Virus record (IMG/VR): IMGVR_UViG_3300035698_035307
Span: 87,521-151,520 of that record
Origin: a virus
Taxonomy: Duplodnaviria; Heunggongvirae; Uroviricota; Caudoviricetes
Length of the DNA stretch: 64,000 nucleotides
Strand: one strand, 5' to 3'
A program made the position numbers and the translations under genes. Positions 1 to 64,000 of the stretch are shown here, one piece after another; position 1 is the first letter of the stretch; every line of letters begins with the position of its first letter. The notes under the pieces are model-generated. The model saw only the letters and a program-made list of their open reading frames with translations, was not told the origin of the DNA and did not search any database.

Positions 1-3000
1 ATCATCTATATCACCTCTACTTTCACCGACGACACTTGGGAATATTTTTTCAACTTCCTGTGCAAGTAAGCCTGTATCAATAGCTGAAGTTCGAGCTCCA
101 ATGAAATTATAATCTATTACATTTAGTTTTAACAATTCATTTAAACCATATTTAGTATCAACAATATTTTCCTTTATCCTAGCATCAGAAGATGTAGCAA
201 ATGCAATAGAATTATCACTATTAGTACCTCTAATTCCACCTAGGAAACCATAAGGTGACAATCCAGTAGAACTAACTCTACATTGTAGAAACCAGTTATT
301 TGGATAAGCCCAAGAAGTGCTATTAAATTCTAATTCTAAAATATCTTGACTATGATTACCACTAGCTCCATTTACAAATTGAACTAAAGGCCCATCATAT
401 GGCTTATCACCATATGCTCTTAAAACATATGAACTAAATGTAGTTAAATTAGCTGCCGGTGAAAACATAAATGTAGATTTATTGTTTCTTATTCTCCCTG
501 CAGGGGTTAATTCAATGTCAGAATTATTATAAGTCGTTTCAATTTCGAACGATGTTCCTGTAGATAAAAAACCAAGCTTTGCTTTATCACTATAACCATT
601 TTTTGTAATATACATATAATTAGGTTGATTCAATGTTGTTGATATCTCTAACATTCCACCGCCACTCATACTAGTATTATTATTAGCAAATACTCTACCT
701 TCACCAGTAACCATAAATTTATTGTTGCCTTCAGACTGAAGACGCATTAAAGCTATATTTCCTGTAGATATGTTTGCCTGATTATAGTTAATACCTACTC
801 CCCAAGGTGAAGTACTTTTATTATTAATGATATTAATCACATTAGTCTCTGATACTTCCATATCTAATGGAGTAGTAGGTGCAACACCAATTCCTAATTT
901 ATTTGTAGATGTTATTTTTACATTATTTTCAAAATAACTAAGTCCTTTTACATATAGATTAGATAGTAAACTATTATCTGGATTTCTACCTATTATAACG
1001 GAACCTCTTTTAGTAAGCGTACTATGTTGTCTAGGTATACCACCACTTATATAAACATTACCACCAGTTTCAGTTTCTGTAGTAGATACAGGTAAACTAT
1101 TATCTAGAGAATTAAATCCACCTCCTGTAATGCGAATATCTCCAGAATAACTTGAAGGGTCATATGATGTACCACCTACTAATTCTAAAATTTTACCAGA
1201 AGCACCTGCAGTAGAATAGCTATAACCATCTCCTGATTTTATTAAAAGATGCGTTCCTGTAGAACCTTTAATCCAGTTATTAGAATAATTACTATCTGTA
1301 CCTAAATAGATATTAGTTAAATTAGCTTGAAGTGCTTGTATATTTCCACTAAATAATCCGTATCCATCTACATCTAAATTTCCACTTATATTTGTATTAC
1401 CGTCTATATCAATATCACCGTAGAACCATGACTTCTGATTACTGTCAATTAACATTGCTCTCTTAAGTAAGTTATTACCAACAACATTAGATACATCATC
1501 TGCAGTCCAAAATTCCATGTTACCTCTCATTTCAGCTTGTAAACCACCTGTAGCACCATCAGTATATGTTCTGATTCTTGCTTGTGGGTAATTTAAGTTA
1601 CTTAGCTTTGTTGAACTATCGGTAAAGAAGAAGTCTAAATCTGTTCTATCACTACCATTAATATCACCATATGAATCATTCTGCAGAAGTAATCCTGTCA
1701 TCGTACCGTTATTCGCTGAAGAATCTGGTGCAGTAGCTATTGTCTTCTTTCTCAAATGAAGTGAAGTCGTATCATAATTAGCACGTTCAGCTGCTATTGC
1801 TACAGTACGTGAAGCGCTAAGATTGTATTCTGAACCAATTTGTACTTTCGCAAGTGCTTCGTTTACACCTGTAATTGACATTAAAGAAAATACGTCAGAA
1901 GGTGTATGGCTTCTAAAATTAAATCTTGAAGAATTAACATCTTGATATTGAGGGTTCATATCACTTTGATGATTGTATAATTCATCCTGCCATGAATGTA
2001 TATAGAAACTAACAAGACCAGTAGGGTCTTCTGTTAATATCATTCCTCTACGGTCTGGTCTATCATTATCAACTGTAAATAAATCAAGCTTAATTTGGAA
2101 ACTATCATTTATATTTGATGAATCTTGTAATAATCTTACATTACCGTTTACTGTAAGTTGGTTATCTATATTAGCAGGTAATGTACCTAATCCGACATAA
2201 CCTAAAGTATTAACAACTATTGCATTCTCATGTGTAGAAACTCCAATATGAAGTTCATTTGCACTACCTGAAGTATTATATTTAATCTTACCAAATTGAG
2301 AAGTTTGAGCTTCAAAGTCAGTTAAATAAATGGCTGCATAACCTTCATTTCTTGCAGCTATATTCATAGATGTTTCAGTACTACTGTTACTTCCTTTTAC
2401 GAATAACATAGAATCCCATTCATTCTTATAAGCACTTGTATTATCTAATTCAAAATCTACGCCTGCACCTAAATATCCTGCAACAGCTAAACTGTTGTCG
2501 CCTGGGTCGAGTGTTTCATTTGCAGTACCTATAGTAGCATTACCATTTACATGTAACGCTGTCTTAAATGAAATGTCAGCTGATGTACCTGTATAATAAC
2601 CTATTGCAACTGAATTTCTGTTAGAAACACTTAGCGCAATATTTGCATTTCCTCTATTTGTAATTACATTTGTATCTGATACGTAACGCTTAGCAGAAAG
2701 TACAACTGAATTTATCCCACTCGGTTGTATTAATAAAGCAGATTTATCTGTACGGTAAATTGACATTGTTCCTAATTGTTCATCATCGTCCATTACTACA
2801 TTAAGTGGTAATCCATGGAAATAATGTGAGAATTGAGAAAGACGACTACCTAAAGTATAAGATGAATTAAATTCATAGTATTTAGAACTTGATACATTTG
2901 TAAGCTTTATATTATTCTCAGCTGTTGCTGTTATTCCTAAGTTTCCATATTCAGGTGCACTAATTTGTAATTGACCACCTGTTACTAAAATTTTACTATA

Positions 3001-3669
3001 AGCTGTTGCAGCTTGTCCTTGTTCACCTAATGAGATACCGATTTTCTCTACAGAAGTTGGTGCTGAAGACATTGCAATTGTTAAAAGTGCTAGTTCATCT
3101 ACTGTACTTCCTTCTACTATACTTGATGCATTACCTAATACTAAACCTTCTTTAGTAAAGCCAGTTTGAGGGGTGATTGTGAGATAATCATGGTTTGATG
3201 CTAAAGAGTTTCTTGTCCATTCTGTAAATCCTGTAGAACCAGTTGTTCCAGAATTACCCTTTATATTGTTTCCAGTTTGGGTCCAGAGATTTGTAATGCT
3301 ACTATAAATCCAAATATCACCATCTGTTCCAGGTATATAATCACCTTCTTGTATAAATAAATCTCCATTTCTTAAAGGTTTATTATTAGGACCTATTTGG
3401 TCTGTTGAACCAGTTGCAACTGGAAAATAATTATTAGGTGATTGAAATGGTGGTGTTTCTGGTGTTCCTGTTGTTCTATTAACAATATCTATAACAGTAA
3501 ACATTCTAGTTCCTGATAAACCAATTGGACCTAAATCTCCTTCATTACCTATTAAGCCAGGAGGGCCACCTCCTGCAAGTAGTAGTTGGTCAAAATTGTA
3601 ATTAATTTTGTTGACTTGTTCAGAAAATGTATCTGCTGCTAATATTTCTCTTATAACTATGTTGCCCAT
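1..3669 (-). CDS. Tail fibre/tailspike protein (about 1220 aa in window). C-terminus is truncated by the window start and lies in an S74 intramolecular-chaperone auto-processing domain.
   Basis: ATG at 3669 (complement); reading frame is open to position 1. Reverse-complement translation of 121-240 gives ...GGIRGTNSDNSIAFATSSDARIKENIVDTKYGLNELLKLN..., matching the SDxRxKENI start of peptidase S74/IMC domains of endosialidase and T5 pb1-like fibres. A collagen-like (GXY)x7 stretch AGGGPPGLIGNEGDLGPIGLSGTR lies near the N-terminus (about 3520-3590). Not in the ORF track because it touches the window edge. Confidence 0.75.
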   Translation of the reverse strand, partial: MGNIVIREILAADTFSEQVNKINYNFDQLLLAGGGPPGLIGNEGDLGPIGLSGTRMFTVIDIVNRTTGTPETPPFQSPNNYFPVATGSTDQIGPNNKPLRNGDLFIQEGDYIPGTDGDIWIYSSITNLWTQTGNNIKGNSGTTGSTGFTEWTRNSLASNHDYLTITPQTGFTKEGLVLGNASSIVEGSTVDELALLTIAMSSAPTSVEKIGISLGEQGQAATAYSKILVTGGQLQISAPEYGNLGITATAENNIKLTNVSSSKYYEFNSSYTLGSRLSQFSHYFHGLPLNVVMDDDEQLGTMSIYRTDKSALLIQPSGINSVVLSAKRYVSDTNVITNRGNANIALSVSNRNSVAIGYYTGTSADISFKTALHVNGNATIGTANETLDPGDNSLAVAGYLGAGVDFELDNTSAYKNEWDSMLFVKGSNSSTETSMNIAARNEGYAAIYLTDFEAQTSQFGKIKYNTSGSANELHIGVSTHENAIVVNTLGYVGLGTLPANIDNQLTVNGNVRLLQDSSNINDSFQIKLDLFTVDNDRPDRRGMILTEDPTGLVSFYIHSWQDELYNHQSDMNPQYQDVNSSRFNFRSHTPSDVFSLMSITGVNEALAKVQIGSEYNLSASRTVAIAAERANYDTTSLHLRKKTIATAPDSSANNGTMTGLLLQNDSYGDINGSDRTDLDFFFTDSSTKLSNLNYPQARIRTYTDGATGGLQAEMRGNMEFWTADDVSNVVGNNLLKRAMLIDSNQKSWFYGDIDIDGNTNISGNLDVDGYGLFSGNIQALQANLTNIYLGTDSNYSNNWIKGSTGTHLLIKSGDGYSYSTAGASGKILELVGGTSYDPSSYSGDIRITGGGFNSLDNSLPVSTTETETGGNVYISGGIPRQHSTLTKRGSVIIGRNPDNSLLSNLYVKGLSYFENNVKITSTNKLGIGVAPTTPLDMEVSETNVINIINNKSTSPWGVGINYNQANISTGNIALMRLQSEGNNKFMVTGEGRVFANNNTSMSGGGMLEISTTLNQPNYMYITKNGYSDKAKLGFLSTGTSFEIETTYNNSDIELTPAGRIRNNKSTFMFSPAANLTTFSSYVLRAYGDKPYDGPLVQFVNGASGNHSQDILELEFNSTSWAYPNNWFLQCRVSSTGLSPYGFLGGIRGTNSDNSIAFATSSDARIKENIVDTKYGLNELLKLNVIDYNFIGARTSAIDTGLLAQEVEKIFPSVVGESRGDIDD

Positions 3670-3678
3670 TATTGTGCA

Positions 3679-6600
3679 TTATTTTTTCAGTATTTCTATT
3701 GTTGGTGATAAGCTGTAGTAGAAACCACCAATCTTGTTATATATTATCCTAATGTTGAAGTTATTATTAGCTTCTAAAGAAACTACGCGATAATTATCTT
3801 CTAATCTTAATCCCTTTTGGATTTTCTCAGCATTAGTTATGTTCGTATTCATAAACGGATGCGTGTTATTATATTCAGAATTATTACTCTTACCAACAAA
3901 GAATTTAACTTTATTTCTTATGTAACGAGGTAAAACGTTTTCCTCAATATAACCACTAACGTCATCAGCTATTGTTTTTTGCTTACCATATCCGTAGCTT
4001 GGTTTTATGTATTTATTAAAAAAGTCATATACGCCAGCATCTGAGATATATTTTGTAAGCTTTTTATCAATGTAAATATCTAAATAAATAGTGTTAGTAT
4101 CATTAAAATAAATTAATTGATTTAAGTTATCAGGTTTCTGTGCATCTAATCCTAATACATCTAATTCATCGAGACTATTTACTTCTACTGCTACGAATTT
4201 TTCAAGTTCAATCTTATCAATAATTTTCATTACCTTCGATGCAAAGAATGATTTCTGTTCATGTATATTTCTAGTACCTACAACATCTTCTTGCTTAATC
4301 TTATCAATGTTTCTTCTATAATAAGCTGCATCCCAATTTGAAGTAAACGTATAGAAGTTTCTTTTATCTATAGCTATTTCACCAATCTTAGGATAAGATG
4401 GTTGATATGCAGTTTCTGTACTAAGTTCAAGTATACCTTTACTATTAACTTCATTTACTTTATGATAGAACATATTATCGATTAAACCAAAATTCTCATC
4501 AATTCTTATTTCAGTATTTGAGTACTTCATATACTCACGCACTTTTTGATGTACGTCATAAACTATTTCTGACATTCCTCTTGTTCGTATTAAAGGAGTG
4601 TAAGGTTCTTTAAAATTAATAATATCTTTACATTTTGGTGTATATTTACCTGTATGTCTAATAATAGGTTGAATGTAAGCTGTATTTTGAAAATCTAATT
4701 CAAATCCAATATTCTTCTCTAAGTTAAATACTACTGGCTTATTTTCATCTGAAGCTGGTTTTAGATACTGAGGCTTCATTATTCTATTACCTGTTTGTAA
4801 CTCAATCACAAACTCATTAAAATCTTCTGTACCGTCTTCATTTATTGTGATATAGTTAATTAAAGAATCGCCGTCATTTATCATTCTAGATAGTTCAGCA
4901 AAGCTTAAGTTTTCTAATCTGCTTTCCCAAATGTTATAACCGCCATTCTTATAAACATAAAGACCTGTTGCTATATAATCAACAGGTATAGTAGGTATGA
5001 TACCAACAGGTGATATATTACCAGCAACTTCAAGTTGATTATCTGAAAGTACTTTAATCGGTGTCAAGTTATATAAACTTGTATATGTAAATATTGATAG
5101 TTCATTATAAGCTCCTTCTGGGTTTGTTCTAATTTCTTCTAAGAATATAGATTTATTCCCATTATCATCTAAAGCTCCAAATATTGTACCAGGACCAGAA
5201 GCTGGGCCAGGAACAACAGCTAGCGTACCATCTGCTGCCAGTGTTGTTGACATATTAAGAGCTCCACTTAATGTAATATCTGCAAAATCTATAGTACCAT
5301 CAGTATTGATTATCTCTGAATCTATTGTTTCATATTTAGAATTTAGACCATATAATATTGTTCTATCTAAATACATACCGTTCATATTAGCTGGGTCTTG
5401 AAGATTTACATAAACAACAAGTGTAATTGTTTTAAATGTTCTATTTTCAATTACATCGATGTCAATGTTCTTCTTTTTAATCCCTTCATATGTACCGTCA
5501 GTAGGTATTAATACTGCACTGAACTTATAATCGTTATATCTTGTGCTTTTCTTATATTGAATTTTATTCTTATTATAATTTAACTGAATTAAATTCTCAA
5601 TACGTTCTTTAACAATTACTTTAATACCTCTGAAGAAAGTAGTTGAATACGCTGCTGTACTTCCATCTTCAAATAAAGTGTATCTTTTTTGTCTTTTTAC
5701 ATTGTGTCTATCAGCATAGTTGTAATTTGCAGTCAATAAAGCTTCTGCAGTTGATACTGACATGTTTAAAGATGGATATGTTAATTCATCTACAATAAAA
5801 TAATCTTTGAAATAGTCTTCTGATATACCTTTAATTCCTGTTGCAATATTAATTGCATTATCGAAATAACTAAAGGCTTTGTTCATTTCACTTTCAGGGT
5901 ATAAACCATAATAAGATGGTAACTTTTGAAGATATAACCATTCATGTGTAAATGCATCAGTATTTCTAGAAAATTCATCTTCAGAAGGTGAGAAATTATA
6001 AATTCCAAAAGCTTCTGATGTATTTAAACGATAATCATTCTCACGAACATCTTTACCATTTTTGTAAACCCATTTATTTATGAACGGTACGACACGTGAT
6101 GGTGTTGTAAGTTCTTTTATGAAGTTCTCTTCTAATCTAGTATATTCGCTGTCAATTTTAGGACTATCTAATTCAGTATCAACATCTTCTTGTTCAAGAA
6201 CTTTTGTCAATCCAAGGTATTCGTTGTTTAAAACCCAATCTTCTAATTCAGGTTGAGTTAAACCTAATGATGTTGTTCCAAAATCTTTATAGAAATTAGT
6301 TTCAAGTATAAGTTCTTTTTCATCTCCATATTCTGTACTGTACGTATCTGTATCAAGGTCTTTGATTGGGAATAATGAAAATCTACCAAAAGGTATTTCA
6401 AAAAGGTCATACAAATGGATTCTTTTCATTGAGTCTAAATATATGTCTTTCCCAGGCACTGTCACTACAGTAGCCAGCTTGTCTATGTTCGTGAATCCTA
6501 TGATATTATCATTCACATCCATAATAGGTTCGTCTACGTAGAAACTGACTCTTCTGATTTTAACGTAGTCTAATTCTAAACCTTCATTTATAGTTTGACT

Positions 6601-8694
6601 TGACCTTAAATATCTTCCAGGTATATTGAACTGATTAAAAGATTCTAATTCAATTGAAACTCTACTTTTATTACTTTGTACACCGCCTGCAAAATCTCTT
6701 ATAATCCATTCATCATTATCTAATGAAATATTCTCTGCAAAGATTCTAATCTGTTGGATGAATAATACTCTATCACAGCCTAATAATAAATCATTAAATC
6801 TTTCTCCTTCAAATTTAGAAAGTATTACAATTTTATCATCTACTGCAACAGCTTCGAATACTCTATTCTTAATATAGTTAATTGCACTTACCATTGCTTT
6901 AGCTACCTCAGCTGGAGTACCATTATGATTATAAAATCTCTGGAAAGATTCTCCAATATTAGGTGCTAATGTATCATCAGCAGTAATTGTATTTTTATAA
7001 AGCTCTGCAGACTCTGTTTTTTCTACTGTCAGAGATGTAAGCGGGTTTGATGTAGATGTCGCAAAATTATCATCAATTCCAGTAAATACTTTTTCTCTAA
7101 CTACTAAAGTACCGTTCTTAACATATACAGAATAATTTTTGAATGTACCATTTGTATTAGCTTGCCATTCAGCTTTTAATTCATTACATGTTATATTAGG
7201 GTCTGTATCTGATGCTGTAATTGTAATATTATGGCCACCAGAATCTTGTATAGTAAAATCTTCACCTGGGATTGTGTTAACAGGTGTGAATGTATATGAT
7301 TGCTTAATAGGAAGTGATACAAATAATCTATCACCTAATGGTGGGTTATCTAAAACTTGTAAAACTAAATTTGCTTTACCACCGTTATCAGAAATATATG
7401 CTCTCTGTGATGTAATTAAATCATTAAAACCTGTAAAGTTCTTCCAATTAATAGACTTATCTGCAAGTTTTAGCTTACCACTATCAAACGAACTACCCAT
7501 TTTAAGATTGTAAAAATCATTATTCTTATCTTGAACATAGAATATTGATGTTAAGTCATCTACAGTATCTGATGTTGGGACAAAATCTAGAGCAGTTTGA
7601 CCAATAGATTCATTTACATCATATACTACATCAATTTCATCGGCATCGATATACATTGCAATACCGTCAGTATTTGTTTGAGTAATATTCTTTGAATTAT
7701 CAGGTTCTATTATATTATCAGAATTAATTCCATGTAATTGTTGAAATTCATTAACTTTATCATTAAGCATTTCAGTTCCAGAAACTTTAAAGGCTCCTTC
7801 ATGTGAAGCATTAACATATATACCAAAGTATCTGTTAATTTCCCAGTTTCCTACATCACTATCATCGAATAAGAACTGTAAGTTTATTAAGTTTGCAACA
7901 GCGATATTATTTCTTTCAAACCCTGTACTTAAAAAATAATCATTTTCAATTATTGTCTTATCTTTACCTACATAATCTTTATAAAGATATTCTGAACTGT
8001 CTGTAAATCCACCGTTTAATACATCAATACCTCTAAATAAAGATGGTTCTTCTCTATCACCATTAAAGGTTAAAGGTGACGTTGGGAAATTACCCTTCTT
8101 CTTATAATTACGAAGATATCTACCTAACTGACTTCTAGTTGTTAAATCAAATGTTTTAATAATCGTAGACTTCTTTAAGATAAGTTCTTTAAACATTTCA
8201 GGGTCTTCTACAATTGCTTTGTTTATATTTTCACTTGTAGCTGTCTTATTGTTTACTGATACTGGTTCATCTAATCTAAAGATGATGAAAAAATCTGGAA
8301 TGATTTTATCTAACCAGATTGGTGCAAGAAGCCCGAACTCTTCGTCATAAAACTTTGATGGAATACCTTCGGCTCCATAGTTATATGTAAATTCATATTG
8401 CTTCGAGAATGAATCTTGTATACTAAAATCAGTGTACTTACGTGCAACATCATATGTAATTGATGATGGTGTCGTACCTTTTTCGTAGAATCTTCTTAAG
8501 TCGTATTCATACGATGTATCATCACTTACTTTAAATGCCTTATATTTCACTTTAGCTAATTCGTCATTAGCGTCAAATGATTCTAAGTAAAGTTTGTCGT
8601 TCGTGTCAACGATAAGTTTTACATTAGTTGTAAGTTTAGGATTTGTTCTTAATATACATGCAGATACATTATCTAATAACTCTTTTGCTGCCAT
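3679..8694 (-). CDS. Giant virion structural protein (1671 aa), fibre or baseplate-associated; no recognisable motif.
   Basis: Long ORF in the structural gene run with a TAA stop 7 nt before the next start. Ser/Thr/Asn/Gly-rich composition typical of fibre-like proteins. Confidence 0.6.
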   Translation of the reverse strand: MAAKELLDNVSACILRTNPKLTTNVKLIVDTNDKLYLESFDANDELAKVKYKAFKVSDDTSYEYDLRRFYEKGTTPSSITYDVARKYTDFSIQDSFSKQYEFTYNYGAEGIPSKFYDEEFGLLAPIWLDKIIPDFFIIFRLDEPVSVNNKTATSENINKAIVEDPEMFKELILKKSTIIKTFDLTTRSQLGRYLRNYKKKGNFPTSPLTFNGDREEPSLFRGIDVLNGGFTDSSEYLYKDYVGKDKTIIENDYFLSTGFERNNIAVANLINLQFLFDDSDVGNWEINRYFGIYVNASHEGAFKVSGTEMLNDKVNEFQQLHGINSDNIIEPDNSKNITQTNTDGIAMYIDADEIDVVYDVNESIGQTALDFVPTSDTVDDLTSIFYVQDKNNDFYNLKMGSSFDSGKLKLADKSINWKNFTGFNDLITSQRAYISDNGGKANLVLQVLDNPPLGDRLFVSLPIKQSYTFTPVNTIPGEDFTIQDSGGHNITITASDTDPNITCNELKAEWQANTNGTFKNYSVYVKNGTLVVREKVFTGIDDNFATSTSNPLTSLTVEKTESAELYKNTITADDTLAPNIGESFQRFYNHNGTPAEVAKAMVSAINYIKNRVFEAVAVDDKIVILSKFEGERFNDLLLGCDRVLFIQQIRIFAENISLDNDEWIIRDFAGGVQSNKSRVSIELESFNQFNIPGRYLRSSQTINEGLELDYVKIRRVSFYVDEPIMDVNDNIIGFTNIDKLATVVTVPGKDIYLDSMKRIHLYDLFEIPFGRFSLFPIKDLDTDTYSTEYGDEKELILETNFYKDFGTTSLGLTQPELEDWVLNNEYLGLTKVLEQEDVDTELDSPKIDSEYTRLEENFIKELTTPSRVVPFINKWVYKNGKDVRENDYRLNTSEAFGIYNFSPSEDEFSRNTDAFTHEWLYLQKLPSYYGLYPESEMNKAFSYFDNAINIATGIKGISEDYFKDYFIVDELTYPSLNMSVSTAEALLTANYNYADRHNVKRQKRYTLFEDGSTAAYSTTFFRGIKVIVKERIENLIQLNYNKNKIQYKKSTRYNDYKFSAVLIPTDGTYEGIKKKNIDIDVIENRTFKTITLVVYVNLQDPANMNGMYLDRTILYGLNSKYETIDSEIINTDGTIDFADITLSGALNMSTTLAADGTLAVVPGPASGPGTIFGALDDNGNKSIFLEEIRTNPEGAYNELSIFTYTSLYNLTPIKVLSDNQLEVAGNISPVGIIPTIPVDYIATGLYVYKNGGYNIWESRLENLSFAELSRMINDGDSLINYITINEDGTEDFNEFVIELQTGNRIMKPQYLKPASDENKPVVFNLEKNIGFELDFQNTAYIQPIIRHTGKYTPKCKDIINFKEPYTPLIRTRGMSEIVYDVHQKVREYMKYSNTEIRIDENFGLIDNMFYHKVNEVNSKGILELSTETAYQPSYPKIGEIAIDKRNFYTFTSNWDAAYYRRNIDKIKQEDVVGTRNIHEQKSFFASKVMKIIDKIELEKFVAVEVNSLDELDVLGLDAQKPDNLNQLIYFNDTNTIYLDIYIDKKLTKYISDAGVYDFFNKYIKPSYGYGKQKTIADDVSGYIEENVLPRYIRNKVKFFVGKSNNSEYNNTHPFMNTNITNAEKIQKGLRLEDNYRVVSLEANNNFNIRIIYNKIGGFYYSLSPTIEILKK

Positions 8695-8722
8695 TTATGC
8701 TTCTATTTATTTATAAGGTTAA

Positions 8723-8734
8723 ATTATATATCGC
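8723..8734 (-). promoter_or_regulatory. Candidate promoter element GCGATATATAAT on the minus strand, 29-40 nt upstream of the ATG at 8694.
   Basis: Member of a four-member motif family G(G/C)GATATATAA(T/C); the others are at 24139-24150, 32798-32809 and 49753-49764. Three of the four lie just downstream of terminator hairpins and 18-55 nt upstream of a start codon. Confidence 0.3.
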
Positions 8735-8744
8735 TGGGAATAAA

Positions 8745-8775
8745 CCTAAAAAAAGCTCAGACACGTCTGAGCTTC
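8745..8775 (-). terminator. Rho-independent terminator, minus strand.
   Basis: Perfect 9-bp stem agctcagac / gtctgagct (8754-8762 and 8765-8773) with a 2-nt loop. Plus-strand A-run 8746-8753 gives a U-tract after the hairpin on the minus strand. Lies immediately downstream of the 8794..12363 gene. Confidence 0.7.
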
Positions 8776-8793
8776 TAATAATGTATGAAAATC

Positions 8794-11700
8794 TTATTTT
8801 ATACCTGAAACGTCTTTAGTAGGTCGTTCTGTAATATTTGGAACTACATCACCTTTAAGCGTTTGACGTAAGTCTTCTACTGCAAGTCTAACATCTCTTC
8901 TTGGTATTTTATCGATATTTAAGTTATTGCTTCTATATTTAGCATAAAGTTCAATGTCAAATTTAAACATTGAATCATCTATTAATTTTAAATCAAGTCC
9001 TAATTTCTTAGCATAAGTAACATCTTTTGTTGCATTTGTACTATCACCTGCAACGAATCCAAGACCATCTGTACCAACACCTGCAAAATCACTCATTCTG
9101 TATTGATATACGAGCGGAATTTGTATTGCATTGTTCTGGCCAATTGCAATCTTAATTGAAGAAAGTGCATCATTACCATTAACACTTAAACTATCTTCAT
9201 TCTGTACTGCTATGAATAAGTATGAACCACAACTTCTACCACCTAATAAATATTGGTCGTCAGGTTGGAATGATGTCTTTACAGTTCTTCCTGTAACTAA
9301 TAGACCAGATTCATTATAAAACTGTGCTGCTGGGTCGTAGAAATAACCACATTGTTTTTTACCATTAACATCACTATTAATAAGTTTAGCATGTTTTGCA
9401 TTTCTAAATTCAACTGCACCTTTTGTTAATGTGTAGTTACCTAGTCCATCATTAACATTTGGGTGTAACCAATGTGTTAGAATCTTATCATTATAAGTCG
9501 TGTTAGGAATATATGAACCTAATATTGTAACATTTGGCTTAGTACCGTTATAAGTTCCATTCCAAATATAATCACTTGTATTATCTGGACCTGATAAAGG
9601 TGCTGCAGTATATGGAGTTACTGAAAGTGAATACTCAGCTTGATTCATTGTTGTAATTACAGTACTGTAATCATCGTCAGTATCTAAGAAAAATTCTTCT
9701 GTTCCTGCTACATTGAACCATCGGCCATATAAGTATTGACCATATCTTTGACCACTTTGATAAGGTGAATCTTTTGTAAATATATTCAATGTATTTGGAT
9801 TTGTATATAACATAGGCACTCTATCATATCTACCATAAGTAGTATAATATGAATCACTTGTAACAGATGGGTCGATTGTATCACCGAATAATGTACTTGA
9901 TGATACGAGTTTACTTGGTCTATTACCAGGCATTCTTGATATAACTTCGAGAGGAGTTGCAACTTTATTCTCTATTGTTATGAAATAAGTCTTAGTTACG
10001 ATTGAACCTTTCTTAATGTCTCTGTCTTTAACTTCGTCTACATAATAACCAGCAAAGAATTTGTTAGAGCTATTATTCTCAATAAGTGTTTCAGCACCTG
10101 TATCATCAAGAATCTTAAGTACAAGTTCACCTGTAACTTTATCAATAATTTCTTGTAAGTAGTTAATTCTATTTTCAAATTCTACTAACTTATCAAAAAG
10201 ATTAATTGGCTTTTGTTCTTGTGATAAGAACCCTGAGGCAATCTTTGTTGCATCATGTGCAAAATAATATTCATTAGCTGTGAAAGAACTAGATAAATGT
10301 TCATCTAAACCTTTAGAATTAAGTTCTTCTAGTAATTGTACTTTTGCTAATTCAACATTATTCTCTTCTTTGATTGTTTCTAAATCATTATCTTGAGTTT
10401 TATCGTCTGGGAAGTCAACTGTAATTGAATCTGACCATTCTGATTCTTTCGAATTAGCTGGGAAACCAGCTTCTGATAAAGCTTTGATTCTAATTTCAAC
10501 TGATTCATTCGCTTTAATAGGAATATCTAATTGATTGATATTAACATCGTCAGCATTCTCTACGTTTTGTACAGTCCATTCAAATTGACCTGTAATTTCG
10601 TTCTTAACTCTTTCTCTTGCTTTAGTTCTTAACTCAATCCAGTTACTGAATGTTCCTCTACGTTTTACATCACTATTGTCTTGGAAATTAATCTGAGCAG
10701 TATTATTAGGCTTACCTGTTGTAGATAAGTAACGATACTGAACAACAAATTGTACAATTTCTTGTGGGTTTGTATACTTAGAAGCTTTAGGTTCTGGAAT
10801 TGGCCAGAAACCTCTAACTCTATATTTAGCTGAGATGCCAGTAAGAGAATTTCCTTTAGCTTTATCTACAATATTATTAACTATTGAAGAATACAACTTA
10901 CTAGAATTAGCACGTCTTTCAATTAAACTTTCAAGCTCTTTAGCATCTGATTGCTTTTCAATTGTACTGTCATATTTCTTAGTAGATATTACTGAACGTT
11001 TCTTTTTAATAGCAACATCAGATTCTTTAATTTCTGCAGTTACTTTGTTCTTTTCATCATTAGATTCCTGAACTTCTTTAAATGCATCGTTATCAGTTAA
11101 ATGTTTATTAATTTGAACTACTTCAAAATCTGCAGCCTTAACTGCTGGTGTATTTGGAGTTGCTGCATATAAAGCAGGTGGTATCTTATCTTTAGCAAGT
11201 CCTAAAAGAATTGCACCAATATCAGCTACTTCATTCTTGTAATATGTTTCAAGTGTTTGCACTTGACCATCTGTCTTAAGAATTTCAAGTTCATTTGAGT
11301 AGAATGCTATACCTGGAGACCATAATTCACTTGGAATTTTCGAGATTGGGTCAACAGCTTTAATAAATACTGCAACTTGCTCATCAAAACCTATTGGAAT
11401 TTCAAGTTCAATGTTTTCATCCTGTCCTCTATAGATTCCAATAACATCAGAACCTATATTTACAGCATCAAATCCTTCTACCAACACAAGTTCCACTTCA
11501 TTCGTAGTGCTATCAACAGATTTAACTGTATATCTTGTATTTTTTCTATCATTGTTGACAATTATACTATCTCCAATCTTCAAGCTGATAGAGTCTGTGA
11601 AACCAGACTGTAAATCAGTATATGTTAATTTGTTTAATTTGTATATTTGGCTTCTTCCAGATACTGTTTGCCCATCGACAATAGCTTCAGTTGCTGTATT

Positions 11701-12363
11701 TCTTATTCTTAATACGCTAAAGTTTCCAATATATCTTAACTTTCTTGGTGGAACATCTTGAGTTTCCTCATCAAGAACGAATGATATATTCTGAGCTAGC
11801 ATATCATTAAGGAATGTAGCATATACTATACCGTCTTTTCCTTTATATTTTTCATTAAAATATGAAAGCTTCTTCTCAGTATCAAGTGTTAAAAGATATC
11901 TCTTGGTTATGATTCTTTCTGTGTCTACTGGAATTTGACCTGTAACGTTGATTCCGATATAAAGAAGCGGGTTCATGAACTCTTCAAAAAACCAATTCGA
12001 TTTAGAATTAAATTCTGTCGGTACAGGTACTGCAGTAATAGTATTAGCTGCTGTCTTAAGTTTAGATGTTATCACCTTTCTATAAGTACCATCTGAAAGC
12101 CTAACATTTGTATCTGAATCGCCTGTTCCGGCAAGATTCTGAACGTTAGTATCAATTCTAGCTATCTCATTCTTTAAAAAACCAAAGCTTGGAATTTGAA
12201 TACGTACCAGGTTATTGTTCTGGTCAAACAGGTCTACATCAACTGTTTTCTTATTACTCGTAATTGCTTCATTAAGTTTGTTAAATGTTTCTAAGGCATT
12301 TGTCTCAAGCTTAAGGAACTGAGAAATTAAAGTTGATAATGAATTATTAGTGTTATTACTCAT
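8794..12363 (-). CDS. Large virion structural protein (1189 aa), baseplate or fibre-associated; contains an FN3-like SEWS segment.
   Basis: Long ORF. Contains ...AGFPANSKESEWSDSITVDFP... (FN3/Ig-like signature). Followed by a terminator. Confidence 0.55.
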   Translation of the reverse strand: MSNNTNNSLSTLISQFLKLETNALETFNKLNEAITSNKKTVDVDLFDQNNNLVRIQIPSFGFLKNEIARIDTNVQNLAGTGDSDTNVRLSDGTYRKVITSKLKTAANTITAVPVPTEFNSKSNWFFEEFMNPLLYIGINVTGQIPVDTERIITKRYLLTLDTEKKLSYFNEKYKGKDGIVYATFLNDMLAQNISFVLDEETQDVPPRKLRYIGNFSVLRIRNTATEAIVDGQTVSGRSQIYKLNKLTYTDLQSGFTDSISLKIGDSIIVNNDRKNTRYTVKSVDSTTNEVELVLVEGFDAVNIGSDVIGIYRGQDENIELEIPIGFDEQVAVFIKAVDPISKIPSELWSPGIAFYSNELEILKTDGQVQTLETYYKNEVADIGAILLGLAKDKIPPALYAATPNTPAVKAADFEVVQINKHLTDNDAFKEVQESNDEKNKVTAEIKESDVAIKKKRSVISTKKYDSTIEKQSDAKELESLIERRANSSKLYSSIVNNIVDKAKGNSLTGISAKYRVRGFWPIPEPKASKYTNPQEIVQFVVQYRYLSTTGKPNNTAQINFQDNSDVKRRGTFSNWIELRTKARERVKNEITGQFEWTVQNVENADDVNINQLDIPIKANESVEIRIKALSEAGFPANSKESEWSDSITVDFPDDKTQDNDLETIKEENNVELAKVQLLEELNSKGLDEHLSSSFTANEYYFAHDATKIASGFLSQEQKPINLFDKLVEFENRINYLQEIIDKVTGELVLKILDDTGAETLIENNSSNKFFAGYYVDEVKDRDIKKGSIVTKTYFITIENKVATPLEVISRMPGNRPSKLVSSSTLFGDTIDPSVTSDSYYTTYGRYDRVPMLYTNPNTLNIFTKDSPYQSGQRYGQYLYGRWFNVAGTEEFFLDTDDDYSTVITTMNQAEYSLSVTPYTAAPLSGPDNTSDYIWNGTYNGTKPNVTILGSYIPNTTYNDKILTHWLHPNVNDGLGNYTLTKGAVEFRNAKHAKLINSDVNGKKQCGYFYDPAAQFYNESGLLVTGRTVKTSFQPDDQYLLGGRSCGSYLFIAVQNEDSLSVNGNDALSSIKIAIGQNNAIQIPLVYQYRMSDFAGVGTDGLGFVAGDSTNATKDVTYAKKLGLDLKLIDDSMFKFDIELYAKYRSNNLNIDKIPRRDVRLAVEDLRQTLKGDVVPNITERPTKDVSGIK

Positions 12364-12375
12364 AGTTCTTTATTT

Positions 12376-14469
12376 TTATCTTACTACATCTACATCAAAT
12401 GTATAAGCGGCTTCATCTATACAAACGACTTCAATTATTGGCTTACTGTGAATAAATTCTGGGCCAGTTACGATACCTATTAAAGTACCATATACTCCAT
12501 TACCTAATCTGTTTTGTTTATCAGTGTAGATATAGAATGTCTTTGGTCCAATCACAAATTCAGTATTCCAAATCACTCTCAGTGCTTGGCCTTCTTTAAA
12601 TTTAATGTTGGCATCATCTATGTATAAATATACGTCGCTAAGTGCTGTATTTTCCGTATAAAATCTTATATAGTTTGTAAATTCTTTTAATTCAGCATAT
12701 GTTGGTATATCGACTGTCTGGTTTAAATCTAATAAATTAGATGCATTGACCACTGTCAGAAGATTAATATCTTCATATAACTGACTTAATTTATATTGTT
12801 GTACTGTATTATTTATCTTAATAGAATTTGGCGTAGATTTATCTACTTGAGTTCCACTACCAGATTTTACAACGTCAGTATTGTATTGCAGTTCTAAAGG
12901 TGTGTCACCATTTACAATATCATTAATCCTATCTGAGTTGTTTGCAATTAAGTCTAACAATGTAGTACTGTCTGCTAAAGCAAGTTGTGCATTTTGAATA
13001 TTAGATTCAAGAGCATCTACGCGAGCTTTAAGTTCTGTTACATTTTCATTTGTGAAAACTAAGTTTTCTAAATCAGTAACTCTGTCAATAACATCTAAGA
13101 ATCGAGCTTGAGTTTCTAATAGTACAGAAGCAGCTTCCTGTAATTGAGTCGAAGCATCTATAAACAAGTCCATTGAAAATGTACTATAGTCGTTGATTAT
13201 AGTTTCAATTCCTACGTTATCGATTGATGTATCGAACTTTATATTAAGCTTCAATCCATATGAGTTACCATTTAATTTAGTAATCGTATTCGGTTTAAAT
13301 TTTCTAAGACGTTGTATGTAACTGCCTGTATTAGTAGGAGTTAAGTTATCTAAGAATACTATACCATATAAGTTGGTCGCTCTATCTGTAGGTGTTGATG
13401 CATTGTAAATGTCATAATAAACAAGTATCGCATTGTACTGGAAGTCTTTAGATTTAATACTCCCATTATATTCTAATATGTTTGTTAATTTTGGGTCAGT
13501 TGCTATATCATAATACTCTTCAGCATTATAATCTAAACCAATACCATCTAAACTTGAACGCATATAAGTGATATCAGTAAACGGAGTGATACCTGGGTCT
13601 ACTGCAGCATAATCTGCATAGTACTTTGTTATCTCAGTAGATGATGCATCTTCAAATGTATCAGGTTCTGTGAAATAAGAATTAAGAGCTCCTGTTCCTG
13701 TATTAGCCCAATTTGCATTAGGGTCAGTATAATTAACTGCTCTGTCATAATCATAAAAAGCATTAAGACTTAAACCGTCAGGATGGATAGTTGTACTTTC
13801 TCTACCTTCAATTAGTTCTGTATCGCCTCTTAATGTCATTGACTCATAGTAATTTGCATCAGTAAGTGAATCAAATAAACAAACCGGTGTGTTACCTACT
13901 TTAGTAGGAACGTTTACGTAAATTTCTGTATATGTATGGCCATTTTTCTCAACGTTATTAATTACGTCAATATTTCCCATATATTCTACTACTCTATTAT
14001 ATCTTCTAATACCAGAATCAATTGAATCTTCTTCAACAAATCTTTTACCTGATACTGTAGGACTTTTCTCAGTTGCAGTTGCTTCTCTAAATCTAATAGC
14101 TCCTATTTCTTTAAGCCATTTGAAGAATACTCTTTCCGCTACTGTCTTTCGAACGTTCGGGTCGTAGTCATCATCATTTAATAATAATGTCTCAAAGTTC
14201 ATTGCATAATTCTGTAATGACTCAGCAAGATTGATATTGTCATCAGCATTAAGTTCATTAAAGATTGCACCATCAATTGAATTAAACTGAATGAAGTTTT
14301 CCTTATGAACAGGAACATCTACATCAGGTAAGTTTAGAAGTGCAAATTTTGAAAATTCAAACTTCAGGTCATCATTATTAAATGTTCTCGTTAAATCCTT
14401 AGCTGCTGAGGTGAACGCGTAAAACGTACCACCTTGAGTTAAGGGTGTTCTTATTAATGGTGCTCCCAT
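12376..14469 (-). CDS. Virion structural protein (697 aa).
   Basis: ORF in the structural run, 12 nt spacing from its neighbours. No motif recognised. Confidence 0.5.
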   Translation of the reverse strand: MGAPLIRTPLTQGGTFYAFTSAAKDLTRTFNNDDLKFEFSKFALLNLPDVDVPVHKENFIQFNSIDGAIFNELNADDNINLAESLQNYAMNFETLLLNDDDYDPNVRKTVAERVFFKWLKEIGAIRFREATATEKSPTVSGKRFVEEDSIDSGIRRYNRVVEYMGNIDVINNVEKNGHTYTEIYVNVPTKVGNTPVCLFDSLTDANYYESMTLRGDTELIEGRESTTIHPDGLSLNAFYDYDRAVNYTDPNANWANTGTGALNSYFTEPDTFEDASSTEITKYYADYAAVDPGITPFTDITYMRSSLDGIGLDYNAEEYYDIATDPKLTNILEYNGSIKSKDFQYNAILVYYDIYNASTPTDRATNLYGIVFLDNLTPTNTGSYIQRLRKFKPNTITKLNGNSYGLKLNIKFDTSIDNVGIETIINDYSTFSMDLFIDASTQLQEAASVLLETQARFLDVIDRVTDLENLVFTNENVTELKARVDALESNIQNAQLALADSTTLLDLIANNSDRINDIVNGDTPLELQYNTDVVKSGSGTQVDKSTPNSIKINNTVQQYKLSQLYEDINLLTVVNASNLLDLNQTVDIPTYAELKEFTNYIRFYTENTALSDVYLYIDDANIKFKEGQALRVIWNTEFVIGPKTFYIYTDKQNRLGNGVYGTLIGIVTGPEFIHSKPIIEVVCIDEAAYTFDVDVVR

Positions 14470-14487
14470 AATTATTGTTTAAATTTT

Positions 14488-15114
14488 TTATAATATACTA
14501 AAGTCATTACCACCAATGATATACCACACATAAACTCCTGTACTTTCTTCAATGTACTTGAATTTAACTGTAGAACCTACGTCATTAAGAACAACTTCAT
14601 CAGCTGCTAAGCCTGTATTAGAACCAAAGTTGTATTCAACTCCAATATTAGCTTTGATACCAATTGCTCCAGCGCCAGCCTGTGCACAAACGAATGTTAC
14701 TTCTTGTCCAGGATTTGCTTCATCCATTAGTATTGCTATAGCTGTTGCTGCACCTGTAATTACATAAGTGTCACCAGCTGAAGCTGCATCTAAACTTAAA
14801 GTTGCACTTGCTGTTAATGCAACGGCGTTATTGATTGCAAACTTACCTGTAATAGTAAGTAAACCATCTAAAACAACATCAGTATTAATATCAAATGTAG
14901 TTGCATTGATTTCTAAATAAGGAGCTCCTGTTGGGCCCACTTTAATTGCTGCTGTACCAAGGTCGTTTAAACCATCAATAGTTCCAGCATCAGGGTCTAG
15001 ATATGTTTCAATTGAATTAATCTCATCCTTTAATACATTAAAGTTGTCATTAATTACTAATCTCGATGCAGAGATTGAATCCGTACCTAAAATTTCTGTA
15101 ACTGTTATTGCCAT
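14488..15114 (-). CDS. Small structural protein (208 aa), Ala/Gly/Thr-rich and beta-rich.
   Basis: ORF with low-complexity A/G/T composition, sitting between large baseplate genes. Confidence 0.45.
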   Translation of the reverse strand: MAITVTEILGTDSISASRLVINDNFNVLKDEINSIETYLDPDAGTIDGLNDLGTAAIKVGPTGAPYLEINATTFDINTDVVLDGLLTITGKFAINNAVALTASATLSLDAASAGDTYVITGAATAIAILMDEANPGQEVTFVCAQAGAGAIGIKANIGVEYNFGSNTGLAADEVVLNDVGSTVKFKYIEESTGVYVWYIIGGNDFSIL

Positions 15115-15141
15115 AATATTCTATTTTATTTAATTGTTAAT

Positions 15142-18100
15142 TTATTTTATTACAAGTTGATTCTTAACTACTGTGTTTTTATTACCGTTAGAATCTTCTA
15201 ATTCTAATGAAAGACTATATCGACCTTCACGTTTGAACAGGTAAGTAAACCACCTATCCTCAAAGTATATATCATCAGTTCCTGGGCTATCTAGATTAGT
15301 TAATCTCCATTTTGGCTTATCTTTTCCAGGGATAGCACATTTGTCATAAGCGAACGTAATGTATACTAACTTTGGTAATTCTTTCCAATCATTAATGAAT
15401 CTTATATCATTATAAGTTGGGTTAGCTGTTTCAGACAGCTGTGTGTATCTTAAATCAATATTAGTCGATTGTATGTCTGTCCAGTCTCCATTCTTTCCAA
15501 AGTATTTTGCAACTGCCTGAATGAATACTAGCTCAGTAGGTGGATATGTTAATCCTGTATCATAATCTCTAACTAAATTATAAGTAAATTTGCTTATAAC
15601 TGGGTCAGTACTATTATTAAGATTCTGAGCTACTATTTCCAAATCAGTACTTGTAAAAGTATGAGCTCCATAATCTAGTTGAGGTTTATTTTGCCAGATT
15701 TTAAGTTGACCATTAATGTTAGTAGAATAGATTCTAAAGTTAGCAGGTGTGTCACCAGATACTTTAGTACTTGACCATGTTAAATGATATGCATCATCCC
15801 AATCGCCTGGTGTTATATTGTCCCAGAAGTAAGCTCCGGGTGTATATGCAACTTCTGTTTCTAAATTATCAAAATGATAAGATAATCTATGGTCAGGATT
15901 AGTATTATTAAGAATATAATTAGCTCTGTCAAGTGATTCATATAAACTTGCATGACCTTCACCTGTTTCAGAAACAGGCACAATTGGTAATTCCCAATCT
16001 GAAGCATATTCATTCCACGATACATCTTTATTGAAGTCCCAATAATATCTCAGTTCTCTGAACTTATAAAATCCGGAAAATTCAACATTTTTAGAATCTA
16101 CTGTGATGTAATCTTTCCAATACTTTTCTGAAATATTGTTGAATGTGTCATACAATTTCATTTGTACAGTATATGTACCAACATATGGTAATTCAAGTGG
16201 AAGAGAATTGTAATCGTTTACACTTCCTCTTATTTCGTAATGCCATGCTGGAGTATCATCTGCTTCTTTATCAATGTTCCATTCTATCTCGTAAAAGTTC
16301 CCATTTCCAAAATTATTCCACGTGTATATCTGTGATGTACTTCTATATTGTTTATCAAAATCAGGTGGTCCTAATAGCGTACCTGCTACTGTAGATACCT
16401 GAAATACAAATGCTCTATAGCCTGTAAATACTCTAGTCATTCTAAATGTATCAGTATCTAGTATTTCTCCTTGAAAAAATATCCAAGGTCTACCATCACC
16501 AGTTGCAACTGCAGTATTAAATGCTGCTAATAAACCTGCTACTACATTTGTTGTTGAACTTGATGTTGCAGTGTATTCAATAAATTCACCAGATTCAGTT
16601 TCTGAAATTCTAAAAGTATCTCCAATTGAAACGTTTGCACAGTCAAAGTCTATTGATATAGAACCACTTGATAGTAATTCATCCCATTGAACTTCAGCAT
16701 CATTCCAAGTTGTATCAAAACTTGTGTTTGTAAGGACACATGGGTATCCTGCTGGTATACCAGGCTTATCAGGCAGCTGAGCTACTGTAGTCAAATTTGG
16801 ACTATAGTTTGTAAAGTATGCTAACATTACATCAGCTACATCAGCTATAACCATCCCAGTTTCACCAATAACTCTCATATCATGGTCTAATAAGTATGGC
16901 GTTACTTCCGGGAAGAACATATCTCTCAATGTTCTTAAATCTTGTACGTAACCATATTGGCTTGGTGCAATTGAAAAACTTGGGTGAATACCTGAATCGA
17001 TATTCTCAATTCTCTGTTGGTCATTCCAAACATTCATTTCAGTTTTACCAAAGTAATCAGCTTCACCAACTATATCTATTATTCTTGCATTAAATGGCAA
17101 GTAACTTTTCTTGATTCTTTCTTTTAAGCCATATAATTTAATAAGAACTTCTTCTGTAGTAAATTCGCTTGTCTCCTGTGTTGTAGGTATATCGTATTCA
17201 TCTACATCTCCAGTAAGCTCATTTATATTATACGCTAATTGGAACATTGACGTTTTCTTAAAGACTTTGCTTGGCAAGTTCATATTAGGGTCTTTAAAAT
17301 CAACATCTTGGTCGAACATACTAATTACATCAGTATATTTGTATTTACCGTAGTTAACAGATTCTTGATTAATGTTTAACCAAGCTTCTCTTAATTGGAT
17401 ATTATCGTATCCAAAGAATTTGATGATATTTACTAAACCTTTATAAGCTCCTTTAAATGGGAAGATGTTCTTACCTTCAAGTAGCATCTCTTTACGTTTC
17501 CTATTAATCAACTTGTAATCAATTCCAAATTCATTTATATCGCTTTCTCTGAAGATTGTTTGGTCTTCTGGGAATAATGACATTCCTAAGTTTGAAAGTA
17601 GAACTTTAAATCTTTCGTCTTCAGCTACTGTTTCACCATAGAAAACTATCTCAGCTACTTTAGTTTCAGTATCTGATTCTTCTATAATAAGTTTACGTTC
17701 ATATAAATCTTCTTCATCTGAATTGATGCCAATATTTAACTGAAGTGCTCTTGTTGTAACGTGTTCTGTAGATGTTTTACCATCTGTCATAATAATATCA
17801 CCTACATTATCATCAACTTCAACTTCTAATGTATCAGTTACTACTTCAAGTGTAGGGTGTGTAGATGTTAAATCAAATTGATATAAGAAAATCTTGTCAT
17901 GCACATCTTCTTCCCAGTATACGTTCCATTTATTACCACCTGTTGAAGATGTTTCTTTAGAATGTGGTAAACCGTGTTCTGTTCTATTCTTAACGCTATT
18001 AAAAAATTCTTCAATGATATAAACATTTGAACTCTCATATAACCCTGTAGAAACTTCTGGAATATAAGCAGTGCCTTTCCATATACCATCTTCGGTGTCA

Positions 18101-18159
18101 TAATTAAAGTTTAAATTATCACCGTCATTGTCGAAAAATTGTAAGTATTTATATCCCAT
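15142..18159 (-). CDS. Large baseplate wedge-type protein (1005 aa); the position after a gp6-like gene suggests a T4 gp7-like role.
   Basis: Size and position are analogous to T4 gp7 (about 1030 aa) following gp6. No sequence motif verified; the start overlaps the upstream stop (TAATG). Confidence 0.4.
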   Translation of the reverse strand: MGYKYLQFFDNDGDNLNFNYDTEDGIWKGTAYIPEVSTGLYESSNVYIIEEFFNSVKNRTEHGLPHSKETSSTGGNKWNVYWEEDVHDKIFLYQFDLTSTHPTLEVVTDTLEVEVDDNVGDIIMTDGKTSTEHVTTRALQLNIGINSDEEDLYERKLIIEESDTETKVAEIVFYGETVAEDERFKVLLSNLGMSLFPEDQTIFRESDINEFGIDYKLINRKRKEMLLEGKNIFPFKGAYKGLVNIIKFFGYDNIQLREAWLNINQESVNYGKYKYTDVISMFDQDVDFKDPNMNLPSKVFKKTSMFQLAYNINELTGDVDEYDIPTTQETSEFTTEEVLIKLYGLKERIKKSYLPFNARIIDIVGEADYFGKTEMNVWNDQQRIENIDSGIHPSFSIAPSQYGYVQDLRTLRDMFFPEVTPYLLDHDMRVIGETGMVIADVADVMLAYFTNYSPNLTTVAQLPDKPGIPAGYPCVLTNTSFDTTWNDAEVQWDELLSSGSISIDFDCANVSIGDTFRISETESGEFIEYTATSSSTTNVVAGLLAAFNTAVATGDGRPWIFFQGEILDTDTFRMTRVFTGYRAFVFQVSTVAGTLLGPPDFDKQYRSTSQIYTWNNFGNGNFYEIEWNIDKEADDTPAWHYEIRGSVNDYNSLPLELPYVGTYTVQMKLYDTFNNISEKYWKDYITVDSKNVEFSGFYKFRELRYYWDFNKDVSWNEYASDWELPIVPVSETGEGHASLYESLDRANYILNNTNPDHRLSYHFDNLETEVAYTPGAYFWDNITPGDWDDAYHLTWSSTKVSGDTPANFRIYSTNINGQLKIWQNKPQLDYGAHTFTSTDLEIVAQNLNNSTDPVISKFTYNLVRDYDTGLTYPPTELVFIQAVAKYFGKNGDWTDIQSTNIDLRYTQLSETANPTYNDIRFINDWKELPKLVYITFAYDKCAIPGKDKPKWRLTNLDSPGTDDIYFEDRWFTYLFKREGRYSLSLELEDSNGNKNTVVKNQLVIK

Positions 18160-18431
18160 TAGTTAATGTATTTATAATCTTTGTCAACTGAATATGTCTT
18201 AGAAATTTTGTATGATTTAATACTATCAACCATTTTAACCCAAATATCATTCATGAATCCCATAAAGTCTGTAAGAGTTTGATTTCTAAACATATGGTTA
18301 GACATCGTCTTTTTGAAAATTGTATCTGAGTAATCATAAGCCAGATTCTTTCTATCCTCTCCAGCTGTTCTAGCTATCTTGTATAGACTTTGTCTCTTAT
18401 ACTTATATAACCCTTTGTATAAATCTGACAT
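18159..18431 (-). CDS. Small hypothetical protein (90 aa).
   Basis: ORF translationally coupled on both sides; K/Y-rich. Confidence 0.4.
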   Translation of the reverse strand: MSDLYKGLYKYKRQSLYKIARTAGEDRKNLAYDYSDTIFKKTMSNHMFRNQTLTDFMGFMNDIWVKMVDSIKSYKISKTYSVDKDYKYIN

Positions 18432-18432
18432 C

Positions 18433-20268
18433 TTAAGTTAATTTTTTCTTGTTCGCTGTTTGTATTCTGTTCGAGATTGTCTGTGTGATTTTCTCTTTAA
18501 AATAAACTGTAAGTGATGAAGGTTGTGCTTGCTTTGGTTCTTCGTCATAATAAGTACCATTTCTATCATCCCAACCACCTCTAATTATTGGTAATTCGTT
18601 TTTGCCAATTGTAATATCACCAAATTCGTCTAAACCTAAGTTAGGGTCTTCACCAGTTGCTAAAGTTATCTTAGTTTTTATAATTTCTTTATTGAAAAAT
18701 ACGTAACGTTTCTTATTACCTTCACCTTCTTGTAAGAAGGGTGTAGTAGGTTCTACCTTTGTAGTTTCCTTATAGTAATATCCGTTTCTAATTGCTTCTT
18801 CATTTTCTTCTGAAGTAAAATATACATTTACTGAATCAATACCATCTATTCCTTCAATTATTGCAATCAGGTCAGACTTAGGTATCTTATCTCTTCTATT
18901 AACTGTTAAGAAGTAATCATTTAGTTGTGTTCTTATCTCTTTAGATATAGTTTCAAGTTGGTAGCCATCGAAATATCTAAGTATCACTGTACATGCATAT
19001 TTCTTAATTATTGGGTCAACAATTTCTACTTCACTACTTAAACCTTCTTGGCCACTTTCATTAAGAACAGAATAAACCATTTTCGTTTCATCTGAATCGA
19101 GTGTAAATTCGTCTTGAGGAATTGTGAAGTAATCGTTTCCTGAGGTCAGTTTAGACTTAACGTCAGGCAGTAAGAACAAGTAGACGACATTATCATCATC
19201 TAAATACTCATCGTCATACGTGTTGTATGCTTCTATGTACGAGAGATTATTATATCTGCTTAAGAAGTACTGGTAGTTTTCAGGGGCCACTAAAACGAAT
19301 GATTTACTCGCTAAAGGTGCAATGATTTTAGTGAACTGAGTATTTTCTGCATCTGCTCCAAATTTTGGAGTAGTAACAGCTTCTGTCATCATAAATTCAT
19401 TAAGGTCAACTTCTTCTCCTAGTGAATCTATACCACTATCTAAATATTCGAATGATAAGAAGTCTGAGTCACCAATAATTGTACCAACAGAACCATTTGT
19501 TAAAATATATTCTACTTCAATTATAGCACCGATTCCAGGTACCATACCGAAATAACCATTACCAAAGAATATATCTAAACCACCAGAAAGTCCACTTTTA
19601 ATTAAGCATCCTTTTGTATCGTTCTTCATATCATATAATGAATCATATGTAGTCCATAGTTCGCTATTAACAAATACTTTAACATTATAATGTTCAGGTT
19701 GACCACTGATGTTAATATTGAAACTTTGCATTGATTGACCAGTTCCTATGACTTTCTGTGATTCAATTTCACCTTGAATGATTTGTGCATTTATAAAGTC
19801 TACGCTATTCTTATCAATTTTTATAAAGTCTTGGTTAAATCTTATTAAGTACTTAAGGTTATTGTTCTTACATTTAAGTTTTGTATTATTCTGCAGTAAA
19901 AGATATGAACCAATAAAGTCACTTTCTTTACCAGGTTTGAATTTAAAGCGTACTTCACCTAAAGCTGAAATTGCACGAGTAGGATTATGACCAGCTAAAA
20001 CAGCTAACCCATAAATAGATTCATTTGTAGTTGCTGTAAGTATATTTTGTTCTAAGGTAGCATCTTCTACATAGAACATATTAAATTCAAACAACTCAGC
20101 CATAACTTTCAGTATCTGAGCATACGGTGATGCAACACTGAAAATACTTGATGATTGACTATAAGTTCTACTTAAATAAGTCGTGACATCTTCATATATC
20201 TCATTTGATAATACTCTTACTTTACTTAAAAAGAGTAACGGTCTAGGTTTTTTTAACGTTTCAGCCAT
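18433..20268 (-). CDS. Baseplate J-like protein (P2 gpJ / T4 gp6 family), 611 aa.
   Basis: N-terminal ...SPYAQILKVMAELFEFNMFYVEDATLEQNILTATTNESIYGLAVLAGHNPTRAISALGEV... resembles the Baseplate_J N-terminal region. Sits directly after a gp25/gpW-like gene, the conserved myovirus order. Confidence 0.5.
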   Translation of the reverse strand: MAETLKKPRPLLFLSKVRVLSNEIYEDVTTYLSRTYSQSSSIFSVASPYAQILKVMAELFEFNMFYVEDATLEQNILTATTNESIYGLAVLAGHNPTRAISALGEVRFKFKPGKESDFIGSYLLLQNNTKLKCKNNNLKYLIRFNQDFIKIDKNSVDFINAQIIQGEIESQKVIGTGQSMQSFNINISGQPEHYNVKVFVNSELWTTYDSLYDMKNDTKGCLIKSGLSGGLDIFFGNGYFGMVPGIGAIIEVEYILTNGSVGTIIGDSDFLSFEYLDSGIDSLGEEVDLNEFMMTEAVTTPKFGADAENTQFTKIIAPLASKSFVLVAPENYQYFLSRYNNLSYIEAYNTYDDEYLDDDNVVYLFLLPDVKSKLTSGNDYFTIPQDEFTLDSDETKMVYSVLNESGQEGLSSEVEIVDPIIKKYACTVILRYFDGYQLETISKEIRTQLNDYFLTVNRRDKIPKSDLIAIIEGIDGIDSVNVYFTSEENEEAIRNGYYYKETTKVEPTTPFLQEGEGNKKRYVFFNKEIIKTKITLATGEDPNLGLDEFGDITIGKNELPIIRGGWDDRNGTYYDEEPKQAQPSSLTVYFKEKITQTISNRIQTANKKKLT

Positions 20269-20281
20269 TTTCTATTTTATC

Positions 20282-20638
20282 TTAATTTAATACTACGCCG
20301 AGTGTATACGTATTGTCTATTATGACGTCAACTACAGCTAAGTCTCTTACTTGTCCTTTCATAAATCTGCAAGTTACCGTGAATGGTATTCTTGAAGCTA
20401 ATGGGACATAATGTATAATTTGTTTCTGGATTAGAGATTCTATCTCACCGTTTGTTGCATTAAGTGAGTAGATGACATCTTCAAGATTAGCACCAAACAT
20501 CTTATGTCCAATTACTTCTCTTCTACGTGTAAACATAATCATCTCAATCTCTTGAATGAACTCCATAATTTCGTCATGGACTTCAATTTGTCCAGGGTTA
20601 AAATTAGGGTCGCCAGATGTTCTATTATATATTTCCAT
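20282..20638 (-). CDS. Baseplate wedge protein gp25/gpW-like (118 aa).
   Basis: Size about 120 aa. ...FTRRREVIGHKMFGANLEDVIYSL... parallels the T.xGERxMxPxFGsxL core of GPW/gp25. Located immediately upstream of the gpJ-like gene. Confidence 0.5.
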   Translation of the reverse strand: MEIYNRTSGDPNFNPGQIEVHDEIMEFIQEIEMIMFTRRREVIGHKMFGANLEDVIYSLNATNGEIESLIQKQIIHYVPLASRIPFTVTCRFMKGQVRDLAVVDVIIDNTYTLGVVLN

Positions 20639-20654
20639 GTTTTATTTATTGCTA

Positions 20655-21470
20655 TTATGAGGTGAAGAAAAAGTCTACACCTTCGTCTTCTTTCATTTCT
20701 TCTGCTATTGCAGTTAATTCTTCTTGGCCAGCGTCTCTAATCATGTCACCATTTATAGTAACGTTACCAGGTAATTGATATCCAAACATCATAATTTGTG
20801 TACCTAACTGTACTTTAACTTTTGCAACTACATATCTGTGAAAAATTTCATCAGAATATAGAGCATAATCAGGAATAGTTTCGGAAACTTCTAATACAAC
20901 GCTTTTATCTTTCTTAGGTTTGTCACCTAATACTTTAAGTTTTTGTGAAAGTCTATCGTAATGATATGAAATTGGATTGTTGAAAATCTGTCGAGCTAAA
21001 TCATAATACTTCTGATTCACAACGTAGTACATTAATTCATCACCTTCAATTGAAGCATTAGAATAAACACTACCATAAATCCATTTCTGAACTGAGAAGT
21101 CAGCATCTGAAACACCACTTGAGATATTCATATCGTTTTGTTGTCTCAAACCATAAACTTGGTAAATCCAACCACTACCATCAGGCTGTGCACCAGGTAA
21201 TGAAATAGTTCTTGTCTTCTGAAATTCCTTTGTATTGAAAGCAGCATAAGGTAGAATATAATAGTTTTCTGCAACTGAATACTCGTATTTCTTATAGAAC
21301 CACTTCTTCGCGAGCTTTATAATACGTACTACTTCCTTCTTAGGCAAGTTCATAGGTATCATACATGCACCTGTTATTTCTTGTGCAACGTTTCTAACCA
21401 GCTCATCTAAAGCTTGTCCTGCTGATAAATGCCCAGTGTTTTCTTCTGGTCCTGTTCTAATATCGCTCAT
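20655..21470 (-). CDS. Baseplate-module hypothetical protein (271 aa).
   Basis: ORF overlapping the upstream gene by 14 nt. No motif recognised. Confidence 0.4.
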   Translation of the reverse strand: MSDIRTGPEENTGHLSAGQALDELVRNVAQEITGACMIPMNLPKKEVVRIIKLAKKWFYKKYEYSVAENYYILPYAAFNTKEFQKTRTISLPGAQPDGSGWIYQVYGLRQQNDMNISSGVSDADFSVQKWIYGSVYSNASIEGDELMYYVVNQKYYDLARQIFNNPISYHYDRLSQKLKVLGDKPKKDKSVVLEVSETIPDYALYSDEIFHRYVVAKVKVQLGTQIMMFGYQLPGNVTINGDMIRDAGQEELTAIAEEMKEDEGVDFFFTS

Positions 21471-22773
21471 TTGGATTATAATTTATTTTTTCGTATTCAA
21501 TAACTTCACATTTTATAAATCTAGCTAAGTCTGTAATTTTACCTTTTCTAAATATACCACCTTCCATTGTACCGTTCATAATACTATTATTCCCAGTTAC
21601 AAAACAATCTTTAAGGTAGCAACTTCTATTAATATATGAGTTATCTATTCTACAATTAAGTAGTTGACTATTATCAAACACGTTACATGTCCAAAGTTCT
21701 ACGTTATCAATTGAACTTTTAAATATATCACAGTTGAATAGTCTTCCTTTTACTACAGAATCTATAACATCAATTCCTTCTAACTTATAGTTATTTAAGA
21801 GCTTAGCATCTTTAATCTGTATCTTGCTTGTATCACTATCATAGTTGATTAAACCTTCTTCCATTTGACCTTCTGTAAGAAGTTCATATACTTTATTTTG
21901 TATTTTACCCCAATATAAATTGATTCTACGTATGTCTGTGTCTAAATCAACTAACAATCCAATTTTTGGAAAGTATTCTTTGAAGTTTTCAAATGAAATA
22001 TAAGCTTTGTTTACATGTTCATGTGTTTTAAGTATTCTCATTAACTCGACTTTATTGAGTTCATTGAATGTTCGTTCTTCTGCTGATTCAAATAGTGAAA
22101 TAGCGAAGTGGTCCCATGTCGTAAGAATCTCTGAAAGTTTCTGTTGATAATCTTTACCACCTAAATATCTAAATTCAAGATAATTCTTTTGAAGTTTCTC
22201 GAAGTTGATTCCATAATATTTTTCGAATGGAACTATAAAGTCATGTGAATTAATGTTCTCTGAACTATAGAACGACTGTTTCTGTACAGGTTCAACGAAC
22301 TTAATAGATTTAGCATAAACGTTATTCTTTCTTTCAGGCCAGTATTGATATACAAAGTCTTCATCAAAGTCTAAGATAAACTTAAGTGGGTTTAACCCTG
22401 TTAAAAAGTTTGCACCATATTTATCCTTATTGTAAGAAATGTTCAAATGTATTCCAGCTCTATCATTAGTATAACCGTTTTCATCTATCCACTTGCACAT
22501 CTTTATTAAAATAATTCTACCATCCGCATATTTAAGTGGGCCAGTAATCAACTCAAATAGAGCTGCACCACCAGAAAAATCTGGTTCCATCTTAAACGTT
22601 TTATCATCAGGAATAAAATCACTGTGAGCTTTTTCCTCTACATGTATCTTCTTACCTAATAATTCTTCTAAGCTACGCTTTGTTTCCGCTTCTTCAAGAT
22701 TTGAATAAAATTCAAATTCGAATCCAATATTGGAATTTAAAAGCACACTTGATTTTTTCGTATCTAATAACAT
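21457..22773 (-). CDS. Amidoligase-like protein (glutamine-synthetase-fold GxExE...ExR pattern) with a Cys-rich C-terminal region, 438 aa.
   Basis: N-terminal IGFEFEF (GxExE), GIHLNIS and LEFRYLGG (ExR) follow the order of motifs in the phage 'putative amidoligase' family. The C-terminal 90 aa carry seven Cys in NC/DC repeats. Functional call is tentative. Confidence 0.3.
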   Translation of the reverse strand: MLLDTKKSSVLLNSNIGFEFEFYSNLEEAETKRSLEELLGKKIHVEEKAHSDFIPDDKTFKMEPDFSGGAALFELITGPLKYADGRIILIKMCKWIDENGYTNDRAGIHLNISYNKDKYGANFLTGLNPLKFILDFDEDFVYQYWPERKNNVYAKSIKFVEPVQKQSFYSSENINSHDFIVPFEKYYGINFEKLQKNYLEFRYLGGKDYQQKLSEILTTWDHFAISLFESAEERTFNELNKVELMRILKTHEHVNKAYISFENFKEYFPKIGLLVDLDTDIRRINLYWGKIQNKVYELLTEGQMEEGLINYDSDTSKIQIKDAKLLNNYKLEGIDVIDSVVKGRLFNCDIFKSSIDNVELWTCNVFDNSQLLNCRIDNSYINRSCYLKDCFVTGNNSIMNGTMEGGIFRKGKITDLARFIKCEVIEYEKINYNPNERY

Positions 22774-22782
22774 TCAAACGCT

Positions 22783-22802
22783 TTATTTTATGTATATATT
22801 CA
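22783..22802 (-). repeat. Exact 20-mer TGAATATATACATAAAATAA (minus-strand reading), copy 1, ending 10 nt upstream of the ATG at 22773.
   Basis: Identical 20-nt string also at 48666-48685, which likewise precedes a start codon (48652). Confidence 0.6.
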
Positions 22803-22818
22803 TCTCTAGAAAACCCAC

Positions 22819-22848
22819 CTCTGGCGATAACAAAGTATCGCCAGGGTT
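22819..22848 (-). terminator. Hairpin and probable terminator downstream of the S1-domain gene.
   Basis: 9-bp perfect stem ctggcgata / tatcgccag (22821-22829 and 22837-22845) with a 7-nt loop and flanking G+T/A-runs. Confidence 0.45.
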
Positions 22849-22858
22849 TTAAGGATTT

Positions 22859-24100
22859 TTATTTTGAAATTGTAAAGGTTATCTTCTTAGAAGACTTTTC
22901 AATTCTTGTAATTTTTACATTAATTTTATCACCTTCAGTTAATTCGACACCGTCGTATTCGCTAAAGTGAAGTAAGCCAGAGATTCCTTTTTCTAATTCT
23001 ACAAATGCACCGTATTCTTTGATAGTTAATACTTTACCTTCTACTGTAGATTGTACTTTGTACTTCTCATCGATATCATTCCAAGGGTTATTCTCAGGAG
23101 TCTGAGTTAAAATAATCTTGTTATTCTGAGCTACTTCTTTTACGTAGAACTCAATTACATCACCTGAATTAATATTCCTGTCTTGATGTAAATTATGATG
23201 AGATTTGTCAAGGTCTGATATGTGAATAAGACCTGTTAAGCATTTAGGCGCATCAGCTACTCCAAACTCGCAGAATACTCCGAATTTTGTTGTTCCTGTA
23301 ACAGTTCCTTTATACTTTTGTTTTGGATTTTGCTTAACATGTTCGATTGAACTTGGTATAAGCGTTTGTAAATAAGCTCTTGCTGATACTACAATTGTAC
23401 CTTTTTCAGGGCTAAAATTAACTGGCATTACAATTAATTCTTTACCTACATAATCTTCGAAGTTATCAATTTTGTTCATTGTAACTTGTGAACCTGGCAT
23501 AAAACAACCAATTCCATCAATCTCTACAATAAACCCACCTGAAATAAGTTCTCTAACTACTGCAGTGAAAGCACAAGACATATTGATTGAATCTTTTATC
23601 TCTTCTTCTTTCATTACTTTAATAGCTTCACTATATGATGCCATTATCGCATTGTTGTTCTCCTTATCGTTAGTAATCTTTACTCTGATAGCTTCACCTT
23701 GAACTATATTTTCAAGATAACGTTTTTCTTCCTTCTTCAACTCTAAGTAAGCATACTCTCTGTAGTTGATATCAAGAAACGCAGTAGTAGCATCAACTGA
23801 CACAACTAAAGCATCTACTGTCTCACCTTTTAGAGGAACTGCAAATCGCATATTCTCAGTGTTTTCAGTATACAGATGATATGCGTCTTGGGCATATTCT
23901 GCATGTGAATAAACTACTTCACCTGTTTTTGTTTTAATTGAGTTGTTGGAGTTAAGACCTGGTTTACTTGTTTTTTCAAATTCAGTCCAGTCAAATTCTT
24001 TGTGTTGGAGGGTTTTAGAATCTTGTTCGACTTTCTCGTCTAATTCTAATGTTGTTGTGCCGGGTTTTGTAAAAACCGTACTAATTTTACCTTTAATCAT
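22859..24100 (-). CDS. RNA-binding protein with tandem S1 domains (ribosomal protein S1-like), 413 aa.
   Basis: Repeated S1/OB signatures, for example ...GKVLTIKEYGAFVELEKGISGLLHFSE... and ...GTVTGTTKFGVFCEFGVADAPKCLTGLIHISDL...; at least three S1-like units. Confidence 0.7.
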   Translation of the reverse strand: MIKGKISTVFTKPGTTTLELDEKVEQDSKTLQHKEFDWTEFEKTSKPGLNSNNSIKTKTGEVVYSHAEYAQDAYHLYTENTENMRFAVPLKGETVDALVVSVDATTAFLDINYREYAYLELKKEEKRYLENIVQGEAIRVKITNDKENNNAIMASYSEAIKVMKEEEIKDSINMSCAFTAVVRELISGGFIVEIDGIGCFMPGSQVTMNKIDNFEDYVGKELIVMPVNFSPEKGTIVVSARAYLQTLIPSSIEHVKQNPKQKYKGTVTGTTKFGVFCEFGVADAPKCLTGLIHISDLDKSHHNLHQDRNINSGDVIEFYVKEVAQNNKIILTQTPENNPWNDIDEKYKVQSTVEGKVLTIKEYGAFVELEKGISGLLHFSEYDGVELTEGDKINVKITRIEKSSKKITFTISK

Positions 24101-24156
24101 TTATTTTGTTTTTAATAATACAATACTATTATATCAAGGTTATATATCGCGGTGAA

Positions 24157-24501
24157 TTATGTAATTGAGCCGGTTCCTGGCGCACTTGTCGCTCCAACTT
24201 GTGCAGTCGGTGAACCTGCAACATTAACAACTTGACCTGCATCTGTAATCACTGTAGCACTTTTTATGTAATCATCAATTGCAGTGGCTAGCTTACCTGC
24301 AACACCTGAAACGAAACTATCAGTAAAATCTCTAGCGATTTCTTCGTCGGTCGGGGCAGTTGCACCATCTACATTACCATTACCACCAAAAGAAAATGTA
24401 ATTTCTTTCATTTTAGTTAACATTGCTTTAACAGCATCCATAGATGCATCGTCAAATATAGTGTTTAATTCTTGTTCAAATGTTGCTTTTACTAATGCCA
24501 T
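24157..24501 (-). CDS. Small Ala/Gly/Thr-rich baseplate-associated protein (114 aa).
   Basis: ORF immediately downstream of the spike gene. Confidence 0.4.
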   Translation of the reverse strand: MALVKATFEQELNTIFDDASMDAVKAMLTKMKEITFSFGGNGNVDGATAPTDEEIARDFTDSFVSGVAGKLATAIDDYIKSATVITDAGQVVNVAGSPTAQVGATSAPGTGSIT

Positions 24502-24512
24502 AATTTTGTATT

Positions 24513-25307
24513 TTAATCTAATGAAACTTTTTCTGATAATGTTGCTGGTATTGTAGTATTTGGTAACGCAGGTAACTGACCTAATATAGCTGCAGACTGT
24601 GCTAACAAGCCATCATAACCTGGAGTTAATGGTGCAAATAAGTATACTGCCTTTGTTACAGCACTTTGTGTCGTACAGAACGTTTTAATAGCATCTGTTA
24701 AGTCTACTATTCTATCATGTAATTCAGTAAGGGCATCTACATTCTTATCTCCTAGTACTGCAGGTTCTGCTGACTCAGTTTCAGTACCTAAGCTAATCAT
24801 TGCTTCTTGTATATGAATACCTAAGCCTTCATTATGTTGAATCCAAATTGTATTGTCATCTCTCATATTAATTTGAGAATCTTTATAATTAATGTTGATA
24901 CCGTCTGCCTCATTGAAATAAGCTTTCAAATTAATATCAGTATCATACCATAAAGCTTTAACAGTATAGGGCGTATCCGAAACTGACACAACTTCATCTT
25001 TTAACTCTTGTGATACGTGTTGAATCTTGAAATAACGAGGTTGGTGAATATCACCGTTGTCAAAACGTACACCGACAGTAGTTCCTACTTTCGGAACATC
25101 ATAATTGCCTGCACCACTTGCTGAACCTGAACTCTGTTGATTATCACATACAGACCAAGGTAAATCTTCATCTGCAAACAAATCAAACTTACCCCACACT
25201 CTTATTTTAACTCTGTTATCAAAGTTAGGGTCTTCAATATTAACAACTTCGCCAACCCAAGTCGTACCTACTAAATCATCTTCAAATAATTCTTTCTGTA
25301 TGTCCAT
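24513..25307 (-). CDS. Baseplate central spike/hub protein, gpV / gp5 N-terminal OB-domain family (264 aa).
   Basis: ...VGEVVNIEDPNFDNRVKIRVWGKFDLFADEDLPWSVCDNQ...VPKVGTTVGVRFDNGDIHQPRYF... matches the Phage_base_V / VgrG-gp5 OB-fold signature. Confidence 0.6.
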   Translation of the reverse strand: MDIQKELFEDDLVGTTWVGEVVNIEDPNFDNRVKIRVWGKFDLFADEDLPWSVCDNQQSSGSASGAGNYDVPKVGTTVGVRFDNGDIHQPRYFKIQHVSQELKDEVVSVSDTPYTVKALWYDTDINLKAYFNEADGININYKDSQINMRDDNTIWIQHNEGLGIHIQEAMISLGTETESAEPAVLGDKNVDALTELHDRIVDLTDAIKTFCTTQSAVTKAVYLFAPLTPGYDGLLAQSAAILGQLPALPNTTIPATLSEKVSLD

Positions 25308-25312
25308 CTTAT

Positions 25313-26512
25313 TTAATTAACATTTCCTAAATCTACACCGTCATCTATATTCTCAAGTTGTGGGCCATGTATATTGCCGCCTACTGGTTGTCCAAATTCT
25401 TCTTGTACTTCATCAGCACTTAAATTACCAACAATACTAGATACACTCGCTTGATTAATTGCATCTAATGCTCCTGATATTGAAAAACCGTGTGCATTTC
25501 CTAAGAATAAGCCTGTTACGAAACCTTCTACAGCTCCTACTACGGCATTCTCTAATTGTCCTGCTATATTCGCAGCTGCATTACTTGCAACATCTTTTAC
25601 TTTATCCTTTAATTTATCTACTAAACCACCACCTGCTTCATTTGCTGTATTTAATCGTGCAGCAAGGTCACCGAAGTTTAAACCATTCTCATATTCCATA
25701 TTGTCATACTTAATGACTAACTTATTCGTAGCCTGTGCAGCTTCTGCAAATGATAAACTAGATAAATATTGATTCGATTCATCTGTTTGAAATTCACAGT
25801 GGTCTAATTGGAATAGCATCCAAGGAGAACTTTGATTAACGATAGCTGCAGTTGCATTACTATCTTTATTTAATACACTGTTGAATGCTCCAGCTGCTTC
25901 TGGATTAAGACCAGGCATATTCACCGCACCTGCTGCAGCTTGACCTAACAATGATTGGTTAATTTGAAACTTTCTTAATTCTTGTACCCAAATCCAAAGT
26001 CTAAATTGTCTTAAGTTCTCAGGTACTATTTCTCTCCTGTTCTTCATATCGAAACATGCATTACGATATAATTCAACTACTTGAGTAATCTTTAAATCAA
26101 TTGATTCAAGTGTGTTGATAGCAATAACAGCATCATCACCACCTTGATAAGGGTCTTTAAAGTTTTTGTATTTATATGCATTCTCAAGCCCTTCAATACT
26201 TTGCCAGTACCATGGCATGTTATGATTTAAGTCTCTTATAATTTCTGAAAGCAATTTAATATATTGAGCTCTTGTATGTTCGCCAATCTTTGTTAAATAA
26301 TTATAAGCTGAACCTGGAGCATTTGAAATATTTAATAACGGACTGTTCGGTTGAAATAAGAAAACAAACCCTAGATAAGTAGGGTCATTATACATACCTA
26401 ACTTACGTTGTGAACCTTTTACAAAATCAGCCCTGTTTCTCATTGACCAGGCATAGCCTCTATCGTCCATTTCACCTAATAAGAAATTCTTTGTATTTTT
26501 TATAAATCCCAT
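25313..26512 (-). CDS. Baseplate hub-associated hypothetical protein (399 aa).
   Basis: Position between the spike and gpX-like genes. Size is similar to hub proteins (T4 gp27 is about 390 aa). No motif verified. Confidence 0.35.
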   Translation of the reverse strand: MGFIKNTKNFLLGEMDDRGYAWSMRNRADFVKGSQRKLGMYNDPTYLGFVFLFQPNSPLLNISNAPGSAYNYLTKIGEHTRAQYIKLLSEIIRDLNHNMPWYWQSIEGLENAYKYKNFKDPYQGGDDAVIAINTLESIDLKITQVVELYRNACFDMKNRREIVPENLRQFRLWIWVQELRKFQINQSLLGQAAAGAVNMPGLNPEAAGAFNSVLNKDSNATAAIVNQSSPWMLFQLDHCEFQTDESNQYLSSLSFAEAAQATNKLVIKYDNMEYENGLNFGDLAARLNTANEAGGGLVDKLKDKVKDVASNAAANIAGQLENAVVGAVEGFVTGLFLGNAHGFSISGALDAINQASVSSIVGNLSADEVQEEFGQPVGGNIHGPQLENIDDGVDLGNVN

Positions 26513-26527
26513 TTTTATCTTTAAATT

Positions 26528-28030
26528 TTAAATTGGAGCTGGCCATTCACGTCTTGATAACGTTAGTTGCTGTTCCATTGTTCCTCTTGATTGTCTGTAT
26601 ATATATTTAATCTTTAGGATGATATAGAAGCCTGAATAAAATACATTCAGCTTAGGATTATTAGGATTTGCCTTTTTACCATCTGCTGTTTCATTCTCTT
26701 TCTGTGTATCACCTGATTTCTCGGCTTTCTGTTCTATATTTTGAGTTCTTGTCGCGTTCATTTCATATATTGCAACTGGCACTCTTTGATATCTATACAA
26801 TGACATATTAGCTGAAGGTAATATTACCTGTAACATGAGTTTTTCAATCTCTTCAGCATTCTGAAAATTCTGAATCATTGCATAATTATAATTTGGGTGC
26901 ACATTACCATTTGCTTCTACATCTGACTGTATACCTAAATACTTATATTTCATTTCAGTTTCAAATCTATCCTCATCACTTTTACCTTTGAGAGGTAAGT
27001 AATTATCTGGTAGGTTTTCACTTGTAAGTGTATCTAATGTAAATTCTACAAATTCTCGTTCTACTTGATTATAATATTGTACAACTCGTTTATATCCATT
27101 CTTTAAGAATATCTGGCCTGCGTTATTAACTAATCCATATTTTCCAATATATGTAGTCGAACCAGGACCTTCTTCTTTTCTATTTGTAAGTACTAACTTC
27201 TTCTCTATCTTATTAGCATCTGTATCATCAGCCATCTCTTTCTCATTAATAGAATCCATTAAAGATACTAATGTGTCTTCAACATTCTCATCTACAATGA
27301 GTTGTTGGTTTAAATTAACAAAGTTAAGATAGTAGTATGGGTCAATCGATGCTACAAAGAATGATTCGTCATCTTTATATGCATGTAATAATTCTCTCTT
27401 TAAACAACTTAAAGGCGTTTCATACGCACAAAATCTTACCTGTTCATCTGCAGTCTCAGTTTCATTACTTGCAAATCCTATTTGAAGATTATCTGTAATA
27501 GTTTGTAAATGGTTAAAACTTATGTCTGTACCATATGACTCGCATTTCTCAGCTAATAGCCCAGGAATTTTAGCTTGACATGAAAATGAATATTTTTGCC
27601 CAGAACCTAAGTCTGTGCCTGTACCTTGGTCTTCTGTAGAAACAGGTGCACTATCAATATTAAGAATATCAAAATCCATTCTAATACCTTTATAAACTTC
27701 TTCGTCCTTTGACTTAATTAAAAGTTCTAACACATCACCGTCCTTTGGATATTGACTAATCGTGAATACGCCTTTTGAATCTCTAAGTGTAACATTTAAA
27801 GTAGGAATAAAATCATCAAGAGAAAGCTCAAAGTAGATAACATCATCTTTCTGGAAGTCATATCCATTTATACGTATCCCAGGATATGCATCACCAATAC
27901 TTTTACTTAATTTATCTTTGTTCTTACTTCTGTCATCACCTTCTTGTGATTCCATATCAGTAATTGCAAACGGTTCAAGTTCTATTGTAGGTTCAGTTAT
28001 TGTTAAAATGTTAGTATCTATTGCACTCAT
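26528..28030 (-). CDS. Baseplate/tail hypothetical protein (500 aa).
   Basis: ORF overlapping the upstream LysM gene by 4 nt (ATGA). Confidence 0.4.
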   Translation of the reverse strand: MSAIDTNILTITEPTIELEPFAITDMESQEGDDRSKNKDKLSKSIGDAYPGIRINGYDFQKDDVIYFELSLDDFIPTLNVTLRDSKGVFTISQYPKDGDVLELLIKSKDEEVYKGIRMDFDILNIDSAPVSTEDQGTGTDLGSGQKYSFSCQAKIPGLLAEKCESYGTDISFNHLQTITDNLQIGFASNETETADEQVRFCAYETPLSCLKRELLHAYKDDESFFVASIDPYYYLNFVNLNQQLIVDENVEDTLVSLMDSINEKEMADDTDANKIEKKLVLTNRKEEGPGSTTYIGKYGLVNNAGQIFLKNGYKRVVQYYNQVEREFVEFTLDTLTSENLPDNYLPLKGKSDEDRFETEMKYKYLGIQSDVEANGNVHPNYNYAMIQNFQNAEEIEKLMLQVILPSANMSLYRYQRVPVAIYEMNATRTQNIEQKAEKSGDTQKENETADGKKANPNNPKLNVFYSGFYIILKIKYIYRQSRGTMEQQLTLSRREWPAPI

Positions 28031-28551
28031 TGTTTCTTAGTTTTCATATTAGCACCTAATAAAATTCTTTCATTCTGTATTAGCTTACTCTTCTCACCTT
28101 CTTTTAACATATTAGGTGGTAAGTTTTGACTTGAACCATTAGCTTTCGCTTCTGATTTAGCTTTAAGGTATTCTTGACGCTTCTTGTCTTTCTGACTAAG
28201 TCTTTTTTCATCAGTAAACATAGCTCTTGGATTGTTCTCTATTGTACTTGGCCTCTTATATTTAGCACGACCTGCACCTCTATCTGGGATAGCAAGTATC
28301 TGTCCTATTTTTAATGAATAGGGATTTGATATCCCATTATATTTCAGAATCATTTCTAAGCCATCTTCGGTACCGTAATAATCAAGTGCAATAATGTCAG
28401 GACGCATTTCTGTTTCTGCATTAACGACATGATAATCAACTATCTTGATTTCTGCAATCAATTGTAATACTGGTTCGCCCATTGCAAGTTTCTTATCACC
28501 TGAATAAGGGTCTCGTATCTTTCGCTTACTTTTTAATAATCTTAATCTCAT
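28027..28551 (-). CDS. LysM-domain tail protein (P2 gpX-like), 174 aa, with a basic C-terminal tail.
   Basis: ...DIIALDYYGTEDGLEMILKYNGISNPYSLKIGQILAIP... is a LysM-like motif. gpX-type LysM proteins accompany hub and tape-measure genes in myoviruses. Confidence 0.45.
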   Translation of the reverse strand: MRLRLLKSKRKIRDPYSGDKKLAMGEPVLQLIAEIKIVDYHVVNAETEMRPDIIALDYYGTEDGLEMILKYNGISNPYSLKIGQILAIPDRGAGRAKYKRPSTIENNPRAMFTDEKRLSQKDKKRQEYLKAKSEAKANGSSQNLPPNMLKEGEKSKLIQNERILLGANMKTKKQ

Positions 28552-28556
28552 TATCT

Positions 28557-30347
28557 TTATCCTTCATTTACGTGGAAGACGTTATTTGCTAATAATGTAG
28601 CTTTCTCAGAAGCTTCTGCTTCGTTATTGAGTTGCATTTCTGGAGATACTGCTGATGTTCTTCCTTCAACTGCATCACCTTCATCCATTATTTTAGACCA
28701 ATTTGTATTATTGCCTGCGTTTCCTTTTCTTACTTGATTAAATGCATCACCTGGTGCACCAGATTGGTCTGCATTTTTTGGATATCCTGATATCTTAATT
28801 GGTTGTTTACCTTCAAGATTCAGTACATCGTCTAATCCTTTTGGTGCATAGTATAATCTACCTCTACCTGCGTTGAACATGCTTTCTATATCTGCACTAT
28901 CTCTAGACCTACCTGGTTTTAATTTAACAGTAACAGTAAGTTCAGTTGGAAAATCACCTCTAGATAGTGGTGTGTCTAATTCCCATTGAACATCTTCTAA
29001 ACAAAGATTCCCAATCATACAGATTGGATTAAATGGGTTTCCTATTGTTAAATGCCATTGACCTGTTGGGTCACCAGTTAAGAAAGCATTTGCAACCTGT
29101 GCTTGCTGAGGAGTACTTAAACCTTTACTTAAAATACCACCAAGCATATCACCTGCTACATCTCCCATTCCTCCTAGTACACTATCAAGAGAAAAACCGC
29201 CTCCACCATCGCCAAACACATTTGACAACGCAGAACCAATATCTGACATTACAGAACTTAAGAATCCGCCAACATCACCACTTGCTAATTTATCATGGTC
29301 ACCTAATGGTTTACCAAATTTGCCGTTTCCAATATATCTTGTAGCTCCACCGAAGAAAGGTGCAGTATTATATGTAAGTACTAATAAGTTAGCCATTAAA
29401 TCGAGCATAGCCATCTTAGGGTCAATATCACCAATACTTCTTAGACTATAATGGAACTTCAATTCAAACTGTTGTTCAAATTCCATCCCTGTATCTCTTA
29501 TAATCATCTTATCGATAACGTTTAAAGGACCCATAACGTAGTTCGGGTAAGTTTCAGTTAAAGCATCGTAACCAGCATTCGCAGCATGTTGTCTAGCCCC
29601 TGCAGAAGTTTGACCTGCTGCTAAGCCGAAGAATGAAGAAGCTGCTCCACCTCCAGACATTCCAGTTGTTCCCACTCCTAAGAATGAACTACCTTGAATA
29701 CCCTGAGCTTTACTTTCAATAGTTTGTATCTTTGATTCAATTTCTTTCCACTTGAATTTAGTAGAAAATTTTAAAATATCTTTTAATTTATTATCTGTAG
29801 CTTCACTCATCCAAGTTACAGCCCTTGCTAAGTCAGGTTGGTCACCTGAAAGCAGCTTACCTGACTTAGAATCAGTTACTACATTATCGATTATATTATC
29901 TGTTACTGGATATGCAAAACGTCTTAGAGTTACCATATGATTGTTAGGTATTCTACCGTAAAACTTGTTGTATAGAAAATCAGCCCAGCCATATCTCATA
30001 CCCATTGTACCAATATTACCAAACTTCTCAATTAAAGCTGCAGCACTAGGATTCATAACGACATTGTCTAATGCAGTATTATCTCCAAGGTTATACTGGT
30101 CTCTAGTAAGTTCATTACCGTTCCATGGCATACCCTTATACTTAAATAAAGAATATCTGTTTATTATTGATGGTGGTGCTTTGGAAAGTTCTTGTCCTTC
30201 AGCATATTGTTCTATGTCTTGTAGTTCTCTATAAGAAGTGTTAATGCCTTTTCCAGCACCTAAGTCAAAATCACTCGCTGAAGTTAGCGGAGTTGATTTG
30301 TTTTCACTAGATTTTAATCCTGATAGAATTTTGTCGGCAACTGGCAT
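28557..30347 (-). CDS. Gly-rich tail/hub protein, possibly a tape-measure-like protein (596 aa).
   Basis: Long Gly/Ala/Ser-rich segments (GVGTTGMSGGGAASSFFGLAAGQTSAGA..., GDGGGGFSLDSVLGGMGDVAGDMLGGIL). Located upstream of gpX-like, as gp29/TMP are. Size matches T4 gp29 (about 590 aa), but no sheath or tube genes are nearby, so the call is weak. Confidence 0.25.
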   Translation of the reverse strand: MPVADKILSGLKSSENKSTPLTSASDFDLGAGKGINTSYRELQDIEQYAEGQELSKAPPSIINRYSLFKYKGMPWNGNELTRDQYNLGDNTALDNVVMNPSAAALIEKFGNIGTMGMRYGWADFLYNKFYGRIPNNHMVTLRRFAYPVTDNIIDNVVTDSKSGKLLSGDQPDLARAVTWMSEATDNKLKDILKFSTKFKWKEIESKIQTIESKAQGIQGSSFLGVGTTGMSGGGAASSFFGLAAGQTSAGARQHAANAGYDALTETYPNYVMGPLNVIDKMIIRDTGMEFEQQFELKFHYSLRSIGDIDPKMAMLDLMANLLVLTYNTAPFFGGATRYIGNGKFGKPLGDHDKLASGDVGGFLSSVMSDIGSALSNVFGDGGGGFSLDSVLGGMGDVAGDMLGGILSKGLSTPQQAQVANAFLTGDPTGQWHLTIGNPFNPICMIGNLCLEDVQWELDTPLSRGDFPTELTVTVKLKPGRSRDSADIESMFNAGRGRLYYAPKGLDDVLNLEGKQPIKISGYPKNADQSGAPGDAFNQVRKGNAGNNTNWSKIMDEGDAVEGRTSAVSPEMQLNNEAEASEKATLLANNVFHVNEG

Positions 30348-30382
30348 ATAATATCGTTATTTTATATTATATATCAATACCC

Positions 30383-30943
30383 CTACAACATTTTTATATA
30401 CTTGTCCCAAGGAATATTAGCGGCTTCTACTTTATCTCCCATGAATTTACGTAAACGGATATTAAAGTTGCCATAAGAATCGACAGAATATCGACCTTTA
30501 TAAACTGCTCTTAATGACATCTCACGAATTTCTCTCATTCGTACTTCTATTAAATGGTCTTGTAGCTTATTAAATAGAACTGTCATATCAGCTTTGAACT
30601 TCGTACACATAATAGAATCAACTACTACGTAAAAGTTCTTCTCATCGGCTTCGTTTATACGTTTAAGTAAATCTGAAGCATCTCTATATTCATGACCCCC
30701 CAACTTTAAAGCTCTTGGCTTTTTACCTATACTGTTTTGAAACCGCATGTCAAAGAAGTACCGCTGAAGGTACTTCAATGTGTCATAAAATTTTGTAATC
30801 TTTATCAGATATTGTGGGTTGATATCATCGAACTTTATTTCTTTAACAATTCCCTTTACTGGGATTAAGATGTTCGGCCTAACATTCGATGAAAGGAGTG
30901 CATGAACTTGCTCTCCTTTTGGAAATAATCTGTGGGTTATCAT
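30383..30943 (-). CDS. Hypothetical protein (186 aa).
   Basis: ORF; ATGA overlap with the upstream gene. Confidence 0.4.
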   Translation of the reverse strand: MITHRLFPKGEQVHALLSSNVRPNILIPVKGIVKEIKFDDINPQYLIKITKFYDTLKYLQRYFFDMRFQNSIGKKPRALKLGGHEYRDASDLLKRINEADEKNFYVVVDSIMCTKFKADMTVLFNKLQDHLIEVRMREIREMSLRAVYKGRYSVDSYGNFNIRLRKFMGDKVEAANIPWDKYIKML

Positions 30944-31341
30944 ACTTCAACATACTCGATTTTATCGAATTGTTCTAGAAATTCAACATATTCTTCTATG
31001 TTAATCTTAAGCTTTTCCGGATTCAGAACAATAAGATTCATTTCATATTCATCTGTATGGTAATCAGCTATCAATTCTTTAATCGCGCTTACTGTATCTT
31101 TTTCAAGAGTTTTAAGTGCGTATAAAATAGCTTTGGATTTTTCATTCTCCAAAGCTTTTAGTAATTTCTTGCGAATATAAGAGTTAATAACAATCGTAGA
31201 AGGTTTGATGCTGTTAATATCGTTCTTAATTAATTTTGATGTAATGTCATTATAGTTAATCACATCATCATACTTAGTACTTTTAGCATATTTCTTAAAG
31301 TCTAATTTATTTCTACTGTATATGCAACATATTTTCTTCAT
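30940..31341 (-). CDS. Hypothetical protein (133 aa).
   Basis: ORF in an operon-like arrangement. Confidence 0.4.
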   Translation of the reverse strand: MKKICCIYSRNKLDFKKYAKSTKYDDVINYNDITSKLIKNDINSIKPSTIVINSYIRKKLLKALENEKSKAILYALKTLEKDTVSAIKELIADYHTDEYEMNLIVLNPEKLKINIEEYVEFLEQFDKIEYVEV

Positions 31342-31346
31342 ATTTA

Positions 31347-31676
31347 TTATTTAAGTTGATTAAACTGTGCTTGTAAACCTGCTAGTTCAAGCTTCAGAGT
31401 ATCTATTCTTACTGCAATCTCTTCCTTAGATGGTCTATAACTCATTCCCCAATGAGTAGACATAACGAGATTATTATTTTTATGGATATTTCCAGTCTCG
31501 ATACCTAAGTCAGCTGCTAACTCATAGAAGAAACCTATCTTTCTATCGTGATATACATCTTCTTTAAAATCATAAACTGTCTTAGATTCATAGTTGGCTC
31601 CTGCACCATTTATATTATCATCTTTGATTGTTTTGATTATGCCATTGTCAGCAGAATCTATTACGACTGTAACCAT
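31347..31676 (-). CDS. Hypothetical protein (109 aa).
   Basis: ORF; C-terminal coiled-coil-like LKLELAGLQAQFNQLK. Confidence 0.4.
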   Translation of the reverse strand: MVTVVIDSADNGIIKTIKDDNINGAGANYESKTVYDFKEDVYHDRKIGFFYELAADLGIETGNIHKNNNLVMSTHWGMSYRPSKEEIAVRIDTLKLELAGLQAQFNQLK

Positions 31677-31685
31677 TCTCTTACT

Positions 31686-32207
31686 TTATTTAGTTTGTGT
31701 TTCTAATTGCTTTCTTTTCATGTCTTTTTGACGAAAGTTATTCTTTCTGTCAATTACAACATCATACCAAGCATCCATTTGTTTATCTATTTCAGCATTT
31801 ACTTCAGCTTCTGTCCAACCTAAACCAGTATAAAAAGTTTTAAGGTTTTCTCTTTTCTTAACATCTGTTTGTTCAAGGTACCATTCCTTTTGCTTTGTTA
31901 CAGCATCAGTATTTTCTTGGTGGATTCTTTTACCTTCTGTACGGGTCTTATCATACCATTGAATCCATTCAGGTGAACCAAATATAAGCTTCTTCTTCAT
32001 TTTTAATACACCAGCACGTTTGAGATGGTCTCTACGCATTTTTCTATTAAAATTAGATGGGCCTAAAGCTCTTCTCTCAATTTCTGTTTTTTGTTCTTCG
32101 GTAAGTTCAACTTCGTCTTCTTTACCTAAATTCTTCACATAGTTTGCACTTACTGAATCGATAACTCCTGGGCTACCTGTTACTAATTTGTTTTTTTGTT
32201 CTTCCAT
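31686..32207 (-). CDS. Hypothetical basic protein (173 aa).
   Basis: ORF; K/R/E-rich. Confidence 0.4.
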   Translation of the reverse strand: MEEQKNKLVTGSPGVIDSVSANYVKNLGKEDEVELTEEQKTEIERRALGPSNFNRKMRRDHLKRAGVLKMKKKLIFGSPEWIQWYDKTRTEGKRIHQENTDAVTKQKEWYLEQTDVKKRENLKTFYTGLGWTEAEVNAEIDKQMDAWYDVVIDRKNNFRQKDMKRKQLETQTK

Positions 32208-32217
32208 AATAATTTGT

Positions 32218-32742
32218 CTATGAATAATACATTTTAATAGCCTCTTCTAGTCGACTATATACTTTATCAATTATTTCCTGTTTGTTTAATTTATCTTTTG
32301 AGAATTTTATTACTTCTTCGTTTACATCTTCATCGAATGTATCTTGGAGTAATTCTATAACTTCTTTTTTAGGGACGTTTACTTCAAATTCTAACTCAAT
32401 TTTAACTTTGTTATTCTTTGATTGTTTCTCTAGAAGTATTCTTATAGGGTTTGCAGGTTCTACTTTCTGTGCAGCTTGTTGAATCGGAGTATTTTTATTA
32501 CTGTTCTCGTATTTAAGGCCAGTTTCAGCTTCTATATCTAAAGCTTTCGTAGGCTCCATCTTCAATACATCAGCATCAGAATGTATTTGAATCATAAACT
32601 CACCTAAAAGTTGTTGATTCAATTTTCTTTTACTTTCAAATACCATGAAGCCATCTACTGTTTCTACGAACGTTTCAATTGTTCCAGTATTATCACCCTT
32701 TATCCATTGGTATTTTAAAATTGTGTTTTCTATTTCAGCCAT
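32218..32742 (-). CDS. Hypothetical acidic protein (174 aa).
   Basis: ORF preceded by a 194-nt intergenic region. Confidence 0.4.
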   Translation of the reverse strand: MAEIENTILKYQWIKGDNTGTIETFVETVDGFMVFESKRKLNQQLLGEFMIQIHSDADVLKMEPTKALDIEAETGLKYENSNKNTPIQQAAQKVEPANPIRILLEKQSKNNKVKIELEFEVNVPKKEVIELLQDTFDEDVNEEVIKFSKDKLNKQEIIDKVYSRLEEAIKMYYS

Positions 32743-32797
32743 GCAAAATTATTGTTTAATATTATATCCGTGAGTTTTAAATTGTTTAATTATATAT

Positions 32798-32809
32798 CTA
32801 TATATCCCA
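32798..32809 (-). promoter_or_regulatory. Candidate promoter element TGGGATATATAG on the minus strand, upstream of the ATG at 32742.
   Basis: Same motif family as 8723-8734, 24139-24150 and 49753-49764. Lies about 20 nt downstream of the 32831-32864 terminator on the minus strand. Confidence 0.3.
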
Positions 32810-32830
32810 GACAGTCATTTCACCCCATCC

Positions 32831-32864
32831 AAAAAAAGCTGCCTAATGAAAAATAAGCAGCTTT
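32831..32864 (-). terminator. Rho-independent terminator, minus strand, after the patatin gene.
   Basis: Stem aaagctgc / gcagcttt (32835-32842 and 32857-32864) with a 14-nt loop. Plus-strand A7 at 32831-32837 gives a U-tract on the minus strand. Confidence 0.6.
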
Positions 32865-32936
32865 CTTTTGTTTTATATGTAATCTTATTATAGTATTCAG
32901 TACATCTGACTAGAATAACAAGAATCTGTCTAGGGT

Positions 32937-33851
32937 TTATCCTTTGAGTGTTTTAAATCCTTTACCATTTACAATGAAAGATTTCTGACAACCGTTGTTT
33001 TTAATATAGTCATACCCATCGTTCCACCATTTTGTCATTTCTTCTTTATCAAAAACTAACCCGTAATTCTGTACTAATAAAGTAGGAGTATAATAGAAAT
33101 TAATTTTAACTTCTTTAAGGTCTGACTTTAATTGACCAATAAGAACATCACTCATTGAAATTTCTCTCTGCATAAGGTCAATAGTTCTCAACATTACATC
33201 GAACATATTATCTGGATTCCATTTATCTTCTTTATAAAATTCTGGCCTTAAGATGATTACATCGACTTCATCAGCACCATCATCAATAGCTTTCTGTAAA
33301 GGTACGTGTTCCATTACACCGCCATCTAAATAAAGTTCACCATATTTTCTAACAAAATCCATCGCTAAAGGTACACTCGTAGATGCAAGTGTATAATCAA
33401 TATAGTCTTCATATGTTTCATTGAAATTGTCATGAAATTCTACTTGACCTTTATGATAATTAGTAATACAGCAATGTAATTTCTTATTAGCTTTCTTAGT
33501 TGTTTGATAATCGACCGAACTGAACATATCGTAAAGCAGTTGGCGTAACTTACCCGATTCACCTAAAGACGTTTTCTTATTTAAGAATCTCCAAATAGCA
33601 TTCCAAATGCTAAGTTTTCCTTTCTTAGTGAATGGGTTAACCGAGAATATATTCTCAGTAGTCGCATTCGTATAAGACTCTTTTAATTTTTTCATCTCAT
33701 GTAGAGAAGTTAATGTAATAAGTAATGAACCTGTTGAACTACCGAAATATGAATCCCAATCGTATCCAAGTTCTTCTACCATATACTGTAAAGCTCCGCC
33801 GCCCCATGCGCCTTTTGCTCCACCTCCTGATATTACTAATGCTCTTTTCAT
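32937..33851 (-). CDS. Patatin-like phospholipase (304 aa).
   Basis: Oxyanion GGGAKGAWGGG near the N-terminus, nucleophile GSSTG (GxSxG) and a catalytic-dyad DGG (LYLDGGVMEHVP). This is the canonical patatin Ser-Asp dyad arrangement. Confidence 0.8.
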   Translation of the reverse strand: MKRALVISGGGAKGAWGGGALQYMVEELGYDWDSYFGSSTGSLLITLTSLHEMKKLKESYTNATTENIFSVNPFTKKGKLSIWNAIWRFLNKKTSLGESGKLRQLLYDMFSSVDYQTTKKANKKLHCCITNYHKGQVEFHDNFNETYEDYIDYTLASTSVPLAMDFVRKYGELYLDGGVMEHVPLQKAIDDGADEVDVIILRPEFYKEDKWNPDNMFDVMLRTIDLMQREISMSDVLIGQLKSDLKEVKINFYYTPTLLVQNYGLVFDKEEMTKWWNDGYDYIKNNGCQKSFIVNGKGFKTLKG

Positions 33852-34114
33852 TTTTTCTTTTTGTTTTTTCTCTTCTTATTTGGTTTTGAATCAGGCCTTA
33901 CAGTATTAATTTCATACGGGATTTTATCTGAAAGTTCTATAACGTCACCATCTTCAAACTCTAATAAAACTGTATGTGTTTGACTATCATATCTTCTTAA
34001 TTCTTTGATAACTTTGTCACCACCTTCTAAGCTTATAGTTGCACCGAAAAGGCCATCTCCATAAATAGCTTGCTGCCAGATTAAATCTGACAAATTTCTA
34101 ACTTGTATAGCCAT
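33848..34114 (-). CDS. Small protein with a poly-Lys C-terminal tail (88 aa).
   Basis: ORF; ATGA overlap with the patatin gene; C-terminus KPNKKRKNKKKK. Confidence 0.4.
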   Translation of the reverse strand: MAIQVRNLSDLIWQQAIYGDGLFGATISLEGGDKVIKELRRYDSQTHTVLLEFEDGDVIELSDKIPYEINTVRPDSKPNKKRKNKKKK

Positions 34115-34769
34115 AATAAAATATATCTTTTATTGTTTTTACTAATCCTTCCAGTGTTAATCCGGGTGATATCACATAATTCTTTAAACCGCCATCAACA
34201 TATGAGCCAGTACTTTCTATGTAATCCATAATACCATCATAGATATTATTATAATTAGTTCCAATTCTTGCCATATCTTTTACATCAATTGCAAAATTCC
34301 TTACAGCATCCATAAAAGTTTCACCTTGTGTGATACCTAAATACATCATAATAGTTGCCATAAATTCAGGTTGCATCAATCTTGTATGATAACAAGTAGC
34401 TGCTGTTCTTACATCAACTGACCTTACATTTATATGAAGTATAGTAGCTTCTTGTACTGTCATACCCTTTGAAACATAATACCCAACTATAGTTTCATCA
34501 GTTGCTGCACAATATTTACATATGATATCCTTTTCAGCTGTTGATAAACTCCAAAATGGGTCAGATGTATCATCCATCATATTCTTTAATATAAGTCTAA
34601 TGAGACAATAATCTTCGAGTTTTCTTCCTATTATATCTAAATTCGTAACAGACGTAATGTCTTTATACTTTTCAGTATCTAATGTTTGACCAATTACGAA
34701 AAAATTATCCCCTTGTCCCGGGTTCATCATCTTTTCTGGTTTATTTATTAATTCTCCTAAATACCACAT
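34098..34769 (-). CDS. Hypothetical protein (223 aa).
   Basis: ORF; no motif recognised. Confidence 0.4.
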   Translation of the reverse strand: MWYLGELINKPEKMMNPGQGDNFFVIGQTLDTEKYKDITSVTNLDIIGRKLEDYCLIRLILKNMMDDTSDPFWSLSTAEKDIICKYCAATDETIVGYYVSKGMTVQEATILHINVRSVDVRTAATCYHTRLMQPEFMATIMMYLGITQGETFMDAVRNFAIDVKDMARIGTNYNNIYDGIMDYIESTGSYVDGGLKNYVISPGLTLEGLVKTIKDIFYYGYTS

Positions 34770-34791
34770 ATTATATTCTTTGTTTGTTTAT

Positions 34792-36522
34792 TTATTTGTA
34801 TTCTATTTTAATATTATCGACACAGAAAGGTGGGTTACCTCCTATACTTCCGTCATTATGCCATGTAAATACTAAGCGTACAGTATCTCCTATCCAATCA
34901 TCTAATGCAATTACTTCTTTAGTCCAAACTGATGATAAAGAATTATGCTTACCTGAATTATCAGTAGCACCTACTCTGCTTGCAACTGGCAGTTCAGCTG
35001 CTCCAACAGGAGTAGTAGTAGTTGGTACTAAACTGATTAAGCCATAATCATAGCTTGTATCACTAAAACCATTTTCTCCAACACATTTCCAGTATAAACT
35101 TAATCTTGCGGTTGCCCAAGATGAATCAATTGTAAAATCTTTATAGAAGTGTGCTGTTGTAATATCATTTTCATCATATTGTGCTGTTAATGGAGTGTCA
35201 TTTGTAATATATGCACTGTCAGTACCTGAAAAGCTTTCATCTGAACCTATAACCCAATAATTAACACTTGCTGGGTCATCTACTACAGTCCAGCCATTTC
35301 CTGCAAAACTACCACTTAACCATTCTTCAAGAAAATCTACTGACCAAAGATTTTCAAAATCTAAGTAAGAAAATATTGCAATGTTATCTACAGCTATAGG
35401 TTCTGTTCCTATACTGGTGTCATTCTTCCACGTAAATATAATACGTTTGTTTGTTCCTTCTGCACCTTCTATTATACCAATTGCTTCAGCCCATTCATCT
35501 CCTGTAGCTAAAGGTCCAATTATTTGACCACCTGTAGGTACTTCACCTGCTACAGGAGTATAAGTCTGGTCTGCAAGGAATATTGTTAAGTTATCATATG
35601 TTGTTTCACCTGTTCCTACCCACTGTAAACGAACTTTCCAGGTTGAGAAAGGTACATTTGGAATATCAATATCAAAGTAAAAATGAGAATATTGAGTTAA
35701 ATTATTCGTATAAGCCCATGTTACGCCATTGTCATTTGAAATATACATACAATTATCACCACTGAACGCAGTTAAATCTGCAGCAGGTTCACCTTTATAC
35801 CAAGCATTAGTATCATCATTAACGATAGTCATTCTTGCAGTATCTTTATTAGTATCTTCAAAATTACATTCTAATAAATATAAAGGCCTATCAATTAATT
35901 TTAATTCTAAACTTAAATTCCTTGGATTAAAACCATCGCCACTTACAGTATTAGTAAATCTTAAACCATATTGGATAAAATCTTGATTATATTGGTCTAA
36001 CTCTATTATATCTTTCGTATAGATATTTGCAAATCCAGCTGCAGCTGGTGTTGCACCACCAAAACTATTAGCTAATGATGCATTTTTCGCAACTGAAGCT
36101 TCGATATCCCATCTAACTCCTGCATCTTGATTATACCAATGGCCATTTGATTCAACCATAAATCTACCTGAAACATTAGGATATATTTTTTCTGTTACAA
36201 TTGTTGCAAGAGATGAAGATTTCTCAACCCAAGTTAAATCATTAGGTGTAAATATAGTTGGGTACCAACTTTCTGCAGTATAATTACCTTCCTCATAATA
36301 GTGAGTTGTATCATCTTCTACGGCCATATTTGCATTAACTTCTAATGCAACTAGTTGGTCCCACTTCCCATTACCTTTAGCTATCCAGATACCATTTGGT
36401 CTTTCATTTTCTATAATAATAGCTATACTTCCTTTAGGCGCTAAATGGTCAGGTGGTACAATCAAATCCTCATATACCTGATATTCAATTTTGCCTACTG
36501 TTATTCTATTTCTTGCTGACAT
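34792..36522 (-). CDS. Receptor-binding / tail fibre-like protein with an internally duplicated beta-sandwich module (576 aa).
   Basis: N-terminal motif PDHLAPKGSIAII is shared with the next gene (PDHIAPLGSIYV). Two internal repeats end in ...RIIFTWKNDTSIGTEPIAVDNIAI and ...RLVFTWHNDGSIGGNPPFCVDNIKIEY. Confidence 0.5.
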   Translation of the reverse strand: MSARNRITVGKIEYQVYEDLIVPPDHLAPKGSIAIIIENERPNGIWIAKGNGKWDQLVALEVNANMAVEDDTTHYYEEGNYTAESWYPTIFTPNDLTWVEKSSSLATIVTEKIYPNVSGRFMVESNGHWYNQDAGVRWDIEASVAKNASLANSFGGATPAAAGFANIYTKDIIELDQYNQDFIQYGLRFTNTVSGDGFNPRNLSLELKLIDRPLYLLECNFEDTNKDTARMTIVNDDTNAWYKGEPAADLTAFSGDNCMYISNDNGVTWAYTNNLTQYSHFYFDIDIPNVPFSTWKVRLQWVGTGETTYDNLTIFLADQTYTPVAGEVPTGGQIIGPLATGDEWAEAIGIIEGAEGTNKRIIFTWKNDTSIGTEPIAVDNIAIFSYLDFENLWSVDFLEEWLSGSFAGNGWTVVDDPASVNYWVIGSDESFSGTDSAYITNDTPLTAQYDENDITTAHFYKDFTIDSSWATARLSLYWKCVGENGFSDTSYDYGLISLVPTTTTPVGAAELPVASRVGATDNSGKHNSLSSVWTKEVIALDDWIGDTVRLVFTWHNDGSIGGNPPFCVDNIKIEYK

Positions 36523-36523
36523 A

Positions 36524-37129
36524 TTATAAACCTATTCTTTGTGTTATTATAATTGCATGTAATGGTATAACTGTTTGTGAACCATTAGTGCTTCTAATTC
36601 CTATTTGAAGAGTATCAGTACTTTCTAAATCAATTGTTCCAATTGCAGTTGCATTATTTGTAGTCAATATAGACGAAATTGTAGTTCCACTATAATCTCC
36701 TGCAGCAGGGTTATTACCATTTTTAGAAATACCTACTTCTACATCTGCTGCTGTTCCTGCTGAATATTGGAAAGTTACAATTGCTGTACTTTTAAATCTA
36801 CCTGGCGTTTTATTACAAACTAAAGCTCCTGCTGTATTTATTACTCCACTGAATTCGCCGTCAGTAAATGTAATTCCTGAAACATCTTTTAATTTAGTCC
36901 ATGTTGATGTTAATGCTACTGTCTGAGTAGAGTCGTTATAAAATATAGAACCATATGCAACTTTTTGAGCTGCAGTCCATATTGTTCCTCCACTTGCATT
37001 AACGAATAAGTTAGAAGAAACAGTATCGACATATATTGAACCTAATGGCGCAATATGGTCTGGAATTCCTTCACCACTTTGTACTAATACTTTACCTAAA
37101 CTCTTTGATGATAATTTTGTTGTTGCCAT
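36524..37129 (-). CDS. Small fibre-like protein sharing an N-terminal attachment motif with 34792..36522 (201 aa).
   Basis: N-terminal ...GKVLVQSGEGIPDHIAPLGSIYVDTVSSNLFVNASGGTIWTAAQ parallels ...GKIEYQVYEDLIVPPDHLAPKGSIAIIIENERPNGIWIAKG. Confidence 0.5.
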   Translation of the reverse strand: MATTKLSSKSLGKVLVQSGEGIPDHIAPLGSIYVDTVSSNLFVNASGGTIWTAAQKVAYGSIFYNDSTQTVALTSTWTKLKDVSGITFTDGEFSGVINTAGALVCNKTPGRFKSTAIVTFQYSAGTAADVEVGISKNGNNPAAGDYSGTTISSILTTNNATAIGTIDLESTDTLQIGIRSTNGSQTVIPLHAIIITQRIGL

Positions 37130-37132
37130 GTT

Positions 37133-39979
37133 TTATACTTTTTTATACCAGCTTGATGACCAATTTATTGTAGTACCATCTATACCAGTTATTTCTATAT
37201 CTAATTCTCCTGCACTATTACCTTCAAATGTAACTGCAGTTGGTTCTAAACCACCTTGACTATCAACATCTGAACTTACAAATTCAACATGTATTACGCC
37301 ATCTAATTTTCGTACAACAAGTGTTCTTTCCCATGCTCCAAACTCAAGTGCTGTACTCGTTGGTGCAAGAGCTTTTATAAATACTTTATATACTGAGAGA
37401 TTATCATCTTCTATATTAATAATTGAATCTATTATCTCAGGTGTTGCATCAGTTGTTGTAGTTGTTTCTGTAGTTGATTTACTTACCCATTTTAAACCAG
37501 TTGCAGTACTCGAGTCAGCTGATAAAAGTTGGTCATCAGTACCGGCTGGTAATCTTGTATCGACTGTACTAAACGTATAGATATCACCTTTAGTTGTTAA
37601 TGGGCTTGAACTTCCACCATCAGCCCATTCTAAAGCTGTAGCGCCTGCATTTACTCTAAGTACTTGAAGACTTGTGCCGATTGAAAGTTTAGCTGCTGTA
37701 TCTAAACCAGTACCTACTGCTAAGTCACCAGCTGCATCCCAAATGGTATCAGTTGCAACATCTCCACCTGGAGCTGAAACAAATTGTACATCACCATCAG
37801 TATTTTCAATACGTAAATATTTACCAGTATTATCAACGCCATCATCTAACCTCAACGTAATATTTTTAGTAACTGCGTTTTCAACATGTGACCATAAGCC
37901 AATTTTAGTATCAGTGATACCAGTTCTTTTTAAGTTTGCAACGACACCAACTGCAGTACCTGAAGCTACAGAAGCTTCAAAAATACCTCCAATATTAGTA
38001 CCATATGTAGCTAAAGCACCTAAGCCATCTTGTCCATTTGAACATGATGCACCATAAATACCTGAATTATATGATTGGTTTGTTGCAGTTCCTTCTGCAC
38101 CTACGCCATATGCACTCGAACCGCTTGCATTTCCTTTTATTCCTTTATTAGAAAATGTAGAATCTCCTGCTGTACCTTTTACACCGATTGATGTACTACT
38201 TTCACTACCAAGACTTGCAGCACCTGCAATTCCGGCAAGACCTATATTCATTGATGTTCCGTTTTGAGCACTTGCTAAAATACCAGTAGTTACAGTATAT
38301 GCTAAATTTGCTGTTACTCTAATCATTGCATCAAACACAGTTGAAGTACCTCCAAGTGATATGAAAGTGCCACCGTCATATAATAATGACGAGCCAATAG
38401 TATCTGAATCAATCCACTTTGTAACATAATCTGCAGTACCAGAACCATCTGTCAGTGAAACTTGATTCCCATTATAGTCTAATAAACCTGCAGTATTTTC
38501 TGTTAACTTGCTAAGTACTGGAATATCTAAACTTTGGAAGTCAGTATATTCAGTAGCAGTTATATGATAATATTCATCAACTATACCACCTTGCAATCCA
38601 ATTAAATTATTATGGTCTGTTGCGCTCGGTGCAACACCTGTTAAAACATTATAATTATTATCTCTAACATCAACAATATCACTAATAGCTGCGTTACGTG
38701 CATTAGCTGGAGTTGAGTCTGCTTTAATAAGTAATATGTATAAAATCTTTAATTCAGCAAATGGTAATCCTGTTAATGATAAATTAGCAAAATTATCCAG
38801 AGCTGCATTTCTTGCGTTATTACGTGTAGTTTCATCGCTCTGACCTTGTATAATAAGTACAGGTTCGTTAACATCAGTTGTTGCTGCAACATAAACATAA
38901 GTCCAATCATTATTAGGTACTTGTACTTGTGTACCTACGCCTCCTGTAATTGAATTGTATGTTGGTCTAGTTCCATCCCATTTAATAGGATATTGTGTAG
39001 CTGTATCTTTCTTCCAAACTGTACCGTCTTTATAAAATATCGGAAGATAAGCAGCTTTAATACCACCTGTGTCTAATGCCAACCTTTGTTCAAAGTTAAC
39101 AGCAGGTGTATCACTTTCTACAATATCAACTTGAAGTTCTTCGTCAAAAATAGTACCTCCTGAAAGATATAATTGGATATCATCACTAGTTTGTCCACCC
39201 ATTGTACCGTCCATACCGTAATTAAATCCTGTATAGTATTTAGCACCTTCTGTAAGGTGTATCGCTAAGTGTAATGCTTGATTACGTTTAGCATAATGAC
39301 CTTCATATGCTACAATTGTTGCTAACTTTGTTACTGCAGTATCATCTAATTCAACGAATGCAATATAAGCTGCAGGTCCAGGGTTAGGAACTGCCTCATC
39401 ATGTCCAAATATTAAACCAGGTACATTAGCAGGGTCAGTAGTTTCTGTAAGTATGCCAGCTGAATTAAAATAAATAAAGTGAGGTCCAGTTGTATCTGAA
39501 ATAACGATTGATTTTGTAGTACTGACTGTAGTCATTTGACCTTCAAGCCAATAATCATAAGATGTACCTGTTGTTATTTCAAGAGTTCTTGTAGCTTCTG
39601 TATAAGATAATTGTATATCAGCTTCTGGTAAAGGTTCAAATCCAGTTCCTGTACCTAAACTATCTGGGTCAGAAAGATTCTCAAGTAAAGCAATTGGCTT
39701 CCAAGTATCAGTATAGAGTTGAAGGATATCATCATCATATTGTACCATTCCTGCTGTACCGCTTCCTGATACTGCTGCACTTATAGTAATAGCCTCCATA
39801 AGGTTTAACTGTGTGTTTATGTTCACGGCAGAATCCGTCAGTTGTATCAGATTAACTGTATTAAGAAGTATATTTCCATTACTTCCATCATAGTCTATCT
39901 GTATCTGATTAGAAGCATCTGTACCTATCTGGAGATTACTTTCTTTTCTTATTTCAAAATTGCTTAATTGTTCTGACAT
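37133..39979 (-). CDS. Tail fibre protein (948 aa).
   Basis: Ser/Thr/Gly/Ala-rich long ORF within the fibre gene cluster. Confidence 0.55.
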   Translation of the reverse strand: MSEQLSNFEIRKESNLQIGTDASNQIQIDYDGSNGNILLNTVNLIQLTDSAVNINTQLNLMEAITISAAVSGSGTAGMVQYDDDILQLYTDTWKPIALLENLSDPDSLGTGTGFEPLPEADIQLSYTEATRTLEITTGTSYDYWLEGQMTTVSTTKSIVISDTTGPHFIYFNSAGILTETTDPANVPGLIFGHDEAVPNPGPAAYIAFVELDDTAVTKLATIVAYEGHYAKRNQALHLAIHLTEGAKYYTGFNYGMDGTMGGQTSDDIQLYLSGGTIFDEELQVDIVESDTPAVNFEQRLALDTGGIKAAYLPIFYKDGTVWKKDTATQYPIKWDGTRPTYNSITGGVGTQVQVPNNDWTYVYVAATTDVNEPVLIIQGQSDETTRNNARNAALDNFANLSLTGLPFAELKILYILLIKADSTPANARNAAISDIVDVRDNNYNVLTGVAPSATDHNNLIGLQGGIVDEYYHITATEYTDFQSLDIPVLSKLTENTAGLLDYNGNQVSLTDGSGTADYVTKWIDSDTIGSSLLYDGGTFISLGGTSTVFDAMIRVTANLAYTVTTGILASAQNGTSMNIGLAGIAGAASLGSESSTSIGVKGTAGDSTFSNKGIKGNASGSSAYGVGAEGTATNQSYNSGIYGASCSNGQDGLGALATYGTNIGGIFEASVASGTAVGVVANLKRTGITDTKIGLWSHVENAVTKNITLRLDDGVDNTGKYLRIENTDGDVQFVSAPGGDVATDTIWDAAGDLAVGTGLDTAAKLSIGTSLQVLRVNAGATALEWADGGSSSPLTTKGDIYTFSTVDTRLPAGTDDQLLSADSSTATGLKWVSKSTTETTTTTDATPEIIDSIINIEDDNLSVYKVFIKALAPTSTALEFGAWERTLVVRKLDGVIHVEFVSSDVDSQGGLEPTAVTFEGNSAGELDIEITGIDGTTINWSSSWYKKV

Positions 39980-40010
39980 TTCTTAAGTCTTTATTTTATT
40001 GTTATATTAT

Positions 40011-43000
40011 TTATCCGATAATTACTACTCTATAGTCATCACCTATAGTTGTTGCTGCAGCAAATTTAACAGTTACTGAAGTAGTTGATGTTCTTTCAAC
40101 TGTAACACCTTTAGTATCATACGGTGAATTTGCATCGTAAACTTGTACAATAACGTCTCTTGTATCTAATGTATGGTTGATAACGTATGTTGCAACAGCA
40201 TCAGAACCTGTAATAGTTCCGACTTGCTTAAGAGCATTTCCTGTAGCATCTACTGCAACCCATTTATCATCAGCAGATGAGAATTGTAATATCTGACCGT
40301 CTGTAGGTTCTCCTGTATTTAAAAGCACATCAGTTAAGTCTGCAAGTGTTCCACCAAATAAATCACCTGTTAAAGCAATTGTTCCTTCAGCATCAGGAAA
40401 CCTAATAATTCTATCAGCTGTAAGTGCTACACTTTCATATTGTGCATAGAAACCGTTATTACGCATGAAAAAATTGTTAGCACCGTAACTTGACTTATCC
40501 ACAGAAGAACCTAATTCGTCTGTAAAAAGCAAACCTTCTTCAGGACTAAGCGTTACTCCCCAAGCTTCAGCAGGACTACGGAACACCAGATGAGTGTTAT
40601 ATAAATTATAATAATTATCAATGTCATTGTAAGAGATTGGAGCATTAACATCAATAACATCACTAAGGTTCATAACTACACCATCACCTGATTCTAACTT
40701 TATTTCACCATCCGCTTGTATATTAATATCACCATCATTATTTTCAATCCTTAGAATAGCCCCTAAACTTTTAATCAAGGAACTTGAATCTAGTACAATT
40801 GAGTTAGTACCCATGTAAATATTACCAGTCATTGTACCACCTGCTAAAGGTAAGTATACGCCAGAAGGGTCAATAATATCACTAAGTAAAGCTACTGTCC
40901 CTGTTGCATCTGGAAAAGTCCATGTTCTTTCAGCTGCAATAGTTGTCATCTTTATTATACCTTGTAAAGTGCTTGTGTTATTCTGTAGTTGTATATGCGA
41001 TTCAGTACCAGATGTCAATAGCTGTATTTTAGTTTTCTGTACACCATCATTAATAGTGAGACCATCTTGTGAAATTTTAGTGTATATACCTGCGTTATTT
41101 CCACCTTGAAGATTAATTTCAGTATCAGCTTTGATTACCATAGCACTTCCATATTCTACATCTATAGAATTACTAGCATTCCAGTATATTCTCCCTGCAT
41201 TAAAATTAGAACCATCTAAAATAAGGTCGTTAGCTTGCATGTCAATATCGCCTGCCATTGTACCACCTGCTAAAAGTAAATAAACTCCTGTTGGGTCAAT
41301 GATATCTGAAGTTAAAGCAATAGTACCAGTTACATCAGGGAAAGTCCAGGTTCTATTAGCTGTGAAAGTAGGAGCTGTTAATGCGCCATTATATAAACCT
41401 TGATTTAAGTGCACTTCAGCATCAAAATAATGTGAACCTTGTGATGTTATTCTCTGTGCACTTGCTAAAACTAACTCTTCATCAGTTGCATTTATTAAAA
41501 TACCTTTACCATTATTATTACTTTGAATCACAAGGTCTGTAGTACCTTCATAAATAGTCGACGTACCACCAAAGCCGATAAAATCACCATTAGTAATATA
41601 AATGGCTGTACCTCCTGTTGTATTACCTAAAGCTAAAACTTCAGCTAAAGTATCAGCAGCTTGAACATCACTTAAATAAGCTATTGTATTACCATCATAA
41701 TCTAAATGACCATCTGTAATCTCAGTAAATGTAGTAACCTCTGAAGTAAGTGCTAATGTACCTGCTTTATTATGAGGTAAATATACTATGTAACTAGTGT
41801 CTGTTAACGGGTTAATTGTTAATGATGTTTTTGCATCTGTAATATATGGTTCGTAAAACTCAATTACAGGAGTTTCACTTCTTAATGTAATTATACCACC
41901 GTCAAATTCAAAAGTATCTGATATTGTTAAAGTTCTACCGTCGCCTGATTGTATTTTAATACCACCTTCTCCGAATAATTGTAAATCGTTATCAGGTGTA
42001 CCAAGACCTATATAACTATCACCACCAGCAAATAGTATTCTATCTGTAGTTGTCATTTCAATATCATTACCCTCAGTTGAATTATCTACACTTAAAACTT
42101 GTTCAAGGCTAGGTGTTGCTGGCGCAAGACCATCTACGTATTCTTTATCTACTAAACTTCTGTTTGTATAGTTAGCTGAATAATCTGCAAAATATTCAAA
42201 ACCAGAACCTGCCGCTCTCCAATCTCTAAATACTGAATATCCATATGAATTAAATTGATATCCTGTCCCGATTTCAATATGTGTATTACCTGAACCTTGG
42301 ATATTTGTATAAGTACCCATACTGATACCGAAACCGGCTGAGTTATTAATATTAATTGTTTCAGCATTTAATTCAAATACACTTCCAACTGTAATACCTG
42401 TAAGACTTACAACTGTAAAGCTGCCACCTAATGTAATATTATCAAGAGTCTTAGTTAAACCATTGGATGCAGTAGTTGAATCTGTAATATCAGTTAAATA
42501 AGCTATTGTATTACCATCATATTCTAAATGACCGTCTGTGATTTCTGTAAATGTAGTTACGTCATCTAATAGAGCCAATGTACCATTTTTATCAGGAACT
42601 TGATAAGTCCTATCATATGTTAACGAATTATTATCTGCCCATACACTTCCTGTGAACCCAGATGTTAAATCTTTTGTTCCTAACCAAGCTGCTATAACTC
42701 CTGATGAAAAGAAAGCTTCACCACCATCGAAGAAATATTGCGAACCATCTAATGAAAAGTTTAAATTGTCACCACTATTAAATAAATCAATGTTCCAACC
42801 GCTTCTTCCCCAGTCATTAGTACCATTATAAATTCCATTTGATGTATCGAATATGATTGCGTCTCCGCTTGAGATTGCAATATCATAACCTCCTGTAGTA
42901 TTTCCTTGAGCTAATGTAGCGTTTAAACCTTCTGCTGGTATAACATCACTTAAATAAGCTATAGTTTCTCCAGTATTATCATAAACAATATGACCATCAG

Positions 43001-43580
43001 TAAGTTCTGTAAATCCAGCACCAACTAAATTATCTACATATGCTTTATCAACTAAACTTCTAGCTGTAAAGTTAGCTGAATAGTCGTTTTGATATGTAGC
43101 TCCAGCGAAACCTACATGTGTCCCTAAGATTCTAAATTCAATATCTGATATTAATAAACCATTAGCACCTGAAGCATCTGCATGTTGTAAAACTATAGAT
43201 GTTATTCCTGGGCCCATTGGTGTATTTAAACTAATTGTACTTCCAATTGTTGTTCCTATACCAAATGCAAAACCACCAGTATCTATAGTTGTCTGTTCAG
43301 TTAAAGAACCACCTAATTTAATATCATCAAGAGTCTTAGTTAAACCGTTAGAAGCTGTTGTAGCATCTATGACATCACTTAAATAAGCTATAGTCTCACC
43401 GTTATGACCTAAACGACCATCCGTAAGTTCGAATAAAAATTCAATTGGAGTTTCAAGTCCATTGTCATCAATTTTAGTTAAAATGCCTGCTGCATTAAAA
43501 TATAAGCTTCTGAATCCTAACGGAGTTGCGATAGGGTTGCTCAATAAGCTCTGGGCTCTTTGTGAATATTGTCTTTTCAT
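40011..43580 (-). CDS. Long tail fibre protein with repeated ...TDGHLEYDGNTIAYLSDV... modules (1189 aa).
   Basis: At least six copies of the motif (G)ETIAYL(S/T)D(V/I). Three copies of DYSANFTARSLVDKAYVD-like motifs are shared with the neighbouring 1424-aa gene. Confidence 0.6.
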   Translation of the reverse strand: MKRQYSQRAQSLLSNPIATPLGFRSLYFNAAGILTKIDDNGLETPIEFLFELTDGRLGHNGETIAYLSDVIDATTASNGLTKTLDDIKLGGSLTEQTTIDTGGFAFGIGTTIGSTISLNTPMGPGITSIVLQHADASGANGLLISDIEFRILGTHVGFAGATYQNDYSANFTARSLVDKAYVDNLVGAGFTELTDGHIVYDNTGETIAYLSDVIPAEGLNATLAQGNTTGGYDIAISSGDAIIFDTSNGIYNGTNDWGRSGWNIDLFNSGDNLNFSLDGSQYFFDGGEAFFSSGVIAAWLGTKDLTSGFTGSVWADNNSLTYDRTYQVPDKNGTLALLDDVTTFTEITDGHLEYDGNTIAYLTDITDSTTASNGLTKTLDNITLGGSFTVVSLTGITVGSVFELNAETININNSAGFGISMGTYTNIQGSGNTHIEIGTGYQFNSYGYSVFRDWRAAGSGFEYFADYSANYTNRSLVDKEYVDGLAPATPSLEQVLSVDNSTEGNDIEMTTTDRILFAGGDSYIGLGTPDNDLQLFGEGGIKIQSGDGRTLTISDTFEFDGGIITLRSETPVIEFYEPYITDAKTSLTINPLTDTSYIVYLPHNKAGTLALTSEVTTFTEITDGHLDYDGNTIAYLSDVQAADTLAEVLALGNTTGGTAIYITNGDFIGFGGTSTIYEGTTDLVIQSNNNGKGILINATDEELVLASAQRITSQGSHYFDAEVHLNQGLYNGALTAPTFTANRTWTFPDVTGTIALTSDIIDPTGVYLLLAGGTMAGDIDMQANDLILDGSNFNAGRIYWNASNSIDVEYGSAMVIKADTEINLQGGNNAGIYTKISQDGLTINDGVQKTKIQLLTSGTESHIQLQNNTSTLQGIIKMTTIAAERTWTFPDATGTVALLSDIIDPSGVYLPLAGGTMTGNIYMGTNSIVLDSSSLIKSLGAILRIENNDGDINIQADGEIKLESGDGVVMNLSDVIDVNAPISYNDIDNYYNLYNTHLVFRSPAEAWGVTLSPEEGLLFTDELGSSVDKSSYGANNFFMRNNGFYAQYESVALTADRIIRFPDAEGTIALTGDLFGGTLADLTDVLLNTGEPTDGQILQFSSADDKWVAVDATGNALKQVGTITGSDAVATYVINHTLDTRDVIVQVYDANSPYDTKGVTVERTSTTSVTVKFAAATTIGDDYRVVIIG

Positions 43581-43639
43581 TATATTTAAACATTTTATTT
43601 AATGTGCCAACCTATTGGCTTCGGTATTCTATATATCTG

Positions 43640-46600
43640 TTATCCAATTACAGTTACGGTAACTGCTCCGATTACTGCTGATGAATTAATTGTAATACTA
43701 TTGATTGATGTACGTACAATGTCAATATCAACTTCTGAGTCATCTGATTCATCCATAACTGATACTATAATTGCTTTAGTTCCTAAATTATGAGTTACTA
43801 CATTTGCACCGATTGATATTGCAAATCCTGTTACAGTATACTTATTAACGATATCGCTTAAGTAAGCTATTGTTTCGCCATTATATTCTAAATGACCATC
43901 TGTAATTTCAGTAATTCCTAAAGCTGATAAATCTAGCGTAGACCATTCTGCTAAACCATTACCATCTATATCTGTTAATACTTTTCCTATTCCGGTTGTC
44001 CTTCCATCGTCGAATTGGCCAATATAACTAGTTCCTGCACCTACGTTTCCAGTTATTACAGTTATACCAATATTGTTAGAACTATTAGATTGTTGTAATC
44101 TTGTATAAAAACCATAGTTAGGTGCTGATGTGTTTTCAGACATTGCAACTATACCATAACCTGCTCCACCAGAAACTGAAGGTAAACCATCTATTTGATT
44201 ATAACTACCTGTTCCAATTATACCGATATTCATATTAGTAGATTGGCCTGCTTGGCCAACTATACCCATATTTCTACCTGAATGTACTCCACTTGAATAT
44301 GAACGTATACCTGCAGAAACTGTTGTAAGTGTATTAACTGCATCTATAGCATAAGTTAATATATTTGTTGAAACCTTTAAAGTTGCAACTCCTGTTGCAG
44401 GTGCAGCTCCGATTCCTACGTTATCACCATCATCACGAATCATACCATATTCTAATGCATCTTCTCCTACATTAACTTTAAGAAGATAATCTGCATATCC
44501 AGTATAATCGTTTGGAGTATCTGTAAGTTCAGTAAATTCGTTTGCAGTTAAAACTGCGTTATCAACATATTCTTTATCAACTAAAGTCCTAGCTGTAAAG
44601 TTAGCAGAATAGTCATCTGCGTAATCTAGGCCTTTACTGTAAATATCATCTTTAAACACTTGACTTAAAGCAGTCTGTGAAAGATAAAGGCCTGCTTCTA
44701 CTCCTGAACTTACTTTAGTATAGATTTGGCCACCAGTATTGGCAATTAAAATACCAGTATTAGGGTACCCAGTTGAATTGTCTCTTTGTGCTATTGATAT
44801 TTGACCGCCGTTTAACCAAAACTCACTACGATCAGTACCGCTTATAGTTCTAAGTCTAACTAAGCCTGCCATATTATCTGCAGTAGCATCTACATTTAAA
44901 ACATCTTCCCATGAAGGTGTTGCAGGAACTACTGGTATATCTGTTAAATAAGCTATCGTATTACTATTGTATTCTAAATGACCATCTGTAATTTCAGTAA
45001 ATGTAGTTACGTCATCCAATAGAGCAAGTGTACCTGTTGCTGCTTGCATTGTTTGGAACCAAGGTCCTCCTGATGTAGGGAATAATATTGAAGCTGTATT
45101 AGAACTATCAGCTCTACGTATACTTCCTGTACCAAAATGCCATTGTACAGGTGCTGTTGTGATACTGTTAATAAGAACTATCTCAGAACCTGCTGTATTA
45201 AGTACTAAATTAGAACTTGATTGTGCAATGAAGCTTTGATTAGTAGCACCAAAGTATAATTGGTCAGTACCCATTTCAATATCTGTACCACCTGATGTGT
45301 TACCATTTGAAAGAACAGTAGCTAAAGTTGATATGCCACTATTTATAGATGGTTCCCATTTACCTGAAATACTATTATACTTAAGTACTTGGTCATTCTG
45401 TGGGTCACCTGTAGCAAACTGAACATCACTTAAGTCTTCTATAGATGCAGCTACATCTGAAAATTCAAGGGCAGTTTCACCTGCATTAACTCTTACGAAT
45501 TTAAGAGATTCTCCTGCATATGATGAAGGTGAATCAGTTAATGTTAAGAATGAAGTTACTGCAGAGTTAGTTGCAGGGGCCCAAAAACCACCTGATTGCC
45601 ATACAAGTACTTGACCTGTTGTAGGCGCAACTCCTGCGTTATAATCGTATACGTCTAATAGTTCGTATGCATAATCTTTAATCTGTGAAGCTAATGCAAA
45701 TGCAGGATAATCAAAAACTTTATCCCAATTTACATAACTTGCTACACCTGTTGAACCAAGTGCAGTCTGTGTATAATATAATGAATCTAAAGCACCACCA
45801 TCTAAATCAGCTTGTGAATATAAGCCAACATCAGATGCTATGCCATTAATCCAAAGTTGTGTTGCAAAATCAAAATATAATAAACTTTTATCTACTGGTG
45901 GTGAACCTGTTGTACTAACTTCAACATCAATAAGACTATTTAAACTTAAGTTGTTAGCAATTGCAAACAATTCATCAGCTGGTCTATTTCTCCAAGCTAA
46001 GTTAATACCATCCCATATAAGAACGTTAGGCATTATACCGTTTGTTCCAGGTGCTAATACACCGCCATTATTAAAATCTAATGGATTGACAAGTACATCT
46101 AACATATCTGAATTGACACGAAGTGTAACGTCTCCTGTTTTACCAGCTACTGTATTTACAGGTGCTGTAACATCTAATACGATATTGAATTTAGTACCTG
46201 AATCTACAATTGTGTAATCAACTACTGAATTTCCAGTTGCACCTTCTATGAAGTTTATAATATCTCTTTTGAATGCACTTACTGCTACACCACCTGCTTC
46301 CATGTTGATACCAGATTCTGCTAGAGAATTAAAAGTAACATCGTATCTATTATTCCCAATGTCTTCAGTAACAGTTATATCAATCTCAGTACCTTCAATG
46401 AAGTTTATAATTGGTTGGCTTGTTCCAATCTCAGTATTATTAAGACCTGCAGTTATCATCTGTCTAATAGAATCAGCAGTTTGAGCTATAGTAAATGTAC
46501 TACCTGCTCCTGCATCTGTAAAATTAATACCTAGTCCTGCTGTTATAGCACGTTCTGAACCTAGATAAGTATCGTTAGTTAATGTTAAGAATGTAGAATT

Positions 46601-47914
46601 AGCGATTGCCATTAAAGCATCACTTAAACCAACTACATCGGCAGATATTGAAATATAATCACTACCTGTTGTTTGGGCTATATCAAATACAAGAGTAGAT
46701 GTATCTACAAAATCAATATTTGAATAAGAACCTTGTAATAATGAATTGTCCCAAATAGTAACTTGTTGAATATTACTTCTATCGACAACTGATAGTGTCA
46801 TATTAGCTGTTGCGCCACCATCTGCTACATTAATTGTAGTATCACTTGAAAGAACTCTATAATTACTAAGAGGTGTTCCTACTGGTGTAACTGCTAATAA
46901 AAAAGGTTCATCATCAGGTACACCAGTTGGAGCTCCTGTAATGTTATTCCAATTTACTGATGCACCACCTGAGGTTTGTAAATTCGTTTGTGTATAATAT
47001 AATGAGTCATGGTTATGTTGTAATGGTGAACTAAGTCCTGTAGTAGAATTAGCTACTACACTTATATTAATCCAATTACTTCCATCAAATGTTAAGAATT
47101 GTCTAAGACTCGGTGCAGATATAGTAACATCAGTATGGTCGCCTAAAGCATGTGCACCAACAGAAGCTGATGAATTTTCCCATCTTTGAGTTCCTGAGTT
47201 ATATTGTAAAATGTCTTCATCTGCTAAAGATGAAATTAAAACATCTGAAATTTGAGTAATATTACTTAAAGAAGATGCTACATTAGAAATATAGTGTTGA
47301 TGTACGTCATAGTTACTTTTAAATGCAGCTAAATCGACACCATCAACTAAACCACCTACAGTAATAGAACCACTTATCCATGCTCCACCTTGTACCTGAA
47401 GCTTATCAGAACTCCAAGGTGTAGATGTACCAATTAAAACAGTGTCATTGTAATAAATTTCACTACCACCTGAAATTAATTGCCAAGGAGTTGCTACTCC
47501 AGAAATTACATCAATACGTGCAGTACTGCCTACCATCGTTACCTCAAGATTATTACCAAAGTCTAAAAGTATCGCAGCTGTTGGTAGTAAACCTGTATCA
47601 TCATCCTTGACAGCTACTTCACCTGTAAGTGATTGAGCACCAATTGGGTCCCATTTTGAAATATCAAATATGACACTTGGGTCATGGTTTACTGAAGCTC
47701 TCCACCATGATAATGCATATGCTGATGAGCCAGTTGCTACGCCAGTTACAGAAATATCTTCTTCTGCAATATAGACAATCATTCCTTCTTTGTACTTACG
47801 TAACGGCGACCACGAATTTGCAACGTATTGCTGGTTCTGGTCTAATTCTAAATGAGTTAATTCACTTAGTAATTCTGTACGCAATTTAAGTTTTTCTGGT
47901 AATATTATTGACAT
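43640..47914 (-). CDS. Long tail fibre protein (1424 aa), paralogous modules with 40011..43580.
   Basis: Contains FTEITDGHLEYNSNTIAYLTDIP, ITEITDGHLEYNGETIAYLSDIV and DYSANFTARTLVDKEYVDNAV, matching motifs in the preceding fibre. Confidence 0.6.
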   Translation of the reverse strand: MSIILPEKLKLRTELLSELTHLELDQNQQYVANSWSPLRKYKEGMIVYIAEEDISVTGVATGSSAYALSWWRASVNHDPSVIFDISKWDPIGAQSLTGEVAVKDDDTGLLPTAAILLDFGNNLEVTMVGSTARIDVISGVATPWQLISGGSEIYYNDTVLIGTSTPWSSDKLQVQGGAWISGSITVGGLVDGVDLAAFKSNYDVHQHYISNVASSLSNITQISDVLISSLADEDILQYNSGTQRWENSSASVGAHALGDHTDVTISAPSLRQFLTFDGSNWINISVVANSTTGLSSPLQHNHDSLYYTQTNLQTSGGASVNWNNITGAPTGVPDDEPFLLAVTPVGTPLSNYRVLSSDTTINVADGGATANMTLSVVDRSNIQQVTIWDNSLLQGSYSNIDFVDTSTLVFDIAQTTGSDYISISADVVGLSDALMAIANSTFLTLTNDTYLGSERAITAGLGINFTDAGAGSTFTIAQTADSIRQMITAGLNNTEIGTSQPIINFIEGTEIDITVTEDIGNNRYDVTFNSLAESGINMEAGGVAVSAFKRDIINFIEGATGNSVVDYTIVDSGTKFNIVLDVTAPVNTVAGKTGDVTLRVNSDMLDVLVNPLDFNNGGVLAPGTNGIMPNVLIWDGINLAWRNRPADELFAIANNLSLNSLIDVEVSTTGSPPVDKSLLYFDFATQLWINGIASDVGLYSQADLDGGALDSLYYTQTALGSTGVASYVNWDKVFDYPAFALASQIKDYAYELLDVYDYNAGVAPTTGQVLVWQSGGFWAPATNSAVTSFLTLTDSPSSYAGESLKFVRVNAGETALEFSDVAASIEDLSDVQFATGDPQNDQVLKYNSISGKWEPSINSGISTLATVLSNGNTSGGTDIEMGTDQLYFGATNQSFIAQSSSNLVLNTAGSEIVLINSITTAPVQWHFGTGSIRRADSSNTASILFPTSGGPWFQTMQAATGTLALLDDVTTFTEITDGHLEYNSNTIAYLTDIPVVPATPSWEDVLNVDATADNMAGLVRLRTISGTDRSEFWLNGGQISIAQRDNSTGYPNTGILIANTGGQIYTKVSSGVEAGLYLSQTALSQVFKDDIYSKGLDYADDYSANFTARTLVDKEYVDNAVLTANEFTELTDTPNDYTGYADYLLKVNVGEDALEYGMIRDDGDNVGIGAAPATGVATLKVSTNILTYAIDAVNTLTTVSAGIRSYSSGVHSGRNMGIVGQAGQSTNMNIGIIGTGSYNQIDGLPSVSGGAGYGIVAMSENTSAPNYGFYTRLQQSNSSNNIGITVITGNVGAGTSYIGQFDDGRTTGIGKVLTDIDGNGLAEWSTLDLSALGITEITDGHLEYNGETIAYLSDIVNKYTVTGFAISIGANVVTHNLGTKAIIVSVMDESDDSEVDIDIVRTSINSITINSSAVIGAVTVTVIG

Positions 47915-47944
47915 CTTGTTTATATTATGTTTTTTTATTTATCG

Positions 47945-48652
47945 CTACAAATCGATTCGCTTTAAATATCTAGGATTTAAAACACTCAAACGTAAGCCAC
48001 TGTTAATTCTTTCTTTTACAAGAGGAAAGTACAGTTTATATAATTTGATTGATTCCGCGACATACCCAACCTTAACATAGCATAAGTCTACATAAAGGCT
48101 TGCATTCCATGATTTATATAATTGAGTTTGAATTTTCTGATAATCTGTTATGAATTTACTGATACGTTTTTTGTATCTCTCCATGTCAAGAGTTCTTGTA
48201 TTATCTCTTCTTAAATCAAAGCTTCTACCAGGAATTATTGAGAAAACATCACTGATGTCTCTACAGTTATAGATTAATTCAAATCCTAATACTGAATTTG
48301 TTAATCGGAAACTTTCAATCCCTACAAATGGACCTACTGAACATAGGCCTTCAACTGCACTTGTTTTCACAGGAGCTAATTCTTGACTAAGGATTTCACC
48401 ATTTACGGCGATTTTTCCGTATGAGGCTTTTGATTTATCTGTTGTGAAAGGATTTTTCCTTGCAGCAATGATATATTTGTACTTATTATTATAGAACAAT
48501 TCAAGCTGCTCTAAGCTGTCAAACGTTCTAAACGTAATAATACCATTATCATAGATAAAGGACAGTCTAATCTGACTAGGAGTATATCCATTTTTCTTTA
48601 AGCTGTAAAGTAAATCAATATTAAGTCGAGTACTTGCGCATTCAATAAGCAT
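47945..48652 (-). CDS. Hypothetical protein (235 aa) upstream of the fibre genes; possible fibre assembly factor.
   Basis: ORF only; preceded by the conserved 20-mer. Confidence 0.4.
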   Translation of the reverse strand: MLIECASTRLNIDLLYSLKKNGYTPSQIRLSFIYDNGIITFRTFDSLEQLELFYNNKYKYIIAARKNPFTTDKSKASYGKIAVNGEILSQELAPVKTSAVEGLCSVGPFVGIESFRLTNSVLGFELIYNCRDISDVFSIIPGRSFDLRRDNTRTLDMERYKKRISKFITDYQKIQTQLYKSWNASLYVDLCYVKVGYVAESIKLYKLYFPLVKERINSGLRLSVLNPRYLKRIDL

Positions 48653-48665
48653 TTCTTTCGCGTCA

Positions 48666-48685
48666 TTATTTTATGTATATATTCA
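48666..48685 (-). repeat. Exact 20-mer TGAATATATACATAAAATAA (minus-strand reading), copy 2, ending 13 nt upstream of the ATG at 48652.
   Basis: Identical to 22783-22802. Confidence 0.6.
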
Positions 48686-48717
48686 ACGAAATGGGGCGTA
48701 CTCAAGAAGATGGGAAT

Positions 48718-48876
48718 TTATTCGGAAAGCTTCTTTAGAATAAAGTTAATAGATTCTTCTGGACCAATAAAAGCATCACGCTTTTTATACAGATTTTTAA
48801 ACTGCTCGAGGCCTAATGATTCATACTGCTCTTTAACTTTCTCTAATTCGCTTACATAGCATTTATTAAAACTCAT
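48718..48876 (-). CDS. Possible small ORF (52 aa) in the 226-nt gap: MSFNKCYVSELEKVKEQYESLGLEQFKNLYKKRDAFIGPEESINFILKKLSE.
   Basis: ATG at 48876 and TAA at 48718-48720, read by eye; below the ORF-track length cutoff. Fills an otherwise unusually long intergenic gap. Confidence 0.25.
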   Translation of the reverse strand: MSFNKCYVSELEKVKEQYESLGLEQFKNLYKKRDAFIGPEESINFILKKLSE

Positions 48877-48878
48877 AT

Positions 48879-49337
48879 CTAAAAACTTGTTAATTCTGAA
48901 ACTTTGCCAAACTTAATACCACATGTGCCGAATATTTCGTGTAAGTGGTCAGTCTTTCTATACTCATTAATATAGTAGACATGTTTAAAGCCAGCATTAA
49001 CTAATCTCATCGCACACATTCTACATGGAGAATATGTTACAATCACAATATAATTTTCTGCATCTTTTTCATGGAATTTAGCTATCATATTCTCTTCAGC
49101 GTGAAGAAAACCAGATTTACCAGGGTCAAGAGATATTTCTTCCCCACCTGTTTCAGGATTAATAGGAGCATTTGGGTATGTTCCGTTATATCCAAAGCTT
49201 TCAACTTTAGAGAAGTCCTTTCTAAATGCTGTACAACCAACTCTCAACGTTTGCGAAACGGACAAATCAGCTATATTATTTGTAAAATCTACAAAAACTT
49301 GAAGCTTCTGTTTAAATCTTTTTTGCTTTCTTTCCAT
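48879..49337 (-). CDS. dCMP deaminase (cytidine/deoxycytidylate deaminase family), 152 aa.
   Basis: Zinc-binding motifs HAEENMI (H[AC]E) and SPCRMCA (PCxxC). Confidence 0.8.
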   Translation of the reverse strand: MERKQKRFKQKLQVFVDFTNNIADLSVSQTLRVGCTAFRKDFSKVESFGYNGTYPNAPINPETGGEEISLDPGKSGFLHAEENMIAKFHEKDAENYIVIVTYSPCRMCAMRLVNAGFKHVYYINEYRKTDHLHEIFGTCGIKFGKVSELTSF

Positions 49338-49357
49338 GTGTATTATATTACAATGAA

Positions 49358-49735
49358 CTATTTTGTTTCTTTCAATTTCAAGTATTCATCTCTTAAAAGA
49401 ACTTGAAAATCATATGTAGCTTGCTCATATACAAATGAACCTGCAGTCTTTCCGATTAATTCTTGTCTCTTAAATGCTGAGAAATATTTCCATGCATCTA
49501 AATACTTTTTGTTTTTCTTTTGGAATACGCCATACATCGTTTGGAATATAGCATCTACACCTTCTTCATCAGTTGCAGCATTTAATTCGTCATACATAAA
49601 TGCAAATAAAGCCCAGTAACGAGAATAATCTTGTAATGACAGATTAGTATATTGCTTAAAAAAATCTTTAGTTTTAGGTAAACGTTTTTCTAAAAGTTGA
49701 GGGTCTTCTAATAATTGTGTGAATGTAGGTCTCAT
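49358..49735 (-). CDS. Hypothetical protein (125 aa).
   Basis: ORF preceded by terminator and promoter-like elements. Confidence 0.4.
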   Translation of the reverse strand: MRPTFTQLLEDPQLLEKRLPKTKDFFKQYTNLSLQDYSRYWALFAFMYDELNAATDEEGVDAIFQTMYGVFQKKNKKYLDAWKYFSAFKRQELIGKTAGSFVYEQATYDFQVLLRDEYLKLKETK

Positions 49736-49752
49736 TATGTTTGATTATTTTT

Positions 49753-49764
49753 ATTATATATCCC
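49753..49764 (-). promoter_or_regulatory. Candidate promoter element GGGATATATAAT on the minus strand, 18-29 nt upstream of the ATG at 49735.
   Basis: Motif-family member immediately after the 49765-49788 terminator. Confidence 0.3.
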
Positions 49765-49788
49765 AAAAAAAGCGGCTGATAAGCCGCT
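49765..49788 (-). terminator. Rho-independent terminator, bidirectional in form.
   Basis: Stem agcggct / agccgct (49771-49777 and 49782-49788) with loop gata, A7 upstream and T-rich downstream. Lies between the 49795..50280 and 49358..49735 genes. Confidence 0.65.
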
Positions 49789-49794
49789 GTTCTT

Positions 49795-50280
49795 TTAAGG
49801 TAGCCGTGGATTCTTCCACTTGATATCAGGTATGAATGATACTGTACTTTTTAATAATACGTAAATAAGTTCCCATTCTGTATTAGGATTGAAACCAGCT
49901 TTGTCTTCGAACATTACATCGAAATACGGTTTAAGTTTATAATAACCGAACATTCCATTCTCTTCGCAGATTTCTGGATTTTCGTTAAGATATTTAAAAT
50001 TGATACCGTCTTTCTTAAATAGTTCATCGTATCCTTTTAATTCTTCAGGATAAGAACTTGTAAATATTATCGTTCTAATATCTTGCCTATTAGTTAATAT
50101 TTGTAGGACTTCTTTTGCATATGGGTAATATACAACTTCGCAGTTACCTCTTCTATGATTAGGTTCTATTATTGTTCCGTGCAAGTCGAAGAGCCAAAAT
50201 GATTCATACCATTTATTCCGATGTTGCCTAGCCCATTGCTTTTGTATTACGTCTACTAACATATTATAACATATTTTCAA
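49795..50280 (-). CDS. HAD-like hydrolase / nucleotidase candidate (161 aa).
   Basis: N-terminal ...FWLFDLHGTII... resembles HAD motif I (DxDGT), but the second Asp is replaced by His. Sits in the nucleotide-metabolism neighbourhood. Weak call. Confidence 0.25.
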   Translation of the reverse strand: MKICYNMLVDVIQKQWARQHRNKWYESFWLFDLHGTIIEPNHRRGNCEVVYYPYAKEVLQILTNRQDIRTIIFTSSYPEELKGYDELFKKDGINFKYLNENPEICEENGMFGYYKLKPYFDVMFEDKAGFNPNTEWELIYVLLKSTVSFIPDIKWKNPRLP

Positions 50281-52141
50281 ATTCGTCTTTATCTAGAATA
50301 GTAATTCCTAAAGCAAGTGCATCATTTTCCTTTGATGTTCCGCTTCCTTTAGCTTTCATTACTAACATTGTAGCTTTCTTATTTACTTTCTTACCAATTG
50401 TTCCACCTTCAGCTACTATTCTTACTTCAGCATCTTTGTTTCTGTAACCAGTAAATACTATAACTTGGTCTTTAAACTGGCTGCCAGTAACTACTGGAGC
50501 GGCTTCAGGTTCAGAAATTGTACATGGTAAATCTTCAACCCATTCGTTAAATAAGTGAATACCTTTCATGAACATATTTGCTGACTTAGTTGAGAAGCCA
50601 TCAATTTTGCAAATCTCAATATTTGGAGTTTTTGAATGATGAACAAAATCAAATTCAATTAAAGCTTTTTCAATTAAAGCTAATTTTTTACTTCCAAGAC
50701 CTTGAAAAAATCCTGATGCATGTTGTAAAATAGGTAGTGATATGTTTTGTAATTTACTATGAATACCTTCGTAAATCTTTTCTGCTCTTCTTTGTCCAAT
50801 TCTTTCAAGACCGATTAAATCTTCAAGTGACATTGCTAAAATCTTTTTGATTGAATCAAAACCAGCTTCAACTACTGTATCAATTGTACCTTCTGAAAAG
50901 CTATCTGAATCAATAGTTTTAAAGAATGAGTATAATTTTGTTATTGCGATTGCAGGACATTCAGGATTGATACACATTAAATCAATGTCTGATTCATTCC
51001 AACTTAATTCTTTACCACATTCTGGGCAATGTGTAGGTACGATTGCATCCATTGGTGTAATTACTTCAACAACTTTAGGAATAACCATTCCACTTCGTTT
51101 GATTGTAATTTCAGCACCAGGTGCAAGTTCCATATTGATTACCGTTCTCCAGTTATATAGAGTTACGTTCGATACAGTAGCACCATCACATTTAACTGGA
51201 TTAACTTGACCAACTGGTGCAAGTTTACCTGTTTTAGATACTTGAGAAATGATTGCGTTTAATTTTGTAGGTTTAACTTCTTCGAAGTTTCCTTTGAATG
51301 CTCTTGCGTAAGCTGGATTTGGTTTTGAAGTTTCTCTTCCAAGTTCTTTTCTTATCTCTGCATTGTTTACATCGATTATAATACCATCAATCTCGTAGTC
51401 TTTAGACCACTTTTCAAATAATTCAGTAATAATTTCTACTGTGATTTCAGATGCATTACAAACTGTATACATTACTGGAACTTCGTTTAATTGATTACAA
51501 AATTCAATTTGTTCTAATTTAGATACTTCTAAACCTGAATGGTATGCTACACCGTAACGAATATAATCACAATCAGCAAGCATTGCATTTGGTGTTTTAT
51601 GATTTAACTGACCTGCTACCATGTTACGAGGATTTGCAAATTCATCTGCGTATTTATCAGCGAATGTATCACGTCTCATAATAACTTCACCGAAACAATA
51701 TGCATCGTAGTCATTTTTACATGAACCAATGATTTCATAATGTTCAGTTGAGCGTTGTCCTTTAATACCGTTTCCTCTTGTCCAAGCTTTATTAGAAGAA
51801 TTTTCTTCAGTAGCTAGTGAAAGGCCGTCGTATTTTGCAGAAAGAACTAATAATTCGTCATCTTTAATTCCTTTTGATTTTAGCCACTTTTTATATTCTT
51901 CAATTGTTTTGATTTTATTCATTGAACCCATAATAATCGGAAGGTCTTCCATTCTATCATCAGATGCATCTGCAAATCCAATTTCAGAGATAAAAGTATC
52001 TTCACCATAAAGTGAAACATATTCGTCGACAAGTGTGTCATATAGACTGTCTTCGATTATTGCTTCACCTTTACGATAAGCTTCGTTAGCTGCGATTAGC
52101 TCCTTTTGCTTGTTTATTTGTGGTATTGTAAGTTTCGACAT
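50264..52141 (-). CDS. ligA: NAD-dependent DNA ligase LigA (625 aa).
   Basis: Adenylation motif I KYDGLS (KxDG). Cys4 zinc finger CPECGKELSWNESDIDLMCINPECPA. C-terminal HhH and BRCT-like region (VIVFTGYRNKDAEVRIVAEGGTIGKKVNKKATMLVM). Confidence 0.85.
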   Translation of the reverse strand: MSKLTIPQINKQKELIAANEAYRKGEAIIEDSLYDTLVDEYVSLYGEDTFISEIGFADASDDRMEDLPIIMGSMNKIKTIEEYKKWLKSKGIKDDELLVLSAKYDGLSLATEENSSNKAWTRGNGIKGQRSTEHYEIIGSCKNDYDAYCFGEVIMRRDTFADKYADEFANPRNMVAGQLNHKTPNAMLADCDYIRYGVAYHSGLEVSKLEQIEFCNQLNEVPVMYTVCNASEITVEIITELFEKWSKDYEIDGIIIDVNNAEIRKELGRETSKPNPAYARAFKGNFEEVKPTKLNAIISQVSKTGKLAPVGQVNPVKCDGATVSNVTLYNWRTVINMELAPGAEITIKRSGMVIPKVVEVITPMDAIVPTHCPECGKELSWNESDIDLMCINPECPAIAITKLYSFFKTIDSDSFSEGTIDTVVEAGFDSIKKILAMSLEDLIGLERIGQRRAEKIYEGIHSKLQNISLPILQHASGFFQGLGSKKLALIEKALIEFDFVHHSKTPNIEICKIDGFSTKSANMFMKGIHLFNEWVEDLPCTISEPEAAPVVTGSQFKDQVIVFTGYRNKDAEVRIVAEGGTIGKKVNKKATMLVMKAKGSGTSKENDALALGITILDKDEFENML

Positions 52142-52212
52142 TTTTTATATTGTTTAAATGATTATAGAGTAAATATAACAAATGTTTCTGACATACCAAA
52201 GAAAAACTCAGA

Positions 52213-52905
52213 TTAGTTTGACATTTTATCCTTATATTTCCATTTATTATATCTCTTAACAACTTCAATCAGGATTTTATTTCTAACAATGTCACTTTCA
52301 TGAAATTCATGATTTGCAATACCTTTAACTCCTTCAAGCATAGTTATAAAATCAGGTAAACCAATTTCTTTAAATTTGATATCATATTGGCTCACATCAC
52401 CAGATACAATAACTTTAGTATCTTTACCCATTCTTGTTATAAAAAGCATTAATTGTTTAAATGTGCAATTTTGTGCTTCGTCTAATATCATTACGGCATT
52501 ATCAAATGTAGCTCCACGCATGTGAGCTAGTGGGCGATAATCTATCTGACTTACACTTTCTAAGAATCCTCTTGATTGCGTTCCACAAATTTTATCAAAA
52601 TTAGTTCTGAATGTGTCAATGAATGGTGCAATCTTCTCGGCTACTTCTCCAGGTAACGCACCAAGCTTCTCTCCAGATTCTTGGATAGGCTTTGTACAGA
52701 TAATCTTATTAATATTATTGTTCTTATCTGATAATAACTTTAAAGCTGTGTAAGCTGCTGTGAACGTTTTAGATGTTCCAGCTGGGCCAAAACAAAACGT
52801 AATATCGTTTTCCCATATTTTTTGTGAATAAGTTTTTTGTGTCTGTCTAAGCTGAACGTGTTTTATTTCGTCATACTTAATTTGAGGGCTTTCTTTCTTG
52901 CTCAT
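52213..52905 (-). CDS. phoH: PhoH-like ATPase (230 aa).
   Basis: Walker A CFGPAGTSKTFTA. Size and overall pattern match phage PhoH. Confidence 0.75.
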   Translation of the reverse strand: MSKKESPQIKYDEIKHVQLRQTQKTYSQKIWENDITFCFGPAGTSKTFTAAYTALKLLSDKNNNINKIICTKPIQESGEKLGALPGEVAEKIAPFIDTFRTNFDKICGTQSRGFLESVSQIDYRPLAHMRGATFDNAVMILDEAQNCTFKQLMLFITRMGKDTKVIVSGDVSQYDIKFKEIGLPDFITMLEGVKGIANHEFHESDIVRNKILIEVVKRYNKWKYKDKMSN

Positions 52906-53363
52906 TAGTCTCCGAATTCGATTATTTTTGTTTTAAGGTCTCTTAATACGGCACACTTCTCATAATCTTCTACTTCAATAAAATAGTTCATTATTCTGTC
53001 TATCGCCATACTGCGATGTCCTTTTCCTTTAGGTACTTCTATGACAGTATCACCATCTTCAAATATAATAAAGATATCTACTGTACGTTCTTCATTTCGA
53101 GTTAATGAATCATAAGAAGCATTCATCAAGTAATTCATGTCATGCTTAGGTAATTCTTCCTCGTCCATAAAATCATCTTTTTTTAACTCTCCATCCAGTT
53201 GTTTAGCATAAACGTCTCTTAGAATTTCATTTATTCTTCTGGGTCTTCTTTTATTTTCCATTTTATAAAATTTAAGATGCTGAATCTCCGAACATCTTTT
53301 GTTTATATACTGCTTTAATTTTTTGCTTTCTTTTTTTAGCTGATGGCTTTGTGAACTTTTCAC
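52905..53363 (-). CDS. Hypothetical protein (152 aa as drawn; more likely starts at the internal Met, about 53261, to avoid a 92-nt overlap with the bS21 gene).
   Basis: The ORF overlaps 53272..53469 in another frame. The internal start MENKRRPRR... would reduce the overlap to 10 nt. Confidence 0.35.
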   Translation of the reverse strand: MKSSQSHQLKKESKKLKQYINKRCSEIQHLKFYKMENKRRPRRINEILRDVYAKQLDGELKKDDFMDEEELPKHDMNYLMNASYDSLTRNEERTVDIFIIFEDGDTVIEVPKGKGHRSMAIDRIMNYFIEVEDYEKCAVLRDLKTKIIEFGD

Positions 53364-53469
53364 GTTCTCTAAGTTCCTTTACTTGCTTAGTCTTAATAAC
53401 CTTACGTTTAAATTGCTTTAGAGCTCTTTCGAGACCACCTTTGCCAGGTTCTACTATAATTTTTAACAT
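53272..53469 (-). CDS. rpsU: Ribosomal protein bS21 homologue (65 aa).
   Basis: MLKIIVEPGKGGLERALKQFKRKVIKTKQVKELREREKFTKPSAKKRKQKIKAVYKQ follows the bS21 pattern (ALRRFKR...REREFYEKPSxxRKRK...A). Confidence 0.7.
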   Translation of the reverse strand: MLKIIVEPGKGGLERALKQFKRKVIKTKQVKELREREKFTKPSAKKRKQKIKAVYKQKMFGDSAS

Positions 53470-54279
53470 TTAATCTACTTTAATTTTTTTATTTACGTAT
53501 ACCCTTAGTCTATCTAAAGCTTTACGTTCCTTATCATCGAACTTATGCATAATTACATTTATCACGATATAAAAATCACCAAATCTTTTGGTACCGAATA
53601 TTGGCATGCCTTTGTTTGGTACTCTAAGTTTCTGTCCTTGTTTTGTTCCCTCTGGGATTTTAACCTTTAACTTACCTGCAAGTGTTTCTACTTCAACTTC
53701 TATTCCTAATAGACTATCATACAATGATATTTCTACATTATAGAGTAAATCATGATTAATATTTTTGTAAAGGGGATTGTTTAAAACAACGATATGTATA
53801 AATGCATCACCAGGTGCAGCCATTTCATTAATAGTACTCTTAAATCCTTTTCCGCGAGCTCTGAAATTATGACCACTGTGTGTACCAGGTTTAATATCCA
53901 ATGAAAGAGTTTCACCTGTCGGTAACATAAATTCCTTTCTACACCCAGAATAAGCTTCTTTTAATGTAATTGCAAGATTGACACGAATACTTTCACCTTG
54001 AACTGGAATTTCATATTCACCATAGAACTGATTCCAAACGTCATGCATATTAGTACCTGTATGCCTGAATGGGTTCGGGTTGTCGTATGCTGTTCGTTTT
54101 TCTTTATTACTTAATACATTATAAGCTTCAGATACTTCCTTAAATTTCTCCTCAGACTGTTTATTATCTGGATTTTTATCAGGGTGTAATTTCTTAGCTA
54201 GCTTACGATAAGACTTTTTAATCTCGTCATCAGTTGCTGTACGTTCAACTTCTAATATCTTATAATAATCTTTATTCAT
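53470..54279 (-). CDS. DnaJ/CbpA-like J-domain co-chaperone (269 aa, no zinc-finger domain).
   Basis: J-domain: [35 protein letters not shown] (HPD motif). DnaJ C-terminal beta-domains follow; there is no CxxCxGxG repeat. Confidence 0.8.
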
Positions 54280-54556
54280 CTACTGCACTTAAATCGGCGT
54301 CCTTCTTTGTAGGATGGCCACCTTCGTTTGTTTTAATTTCTTTCTTTTCTTTTTCTTCTAACTTATCAAGTTCTTTAATGTCTTTGATTTTATCCTCATC
54401 GACCTTACCTGCTTTCTTAGTAAGCTTAGCTTCTTTCATCATCATCTTATTGCCTTTTTCAAGGCTATCTGCGATACGTCTTAATTCTTTAATCATTTCT
54501 GGGACATGTTTACCGTAGTACATTTGCCCTATGCCTGTTTTATGAAAATCTGTCAT
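54272..54556 (-). CDS. Small Lys/Glu-rich hypothetical protein (94 aa).
   Basis: ORF; overlaps the DnaJ start by 8 nt. Confidence 0.35.
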
Positions 54557-54611
54557 AGTAATATTCGTTTAGTATATTTATGGTAAAAGGAGTTAATGTT
54601 TCACAAGTCAT

Positions 54612-54884
54612 TTATAATTCTTTAGCTATAACGACTGGTAATAAAGCATTTGAACCTGTGATTACGTAGTAATAACTGAACCCACTTGGATTCCCACAAC
54701 ATGCTTTAACTTTCTTCTTATGAATTTTATAGAAGTCTACAATATCACCCTCATCAAAAAATAGACGTTCTTTAGAACCTTCTTTGACATGTATTGCACA
54801 ATCCATTAAGATTAATAGTTTACCCTTCTGTTTGTTTGGTGTTTTTGGTTGAGCTGAATTGATTGGCGGAACTTTAATCGCCAT
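54612..54884 (-). CDS. Small hypothetical protein (90 aa).
   Basis: ORF; contains a CC...C cysteine cluster. Confidence 0.35.
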   Translation of the reverse strand: MAIKVPPINSAQPKTPNKQKGKLLILMDCAIHVKEGSKERLFFDEGDIVDFYKIHKKKVKACCGNPSGFSYYYVITGSNALLPVVIAKEL

Positions 54885-55029
54885 CTTTCTTAGGAATTTG
54901 CTTGCCTCGTTTGATATAATACGAATCTTTCAATTGTAATTTACCATTAATAAAAATATAATCATCTCTATCTAAAATTGGGTTAGCATTCGGTTTTCTA
55001 AACTTTGTCTTTGGTTTTCTTTTATCCAT
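54874..55029 (-). CDS. Possible 51-aa basic ORF (MDKRKPKTKFRKPNANPILDRDDYIFINGKLQLKDSYYIKRGKQIPKKDGD), translationally coupled.
   Basis: Read by eye. Its TAA stop overlaps the ATG of 54612..54884 (ATGGCGATTAA). Below the ORF-track cutoff. Confidence 0.25.
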   Translation of the reverse strand: MDKRKPKTKFRKPNANPILDRDDYIFINGKLQLKDSYYIKRGKQIPKKDGD

Positions 55030-55050
55030 TAAAATTTGTTTTAAAATTCA

Positions 55051-55413
55051 TTAATAGCGATGAGAATCACCACTACCTGATTTACGATTTTTGTTTAAAT
55101 ATTTTGATAGGCCTGATTCACCGTTAGCAAAATCTTGATAACTTGTAAAATCTCCTTCTTTTTCTTCTCTATCTGTAGGATGAACATATTTTATGTCCTT
55201 GTATGGATTTGGTTCTCCACCTTCTTCTTTAATCTTCTTTGCTAAATAATCATTGAACTGTTTAATACTTCCCCTGAAAAATCTAATATCTTCTAAGTCT
55301 TTATTTTCTTTAGATGCTGGAGTTTCAGCTTCTGCAGAAGTTTCAGATGGTAGATTCTCTCTACTATTCTCATATAAAAATTCATCAAATGTAAGTATGT
55401 TCTTAAATGTCAT
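55051..55413 (-). CDS. Hypothetical acidic protein (120 aa).
   Basis: ORF only. Confidence 0.35.
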   Translation of the reverse strand: MTFKNILTFDEFLYENSRENLPSETSAEAETPASKENKDLEDIRFFRGSIKQFNDYLAKKIKEEGGEPNPYKDIKYVHPTDREEKEGDFTSYQDFANGESGLSKYLNKNRKSGSGDSHRY

Positions 55414-55936
55414 TGAAGTTTTGGTAATTTTTTAGCTCAAAGCTTTCGTTAGATTTATATATCGCATCTAACATATCCAATAACTTCTGCATAGGACGTG
55501 AAGCTCGCTTCCTTGCTTCTTTAAATGTAATAAATCCAGCCCAGTCAATTTCAACTATACCTTCACTATTCGGTTTAAAAAATGACTTATCTATCACTTC
55601 TTTCTTTAAGCCTATTTCTTTTATATCATCGATCTCAACAATATAAAAAGTCAAATCTTTCTTACCATATTTATTAGCTGGGTACATGTACGTATACGGA
55701 CCAGAAGTGACTTGTGATTTTTTTATTTTAATTCCTATTTCTTCTTCTGTTTCTCTCATAGCCCCTTGCCATTGAGTTTCACCTGGGTCGATTAAACCTT
55801 TAGGAATACTATATGAACCATACCATTTACTGCCACCAGGATGACCCATCAAAATTTTGTCTCCCATTTTAATTACTATACCAGCTGAATGTTTCATATG
55901 TTTTAATTTTTTTATAATCGTGTAAGAGAATTTCAC
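55403..55936 (-). CDS. NUDIX hydrolase (177 aa as drawn; the true start is probably an internal Met).
   Basis: Nudix box GLIDPGETQWQGAMRETEEEIGI (Gx5Ex7REUxEExGU). The first 23 codons overlap the upstream ORF 55869..56261. Confidence 0.8.
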   Translation of the reverse strand: MKFSYTIIKKLKHMKHSAGIVIKMGDKILMGHPGGSKWYGSYSIPKGLIDPGETQWQGAMRETEEEIGIKIKKSQVTSGPYTYMYPANKYGKKDLTFYIVEIDDIKEIGLKKEVIDKSFFKPNSEGIVEIDWAGFITFKEARKRASRPMQKLLDMLDAIYKSNESFELKNYQNFNDI

Positions 55937-56261
55937 TTATAAGTTTACCATGAACAGTAACTCCAATATAGGGTTCCTGTGTTTCTTCTTCAACTGTATT
56001 GAAGAATAAATTCGTTTTAGCTAATTCTCTAAGTATTTCTCCTACAGTATCTGCTTTGCTTTGATTTGTTACTGAGACTATTTGTTCTTGAGTAAGAACA
56101 GGTGAACCAGTTGACTCATATAATTCCTTAGCCAATTCCTTTAAATTCTTAAAGAATACTTGTTCATTAAATAGTACTGTATTAAAGAAACTGCCTTGAA
56201 CAGAATCGTTATTCATTAACAGACCTTTAAAGTTTAATATATATTTGTCTACTTCATTCAT
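55869..56261 (-). CDS. Hypothetical protein (130 aa).
   Basis: ORF; coupled to the downstream NUDIX gene. Confidence 0.4.
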   Translation of the reverse strand: MNEVDKYILNFKGLLMNNDSVQGSFFNTVLFNEQVFFKNLKELAKELYESTGSPVLTQEQIVSVTNQSKADTVGEILRELAKTNLFFNTVEEETQEPYIGVTVHGKLISEILLHDYKKIKTYETFSWYSN

Positions 56262-56494
56262 TATCTGCTGTAAGGGATTATCGTTACATGTTCTACTGCT
56301 TTACAAATCTCATAGAACTTCTTAATGTGTGCATGCTTAGTATCTTCACGATAAATTTTATTTGTGACCCATCTTGTGTTAGGTCCTTTTGATTGTACAT
56401 GGTATCTATTCGAGAATGTATGTTCTACATTTTCAACTATACGAACACAGTTACCATTGTTGTGTTCGAATTTCAAAATTACTTTGTTTTCCAT
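56261..56494 (-). CDS. Small hypothetical protein (77 aa).
   Basis: ORF overlapping the next gene by 1 nt. Confidence 0.35.
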   Translation of the reverse strand: MENKVILKFEHNNGNCVRIVENVEHTFSNRYHVQSKGPNTRWVTNKIYREDTKHAHIKKFYEICKAVEHVTIIPYSR

Positions 56495-56542
56495 ATCTAT
56501 TAAATTAAAAAGTTTGGAATTGTTTCATTATTCTTTTAAGCT

Positions 56543-56575
56543 AAAAAAAACCGGAACTGATGTAGTCCCGGTTTT
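56543..56575 (-). terminator. Terminator-like hairpin after the flotillin gene.
   Basis: A8 (56543-56550), stem ccgg...ccgg extended as aaaaccgg / ccggtttt with a 13-nt loop, then a T-run. Bidirectional in form. Confidence 0.5.
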
Positions 56576-56594
56576 AATATTATTTAAGAGAAGA

Positions 56595-58187
56595 CTACTT
56601 ATCATCTTTCTTTTCGATTTTAGCTTTGGCTTCTTCGATTACTTTCTTAGCATCGATTTTACCTTCTACATTACCTTTTTCAGCAAGCTTCGCTCTTTCA
56701 CCAGCACCTTGCATGAATTGTGGCATCTCAGCTCCAGCTTGTTCGAACATCTCTTTTAATGGTGGTACCATTCCAAGTAGTCCTTGCATGAAGCCAGCTG
56801 TTGATGTTTGACCATCTGAACCGCTTCCAGAACCTGAGTCCCAAACTGTTACTTTATCAATCTTCACATTCTTGATTGCTTCTACTTGAATCTTGATTAA
56901 TTCTGGTAATTTATCTGCAATCATTAATTGTACCGCTTTGTCACTTGAACCAGCTGCTTGTACTAATCTATCAAAACCGTCTGCTTGTTTTGTAAGTATC
57001 TCATTGATACCTTTCGCTTCTGCTTCCATCATCGCGAACTTAGCATCAGCCTTACCTTGTGCTACTCTACGGATTGCTTCTGCTTCTGCTTCTGCATTGA
57101 TTTCAATTTCTTCCTTAGCAATTTGTGCTGGGATTACAGTATCTGCATACTGTGAGGCTTTATCTTTCTTCGCTCTTTGCTTTTCAGCTTCTTCCTGGGC
57201 AATATAAGATTCTTTGTTAGCTTCTGCTTTCTTAACATTGAAAGCTGCAACTGATTTTCTTTCAGCTTCTGCTTCAGCTACTTTTCTTGTAGCAGTAGTA
57301 TTTGCAATTGCGACTTGTGAAGCATTTTCACCTTCAATCGCTGTAGCATTCATAGATGCTGTTGCAACTCTTTTTCTTTGTTCAGCATCTGCTTCACCAA
57401 TTTCTGATTTAGATATTGCTTCTGCAACTTGAACACGCTTGTCTTGGTCAGCTGCTGCTTCTCCAATTTCTGCTGTAGCATGAGCTGCTGCTACTTCAGT
57501 TCTCTGTGATTTCTCAGCTGTTGCAACTCCAATTGCACCACTTCTGTTTTTATCTGCAACAGATACTTTCGCTTCGTTGATAGCTGCGGCTGAAGCTTCC
57601 TTACCAAGAGCATCAATATAACCAGACTCATCTGTTATATCTGTGATGTTTACGTTGATAAGCTTTAAACCAATCTTCTGTAATTCATCTTCTAAGTTTT
57701 GTTGAATATTTAATAAGAACTTATCACGGTCAGCGTTAATTTCTTCAATATCCATTGTTGCAATTACAAGTCTCATTTGACCGAAGATGATATCTTTTGC
57801 TAGACCAGCAATATCAGTTCTTGAAAGGCCAAGTAGTCGTTCTGCAGCGCTTTCTCTTACACCTTCTGATGCAGATACTGCTACTGTAAATGTAGATGGT
57901 ACATCAATACGAATATTCTGTTTTGAAAGTGCATTCGTTAGATTTACATCAATTGCAATTGGTTTTAAATCAAGAAATTCATAATCTTGAATAACAGGCC
58001 AAATAAACTGTGCGCCACCATGAACTACTTTCGCGGTTGCTGTTTCTCCTGAAGCCTTCTTCCCGGTTTTACCGTAAATAACCATCAGTTTGTCCGAAGG
58101 ACATCGTTTGTATCGTTTTACCATCGCTACGATAAAGGCAAATGCTGCAACTACTGCAACTCCAATAATAATTAAATTGTACATCAT
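56595..58187 (-). CDS. Flotillin-like SPFH/Band-7 protein (530 aa).
   Basis: N-terminal TM helix, SPFH domain, then long Ala/Glu-rich flotillin repeats (AEAEAERK..., EINAEAEAEAIRRVAQGKADAKF) and a C-terminal tail, like bacterial YqiK/FloT. Confidence 0.8.
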   Translation of the reverse strand: MMYNLIIIGVAVVAAFAFIVAMVKRYKRCPSDKLMVIYGKTGKKASGETATAKVVHGGAQFIWPVIQDYEFLDLKPIAIDVNLTNALSKQNIRIDVPSTFTVAVSASEGVRESAAERLLGLSRTDIAGLAKDIIFGQMRLVIATMDIEEINADRDKFLLNIQQNLEDELQKIGLKLINVNITDITDESGYIDALGKEASAAAINEAKVSVADKNRSGAIGVATAEKSQRTEVAAAHATAEIGEAAADQDKRVQVAEAISKSEIGEADAEQRKRVATASMNATAIEGENASQVAIANTTATRKVAEAEAERKSVAAFNVKKAEANKESYIAQEEAEKQRAKKDKASQYADTVIPAQIAKEEIEINAEAEAEAIRRVAQGKADAKFAMMEAEAKGINEILTKQADGFDRLVQAAGSSDKAVQLMIADKLPELIKIQVEAIKNVKIDKVTVWDSGSGSGSDGQTSTAGFMQGLLGMVPPLKEMFEQAGAEMPQFMQGAGERAKLAEKGNVEGKIDAKKVIEEAKAKIEKKDDK

Positions 58188-58242
58188 TGTTTTTAAAAAA
58201 TTAAGTTAAATTAAACATTTATAAATATTACTACTAAAAATT

Positions 58243-58821
58243 CTACTTTTGTTTCACAACCATTAGATGACCTCTAATGTCTGTTACTTCTACTGTTGCA
58301 CCTCTTGGTATAAATCCAGTATCTGATATTACATCAACTTCTCGAATTGCTCCACCATTAAGTACATTAGCTTTTCCTTTTCCACCTTCTTGAACTGCAA
58401 GGGTAACAGTACCAGTCTTACCAACTGAATGAATTAGTTTGGGACTGCGGTCAACTGCAAGCTTTTTCATACCATACATCAACATCGTCATCATAACTAC
58501 CATACTTAAACCTGCTAAGGTTGCCCATAGAGTAGTATATCCTAAACCAACATCTTGATTAATACATGCAATTCCAGTCCAACTGAACATTACAAAGAAA
58601 TTCATTAAGTTCTTAAATGAGAACCAACCGAACGAAGCTCCTGCATCTCCTTGTGCATTATCTACGTCAGCATCAAAATCTGTATCTGTGTCTAAATCAC
58701 CGTCACTATCTAATCCTAAGAATATCATCATGAACTGTATCAAAAATACTAGCGATGTGGGTATCGCTATAAACCAAAGCACCTTTTCAAATCCTGTTAG
58801 TGCATCAAAAAATTCCATCAT
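58243..58821 (-). CDS. NfeD-like membrane protein (partner of SPFH proteins), 192 aa.
   Basis: Multiple TM segments plus a C-terminal OB-fold signature ...GKTGTVTLAVQEGGKGKANVLNGGAIREVDVISDTGFIPRGATVEVTDIRGHLMVV... Gene order NfeD then flotillin is as in bacterial yuaF-floT and yqiJ-yqiK. Confidence 0.65.
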   Translation of the reverse strand: MMEFFDALTGFEKVLWFIAIPTSLVFLIQFMMIFLGLDSDGDLDTDTDFDADVDNAQGDAGASFGWFSFKNLMNFFVMFSWTGIACINQDVGLGYTTLWATLAGLSMVVMMTMLMYGMKKLAVDRSPKLIHSVGKTGTVTLAVQEGGKGKANVLNGGAIREVDVISDTGFIPRGATVEVTDIRGHLMVVKQK

Positions 58822-58886
58822 TGTTTTATTGTTTTAAAGTTTCTAATTAAAAGTAATACTATTTCTCGCAAGGCCAAAGGGTTTTA

Positions 58887-59939
58887 CTAAAATTCCCCAT
58901 CAATTATGTTCAGAAAGTTTTCTCTAATCAGTAAAGCGTTATTTGAACCTACTTTCTTAGTTATAAACTTCTGTTCCTTTTTATCAAGCTTCATAAAATC
59001 TTCTCTGTTATCTTTCATAAAATCTTCGATAACATCTTTGTTCATATTACCCATAAGCATACCAAAATCCTTATCTGTAATAGTTCCAATCTTAGAGATA
59101 ACATTCTTCAGCCTATTCTCTGTCACATGACTGTCCATGATATCAAACAGCCTCTGAACCTCTTCAGAAACAATAACTTCCTCTTTTGGAACTCTATCTT
59201 TCTTAGGCTTCTTTGCAACTTCTGCAAATAGTTCATTCTTGTTCTTAAGAATAACTCTACTACCTGACCACATAAAATCTGGTTGTACAGGAATAATTAC
59301 ATTACCTTCACAGATATTCTCTACATCAATTTCTGGTAGACCTAATCTAGCAGGTATTGTAGACTTGTAAGCATTCTCATAAGCTAGACATTCTTCTAGC
59401 GTTCCTCTGAATAGAGGTTTCGTTCTAAATATATTACCAGCATCACATAATGTCGCGAATGTATCATAATCTACAAGTTCGCCATTGATTTTAATATCAA
59501 ATGCGTAAATATGATTATCAGGTGAGTAAAATACGCCTTTCTGACATCTTACTGCATGTGGACTTTTTGCTACTTCTGGATGGGGGTAAGAACCGCCAAA
59601 GATTTCACCATAAATTGTAAGTGTCTCAAGCTCAGGAGCTTCTTCTCCTTGTAGTGCAAGTTGATTACGCATAAGAGTAATAATATTCCAGATTTTTTCA
59701 ATGCCTGCTTTATTAGCTTCCATTACTACACCTGAATTATTAAATCCTTTCGGGTCATCAACAAAACCAGAACGCTTACCAGCTTTTAATTCATTACCAT
59801 CAAACCAAAGTGAAAAATTAGAGCCGTGTATTTTCTCGGTCACAACCCATTCGCCACCAGATTTACCTTGTTCTGCAATCTGATTTAGGAACTTAGTCCT
59901 ATAACTGTTTTCTATACTTGAAAATTTTGTAAATTCCAT
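58887..59939 (-). CDS. RNA ligase 2 (T4 Rnl2 family), 350 aa.
   Basis: N-terminus MEFTKFSSIENSYRTKFLNQIAEQGKSGGEWVVTEKIHGSNFSL is near-colinear with T4 Rnl2 MFKKYSSLENHYNSKF...GGEWVAREKIHGTNFSL (KxHG motif I). The C-terminal ...NVISKIGTITDKDFG... matches the Rnl2 C-domain. Confidence 0.85.
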   Translation of the reverse strand: MEFTKFSSIENSYRTKFLNQIAEQGKSGGEWVVTEKIHGSNFSLWFDGNELKAGKRSGFVDDPKGFNNSGVVMEANKAGIEKIWNIITLMRNQLALQGEEAPELETLTIYGEIFGGSYPHPEVAKSPHAVRCQKGVFYSPDNHIYAFDIKINGELVDYDTFATLCDAGNIFRTKPLFRGTLEECLAYENAYKSTIPARLGLPEIDVENICEGNVIIPVQPDFMWSGSRVILKNKNELFAEVAKKPKKDRVPKEEVIVSEEVQRLFDIMDSHVTENRLKNVISKIGTITDKDFGMLMGNMNKDVIEDFMKDNREDFMKLDKKEQKFITKKVGSNNALLIRENFLNIIDGEF

Positions 59940-60727
59940 TATATTTCAAAAAATTTAGATGTGCTATACTCTGGAGTTTCTCCATAACCTGCATAACCCA
60001 TTTGATTACTAACTACTTTTGTTCCATTTATTTCTGCATCAATATTCCTATGTGTATGACCATAAATCCAATGACTGATATCAAAATCGTGAATCCAATC
60101 AAAAAGTTCTACTACAAATCCAGCGTTAATTGGACTACCTTTAAAATCAGGATGATTAACCATCTGAGTAGGAGCATGATGCGTAACTACTACATTCTTT
60201 TCTCCTTTATGTTCTTCGAGTGCATCGTGCAAAAATCCTCTTGCTTCAAGGTGTAGTTTATTATACCTCATAGAGGTCAAAGGTTTTGGGTATTTTTGAT
60301 ACTCTTCCCAATACTTAATTACCCTGAAGTCGTTTAATCCTTTTGTGACATTCGTTATGTCATTATAATTACTCAAAGAAGACCACAGTGTAGTACAGAT
60401 AAAATTAACACCTTCAAATTTTACTATATCATTGTTAACTAACAATACATTTTCCCTAATCTTTTTATTGAGTTTAGGCTCTTTCAATAATTTATAATCT
60501 GCGTTATAATATTCATGGTTGCCAGGTATCATTATTACTAATTTCCACTTTTCAGAGAAATAATCAAAAATCTGGTCACTGTAATGTGAATCATTCATTT
60601 TTGTGATATCACCAGCAAGAACAAGTACATCACCGACAGGGATGATAGGATTATCTGATATCTCATCTCTGTTGGTGTACATTTCTAAATGTAAGTCTGA
60701 CGCGTATTGTATTTTTAATTTTGCCAT
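59939..60727 (-). CDS. Calcineurin-like metallophosphoesterase (262 aa); candidate 2',3'/3'-phosphate end-healing phosphatase.
   Basis: MPP motifs: SDLHLE (DxH), LAGDITK (GD), GNHEYY (GNHE), GHTHRN (GHxH). Confidence 0.75.
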   Translation of the reverse strand: MAKLKIQYASDLHLEMYTNRDEISDNPIIPVGDVLVLAGDITKMNDSHYSDQIFDYFSEKWKLVIMIPGNHEYYNADYKLLKEPKLNKKIRENVLLVNNDIVKFEGVNFICTTLWSSLSNYNDITNVTKGLNDFRVIKYWEEYQKYPKPLTSMRYNKLHLEARGFLHDALEEHKGEKNVVVTHHAPTQMVNHPDFKGSPINAGFVVELFDWIHDFDISHWIYGHTHRNIDAEINGTKVVSNQMGYAGYGETPEYSTSKFFEI

Positions 60728-60764
60728 AGTCTAATATACTAATTCTTTTTCAGAACCCAAAGTT

Positions 60765-61598
60765 TTAGGGCATTAAATTTAATAAAAAGTCTCTATCTTG
60801 AGATATGATAGGAATATCTACTGTTTCCCAAGCTGAACGTGTTATGCCAGTTGCTCTTGCAGAAATATCACCAGATGACATCATATCATAACTCTGTACA
60901 ACAACGTTGTCAACTCTTGTAATCTTCTTCACAAAACCACCACGTTTGAAACGTATTGGCTCATCATTCCAGTTAATTTTCTTTTCAAGCATTAACATAT
61001 CCTGCATGTCATTTGTCTTCTTGCCGTGTAATTCATTTTGGCTGAAGTACGCTTGAGCTAACATACTAATACTATTCCTTGTTGCATCTTGTTGTCTCCA
61101 AAGAAAATAGTTTACAACTTCTTCTTGGTTTGGAATTACAAATACTCTTGCATCAAATTCCGCAACTCTCATTGTACTTAATACTTTTGAGATATCAGTA
61201 CCGGGTTCTTGATTCCCTATAGCTCTAATATAGCGTAGTTGATTAAACTTACTCGTTGCCATAGAAGCAGCTACTGATACCATCTTTTGGATTTTATTAC
61301 CAAACCAAGCATCTGTCTCTAGCTTATCGTAGTCTGTTAATAGAAGTGATATTTCATCACTCTGAACATAACCACATTTACAGCCCTGAATATTCTTACA
61401 AAGATATTGAGTTGTTGCATCCATGTCATCATTTAATCCAGTATCATACGGTTTTTTAAGGCCACGAGTGTACGTGTGAAATGCCTTACCGTCAAGTCTG
61501 ATGATAATGTTTGTTCTGCGGGGCATAGTATGGTTAAATATACCTTCATAGAATGTTTTCATTCTGTCCCCTAAAGCGTCTTTTACTTTTTTTGCCAT
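60765..61598 (-). CDS. Thg1-like protein (tRNA-His guanylyltransferase family; 3'-5' nucleotidyltransferase), 277 aa.
   Basis: ...DRMKTFYEG...NIIIRLDGKAFHTYTRGLKKPYD...GYVQSDEISLLL...KMVSVAASMATSKF...FDARVFVIPNQEEVVNYFLWRQQD... is colinear with the Thg1 signatures VVVRLDGRNFHRF...KPND, GQSDEYSFVF, FDGRVVVYPS...YLSWRQAD. Confidence 0.7.
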   Translation of the reverse strand: MAKKVKDALGDRMKTFYEGIFNHTMPRRTNIIIRLDGKAFHTYTRGLKKPYDTGLNDDMDATTQYLCKNIQGCKCGYVQSDEISLLLTDYDKLETDAWFGNKIQKMVSVAASMATSKFNQLRYIRAIGNQEPGTDISKVLSTMRVAEFDARVFVIPNQEEVVNYFLWRQQDATRNSISMLAQAYFSQNELHGKKTNDMQDMLMLEKKINWNDEPIRFKRGGFVKKITRVDNVVVQSYDMMSSGDISARATGITRSAWETVDIPIISQDRDFLLNLMP

Positions 61599-61600
61599 AA

Positions 61601-62092
61601 TTATTTTAATTTACTGATGCTAAAATCTTCATTTAACTGAAGCTGATGGCCTTTCCATTTAGTCGGATTAACATCGAGCCATTCTTTAATATCTTTTTTT
61701 ACTGTTTTAATTCTATTTGCATTCCAGTCTTTAACTAAGTGGGCCAATACGTATTGCTTTGCTTTAATTTCATATGCTTCAGTATCAATATTCCATTTCT
61801 TAGCTTCAGATATAGCATACATCTCTGCAAGGTATTCATTAACATAAGATATCTCATGCCAACCTTCAGCGATGTGACCAATTTCATGTAGACATATTAA
61901 GAATGCTGTCCTGTTTTTAGGTACAGGAAGCATCACAGTCTTGCTGTCTTGGAATGCAATATAAGAAGCAGCATTCAAACTTTTATACCATTTCTTAACG
62001 TGAATGTCAAGACGTCGTATGTATAATCTGACTACTGCTTCATAAAAATCTGCTGTGTTATCGTATAAGTCTCTAGGACAATATTTGTTCAC
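61601..62092 (-). CDS. HExxH zinc-metallohydrolase-like protein (163 aa).
   Basis: LICLHEIGHIAEGWHE contains HExxH followed by a third His six residues on (metzincin/ImmA-like spacing is imperfect). Function unassigned. Confidence 0.35.
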   Translation of the reverse strand: MNKYCPRDLYDNTADFYEAVVRLYIRRLDIHVKKWYKSLNAASYIAFQDSKTVMLPVPKNRTAFLICLHEIGHIAEGWHEISYVNEYLAEMYAISEAKKWNIDTEAYEIKAKQYVLAHLVKDWNANRIKTVKKDIKEWLDVNPTKWKGHQLQLNEDFSISKLK

Positions 62093-63099
62093 TAGTTTTT
62101 ATATTTTGTAAACCATAACTTGAAATGTGATTTAACTTCTTCAGGAGTACTGTTAAGCATAAATCTCCTGTAAGCTTCTCCGAGAAAATTTTTATACCAA
62201 CCAATAACTTCACCTAATTGCTTACCTTTAAGATATGGATATAATTCCATAATAATACGACCATTAAATTTAGTTTTAATAAGCTGGTTCTCACCATCAG
62301 TCTTCTTAATCTTAGCAAGCTTTTCTAGAAAATTAGCTTCAGGAAAATACTCGTTAATCATTTGAATGTAATCTTCTTTATTCTTAGAAAATTCAAACTT
62401 ACTGATTGGTTTATGTTCATTAATATAAGTAAGGAATTGTTGATAAGTATCTCTCTTTGCATTACGCTTACGGTCAATATGATTAAGATTGTCCATCATG
62501 TAGTTTTCACCGTTAAAGTACTTACTACCAATGATATAATCAAAAATCTCTTGAACTGTATCAAATGTTTGAAGATATCTGTCATAATCAAGGCCAAGAA
62601 ATTCAAAAATCTTAGAATTATCTAAGCTGATTGTAATATCTTCACTAAGTCTACCATCATAATTTCTAAATGGATAAACTAAACCTTGAAAACCATATTT
62701 AAGTCCAAACTTATGAGCAAGTTTACCCATTAAGTTACCAGTTGGGTCAAAGTCAAAGAAACATTTTGCAGTTTCCCATCTGCTAGTTGGTTGAGGAATA
62801 ATATCAATTTGAAAAGCTTTGTATTCAAAACTAAAAACACCGCCGTTACAATGAACTGCGTGAACATCTTTAAATTCTGATTGAATTTTTTCTTTAATGT
62901 TTCCTAAGTTTCCTGAATTAAGAATTAAAAGGTCCATGTCACCATGACTCTCTTTTGTATTATATGCTCGAACATTATGAACTTCTGTATTAAAAAGTTT
63001 CTCAATACGAGGTTTAACTTCCTTTACGATTTCATTATATTCTGGAGTATCATAACGTCTTGTTTCAATACCATACTGCTTCATTGCTCTTCCACCCAT
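62092..63099 (-). CDS. Hypothetical protein (335 aa) with a possible minimal nucleotidyltransferase motif (hGDxD).
   Basis: ...NTKESHGDMDLLILNSG... resembles the Pol-beta-superfamily hG[GS]...DxD active site, but the upstream Gly-Ser is not canonical. Weak call. Confidence 0.25.
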   Translation of the reverse strand: MGGRAMKQYGIETRRYDTPEYNEIVKEVKPRIEKLFNTEVHNVRAYNTKESHGDMDLLILNSGNLGNIKEKIQSEFKDVHAVHCNGGVFSFEYKAFQIDIIPQPTSRWETAKCFFDFDPTGNLMGKLAHKFGLKYGFQGLVYPFRNYDGRLSEDITISLDNSKIFEFLGLDYDRYLQTFDTVQEIFDYIIGSKYFNGENYMMDNLNHIDRKRNAKRDTYQQFLTYINEHKPISKFEFSKNKEDYIQMINEYFPEANFLEKLAKIKKTDGENQLIKTKFNGRIIMELYPYLKGKQLGEVIGWYKNFLGEAYRRFMLNSTPEEVKSHFKLWFTKYKN

Positions 63100-63124
63100 T
63101 GTGAATTGTTTTAATGATTAATTA

Positions 63125-63182
63125 TAGGGTAAATATATAATAAATTCCTCAGAATCCAAAGTATTATCTGAGATTTACCCTA
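63125..63182. promoter_or_regulatory. Nested inverted repeat (10-bp outer arms tagggtaaat / atttacccta; 6-bp inner arms ctcaga / tctgag) in the intergenic region between the kinase and the 335-aa gene.
   Basis: Outer arms 63125-63134 and 63173-63182. Inner arms 63148-63153 and 63167-63172. Overlaps the kinase stop codon. No U-tract. Confidence 0.4.
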
Positions 63183-63606
63183 ATTTAATGTCAAATCTTT
63201 CTCTCATTCTTTCTAATGCTACTTCTGGTACACCGTGAGCGTTTACGCCACCATGTCTATTCTCAGTAATCAAAGAAACAACAATATAGTTATGCTTCTC
63301 AGCAAGTTTATAATAGTCTTTCAATTCTTTTTGAGTAGTAGAAGTATTGGCTACAAATACCTTCTCAGTACCTTCAATCATAGCATTCTCACATTTAGTT
63401 TGACATGCTTTATGTGCTGCACCTAATTTAGAAGCATCAAACATATATTTGCCACCTCTCATAAAATAGTCATCTGCAGTACAGACTGGGTATTTATAAG
63501 TCTCACCACCAAATTCAGAAGCTACTCCTGAATCAGCTAAAGCTTCAGCTGCTGTAGTTTTACCAGAACCTGGTATTCCTCTTATAATAAATAAAATATT
63601 TTTCAT
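63175..63606 (-). CDS. P-loop 5'-OH polynucleotide kinase (Pnk-like, AAA_33-type), 143 aa.
   Basis: Walker A ILFIIRGIPGSGKTTAAEALA at the N-terminus, as in the T4 Pnkp kinase domain (ILTIGCPGSGKSTWA). Small size and context within the RNA-repair cassette. Confidence 0.65.
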   Translation of the reverse strand: MKNILFIIRGIPGSGKTTAAEALADSGVASEFGGETYKYPVCTADDYFMRGGKYMFDASKLGAAHKACQTKCENAMIEGTEKVFVANTSTTQKELKDYYKLAEKHNYIVVSLITENRHGGVNAHGVPEVALERMRERFDIKLG

Positions 63607-63622
63607 TGTTTGTTATTTTAAG

Positions 63623-64000
63623 TTAACGTCCACCTGCATCACACAAGTTAAACTCCATAATTCCTTTAAAGTCAGGTAAGTTTTCAAAAGCTTCTAACTT
63701 AACCTTCTTCTTAATTTGTCCAGACTTGAACAAATGTGCTTTCATGTGATTTTTACACATTGCGTAAACTGTATCTTTATCAATACCTAAATCCATGAAC
63801 TTATCAATATGAGCATCAATGTATTTCAAAGAAACAATCTCATGTCCATAATGAGTAATTCTTTCTACACCATTCTTAACTCTTAATCTTGTAGTCTCTG
63901 GTTTTCCTAAATCATGGAAGATTGCAGAAACTAAAAGGTTAATATCACCTGGATAGTGAGTATCAGCAAAGTTGAAAACCAACTCAATGTGATTGTATAC
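63623..64000 (-). CDS. HD-domain phosphohydrolase, N-terminus outside the window (partial).
   Basis: ...THYPGDINLLVSAIFHDLGKPET...HYGHE... (H...HD...H motif). The ORF stays open to position 64000; the 63982 'start' in the ORF track is a TTG, not ATG. Its position directly upstream of the Pnk gene mirrors the HD-Pnk fusion order of Runella slithyformis. Confidence 0.6.
   Translation of the reverse strand, partial: VYNHIELVFNFADTHYPGDINLLVSAIFHDLGKPETTRLRVKNGVERITHYGHEIVSLKYIDAHIDKFMDLGIDKDTVYAMCKNHMKAHLFKSGQIKKKVKLEAFENLPDFKGIMEFNLCDAGGR

What the first reader, a model, noticed from the sequence alone, without database searches (positions are those of the whole stretch)
60765..61598. Thg1-like 3'-5' nucleotidyltransferase in a phage
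The 277-aa protein tracks Thg1/TLP signatures along its length (…IIIRLDGKAFH…KPYD…; …GYVQSDEISLLL…; …SKF…; …FDARVFVIPNQEEVVNYFLWRQQD…). These include the acidic residues that bind the two catalytic metals (D of RLDG; SDE). Bacterial and archaeal Thg1-like proteins repair 5'-truncated tRNAs by templated reverse-direction polymerisation. In a phage, next to Rnl2 and a phosphoesterase, it suggests repair of tRNAs whose 5' end or acceptor stem has been nicked or trimmed by a host defence nuclease. It could also support maturation of phage tRNAs if the genome has any.
Basis: partly seen in the sequence, partly recalled or inferred. Interest (0 to 1): 0.75.

Follow-up and report, generated by a model that had tools for sequence, protein, structure and literature searches.

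The report
Phage Thg1-like reverse RNA polymerase
A phage gene encodes an intact Thg1-like enzyme, which adds nucleotides to RNA 5' ends in the reverse (3'-5') direction, inside a cluster of RNA-repair genes; such genes are already annotated in many phages, but their role in infection has never been tested.

Summary
ORF 60765-61598 (minus strand, 277 aa) is a Thg1-like protein (TLP). It scores 101 bits on Pfam PF04446 and E=4e-61 against the solved Bacillus thuringiensis TLP, and its predicted fold superposes on that structure (TM 0.91). All catalytic and nucleotide-binding residues are present. It belongs to the bacterial TLP clade, not the eukaryote-type tRNA-His-specific Thg1: the HINNLYN anticodon motif is absent.

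The gene lies in a co-directional, tightly packed island: HD phosphohydrolase, P-loop kinase, Pol X-like nucleotidyltransferase, small HExxH protein, TLP, metallophosphoesterase, Rnl2. Just beyond the window lie Rnl1, a PTH2-like hydrolase, NAD-salvage genes and one CUA-anticodon tRNA. This order is kept only in close relatives.

The most likely role is templated rebuilding of 5'-truncated tRNA acceptor stems within a phage RNA-repair toolkit. That role is inferred, not shown.

The finding is not new in kind. TLP genes are annotated in 164 phage records and form PHROG 4717. Comparative-genomics papers from 2010 and 2021 already proposed this counter-defence repair role.

No bacterial defence known to me or named in the papers I read trims tRNA 5' ends.

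Verdict: new member of a known kind, modest interest.

The parts
60765..61598 (-). Thg1-like protein (TLP), 277 aa: 3'-5' templated nucleotidyltransferase. Key residues: E18, R34, D36, K49, S80-D81-E82, K105, R151, R168, M179. Long C-terminal beta-hairpin at residues 221-260.
   Evidence: Residue roles from PMC3701042. dN/dS 0.08-0.17 against relatives.
61601..62092 (-). 163-aa protein with invariant HExxH (H69, E70, H73) plus E86: putative small zinc metallopeptidase-like protein of unknown role. Its stop lies 2 nt before the TLP start, and its start overlaps the upstream gene's stop by 1 nt.
   Evidence: No Pfam, PHROG or PDB sequence match for the window protein; 2 of 27 family members weakly hit Peptidase_M78.
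62092..63099 (-). 335-aa Pol-beta-superfamily nucleotidyltransferase. The N-terminal ~165 residues resemble the palm and thumb of family X polymerases. Conserved carboxylates D54, D56, D99. C-terminal helical domain.
63175..63606 (-). 143-aa P-loop kinase (AAA_33): candidate polynucleotide 5'-kinase.
   Evidence: Pfam AAA_33 28.4 bits. PHROG 2071 E=6e-36 and PHROG 505 'polynucleotide kinase' E=2.8e-7. It matches the C-terminal half of PHROG 6931, whose N-terminal half matches the adjacent HD protein.
63623..64000 (-). HD-domain phosphohydrolase, cut by the window end. Full length is 158 aa on contig L001 (5168-5644). Candidate 3'-end healing enzyme.
   Evidence: Pfam HD 20.5 bits, below the cut-off of 22. 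Weak matches to the HD region of CCA-adding/repair enzymes (NCBIfam) and to Aquifex A-adding enzyme (PDB 3wfo, E=2e-5). Matches positions 59-155 of PHROG 6931.
59939..60727 (-). 262-aa calcineurin-like metallophosphoesterase. Its stop overlaps the Rnl2 start by 1 nt.
   Evidence: Pfam Metallophos E=1.1e-13. PHROG 1649 E=2.5e-47.
58887..59939 (-). Rnl2-family RNA ligase (nick-sealing type), 350 aa.
   Evidence: Pfam RNA_ligase and T4_Rnl2_C. TIGR02307 equivalog 211.8 bits, above the cut-off of 197. T4 Rnl2 2hvq E=8e-31.
56547..56575 (-). Terminator-like hairpin (12 bp stem followed by a T-run) just after the SPFH gene: probable 3' end of the transcription unit that holds the island.
   Evidence: This is a consensus scan only; terminator-like sites numbered 11 against 3.4 expected.

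Best explanation
The gene encodes a catalytically intact bacterial-type Thg1-like protein (TLP).

Mechanism, inferred from characterised homologues:
1. It binds a tRNA whose 5' strand of the acceptor stem is short by one or more nucleotides.
2. It activates the 5'-monophosphate with ATP or GTP, or uses a 5'-triphosphate directly.
3. It adds the missing nucleotides one at a time in the 3'-5' direction, templated by the 3' strand, using two metals held by D36 and D81.
4. The C-terminal beta-hairpin contacts the tRNA elbow and stops extension when the stem is complete.

In this phage it is one tool in an RNA/tRNA repair island. The P-loop kinase would supply the 5'-phosphate. The HD protein and the metallophosphoesterase would heal 3' ends. 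The Pol X-like nucleotidyltransferase would refill 3' ends. Rnl2 and Rnl1 would seal breaks.

The island would keep the host or phage tRNA pool usable during infection, most plausibly against host nucleases.

Shown here: family membership, intact active site, fold, purifying selection, gene arrangement. Inferred: substrate, cooperation with the neighbours, and the counter-defence purpose.
For: Identity:
- Pfam PF04446 101 bits; PHROG 4717 E=2.5e-89; BtTLP 4kgk E=4.3e-61 against about 1e-10 for eukaryotic Thg1; structural TM 0.91 to BtTLP.

Active site:
- BtTLP residues E12, R28, D30, K43, S74-D75-E76, R131, R147 and M158 align to E18, R34, D36, K49, S80-D81-E82, R151, R168 and M179 (roles from PMC3701042).
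- R34, D36, S80-E82, R151 and R168 are invariant and E18 is nearly invariant in 24 relatives. Position 49 is K or R, and position 179 varies.
- dN/dS is 0.08-0.17.

Context:
- Kinase, Pol X-like NTase, HExxH protein, TLP, phosphoesterase and Rnl2 are co-directional. The NTase/HExxH and phosphoesterase/Rnl2 pairs overlap by 1 nt, and the HExxH stop lies 2 nt before the TLP start.
- The same order is kept in relatives with 72-76% identical TLPs, even with a homing endonuclease inserted.
- Rnl1, a PTH2-like hydrolase, NAD synthase and a nicotinamidase-like gene lie just upstream.
- A 58%-identical TLP sits within 10 kb of a PolyA_pol/CCA-family enzyme, an RNA ligase and RNase T.
- HD and kinase are fused in PHROG 6931, as expected for an end-healing pair.

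Literature:
- Thg1 associates with polynucleotide kinase and RNA ligase in bacterial operons (PMC2904730).
- The same toolkit is described for jumbo phages (PMC7824862).
Against: - No activity was measured.
- The bacterial tRNA-targeting defences described in the papers I read cut the anticodon loop, the T-loop or the 3' CCA tail. I know of none that removes 5' nucleotides, so the damage TLP would repair is hypothetical.
- The linkage to Rnl2, the phosphoesterase and the Pol X-like NTase is lineage-specific. Among 80 other viral TLP loci (+-10 kb, tblastn E<=1e-5), Rnl2 appears in 1, the phosphoesterase in 0, the NTase in 0 and the kinase in 3.
- In cultured phages (PMBT8, Eldridge) TLP is flanked by hypothetical genes.
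- The kinase is assigned to polynucleotide kinases only weakly (PHROG 505 E=2.8e-7; no PDB match).
- Gene adjacency in a phage early or middle region may reflect common timing rather than a shared pathway.
Confidence: 0.6

Rival explanations
1. tRNA-His maturation or maintenance. The enzyme adds or restores G-1 opposite C73 on tRNA-His (host or phage), as its database name 'tRNA-His guanylyltransferase' implies.
For: - This is the annotation in 164 phage records and PHROG 4717.
- BtTLP adds G-1 opposite C73 efficiently (kcat/KM 5500 M-1 s-1; PMC3061083).
- MaTLP keeps a second, anticodon-dependent binding mode for tRNA-His (PMC4820378).
- In some viral loci a tRNA-His gene lies next to TLP, for example 24 nt downstream in L058.
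Against: - No tRNA-His gene occurs in the window or in the further 8.4 kb of the same phage held on contig L002 beyond the window's right end.
- The HINNLYN anticodon-reading motif is replaced by DATRNSIS (PMC6471195).
- Of 11 distinct tRNA-His genes in the fetched TLP- and NTase-homologue loci, most carry a genomically encoded G at -1 with C73, so post-transcriptional addition is not required.
- BtTLP prefers truncated tRNAs of any identity.
Confidence: 0.13
2. Quality control or maturation of phage-encoded tRNAs. TLP repairs 5' ends mis-cut during processing of densely packed phage tRNA genes, rather than damage inflicted by the host.
For: - 21 of 80 viral TLP loci carry tRNA genes within 10 kb. 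In about 10 of them TLP sits inside arrays of 10-35 tRNAs (L069, L077, L080, L058, L060, L022).
- In several Bacteroidota MAG contigs TLP lies 1.3-2 kb from arrays of 7-9 tRNAs.
- This phage has a tRNA (anticodon CUA, Rfam 74.7 bits) about 5 kb upstream of TLP.
Against: - Only one tRNA was found in about 72 kb of this phage, and its acceptor stem is fully paired, so nothing needs editing.
- The closest relatives' loci have no tRNA genes.
- No background rate of tRNA genes in random phage loci was computed, so the enrichment is not quantified.
Confidence: 0.15
3. Non-tRNA substrate. TLP extends or activates (adenylylates or guanylylates) the 5' ends of other RNAs, for example broken rRNA or mRNA, primers, or App-RNA handed to the ligases.
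For: - Dictyostelium TLP4 acts on non-tRNA RNAs, and the biological substrates of bacterial TLPs are unresolved (PMC6471195).
- Anantharaman et al. raised ligation via a 5'-App intermediate (PMC2904730).
- This clade has a beta-hairpin about 19 residues longer than BtTLP's and a further insertion of about 14 residues, which could change substrate recognition.
Against: - All biochemically tested bacterial and archaeal TLPs act on tRNA.
- The hairpin is the tRNA-elbow-binding element in MaTLP. A near-invariant Arg (R254) and an invariant Trp (W257) sit on it in this clade.
- tRNA-related neighbours (PTH2-like gene, tRNA gene) are present.
Confidence: 0.1

Closest known systems
Bacillus thuringiensis Thg1-like protein (BtTLP; PDB 4kgk/4kgm)
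   Same: It is the best sequence match (E=4.3e-61) and the best structural match (TM 0.91 normalised to the target; 38-42% identity in the Foldseek alignment). The three carboxylates, the activation lysine, the triphosphate-binding arginines and Met at the position where eukaryotic Thg1 has Asn are the same. The predicted activity is the same: templated 3'-5' repair of 5'-truncated tRNAs.
   Different: The phage protein is 32 residues longer. About 14 extra residues lie between residues 123 and 146, and the C-terminal beta-hairpin is about 19 residues longer. It is encoded by a phage inside a repair-gene island rather than by a bacterium. Activity is untested.
Phage 'tRNA-His guanylyltransferase' genes (PHROG 4717; e.g. 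Bacillus phages Bc431v3, Eldridge, BM10; Staphylococcus phage PMBT8; Pseudomonas phage 201phi2-1; Pectobacterium phage CBB)
   Same: Same family, at 45-52% identity to the best-ranked 40 of 164 GenBank phage records (all 164 are below 60%). All are annotated from homology only.
   Different: No near-identical phage is in the collection. In those phages the gene is flanked by hypothetical genes or tRNA arrays. Here it is flanked by Rnl2, a phosphoesterase, a kinase and a Pol X-like NTase.
Eukaryotic Thg1 (yeast, human, Candida; PDB 3otb, 3wbz, 5xox)
   Same: Same superfamily, palm fold and two-metal chemistry.
   Different: Only about 20% identity. The HINNLYN anticodon-recognition motif is absent. 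The expected activity is templated and anticodon-independent, rather than non-templated G-1 addition to tRNA-His.
T4-type phage RNA repair (Pnkp + Rnl1/Rnl2) and the jumbo-phage RNA-repair toolkit of Iyer et al. 2021
   Same: The components match: Rnl1, Rnl2, P-loop kinase, HD and calcineurin-like phosphoesterases, a Pol-beta-superfamily NTase, Thg1, PTH2, NAD-salvage enzymes and Nudix.
   Different: End-healing activities are on separate small proteins, not a fused Pnkp. The NTase is not a detectable RlaP or CCA-adding family member and looks most like Pol X. A HExxH protein is inserted between the NTase and TLP. None of the parts has been assayed.

Membership tests
Thg1/TLP superfamily (Pfam PF04446) | Significant match to the Thg1 catalytic-domain profile over its full length | tested here: met
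   101.3 bits against a gathering score of 29.2; profile positions 2-130 of 130.
Thg1/TLP superfamily (Pfam PF04446) | Three conserved carboxylates (hTHG1 D29, D76, E77 = BtTLP D30, D75, E76) | tested here: met
   D36, D81 and E82 align to them and are invariant in 24 relatives. Roles from PMC3701042.
Thg1/TLP superfamily (Pfam PF04446) | Activation and nucleotidyl-transfer residues (BtTLP E12, R28, K43, S74, R131, R147) | tested here: met
   E18, R34, K49, S80, R151 and R168 are aligned. All are invariant or nearly invariant except position 49, which is K or R.
Thg1/TLP superfamily (Pfam PF04446) | Polymerase-like palm fold with C-terminal extension | tested here: met
   AF2 model pLDDT 87. 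All 32 PDB matches with E<=0.001 are Thg1/TLP chains, with TM up to 0.93. The Pfam Thg1C domain alone scores 23.9 bits, just under its cut-off of 26.3.
Thg1/TLP superfamily (Pfam PF04446) | 3'-5' nucleotide addition activity | not testable with these tools
   Needs an enzyme assay.
Bacterial/archaeal TLP clade (templated 5'-end repair enzymes) | Closer to characterised TLPs than to eukaryotic Thg1 | tested here: met
   BtTLP E=4.3e-61 against 2e-10 to 4e-10 for Candida, yeast and human Thg1. The structural ranking is the same.
Bacterial/archaeal TLP clade (templated 5'-end repair enzymes) | C-terminal beta-hairpin that binds the tRNA elbow, with a conserved Arg (MaTLP R215) | tested here: inconclusive
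   A long hairpin is predicted (strands 221-239 and 245-260), with near-invariant R254 and invariant W257. Equivalence of R254 to MaTLP R215 was not checked by superposition. The hairpin is about 19 residues longer than in BtTLP.
Bacterial/archaeal TLP clade (templated 5'-end repair enzymes) | Preference for 5'-truncated tRNA over full-length tRNA-His; Watson-Crick templating | not testable with these tools
   Known for BtTLP and MaTLP (PMC3061083). Not measured here.
[quoted passage not shown] | HINNLYN motif that reads the GUG anticodon | tested here: not met
   The aligned segment is DATRNSIS. The His position is T173 (motif role from PMC6471195).
[quoted passage not shown] | Asn at the activation-site position (ScThg1 N161 / hTHG1 N158) | tested here: not met
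   Met179, as in BtTLP M158.
Phage RNA-repair pathway (end healing plus sealing, T4 Pnkp/Rnl type) | ATP-dependent RNA ligase present | tested here: met
   Rnl2 equivalog TIGR02307 is above its cut-off. An Rnl1-family gene (PF09511 48.8 bits) lies 5 kb upstream on L001.
Phage RNA-repair pathway (end healing plus sealing, T4 Pnkp/Rnl type) | Polynucleotide 5'-kinase | tested here: inconclusive
   P-loop AAA_33 kinase. PHROG 505 'polynucleotide kinase' only E=2.8e-7. No PDB sequence match.
Phage RNA-repair pathway (end healing plus sealing, T4 Pnkp/Rnl type) | 3'-phosphatase / 2',3'-cyclic phosphodiesterase | tested here: inconclusive
   Calcineurin-like and HD-domain proteins are present. Their substrate specificity cannot be read from sequence.
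RlaP (RNA-ligase-associated Pol-beta NTase) or CCA-adding enzyme, considered for the 335-aa neighbour | Profile match to the family | tested here: not met
   [not shown]

The most novel reading that the evidence does not exclude
The translationally coupled trio of Pol X-like NTase, HExxH protein and TLP may be a dedicated two-directional acceptor-stem rebuilding module. The Pol X-like enzyme would refill the 3' strand (5'-3', templated) and TLP the 5' strand (3'-5', templated). The kinase, HD and metallophosphoesterase proteins would heal the ends and Rnl2 would seal the remaining nick. This would let the phage reverse acceptor-stem or tail cleavage by host immunity, such as tail-cutting Cas12a3-type nucleases or a 5'-trimming nuclease not yet discovered. 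The elongated beta-hairpin of this TLP clade would then be an adaptation to more deeply truncated stems.
Probability: 0.12. Interest if true: 0.75.

Novelty: new member of a known kind. Interest (0 to 1): 0.3.

Why it matters
The physiological substrate of bacterial and phage Thg1-like proteins is still open. The reviews I read list only in-vitro activities.

A phage in which TLP is embedded among a kinase, phosphoesterases, a Pol X-like nucleotidyltransferase and two RNA ligases offers a compact genetic system. It could test whether reverse polymerisation really serves tRNA repair during infection, and what damage it repairs. If it does, that would point to a host defence that attacks tRNA 5' ends or acceptor stems.

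As it stands, the finding adds one more member, with an informative neighbourhood, to a family already recognised in phages.

Tried and rejected
- Near-identical phage genome: none in 50,697 GenBank phage records (megablast).
- tRNA genes in the window: none (ARAGORN; Rfam). One was found only outside the window.
- Conservation of the cassette around TLP in other phages: rejected at BLAST sensitivity. Rnl2 appears in 1 of 80 loci, and the phosphoesterase, NTase and HExxH protein in 0 of 80. From the NTase side, TLP lies within 10 kb in only 5 of 79 loci.
- Bacterial TLP loci share none of the window's neighbours.
- Defence-system identity: no PADLOC hit for TLP, only domain-level hits for neighbours.
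- The 335-aa neighbour as a CCA-adding enzyme or RlaP: not supported.
- Sigma-70 promoter scan: no enrichment, 37 found against 38.5 expected.
- The HExxH protein: no Pfam, PDB or PHROG match for the window protein. Only 2 of 27 relatives weakly hit Peptidase_M78.
- The AFDB50 fold library was unavailable. Burroughs & Aravind 2016 (PMC5062991) was not held.
- TAG recoding as an explanation of the CUA tRNA: not supported in the window. TAG ends 11 of 49 long ORFs and no ORF is visibly broken.
Full report
**Observation.** Every quoted peptide is in the translation.

The similarity to Thg1 is not a matter of a few motifs:
- Pfam PF04446 matches over the whole catalytic-domain profile at 101.3 bits (cut-off 29.2).
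- PHROG 4717 'tRNA-His guanylyltransferase' matches at E=2.5e-89.
- The best solved relative is the Bacillus thuringiensis Thg1-like protein (4kgk), at E=4.3e-61 over residues 7-223.
- An AlphaFold model built on 24 relatives (pLDDT 87) superposes on 4kgm/4kgk with TM 0.89-0.93 normalised to the target. All 32 PDB matches with E<=0.001 are Thg1/TLP chains.

The window is a tailed phage. Baseplate wedge, baseplate hub and baseplate PHROG families are present, all long ORFs run on one strand, and GC is about 33%. No near-identical genome is among 50,697 GenBank phage records. The identical protein occurs on ten metagenome contigs.

**Which kind of Thg1.** The residues that Hyde et al. showed to matter in BtTLP (PMC3701042) align to the phage protein as follows:

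| BtTLP | Phage protein |
|---|---|
| E12 | E18 |
| R28 | R34 |
| D30 | D36 |
| K43 | K49 |
| S74-D75-E76 | S80-D81-E82 |
| R131 | R151 |
| R147 | R168 |
| M158 | M179 |

Most of these are invariant or nearly invariant in an alignment of 24 relatives. Position 49 is K or R, and position 179 varies. Within the lineage dN/dS is 0.08-0.17, so the gene is under purifying selection.

The protein belongs to the bacterial/archaeal TLP clade, not the eukaryote-type tRNA-His enzyme:
- It is 50 orders of magnitude closer to BtTLP than to yeast, human or Candida Thg1.
- The HINNLYN motif that reads the His anticodon (PMC6471195) is replaced by DATRNSIS.
- The activation-site Asn of eukaryotic Thg1 is Met, as in BtTLP.

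Two differences from BtTLP stand out. There is an insertion of about 14 residues at 123-146. The C-terminal beta-hairpin (strands 221-239 and 245-260) is about 19 residues longer. In the archaeal MaTLP-tRNA complex this hairpin binds the tRNA elbow and acts as the ruler that stops extension (PMC4820378). Its length varies widely among the phage relatives.

**Surroundings.** TLP lies in a co-directional, tightly packed block. Reading in the direction of transcription:
1. HD-domain protein, cut by the window end; 158 aa on contig L001.
2. P-loop AAA_33 kinase (63175-63606).
3. 335-aa protein (62092-63099).
4. 163-aa protein (61601-62092). Its start overlaps the previous stop by 1 nt, and its stop lies 2 nt before the TLP start.
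5. TLP.
6. Calcineurin-like metallophosphoesterase (59939-60727).
7. Rnl2-family ligase (58887-59939), overlapping the phosphoesterase by 1 nt.

Further downstream lie an NfeD/SPFH pair, then a strong terminator-like hairpin at 56575-56547, then a Nudix gene.

Contigs carrying the identical TLP extend beyond the window. They show, upstream, NAD synthase, an isochorismatase-family gene (likely nicotinamidase), an Rnl1-family ligase, a tRNA gene, a PTH2-like peptidyl-tRNA hydrolase (24 bits, cut-off 23) and several unknown genes.

The HD protein and the kinase match the two halves of one PHROG family (6931). In other phages they are therefore one fused protein, as expected for an end-healing pair.

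**The 335-aa neighbour.**
- It has no Pfam or NCBIfam family.
- It has conserved carboxylates D54, D56 and D99.

**The 163-aa neighbour.**
- It has an invariant HExxH plus a downstream Glu.
- It belongs to an undescribed family of about 180 representative sequences.

**Is the neighbourhood meaningful?** In the three closest relatives (TLP 72-76% identical) the order kinase, NTase, HExxH, TLP, phosphoesterase, Rnl2 is kept. This holds even where a GIY-YIG homing endonuclease has been inserted. A 58%-identical TLP lies within 10 kb of a PolyA_pol/CCA-family enzyme, an RNA ligase and RNase T.

Beyond that the linkage disappears. In 80 other viral TLP loci (+-10 kb) Rnl2 is detectable in 1, the kinase in 3, and the phosphoesterase, NTase and HExxH protein in none. 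From the NTase side, TLP is within 10 kb in 5 of 79 loci, and four further contigs hold both genes 15-85 kb apart.

A different association does recur. 21 of 80 viral TLP loci carry tRNA genes, and in about ten of them TLP sits inside arrays of 10-35 tRNAs. Several Bacteroidota MAG contigs show TLP 1.3-2 kb from 7-9 tRNA genes. The NTase family likewise co-occurs with the PTH2-like gene (25 of 79 loci) and with tRNA genes (36 of 80).

Across phages, then, the common denominator of TLP's context is tRNA, not a fixed repair operon.

**Mechanism.** BtTLP, the nearest characterised enzyme, adds any of the four nucleotides in a Watson-Crick templated manner. It prefers 5'-truncated tRNAs by 5- to 160-fold over full-length tRNA-His, and it repairs tRNA-Phe as well (PMC3061083).

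I therefore take the phage enzyme to rebuild the 5' strand of shortened acceptor stems. It would activate a 5'-monophosphate with ATP or GTP, then add nucleotides 3'-5' using the two metals on D36 and D81. The hairpin would measure completion.

The kinase two genes upstream would supply the 5'-phosphate. This echoes the Thg1-polynucleotide-kinase operons noted by Anantharaman et al. (PMC2904730). The rest of the island supplies 3'-end healing, nucleotide refilling and sealing.

Family, active site, fold, selection and gene order are shown. Substrate, cooperation and purpose are inferred.

The main weakness is the lack of a known cause of damage. The bacterial tRNA-directed defences described in the papers I read cut anticodon loops, T-loops or 3' CCA tails (PMC12851939, PMC13462974). 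I know of none that trims 5' ends.

**Rivals.**
- tRNA-His G-1 addition is what the database name says, and BtTLP can do it opposite C73. Against it, this phage shows no tRNA-His gene in about 72 kb, and the anticodon motif is missing. Most of the 11 distinct tRNA-His genes in the fetched TLP- and NTase-homologue loci already encode G-1 with C73.
- Quality control of phage-encoded tRNAs is supported by the tRNA-array association in other phages. Only one tRNA, with a perfectly paired stem, is seen here.
- A non-tRNA substrate cannot be excluded, given the longer hairpin and the unresolved biology of TLPs.

**Comparison with what is known.** Phage Thg1/TLP genes are not new:
- Anantharaman, Iyer and Aravind reported one in phage 201phi2-1 in 2010. 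[quoted passage not shown]
- Bc431v3 (2013), CBB (2017) and BM10 (2018) were annotated with it.
- Iyer et al. 2021 listed Thg1 among the jumbo-phage RNA-repair enzymes, next to Rnl1/Rnl2, kinases, HD and calcineurin-like phosphoesterases, Pol-beta NTases, PTH2, NAD salvage and Nudix. The island found here matches that list almost item for item.
- tblastn finds the family in 164 GenBank phage records, and 323 IMG/VR contigs encode a relative.
- No paper in the searched library reports an assay of a phage TLP.

**Verdict.** The functional interpretation is reasonable, already published as a hypothesis, and untested.

This is a new member of a known kind. Its neighbourhood is unusually informative and it has two minor peculiarities: the elongated ruler hairpin, and tight coupling to a Pol X-like NTase and a HExxH protein. 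Interest is about 0.3.

Noticed in passing
L001 2604-2676 (+), equivalent to about 66591-66663 on the window's minus strand, 2.6 kb beyond the window's right end: A tRNA gene with anticodon CUA (amber-suppressor type; ARAGORN calls it 'tRNA-Pyl'; Rfam tRNA 74.7 bits) lies directly after the Rnl1 gene, with no encoded CCA and a fully paired acceptor stem. CUA tRNAs also lie next to TLP in two other viral loci (L037, 138 nt upstream; L057).
   Followed up: partly
window, minus-strand ORFs (e.g. stops at 62092, 58887, 58243, 56595): TAG terminates 11 of 49 long ORFs. Read-through would add only 0-26 codons, and 0-4 in eight cases, before the next stop. The phage would therefore tolerate its own amber suppressor. 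No sign of TAG recoding inside genes.
   Followed up: partly
[not shown]
   Followed up: partly
window 61601-62092 (-): Small protein with invariant HExxH...E, wedged between the NTase and TLP with a 1-nt overlap upstream and a 2-nt gap downstream. It belongs to an undescribed family (182 representatives at E<=0.001). Only 2 of 27 members weakly hit Peptidase_M78.
   Followed up: partly
L069, L077, L080, L058, L060, L022 (viral); L176, L178, L179, L181, L183 (Bacteroidota and other MAG contigs): TLP genes are embedded in or adjacent to large tRNA gene arrays (up to 35 tRNAs within 20 kb). I found no paper in the searched library that links tRNA arrays and this enzyme.
   Followed up: partly
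window 56595-58821 (-): An SPFH/flotillin-like protein (530 aa) and an NfeD-like membrane protein form a pair inside the phage, between the repair island and a Nudix gene. The pair is conserved in the relative L089.
   Followed up: no
L001 762-1397; L002 575-1450; window 50264-52141 (-): NAD-related genes: NAD synthase and an isochorismatase-family gene (likely nicotinamidase) upstream of the island, and an NAD-dependent DNA ligase in the window. This suggests NAD salvage by the phage.
   Followed up: no
L087 560-3319 and 10914-11750; L089 3728-4561: Mobile elements disrupt the island in relatives: intein-like segments upstream, an Rnl2 reduced to its C-terminal domain call in L087, and a GIY-YIG homing endonuclease inserted between the phosphoesterase and Rnl2 in L089.
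   Followed up: no
window 3679-8694, 8794-12363, 40011-43580, 43640-47914 (-): Very large ORFs (1671, 1189, 1189 and 1424 aa) with no functional PHROG assignment, or only families of unknown function. The 40011-43580 product ends in a head-decoration-like domain.
   Followed up: no
window 60765-61598, residues 221-260 of the product: The beta-hairpin that acts as the acceptor-stem ruler in archaeal TLP is about 19 residues longer than in BtTLP, and its length varies strongly among phage relatives.
   Followed up: partly
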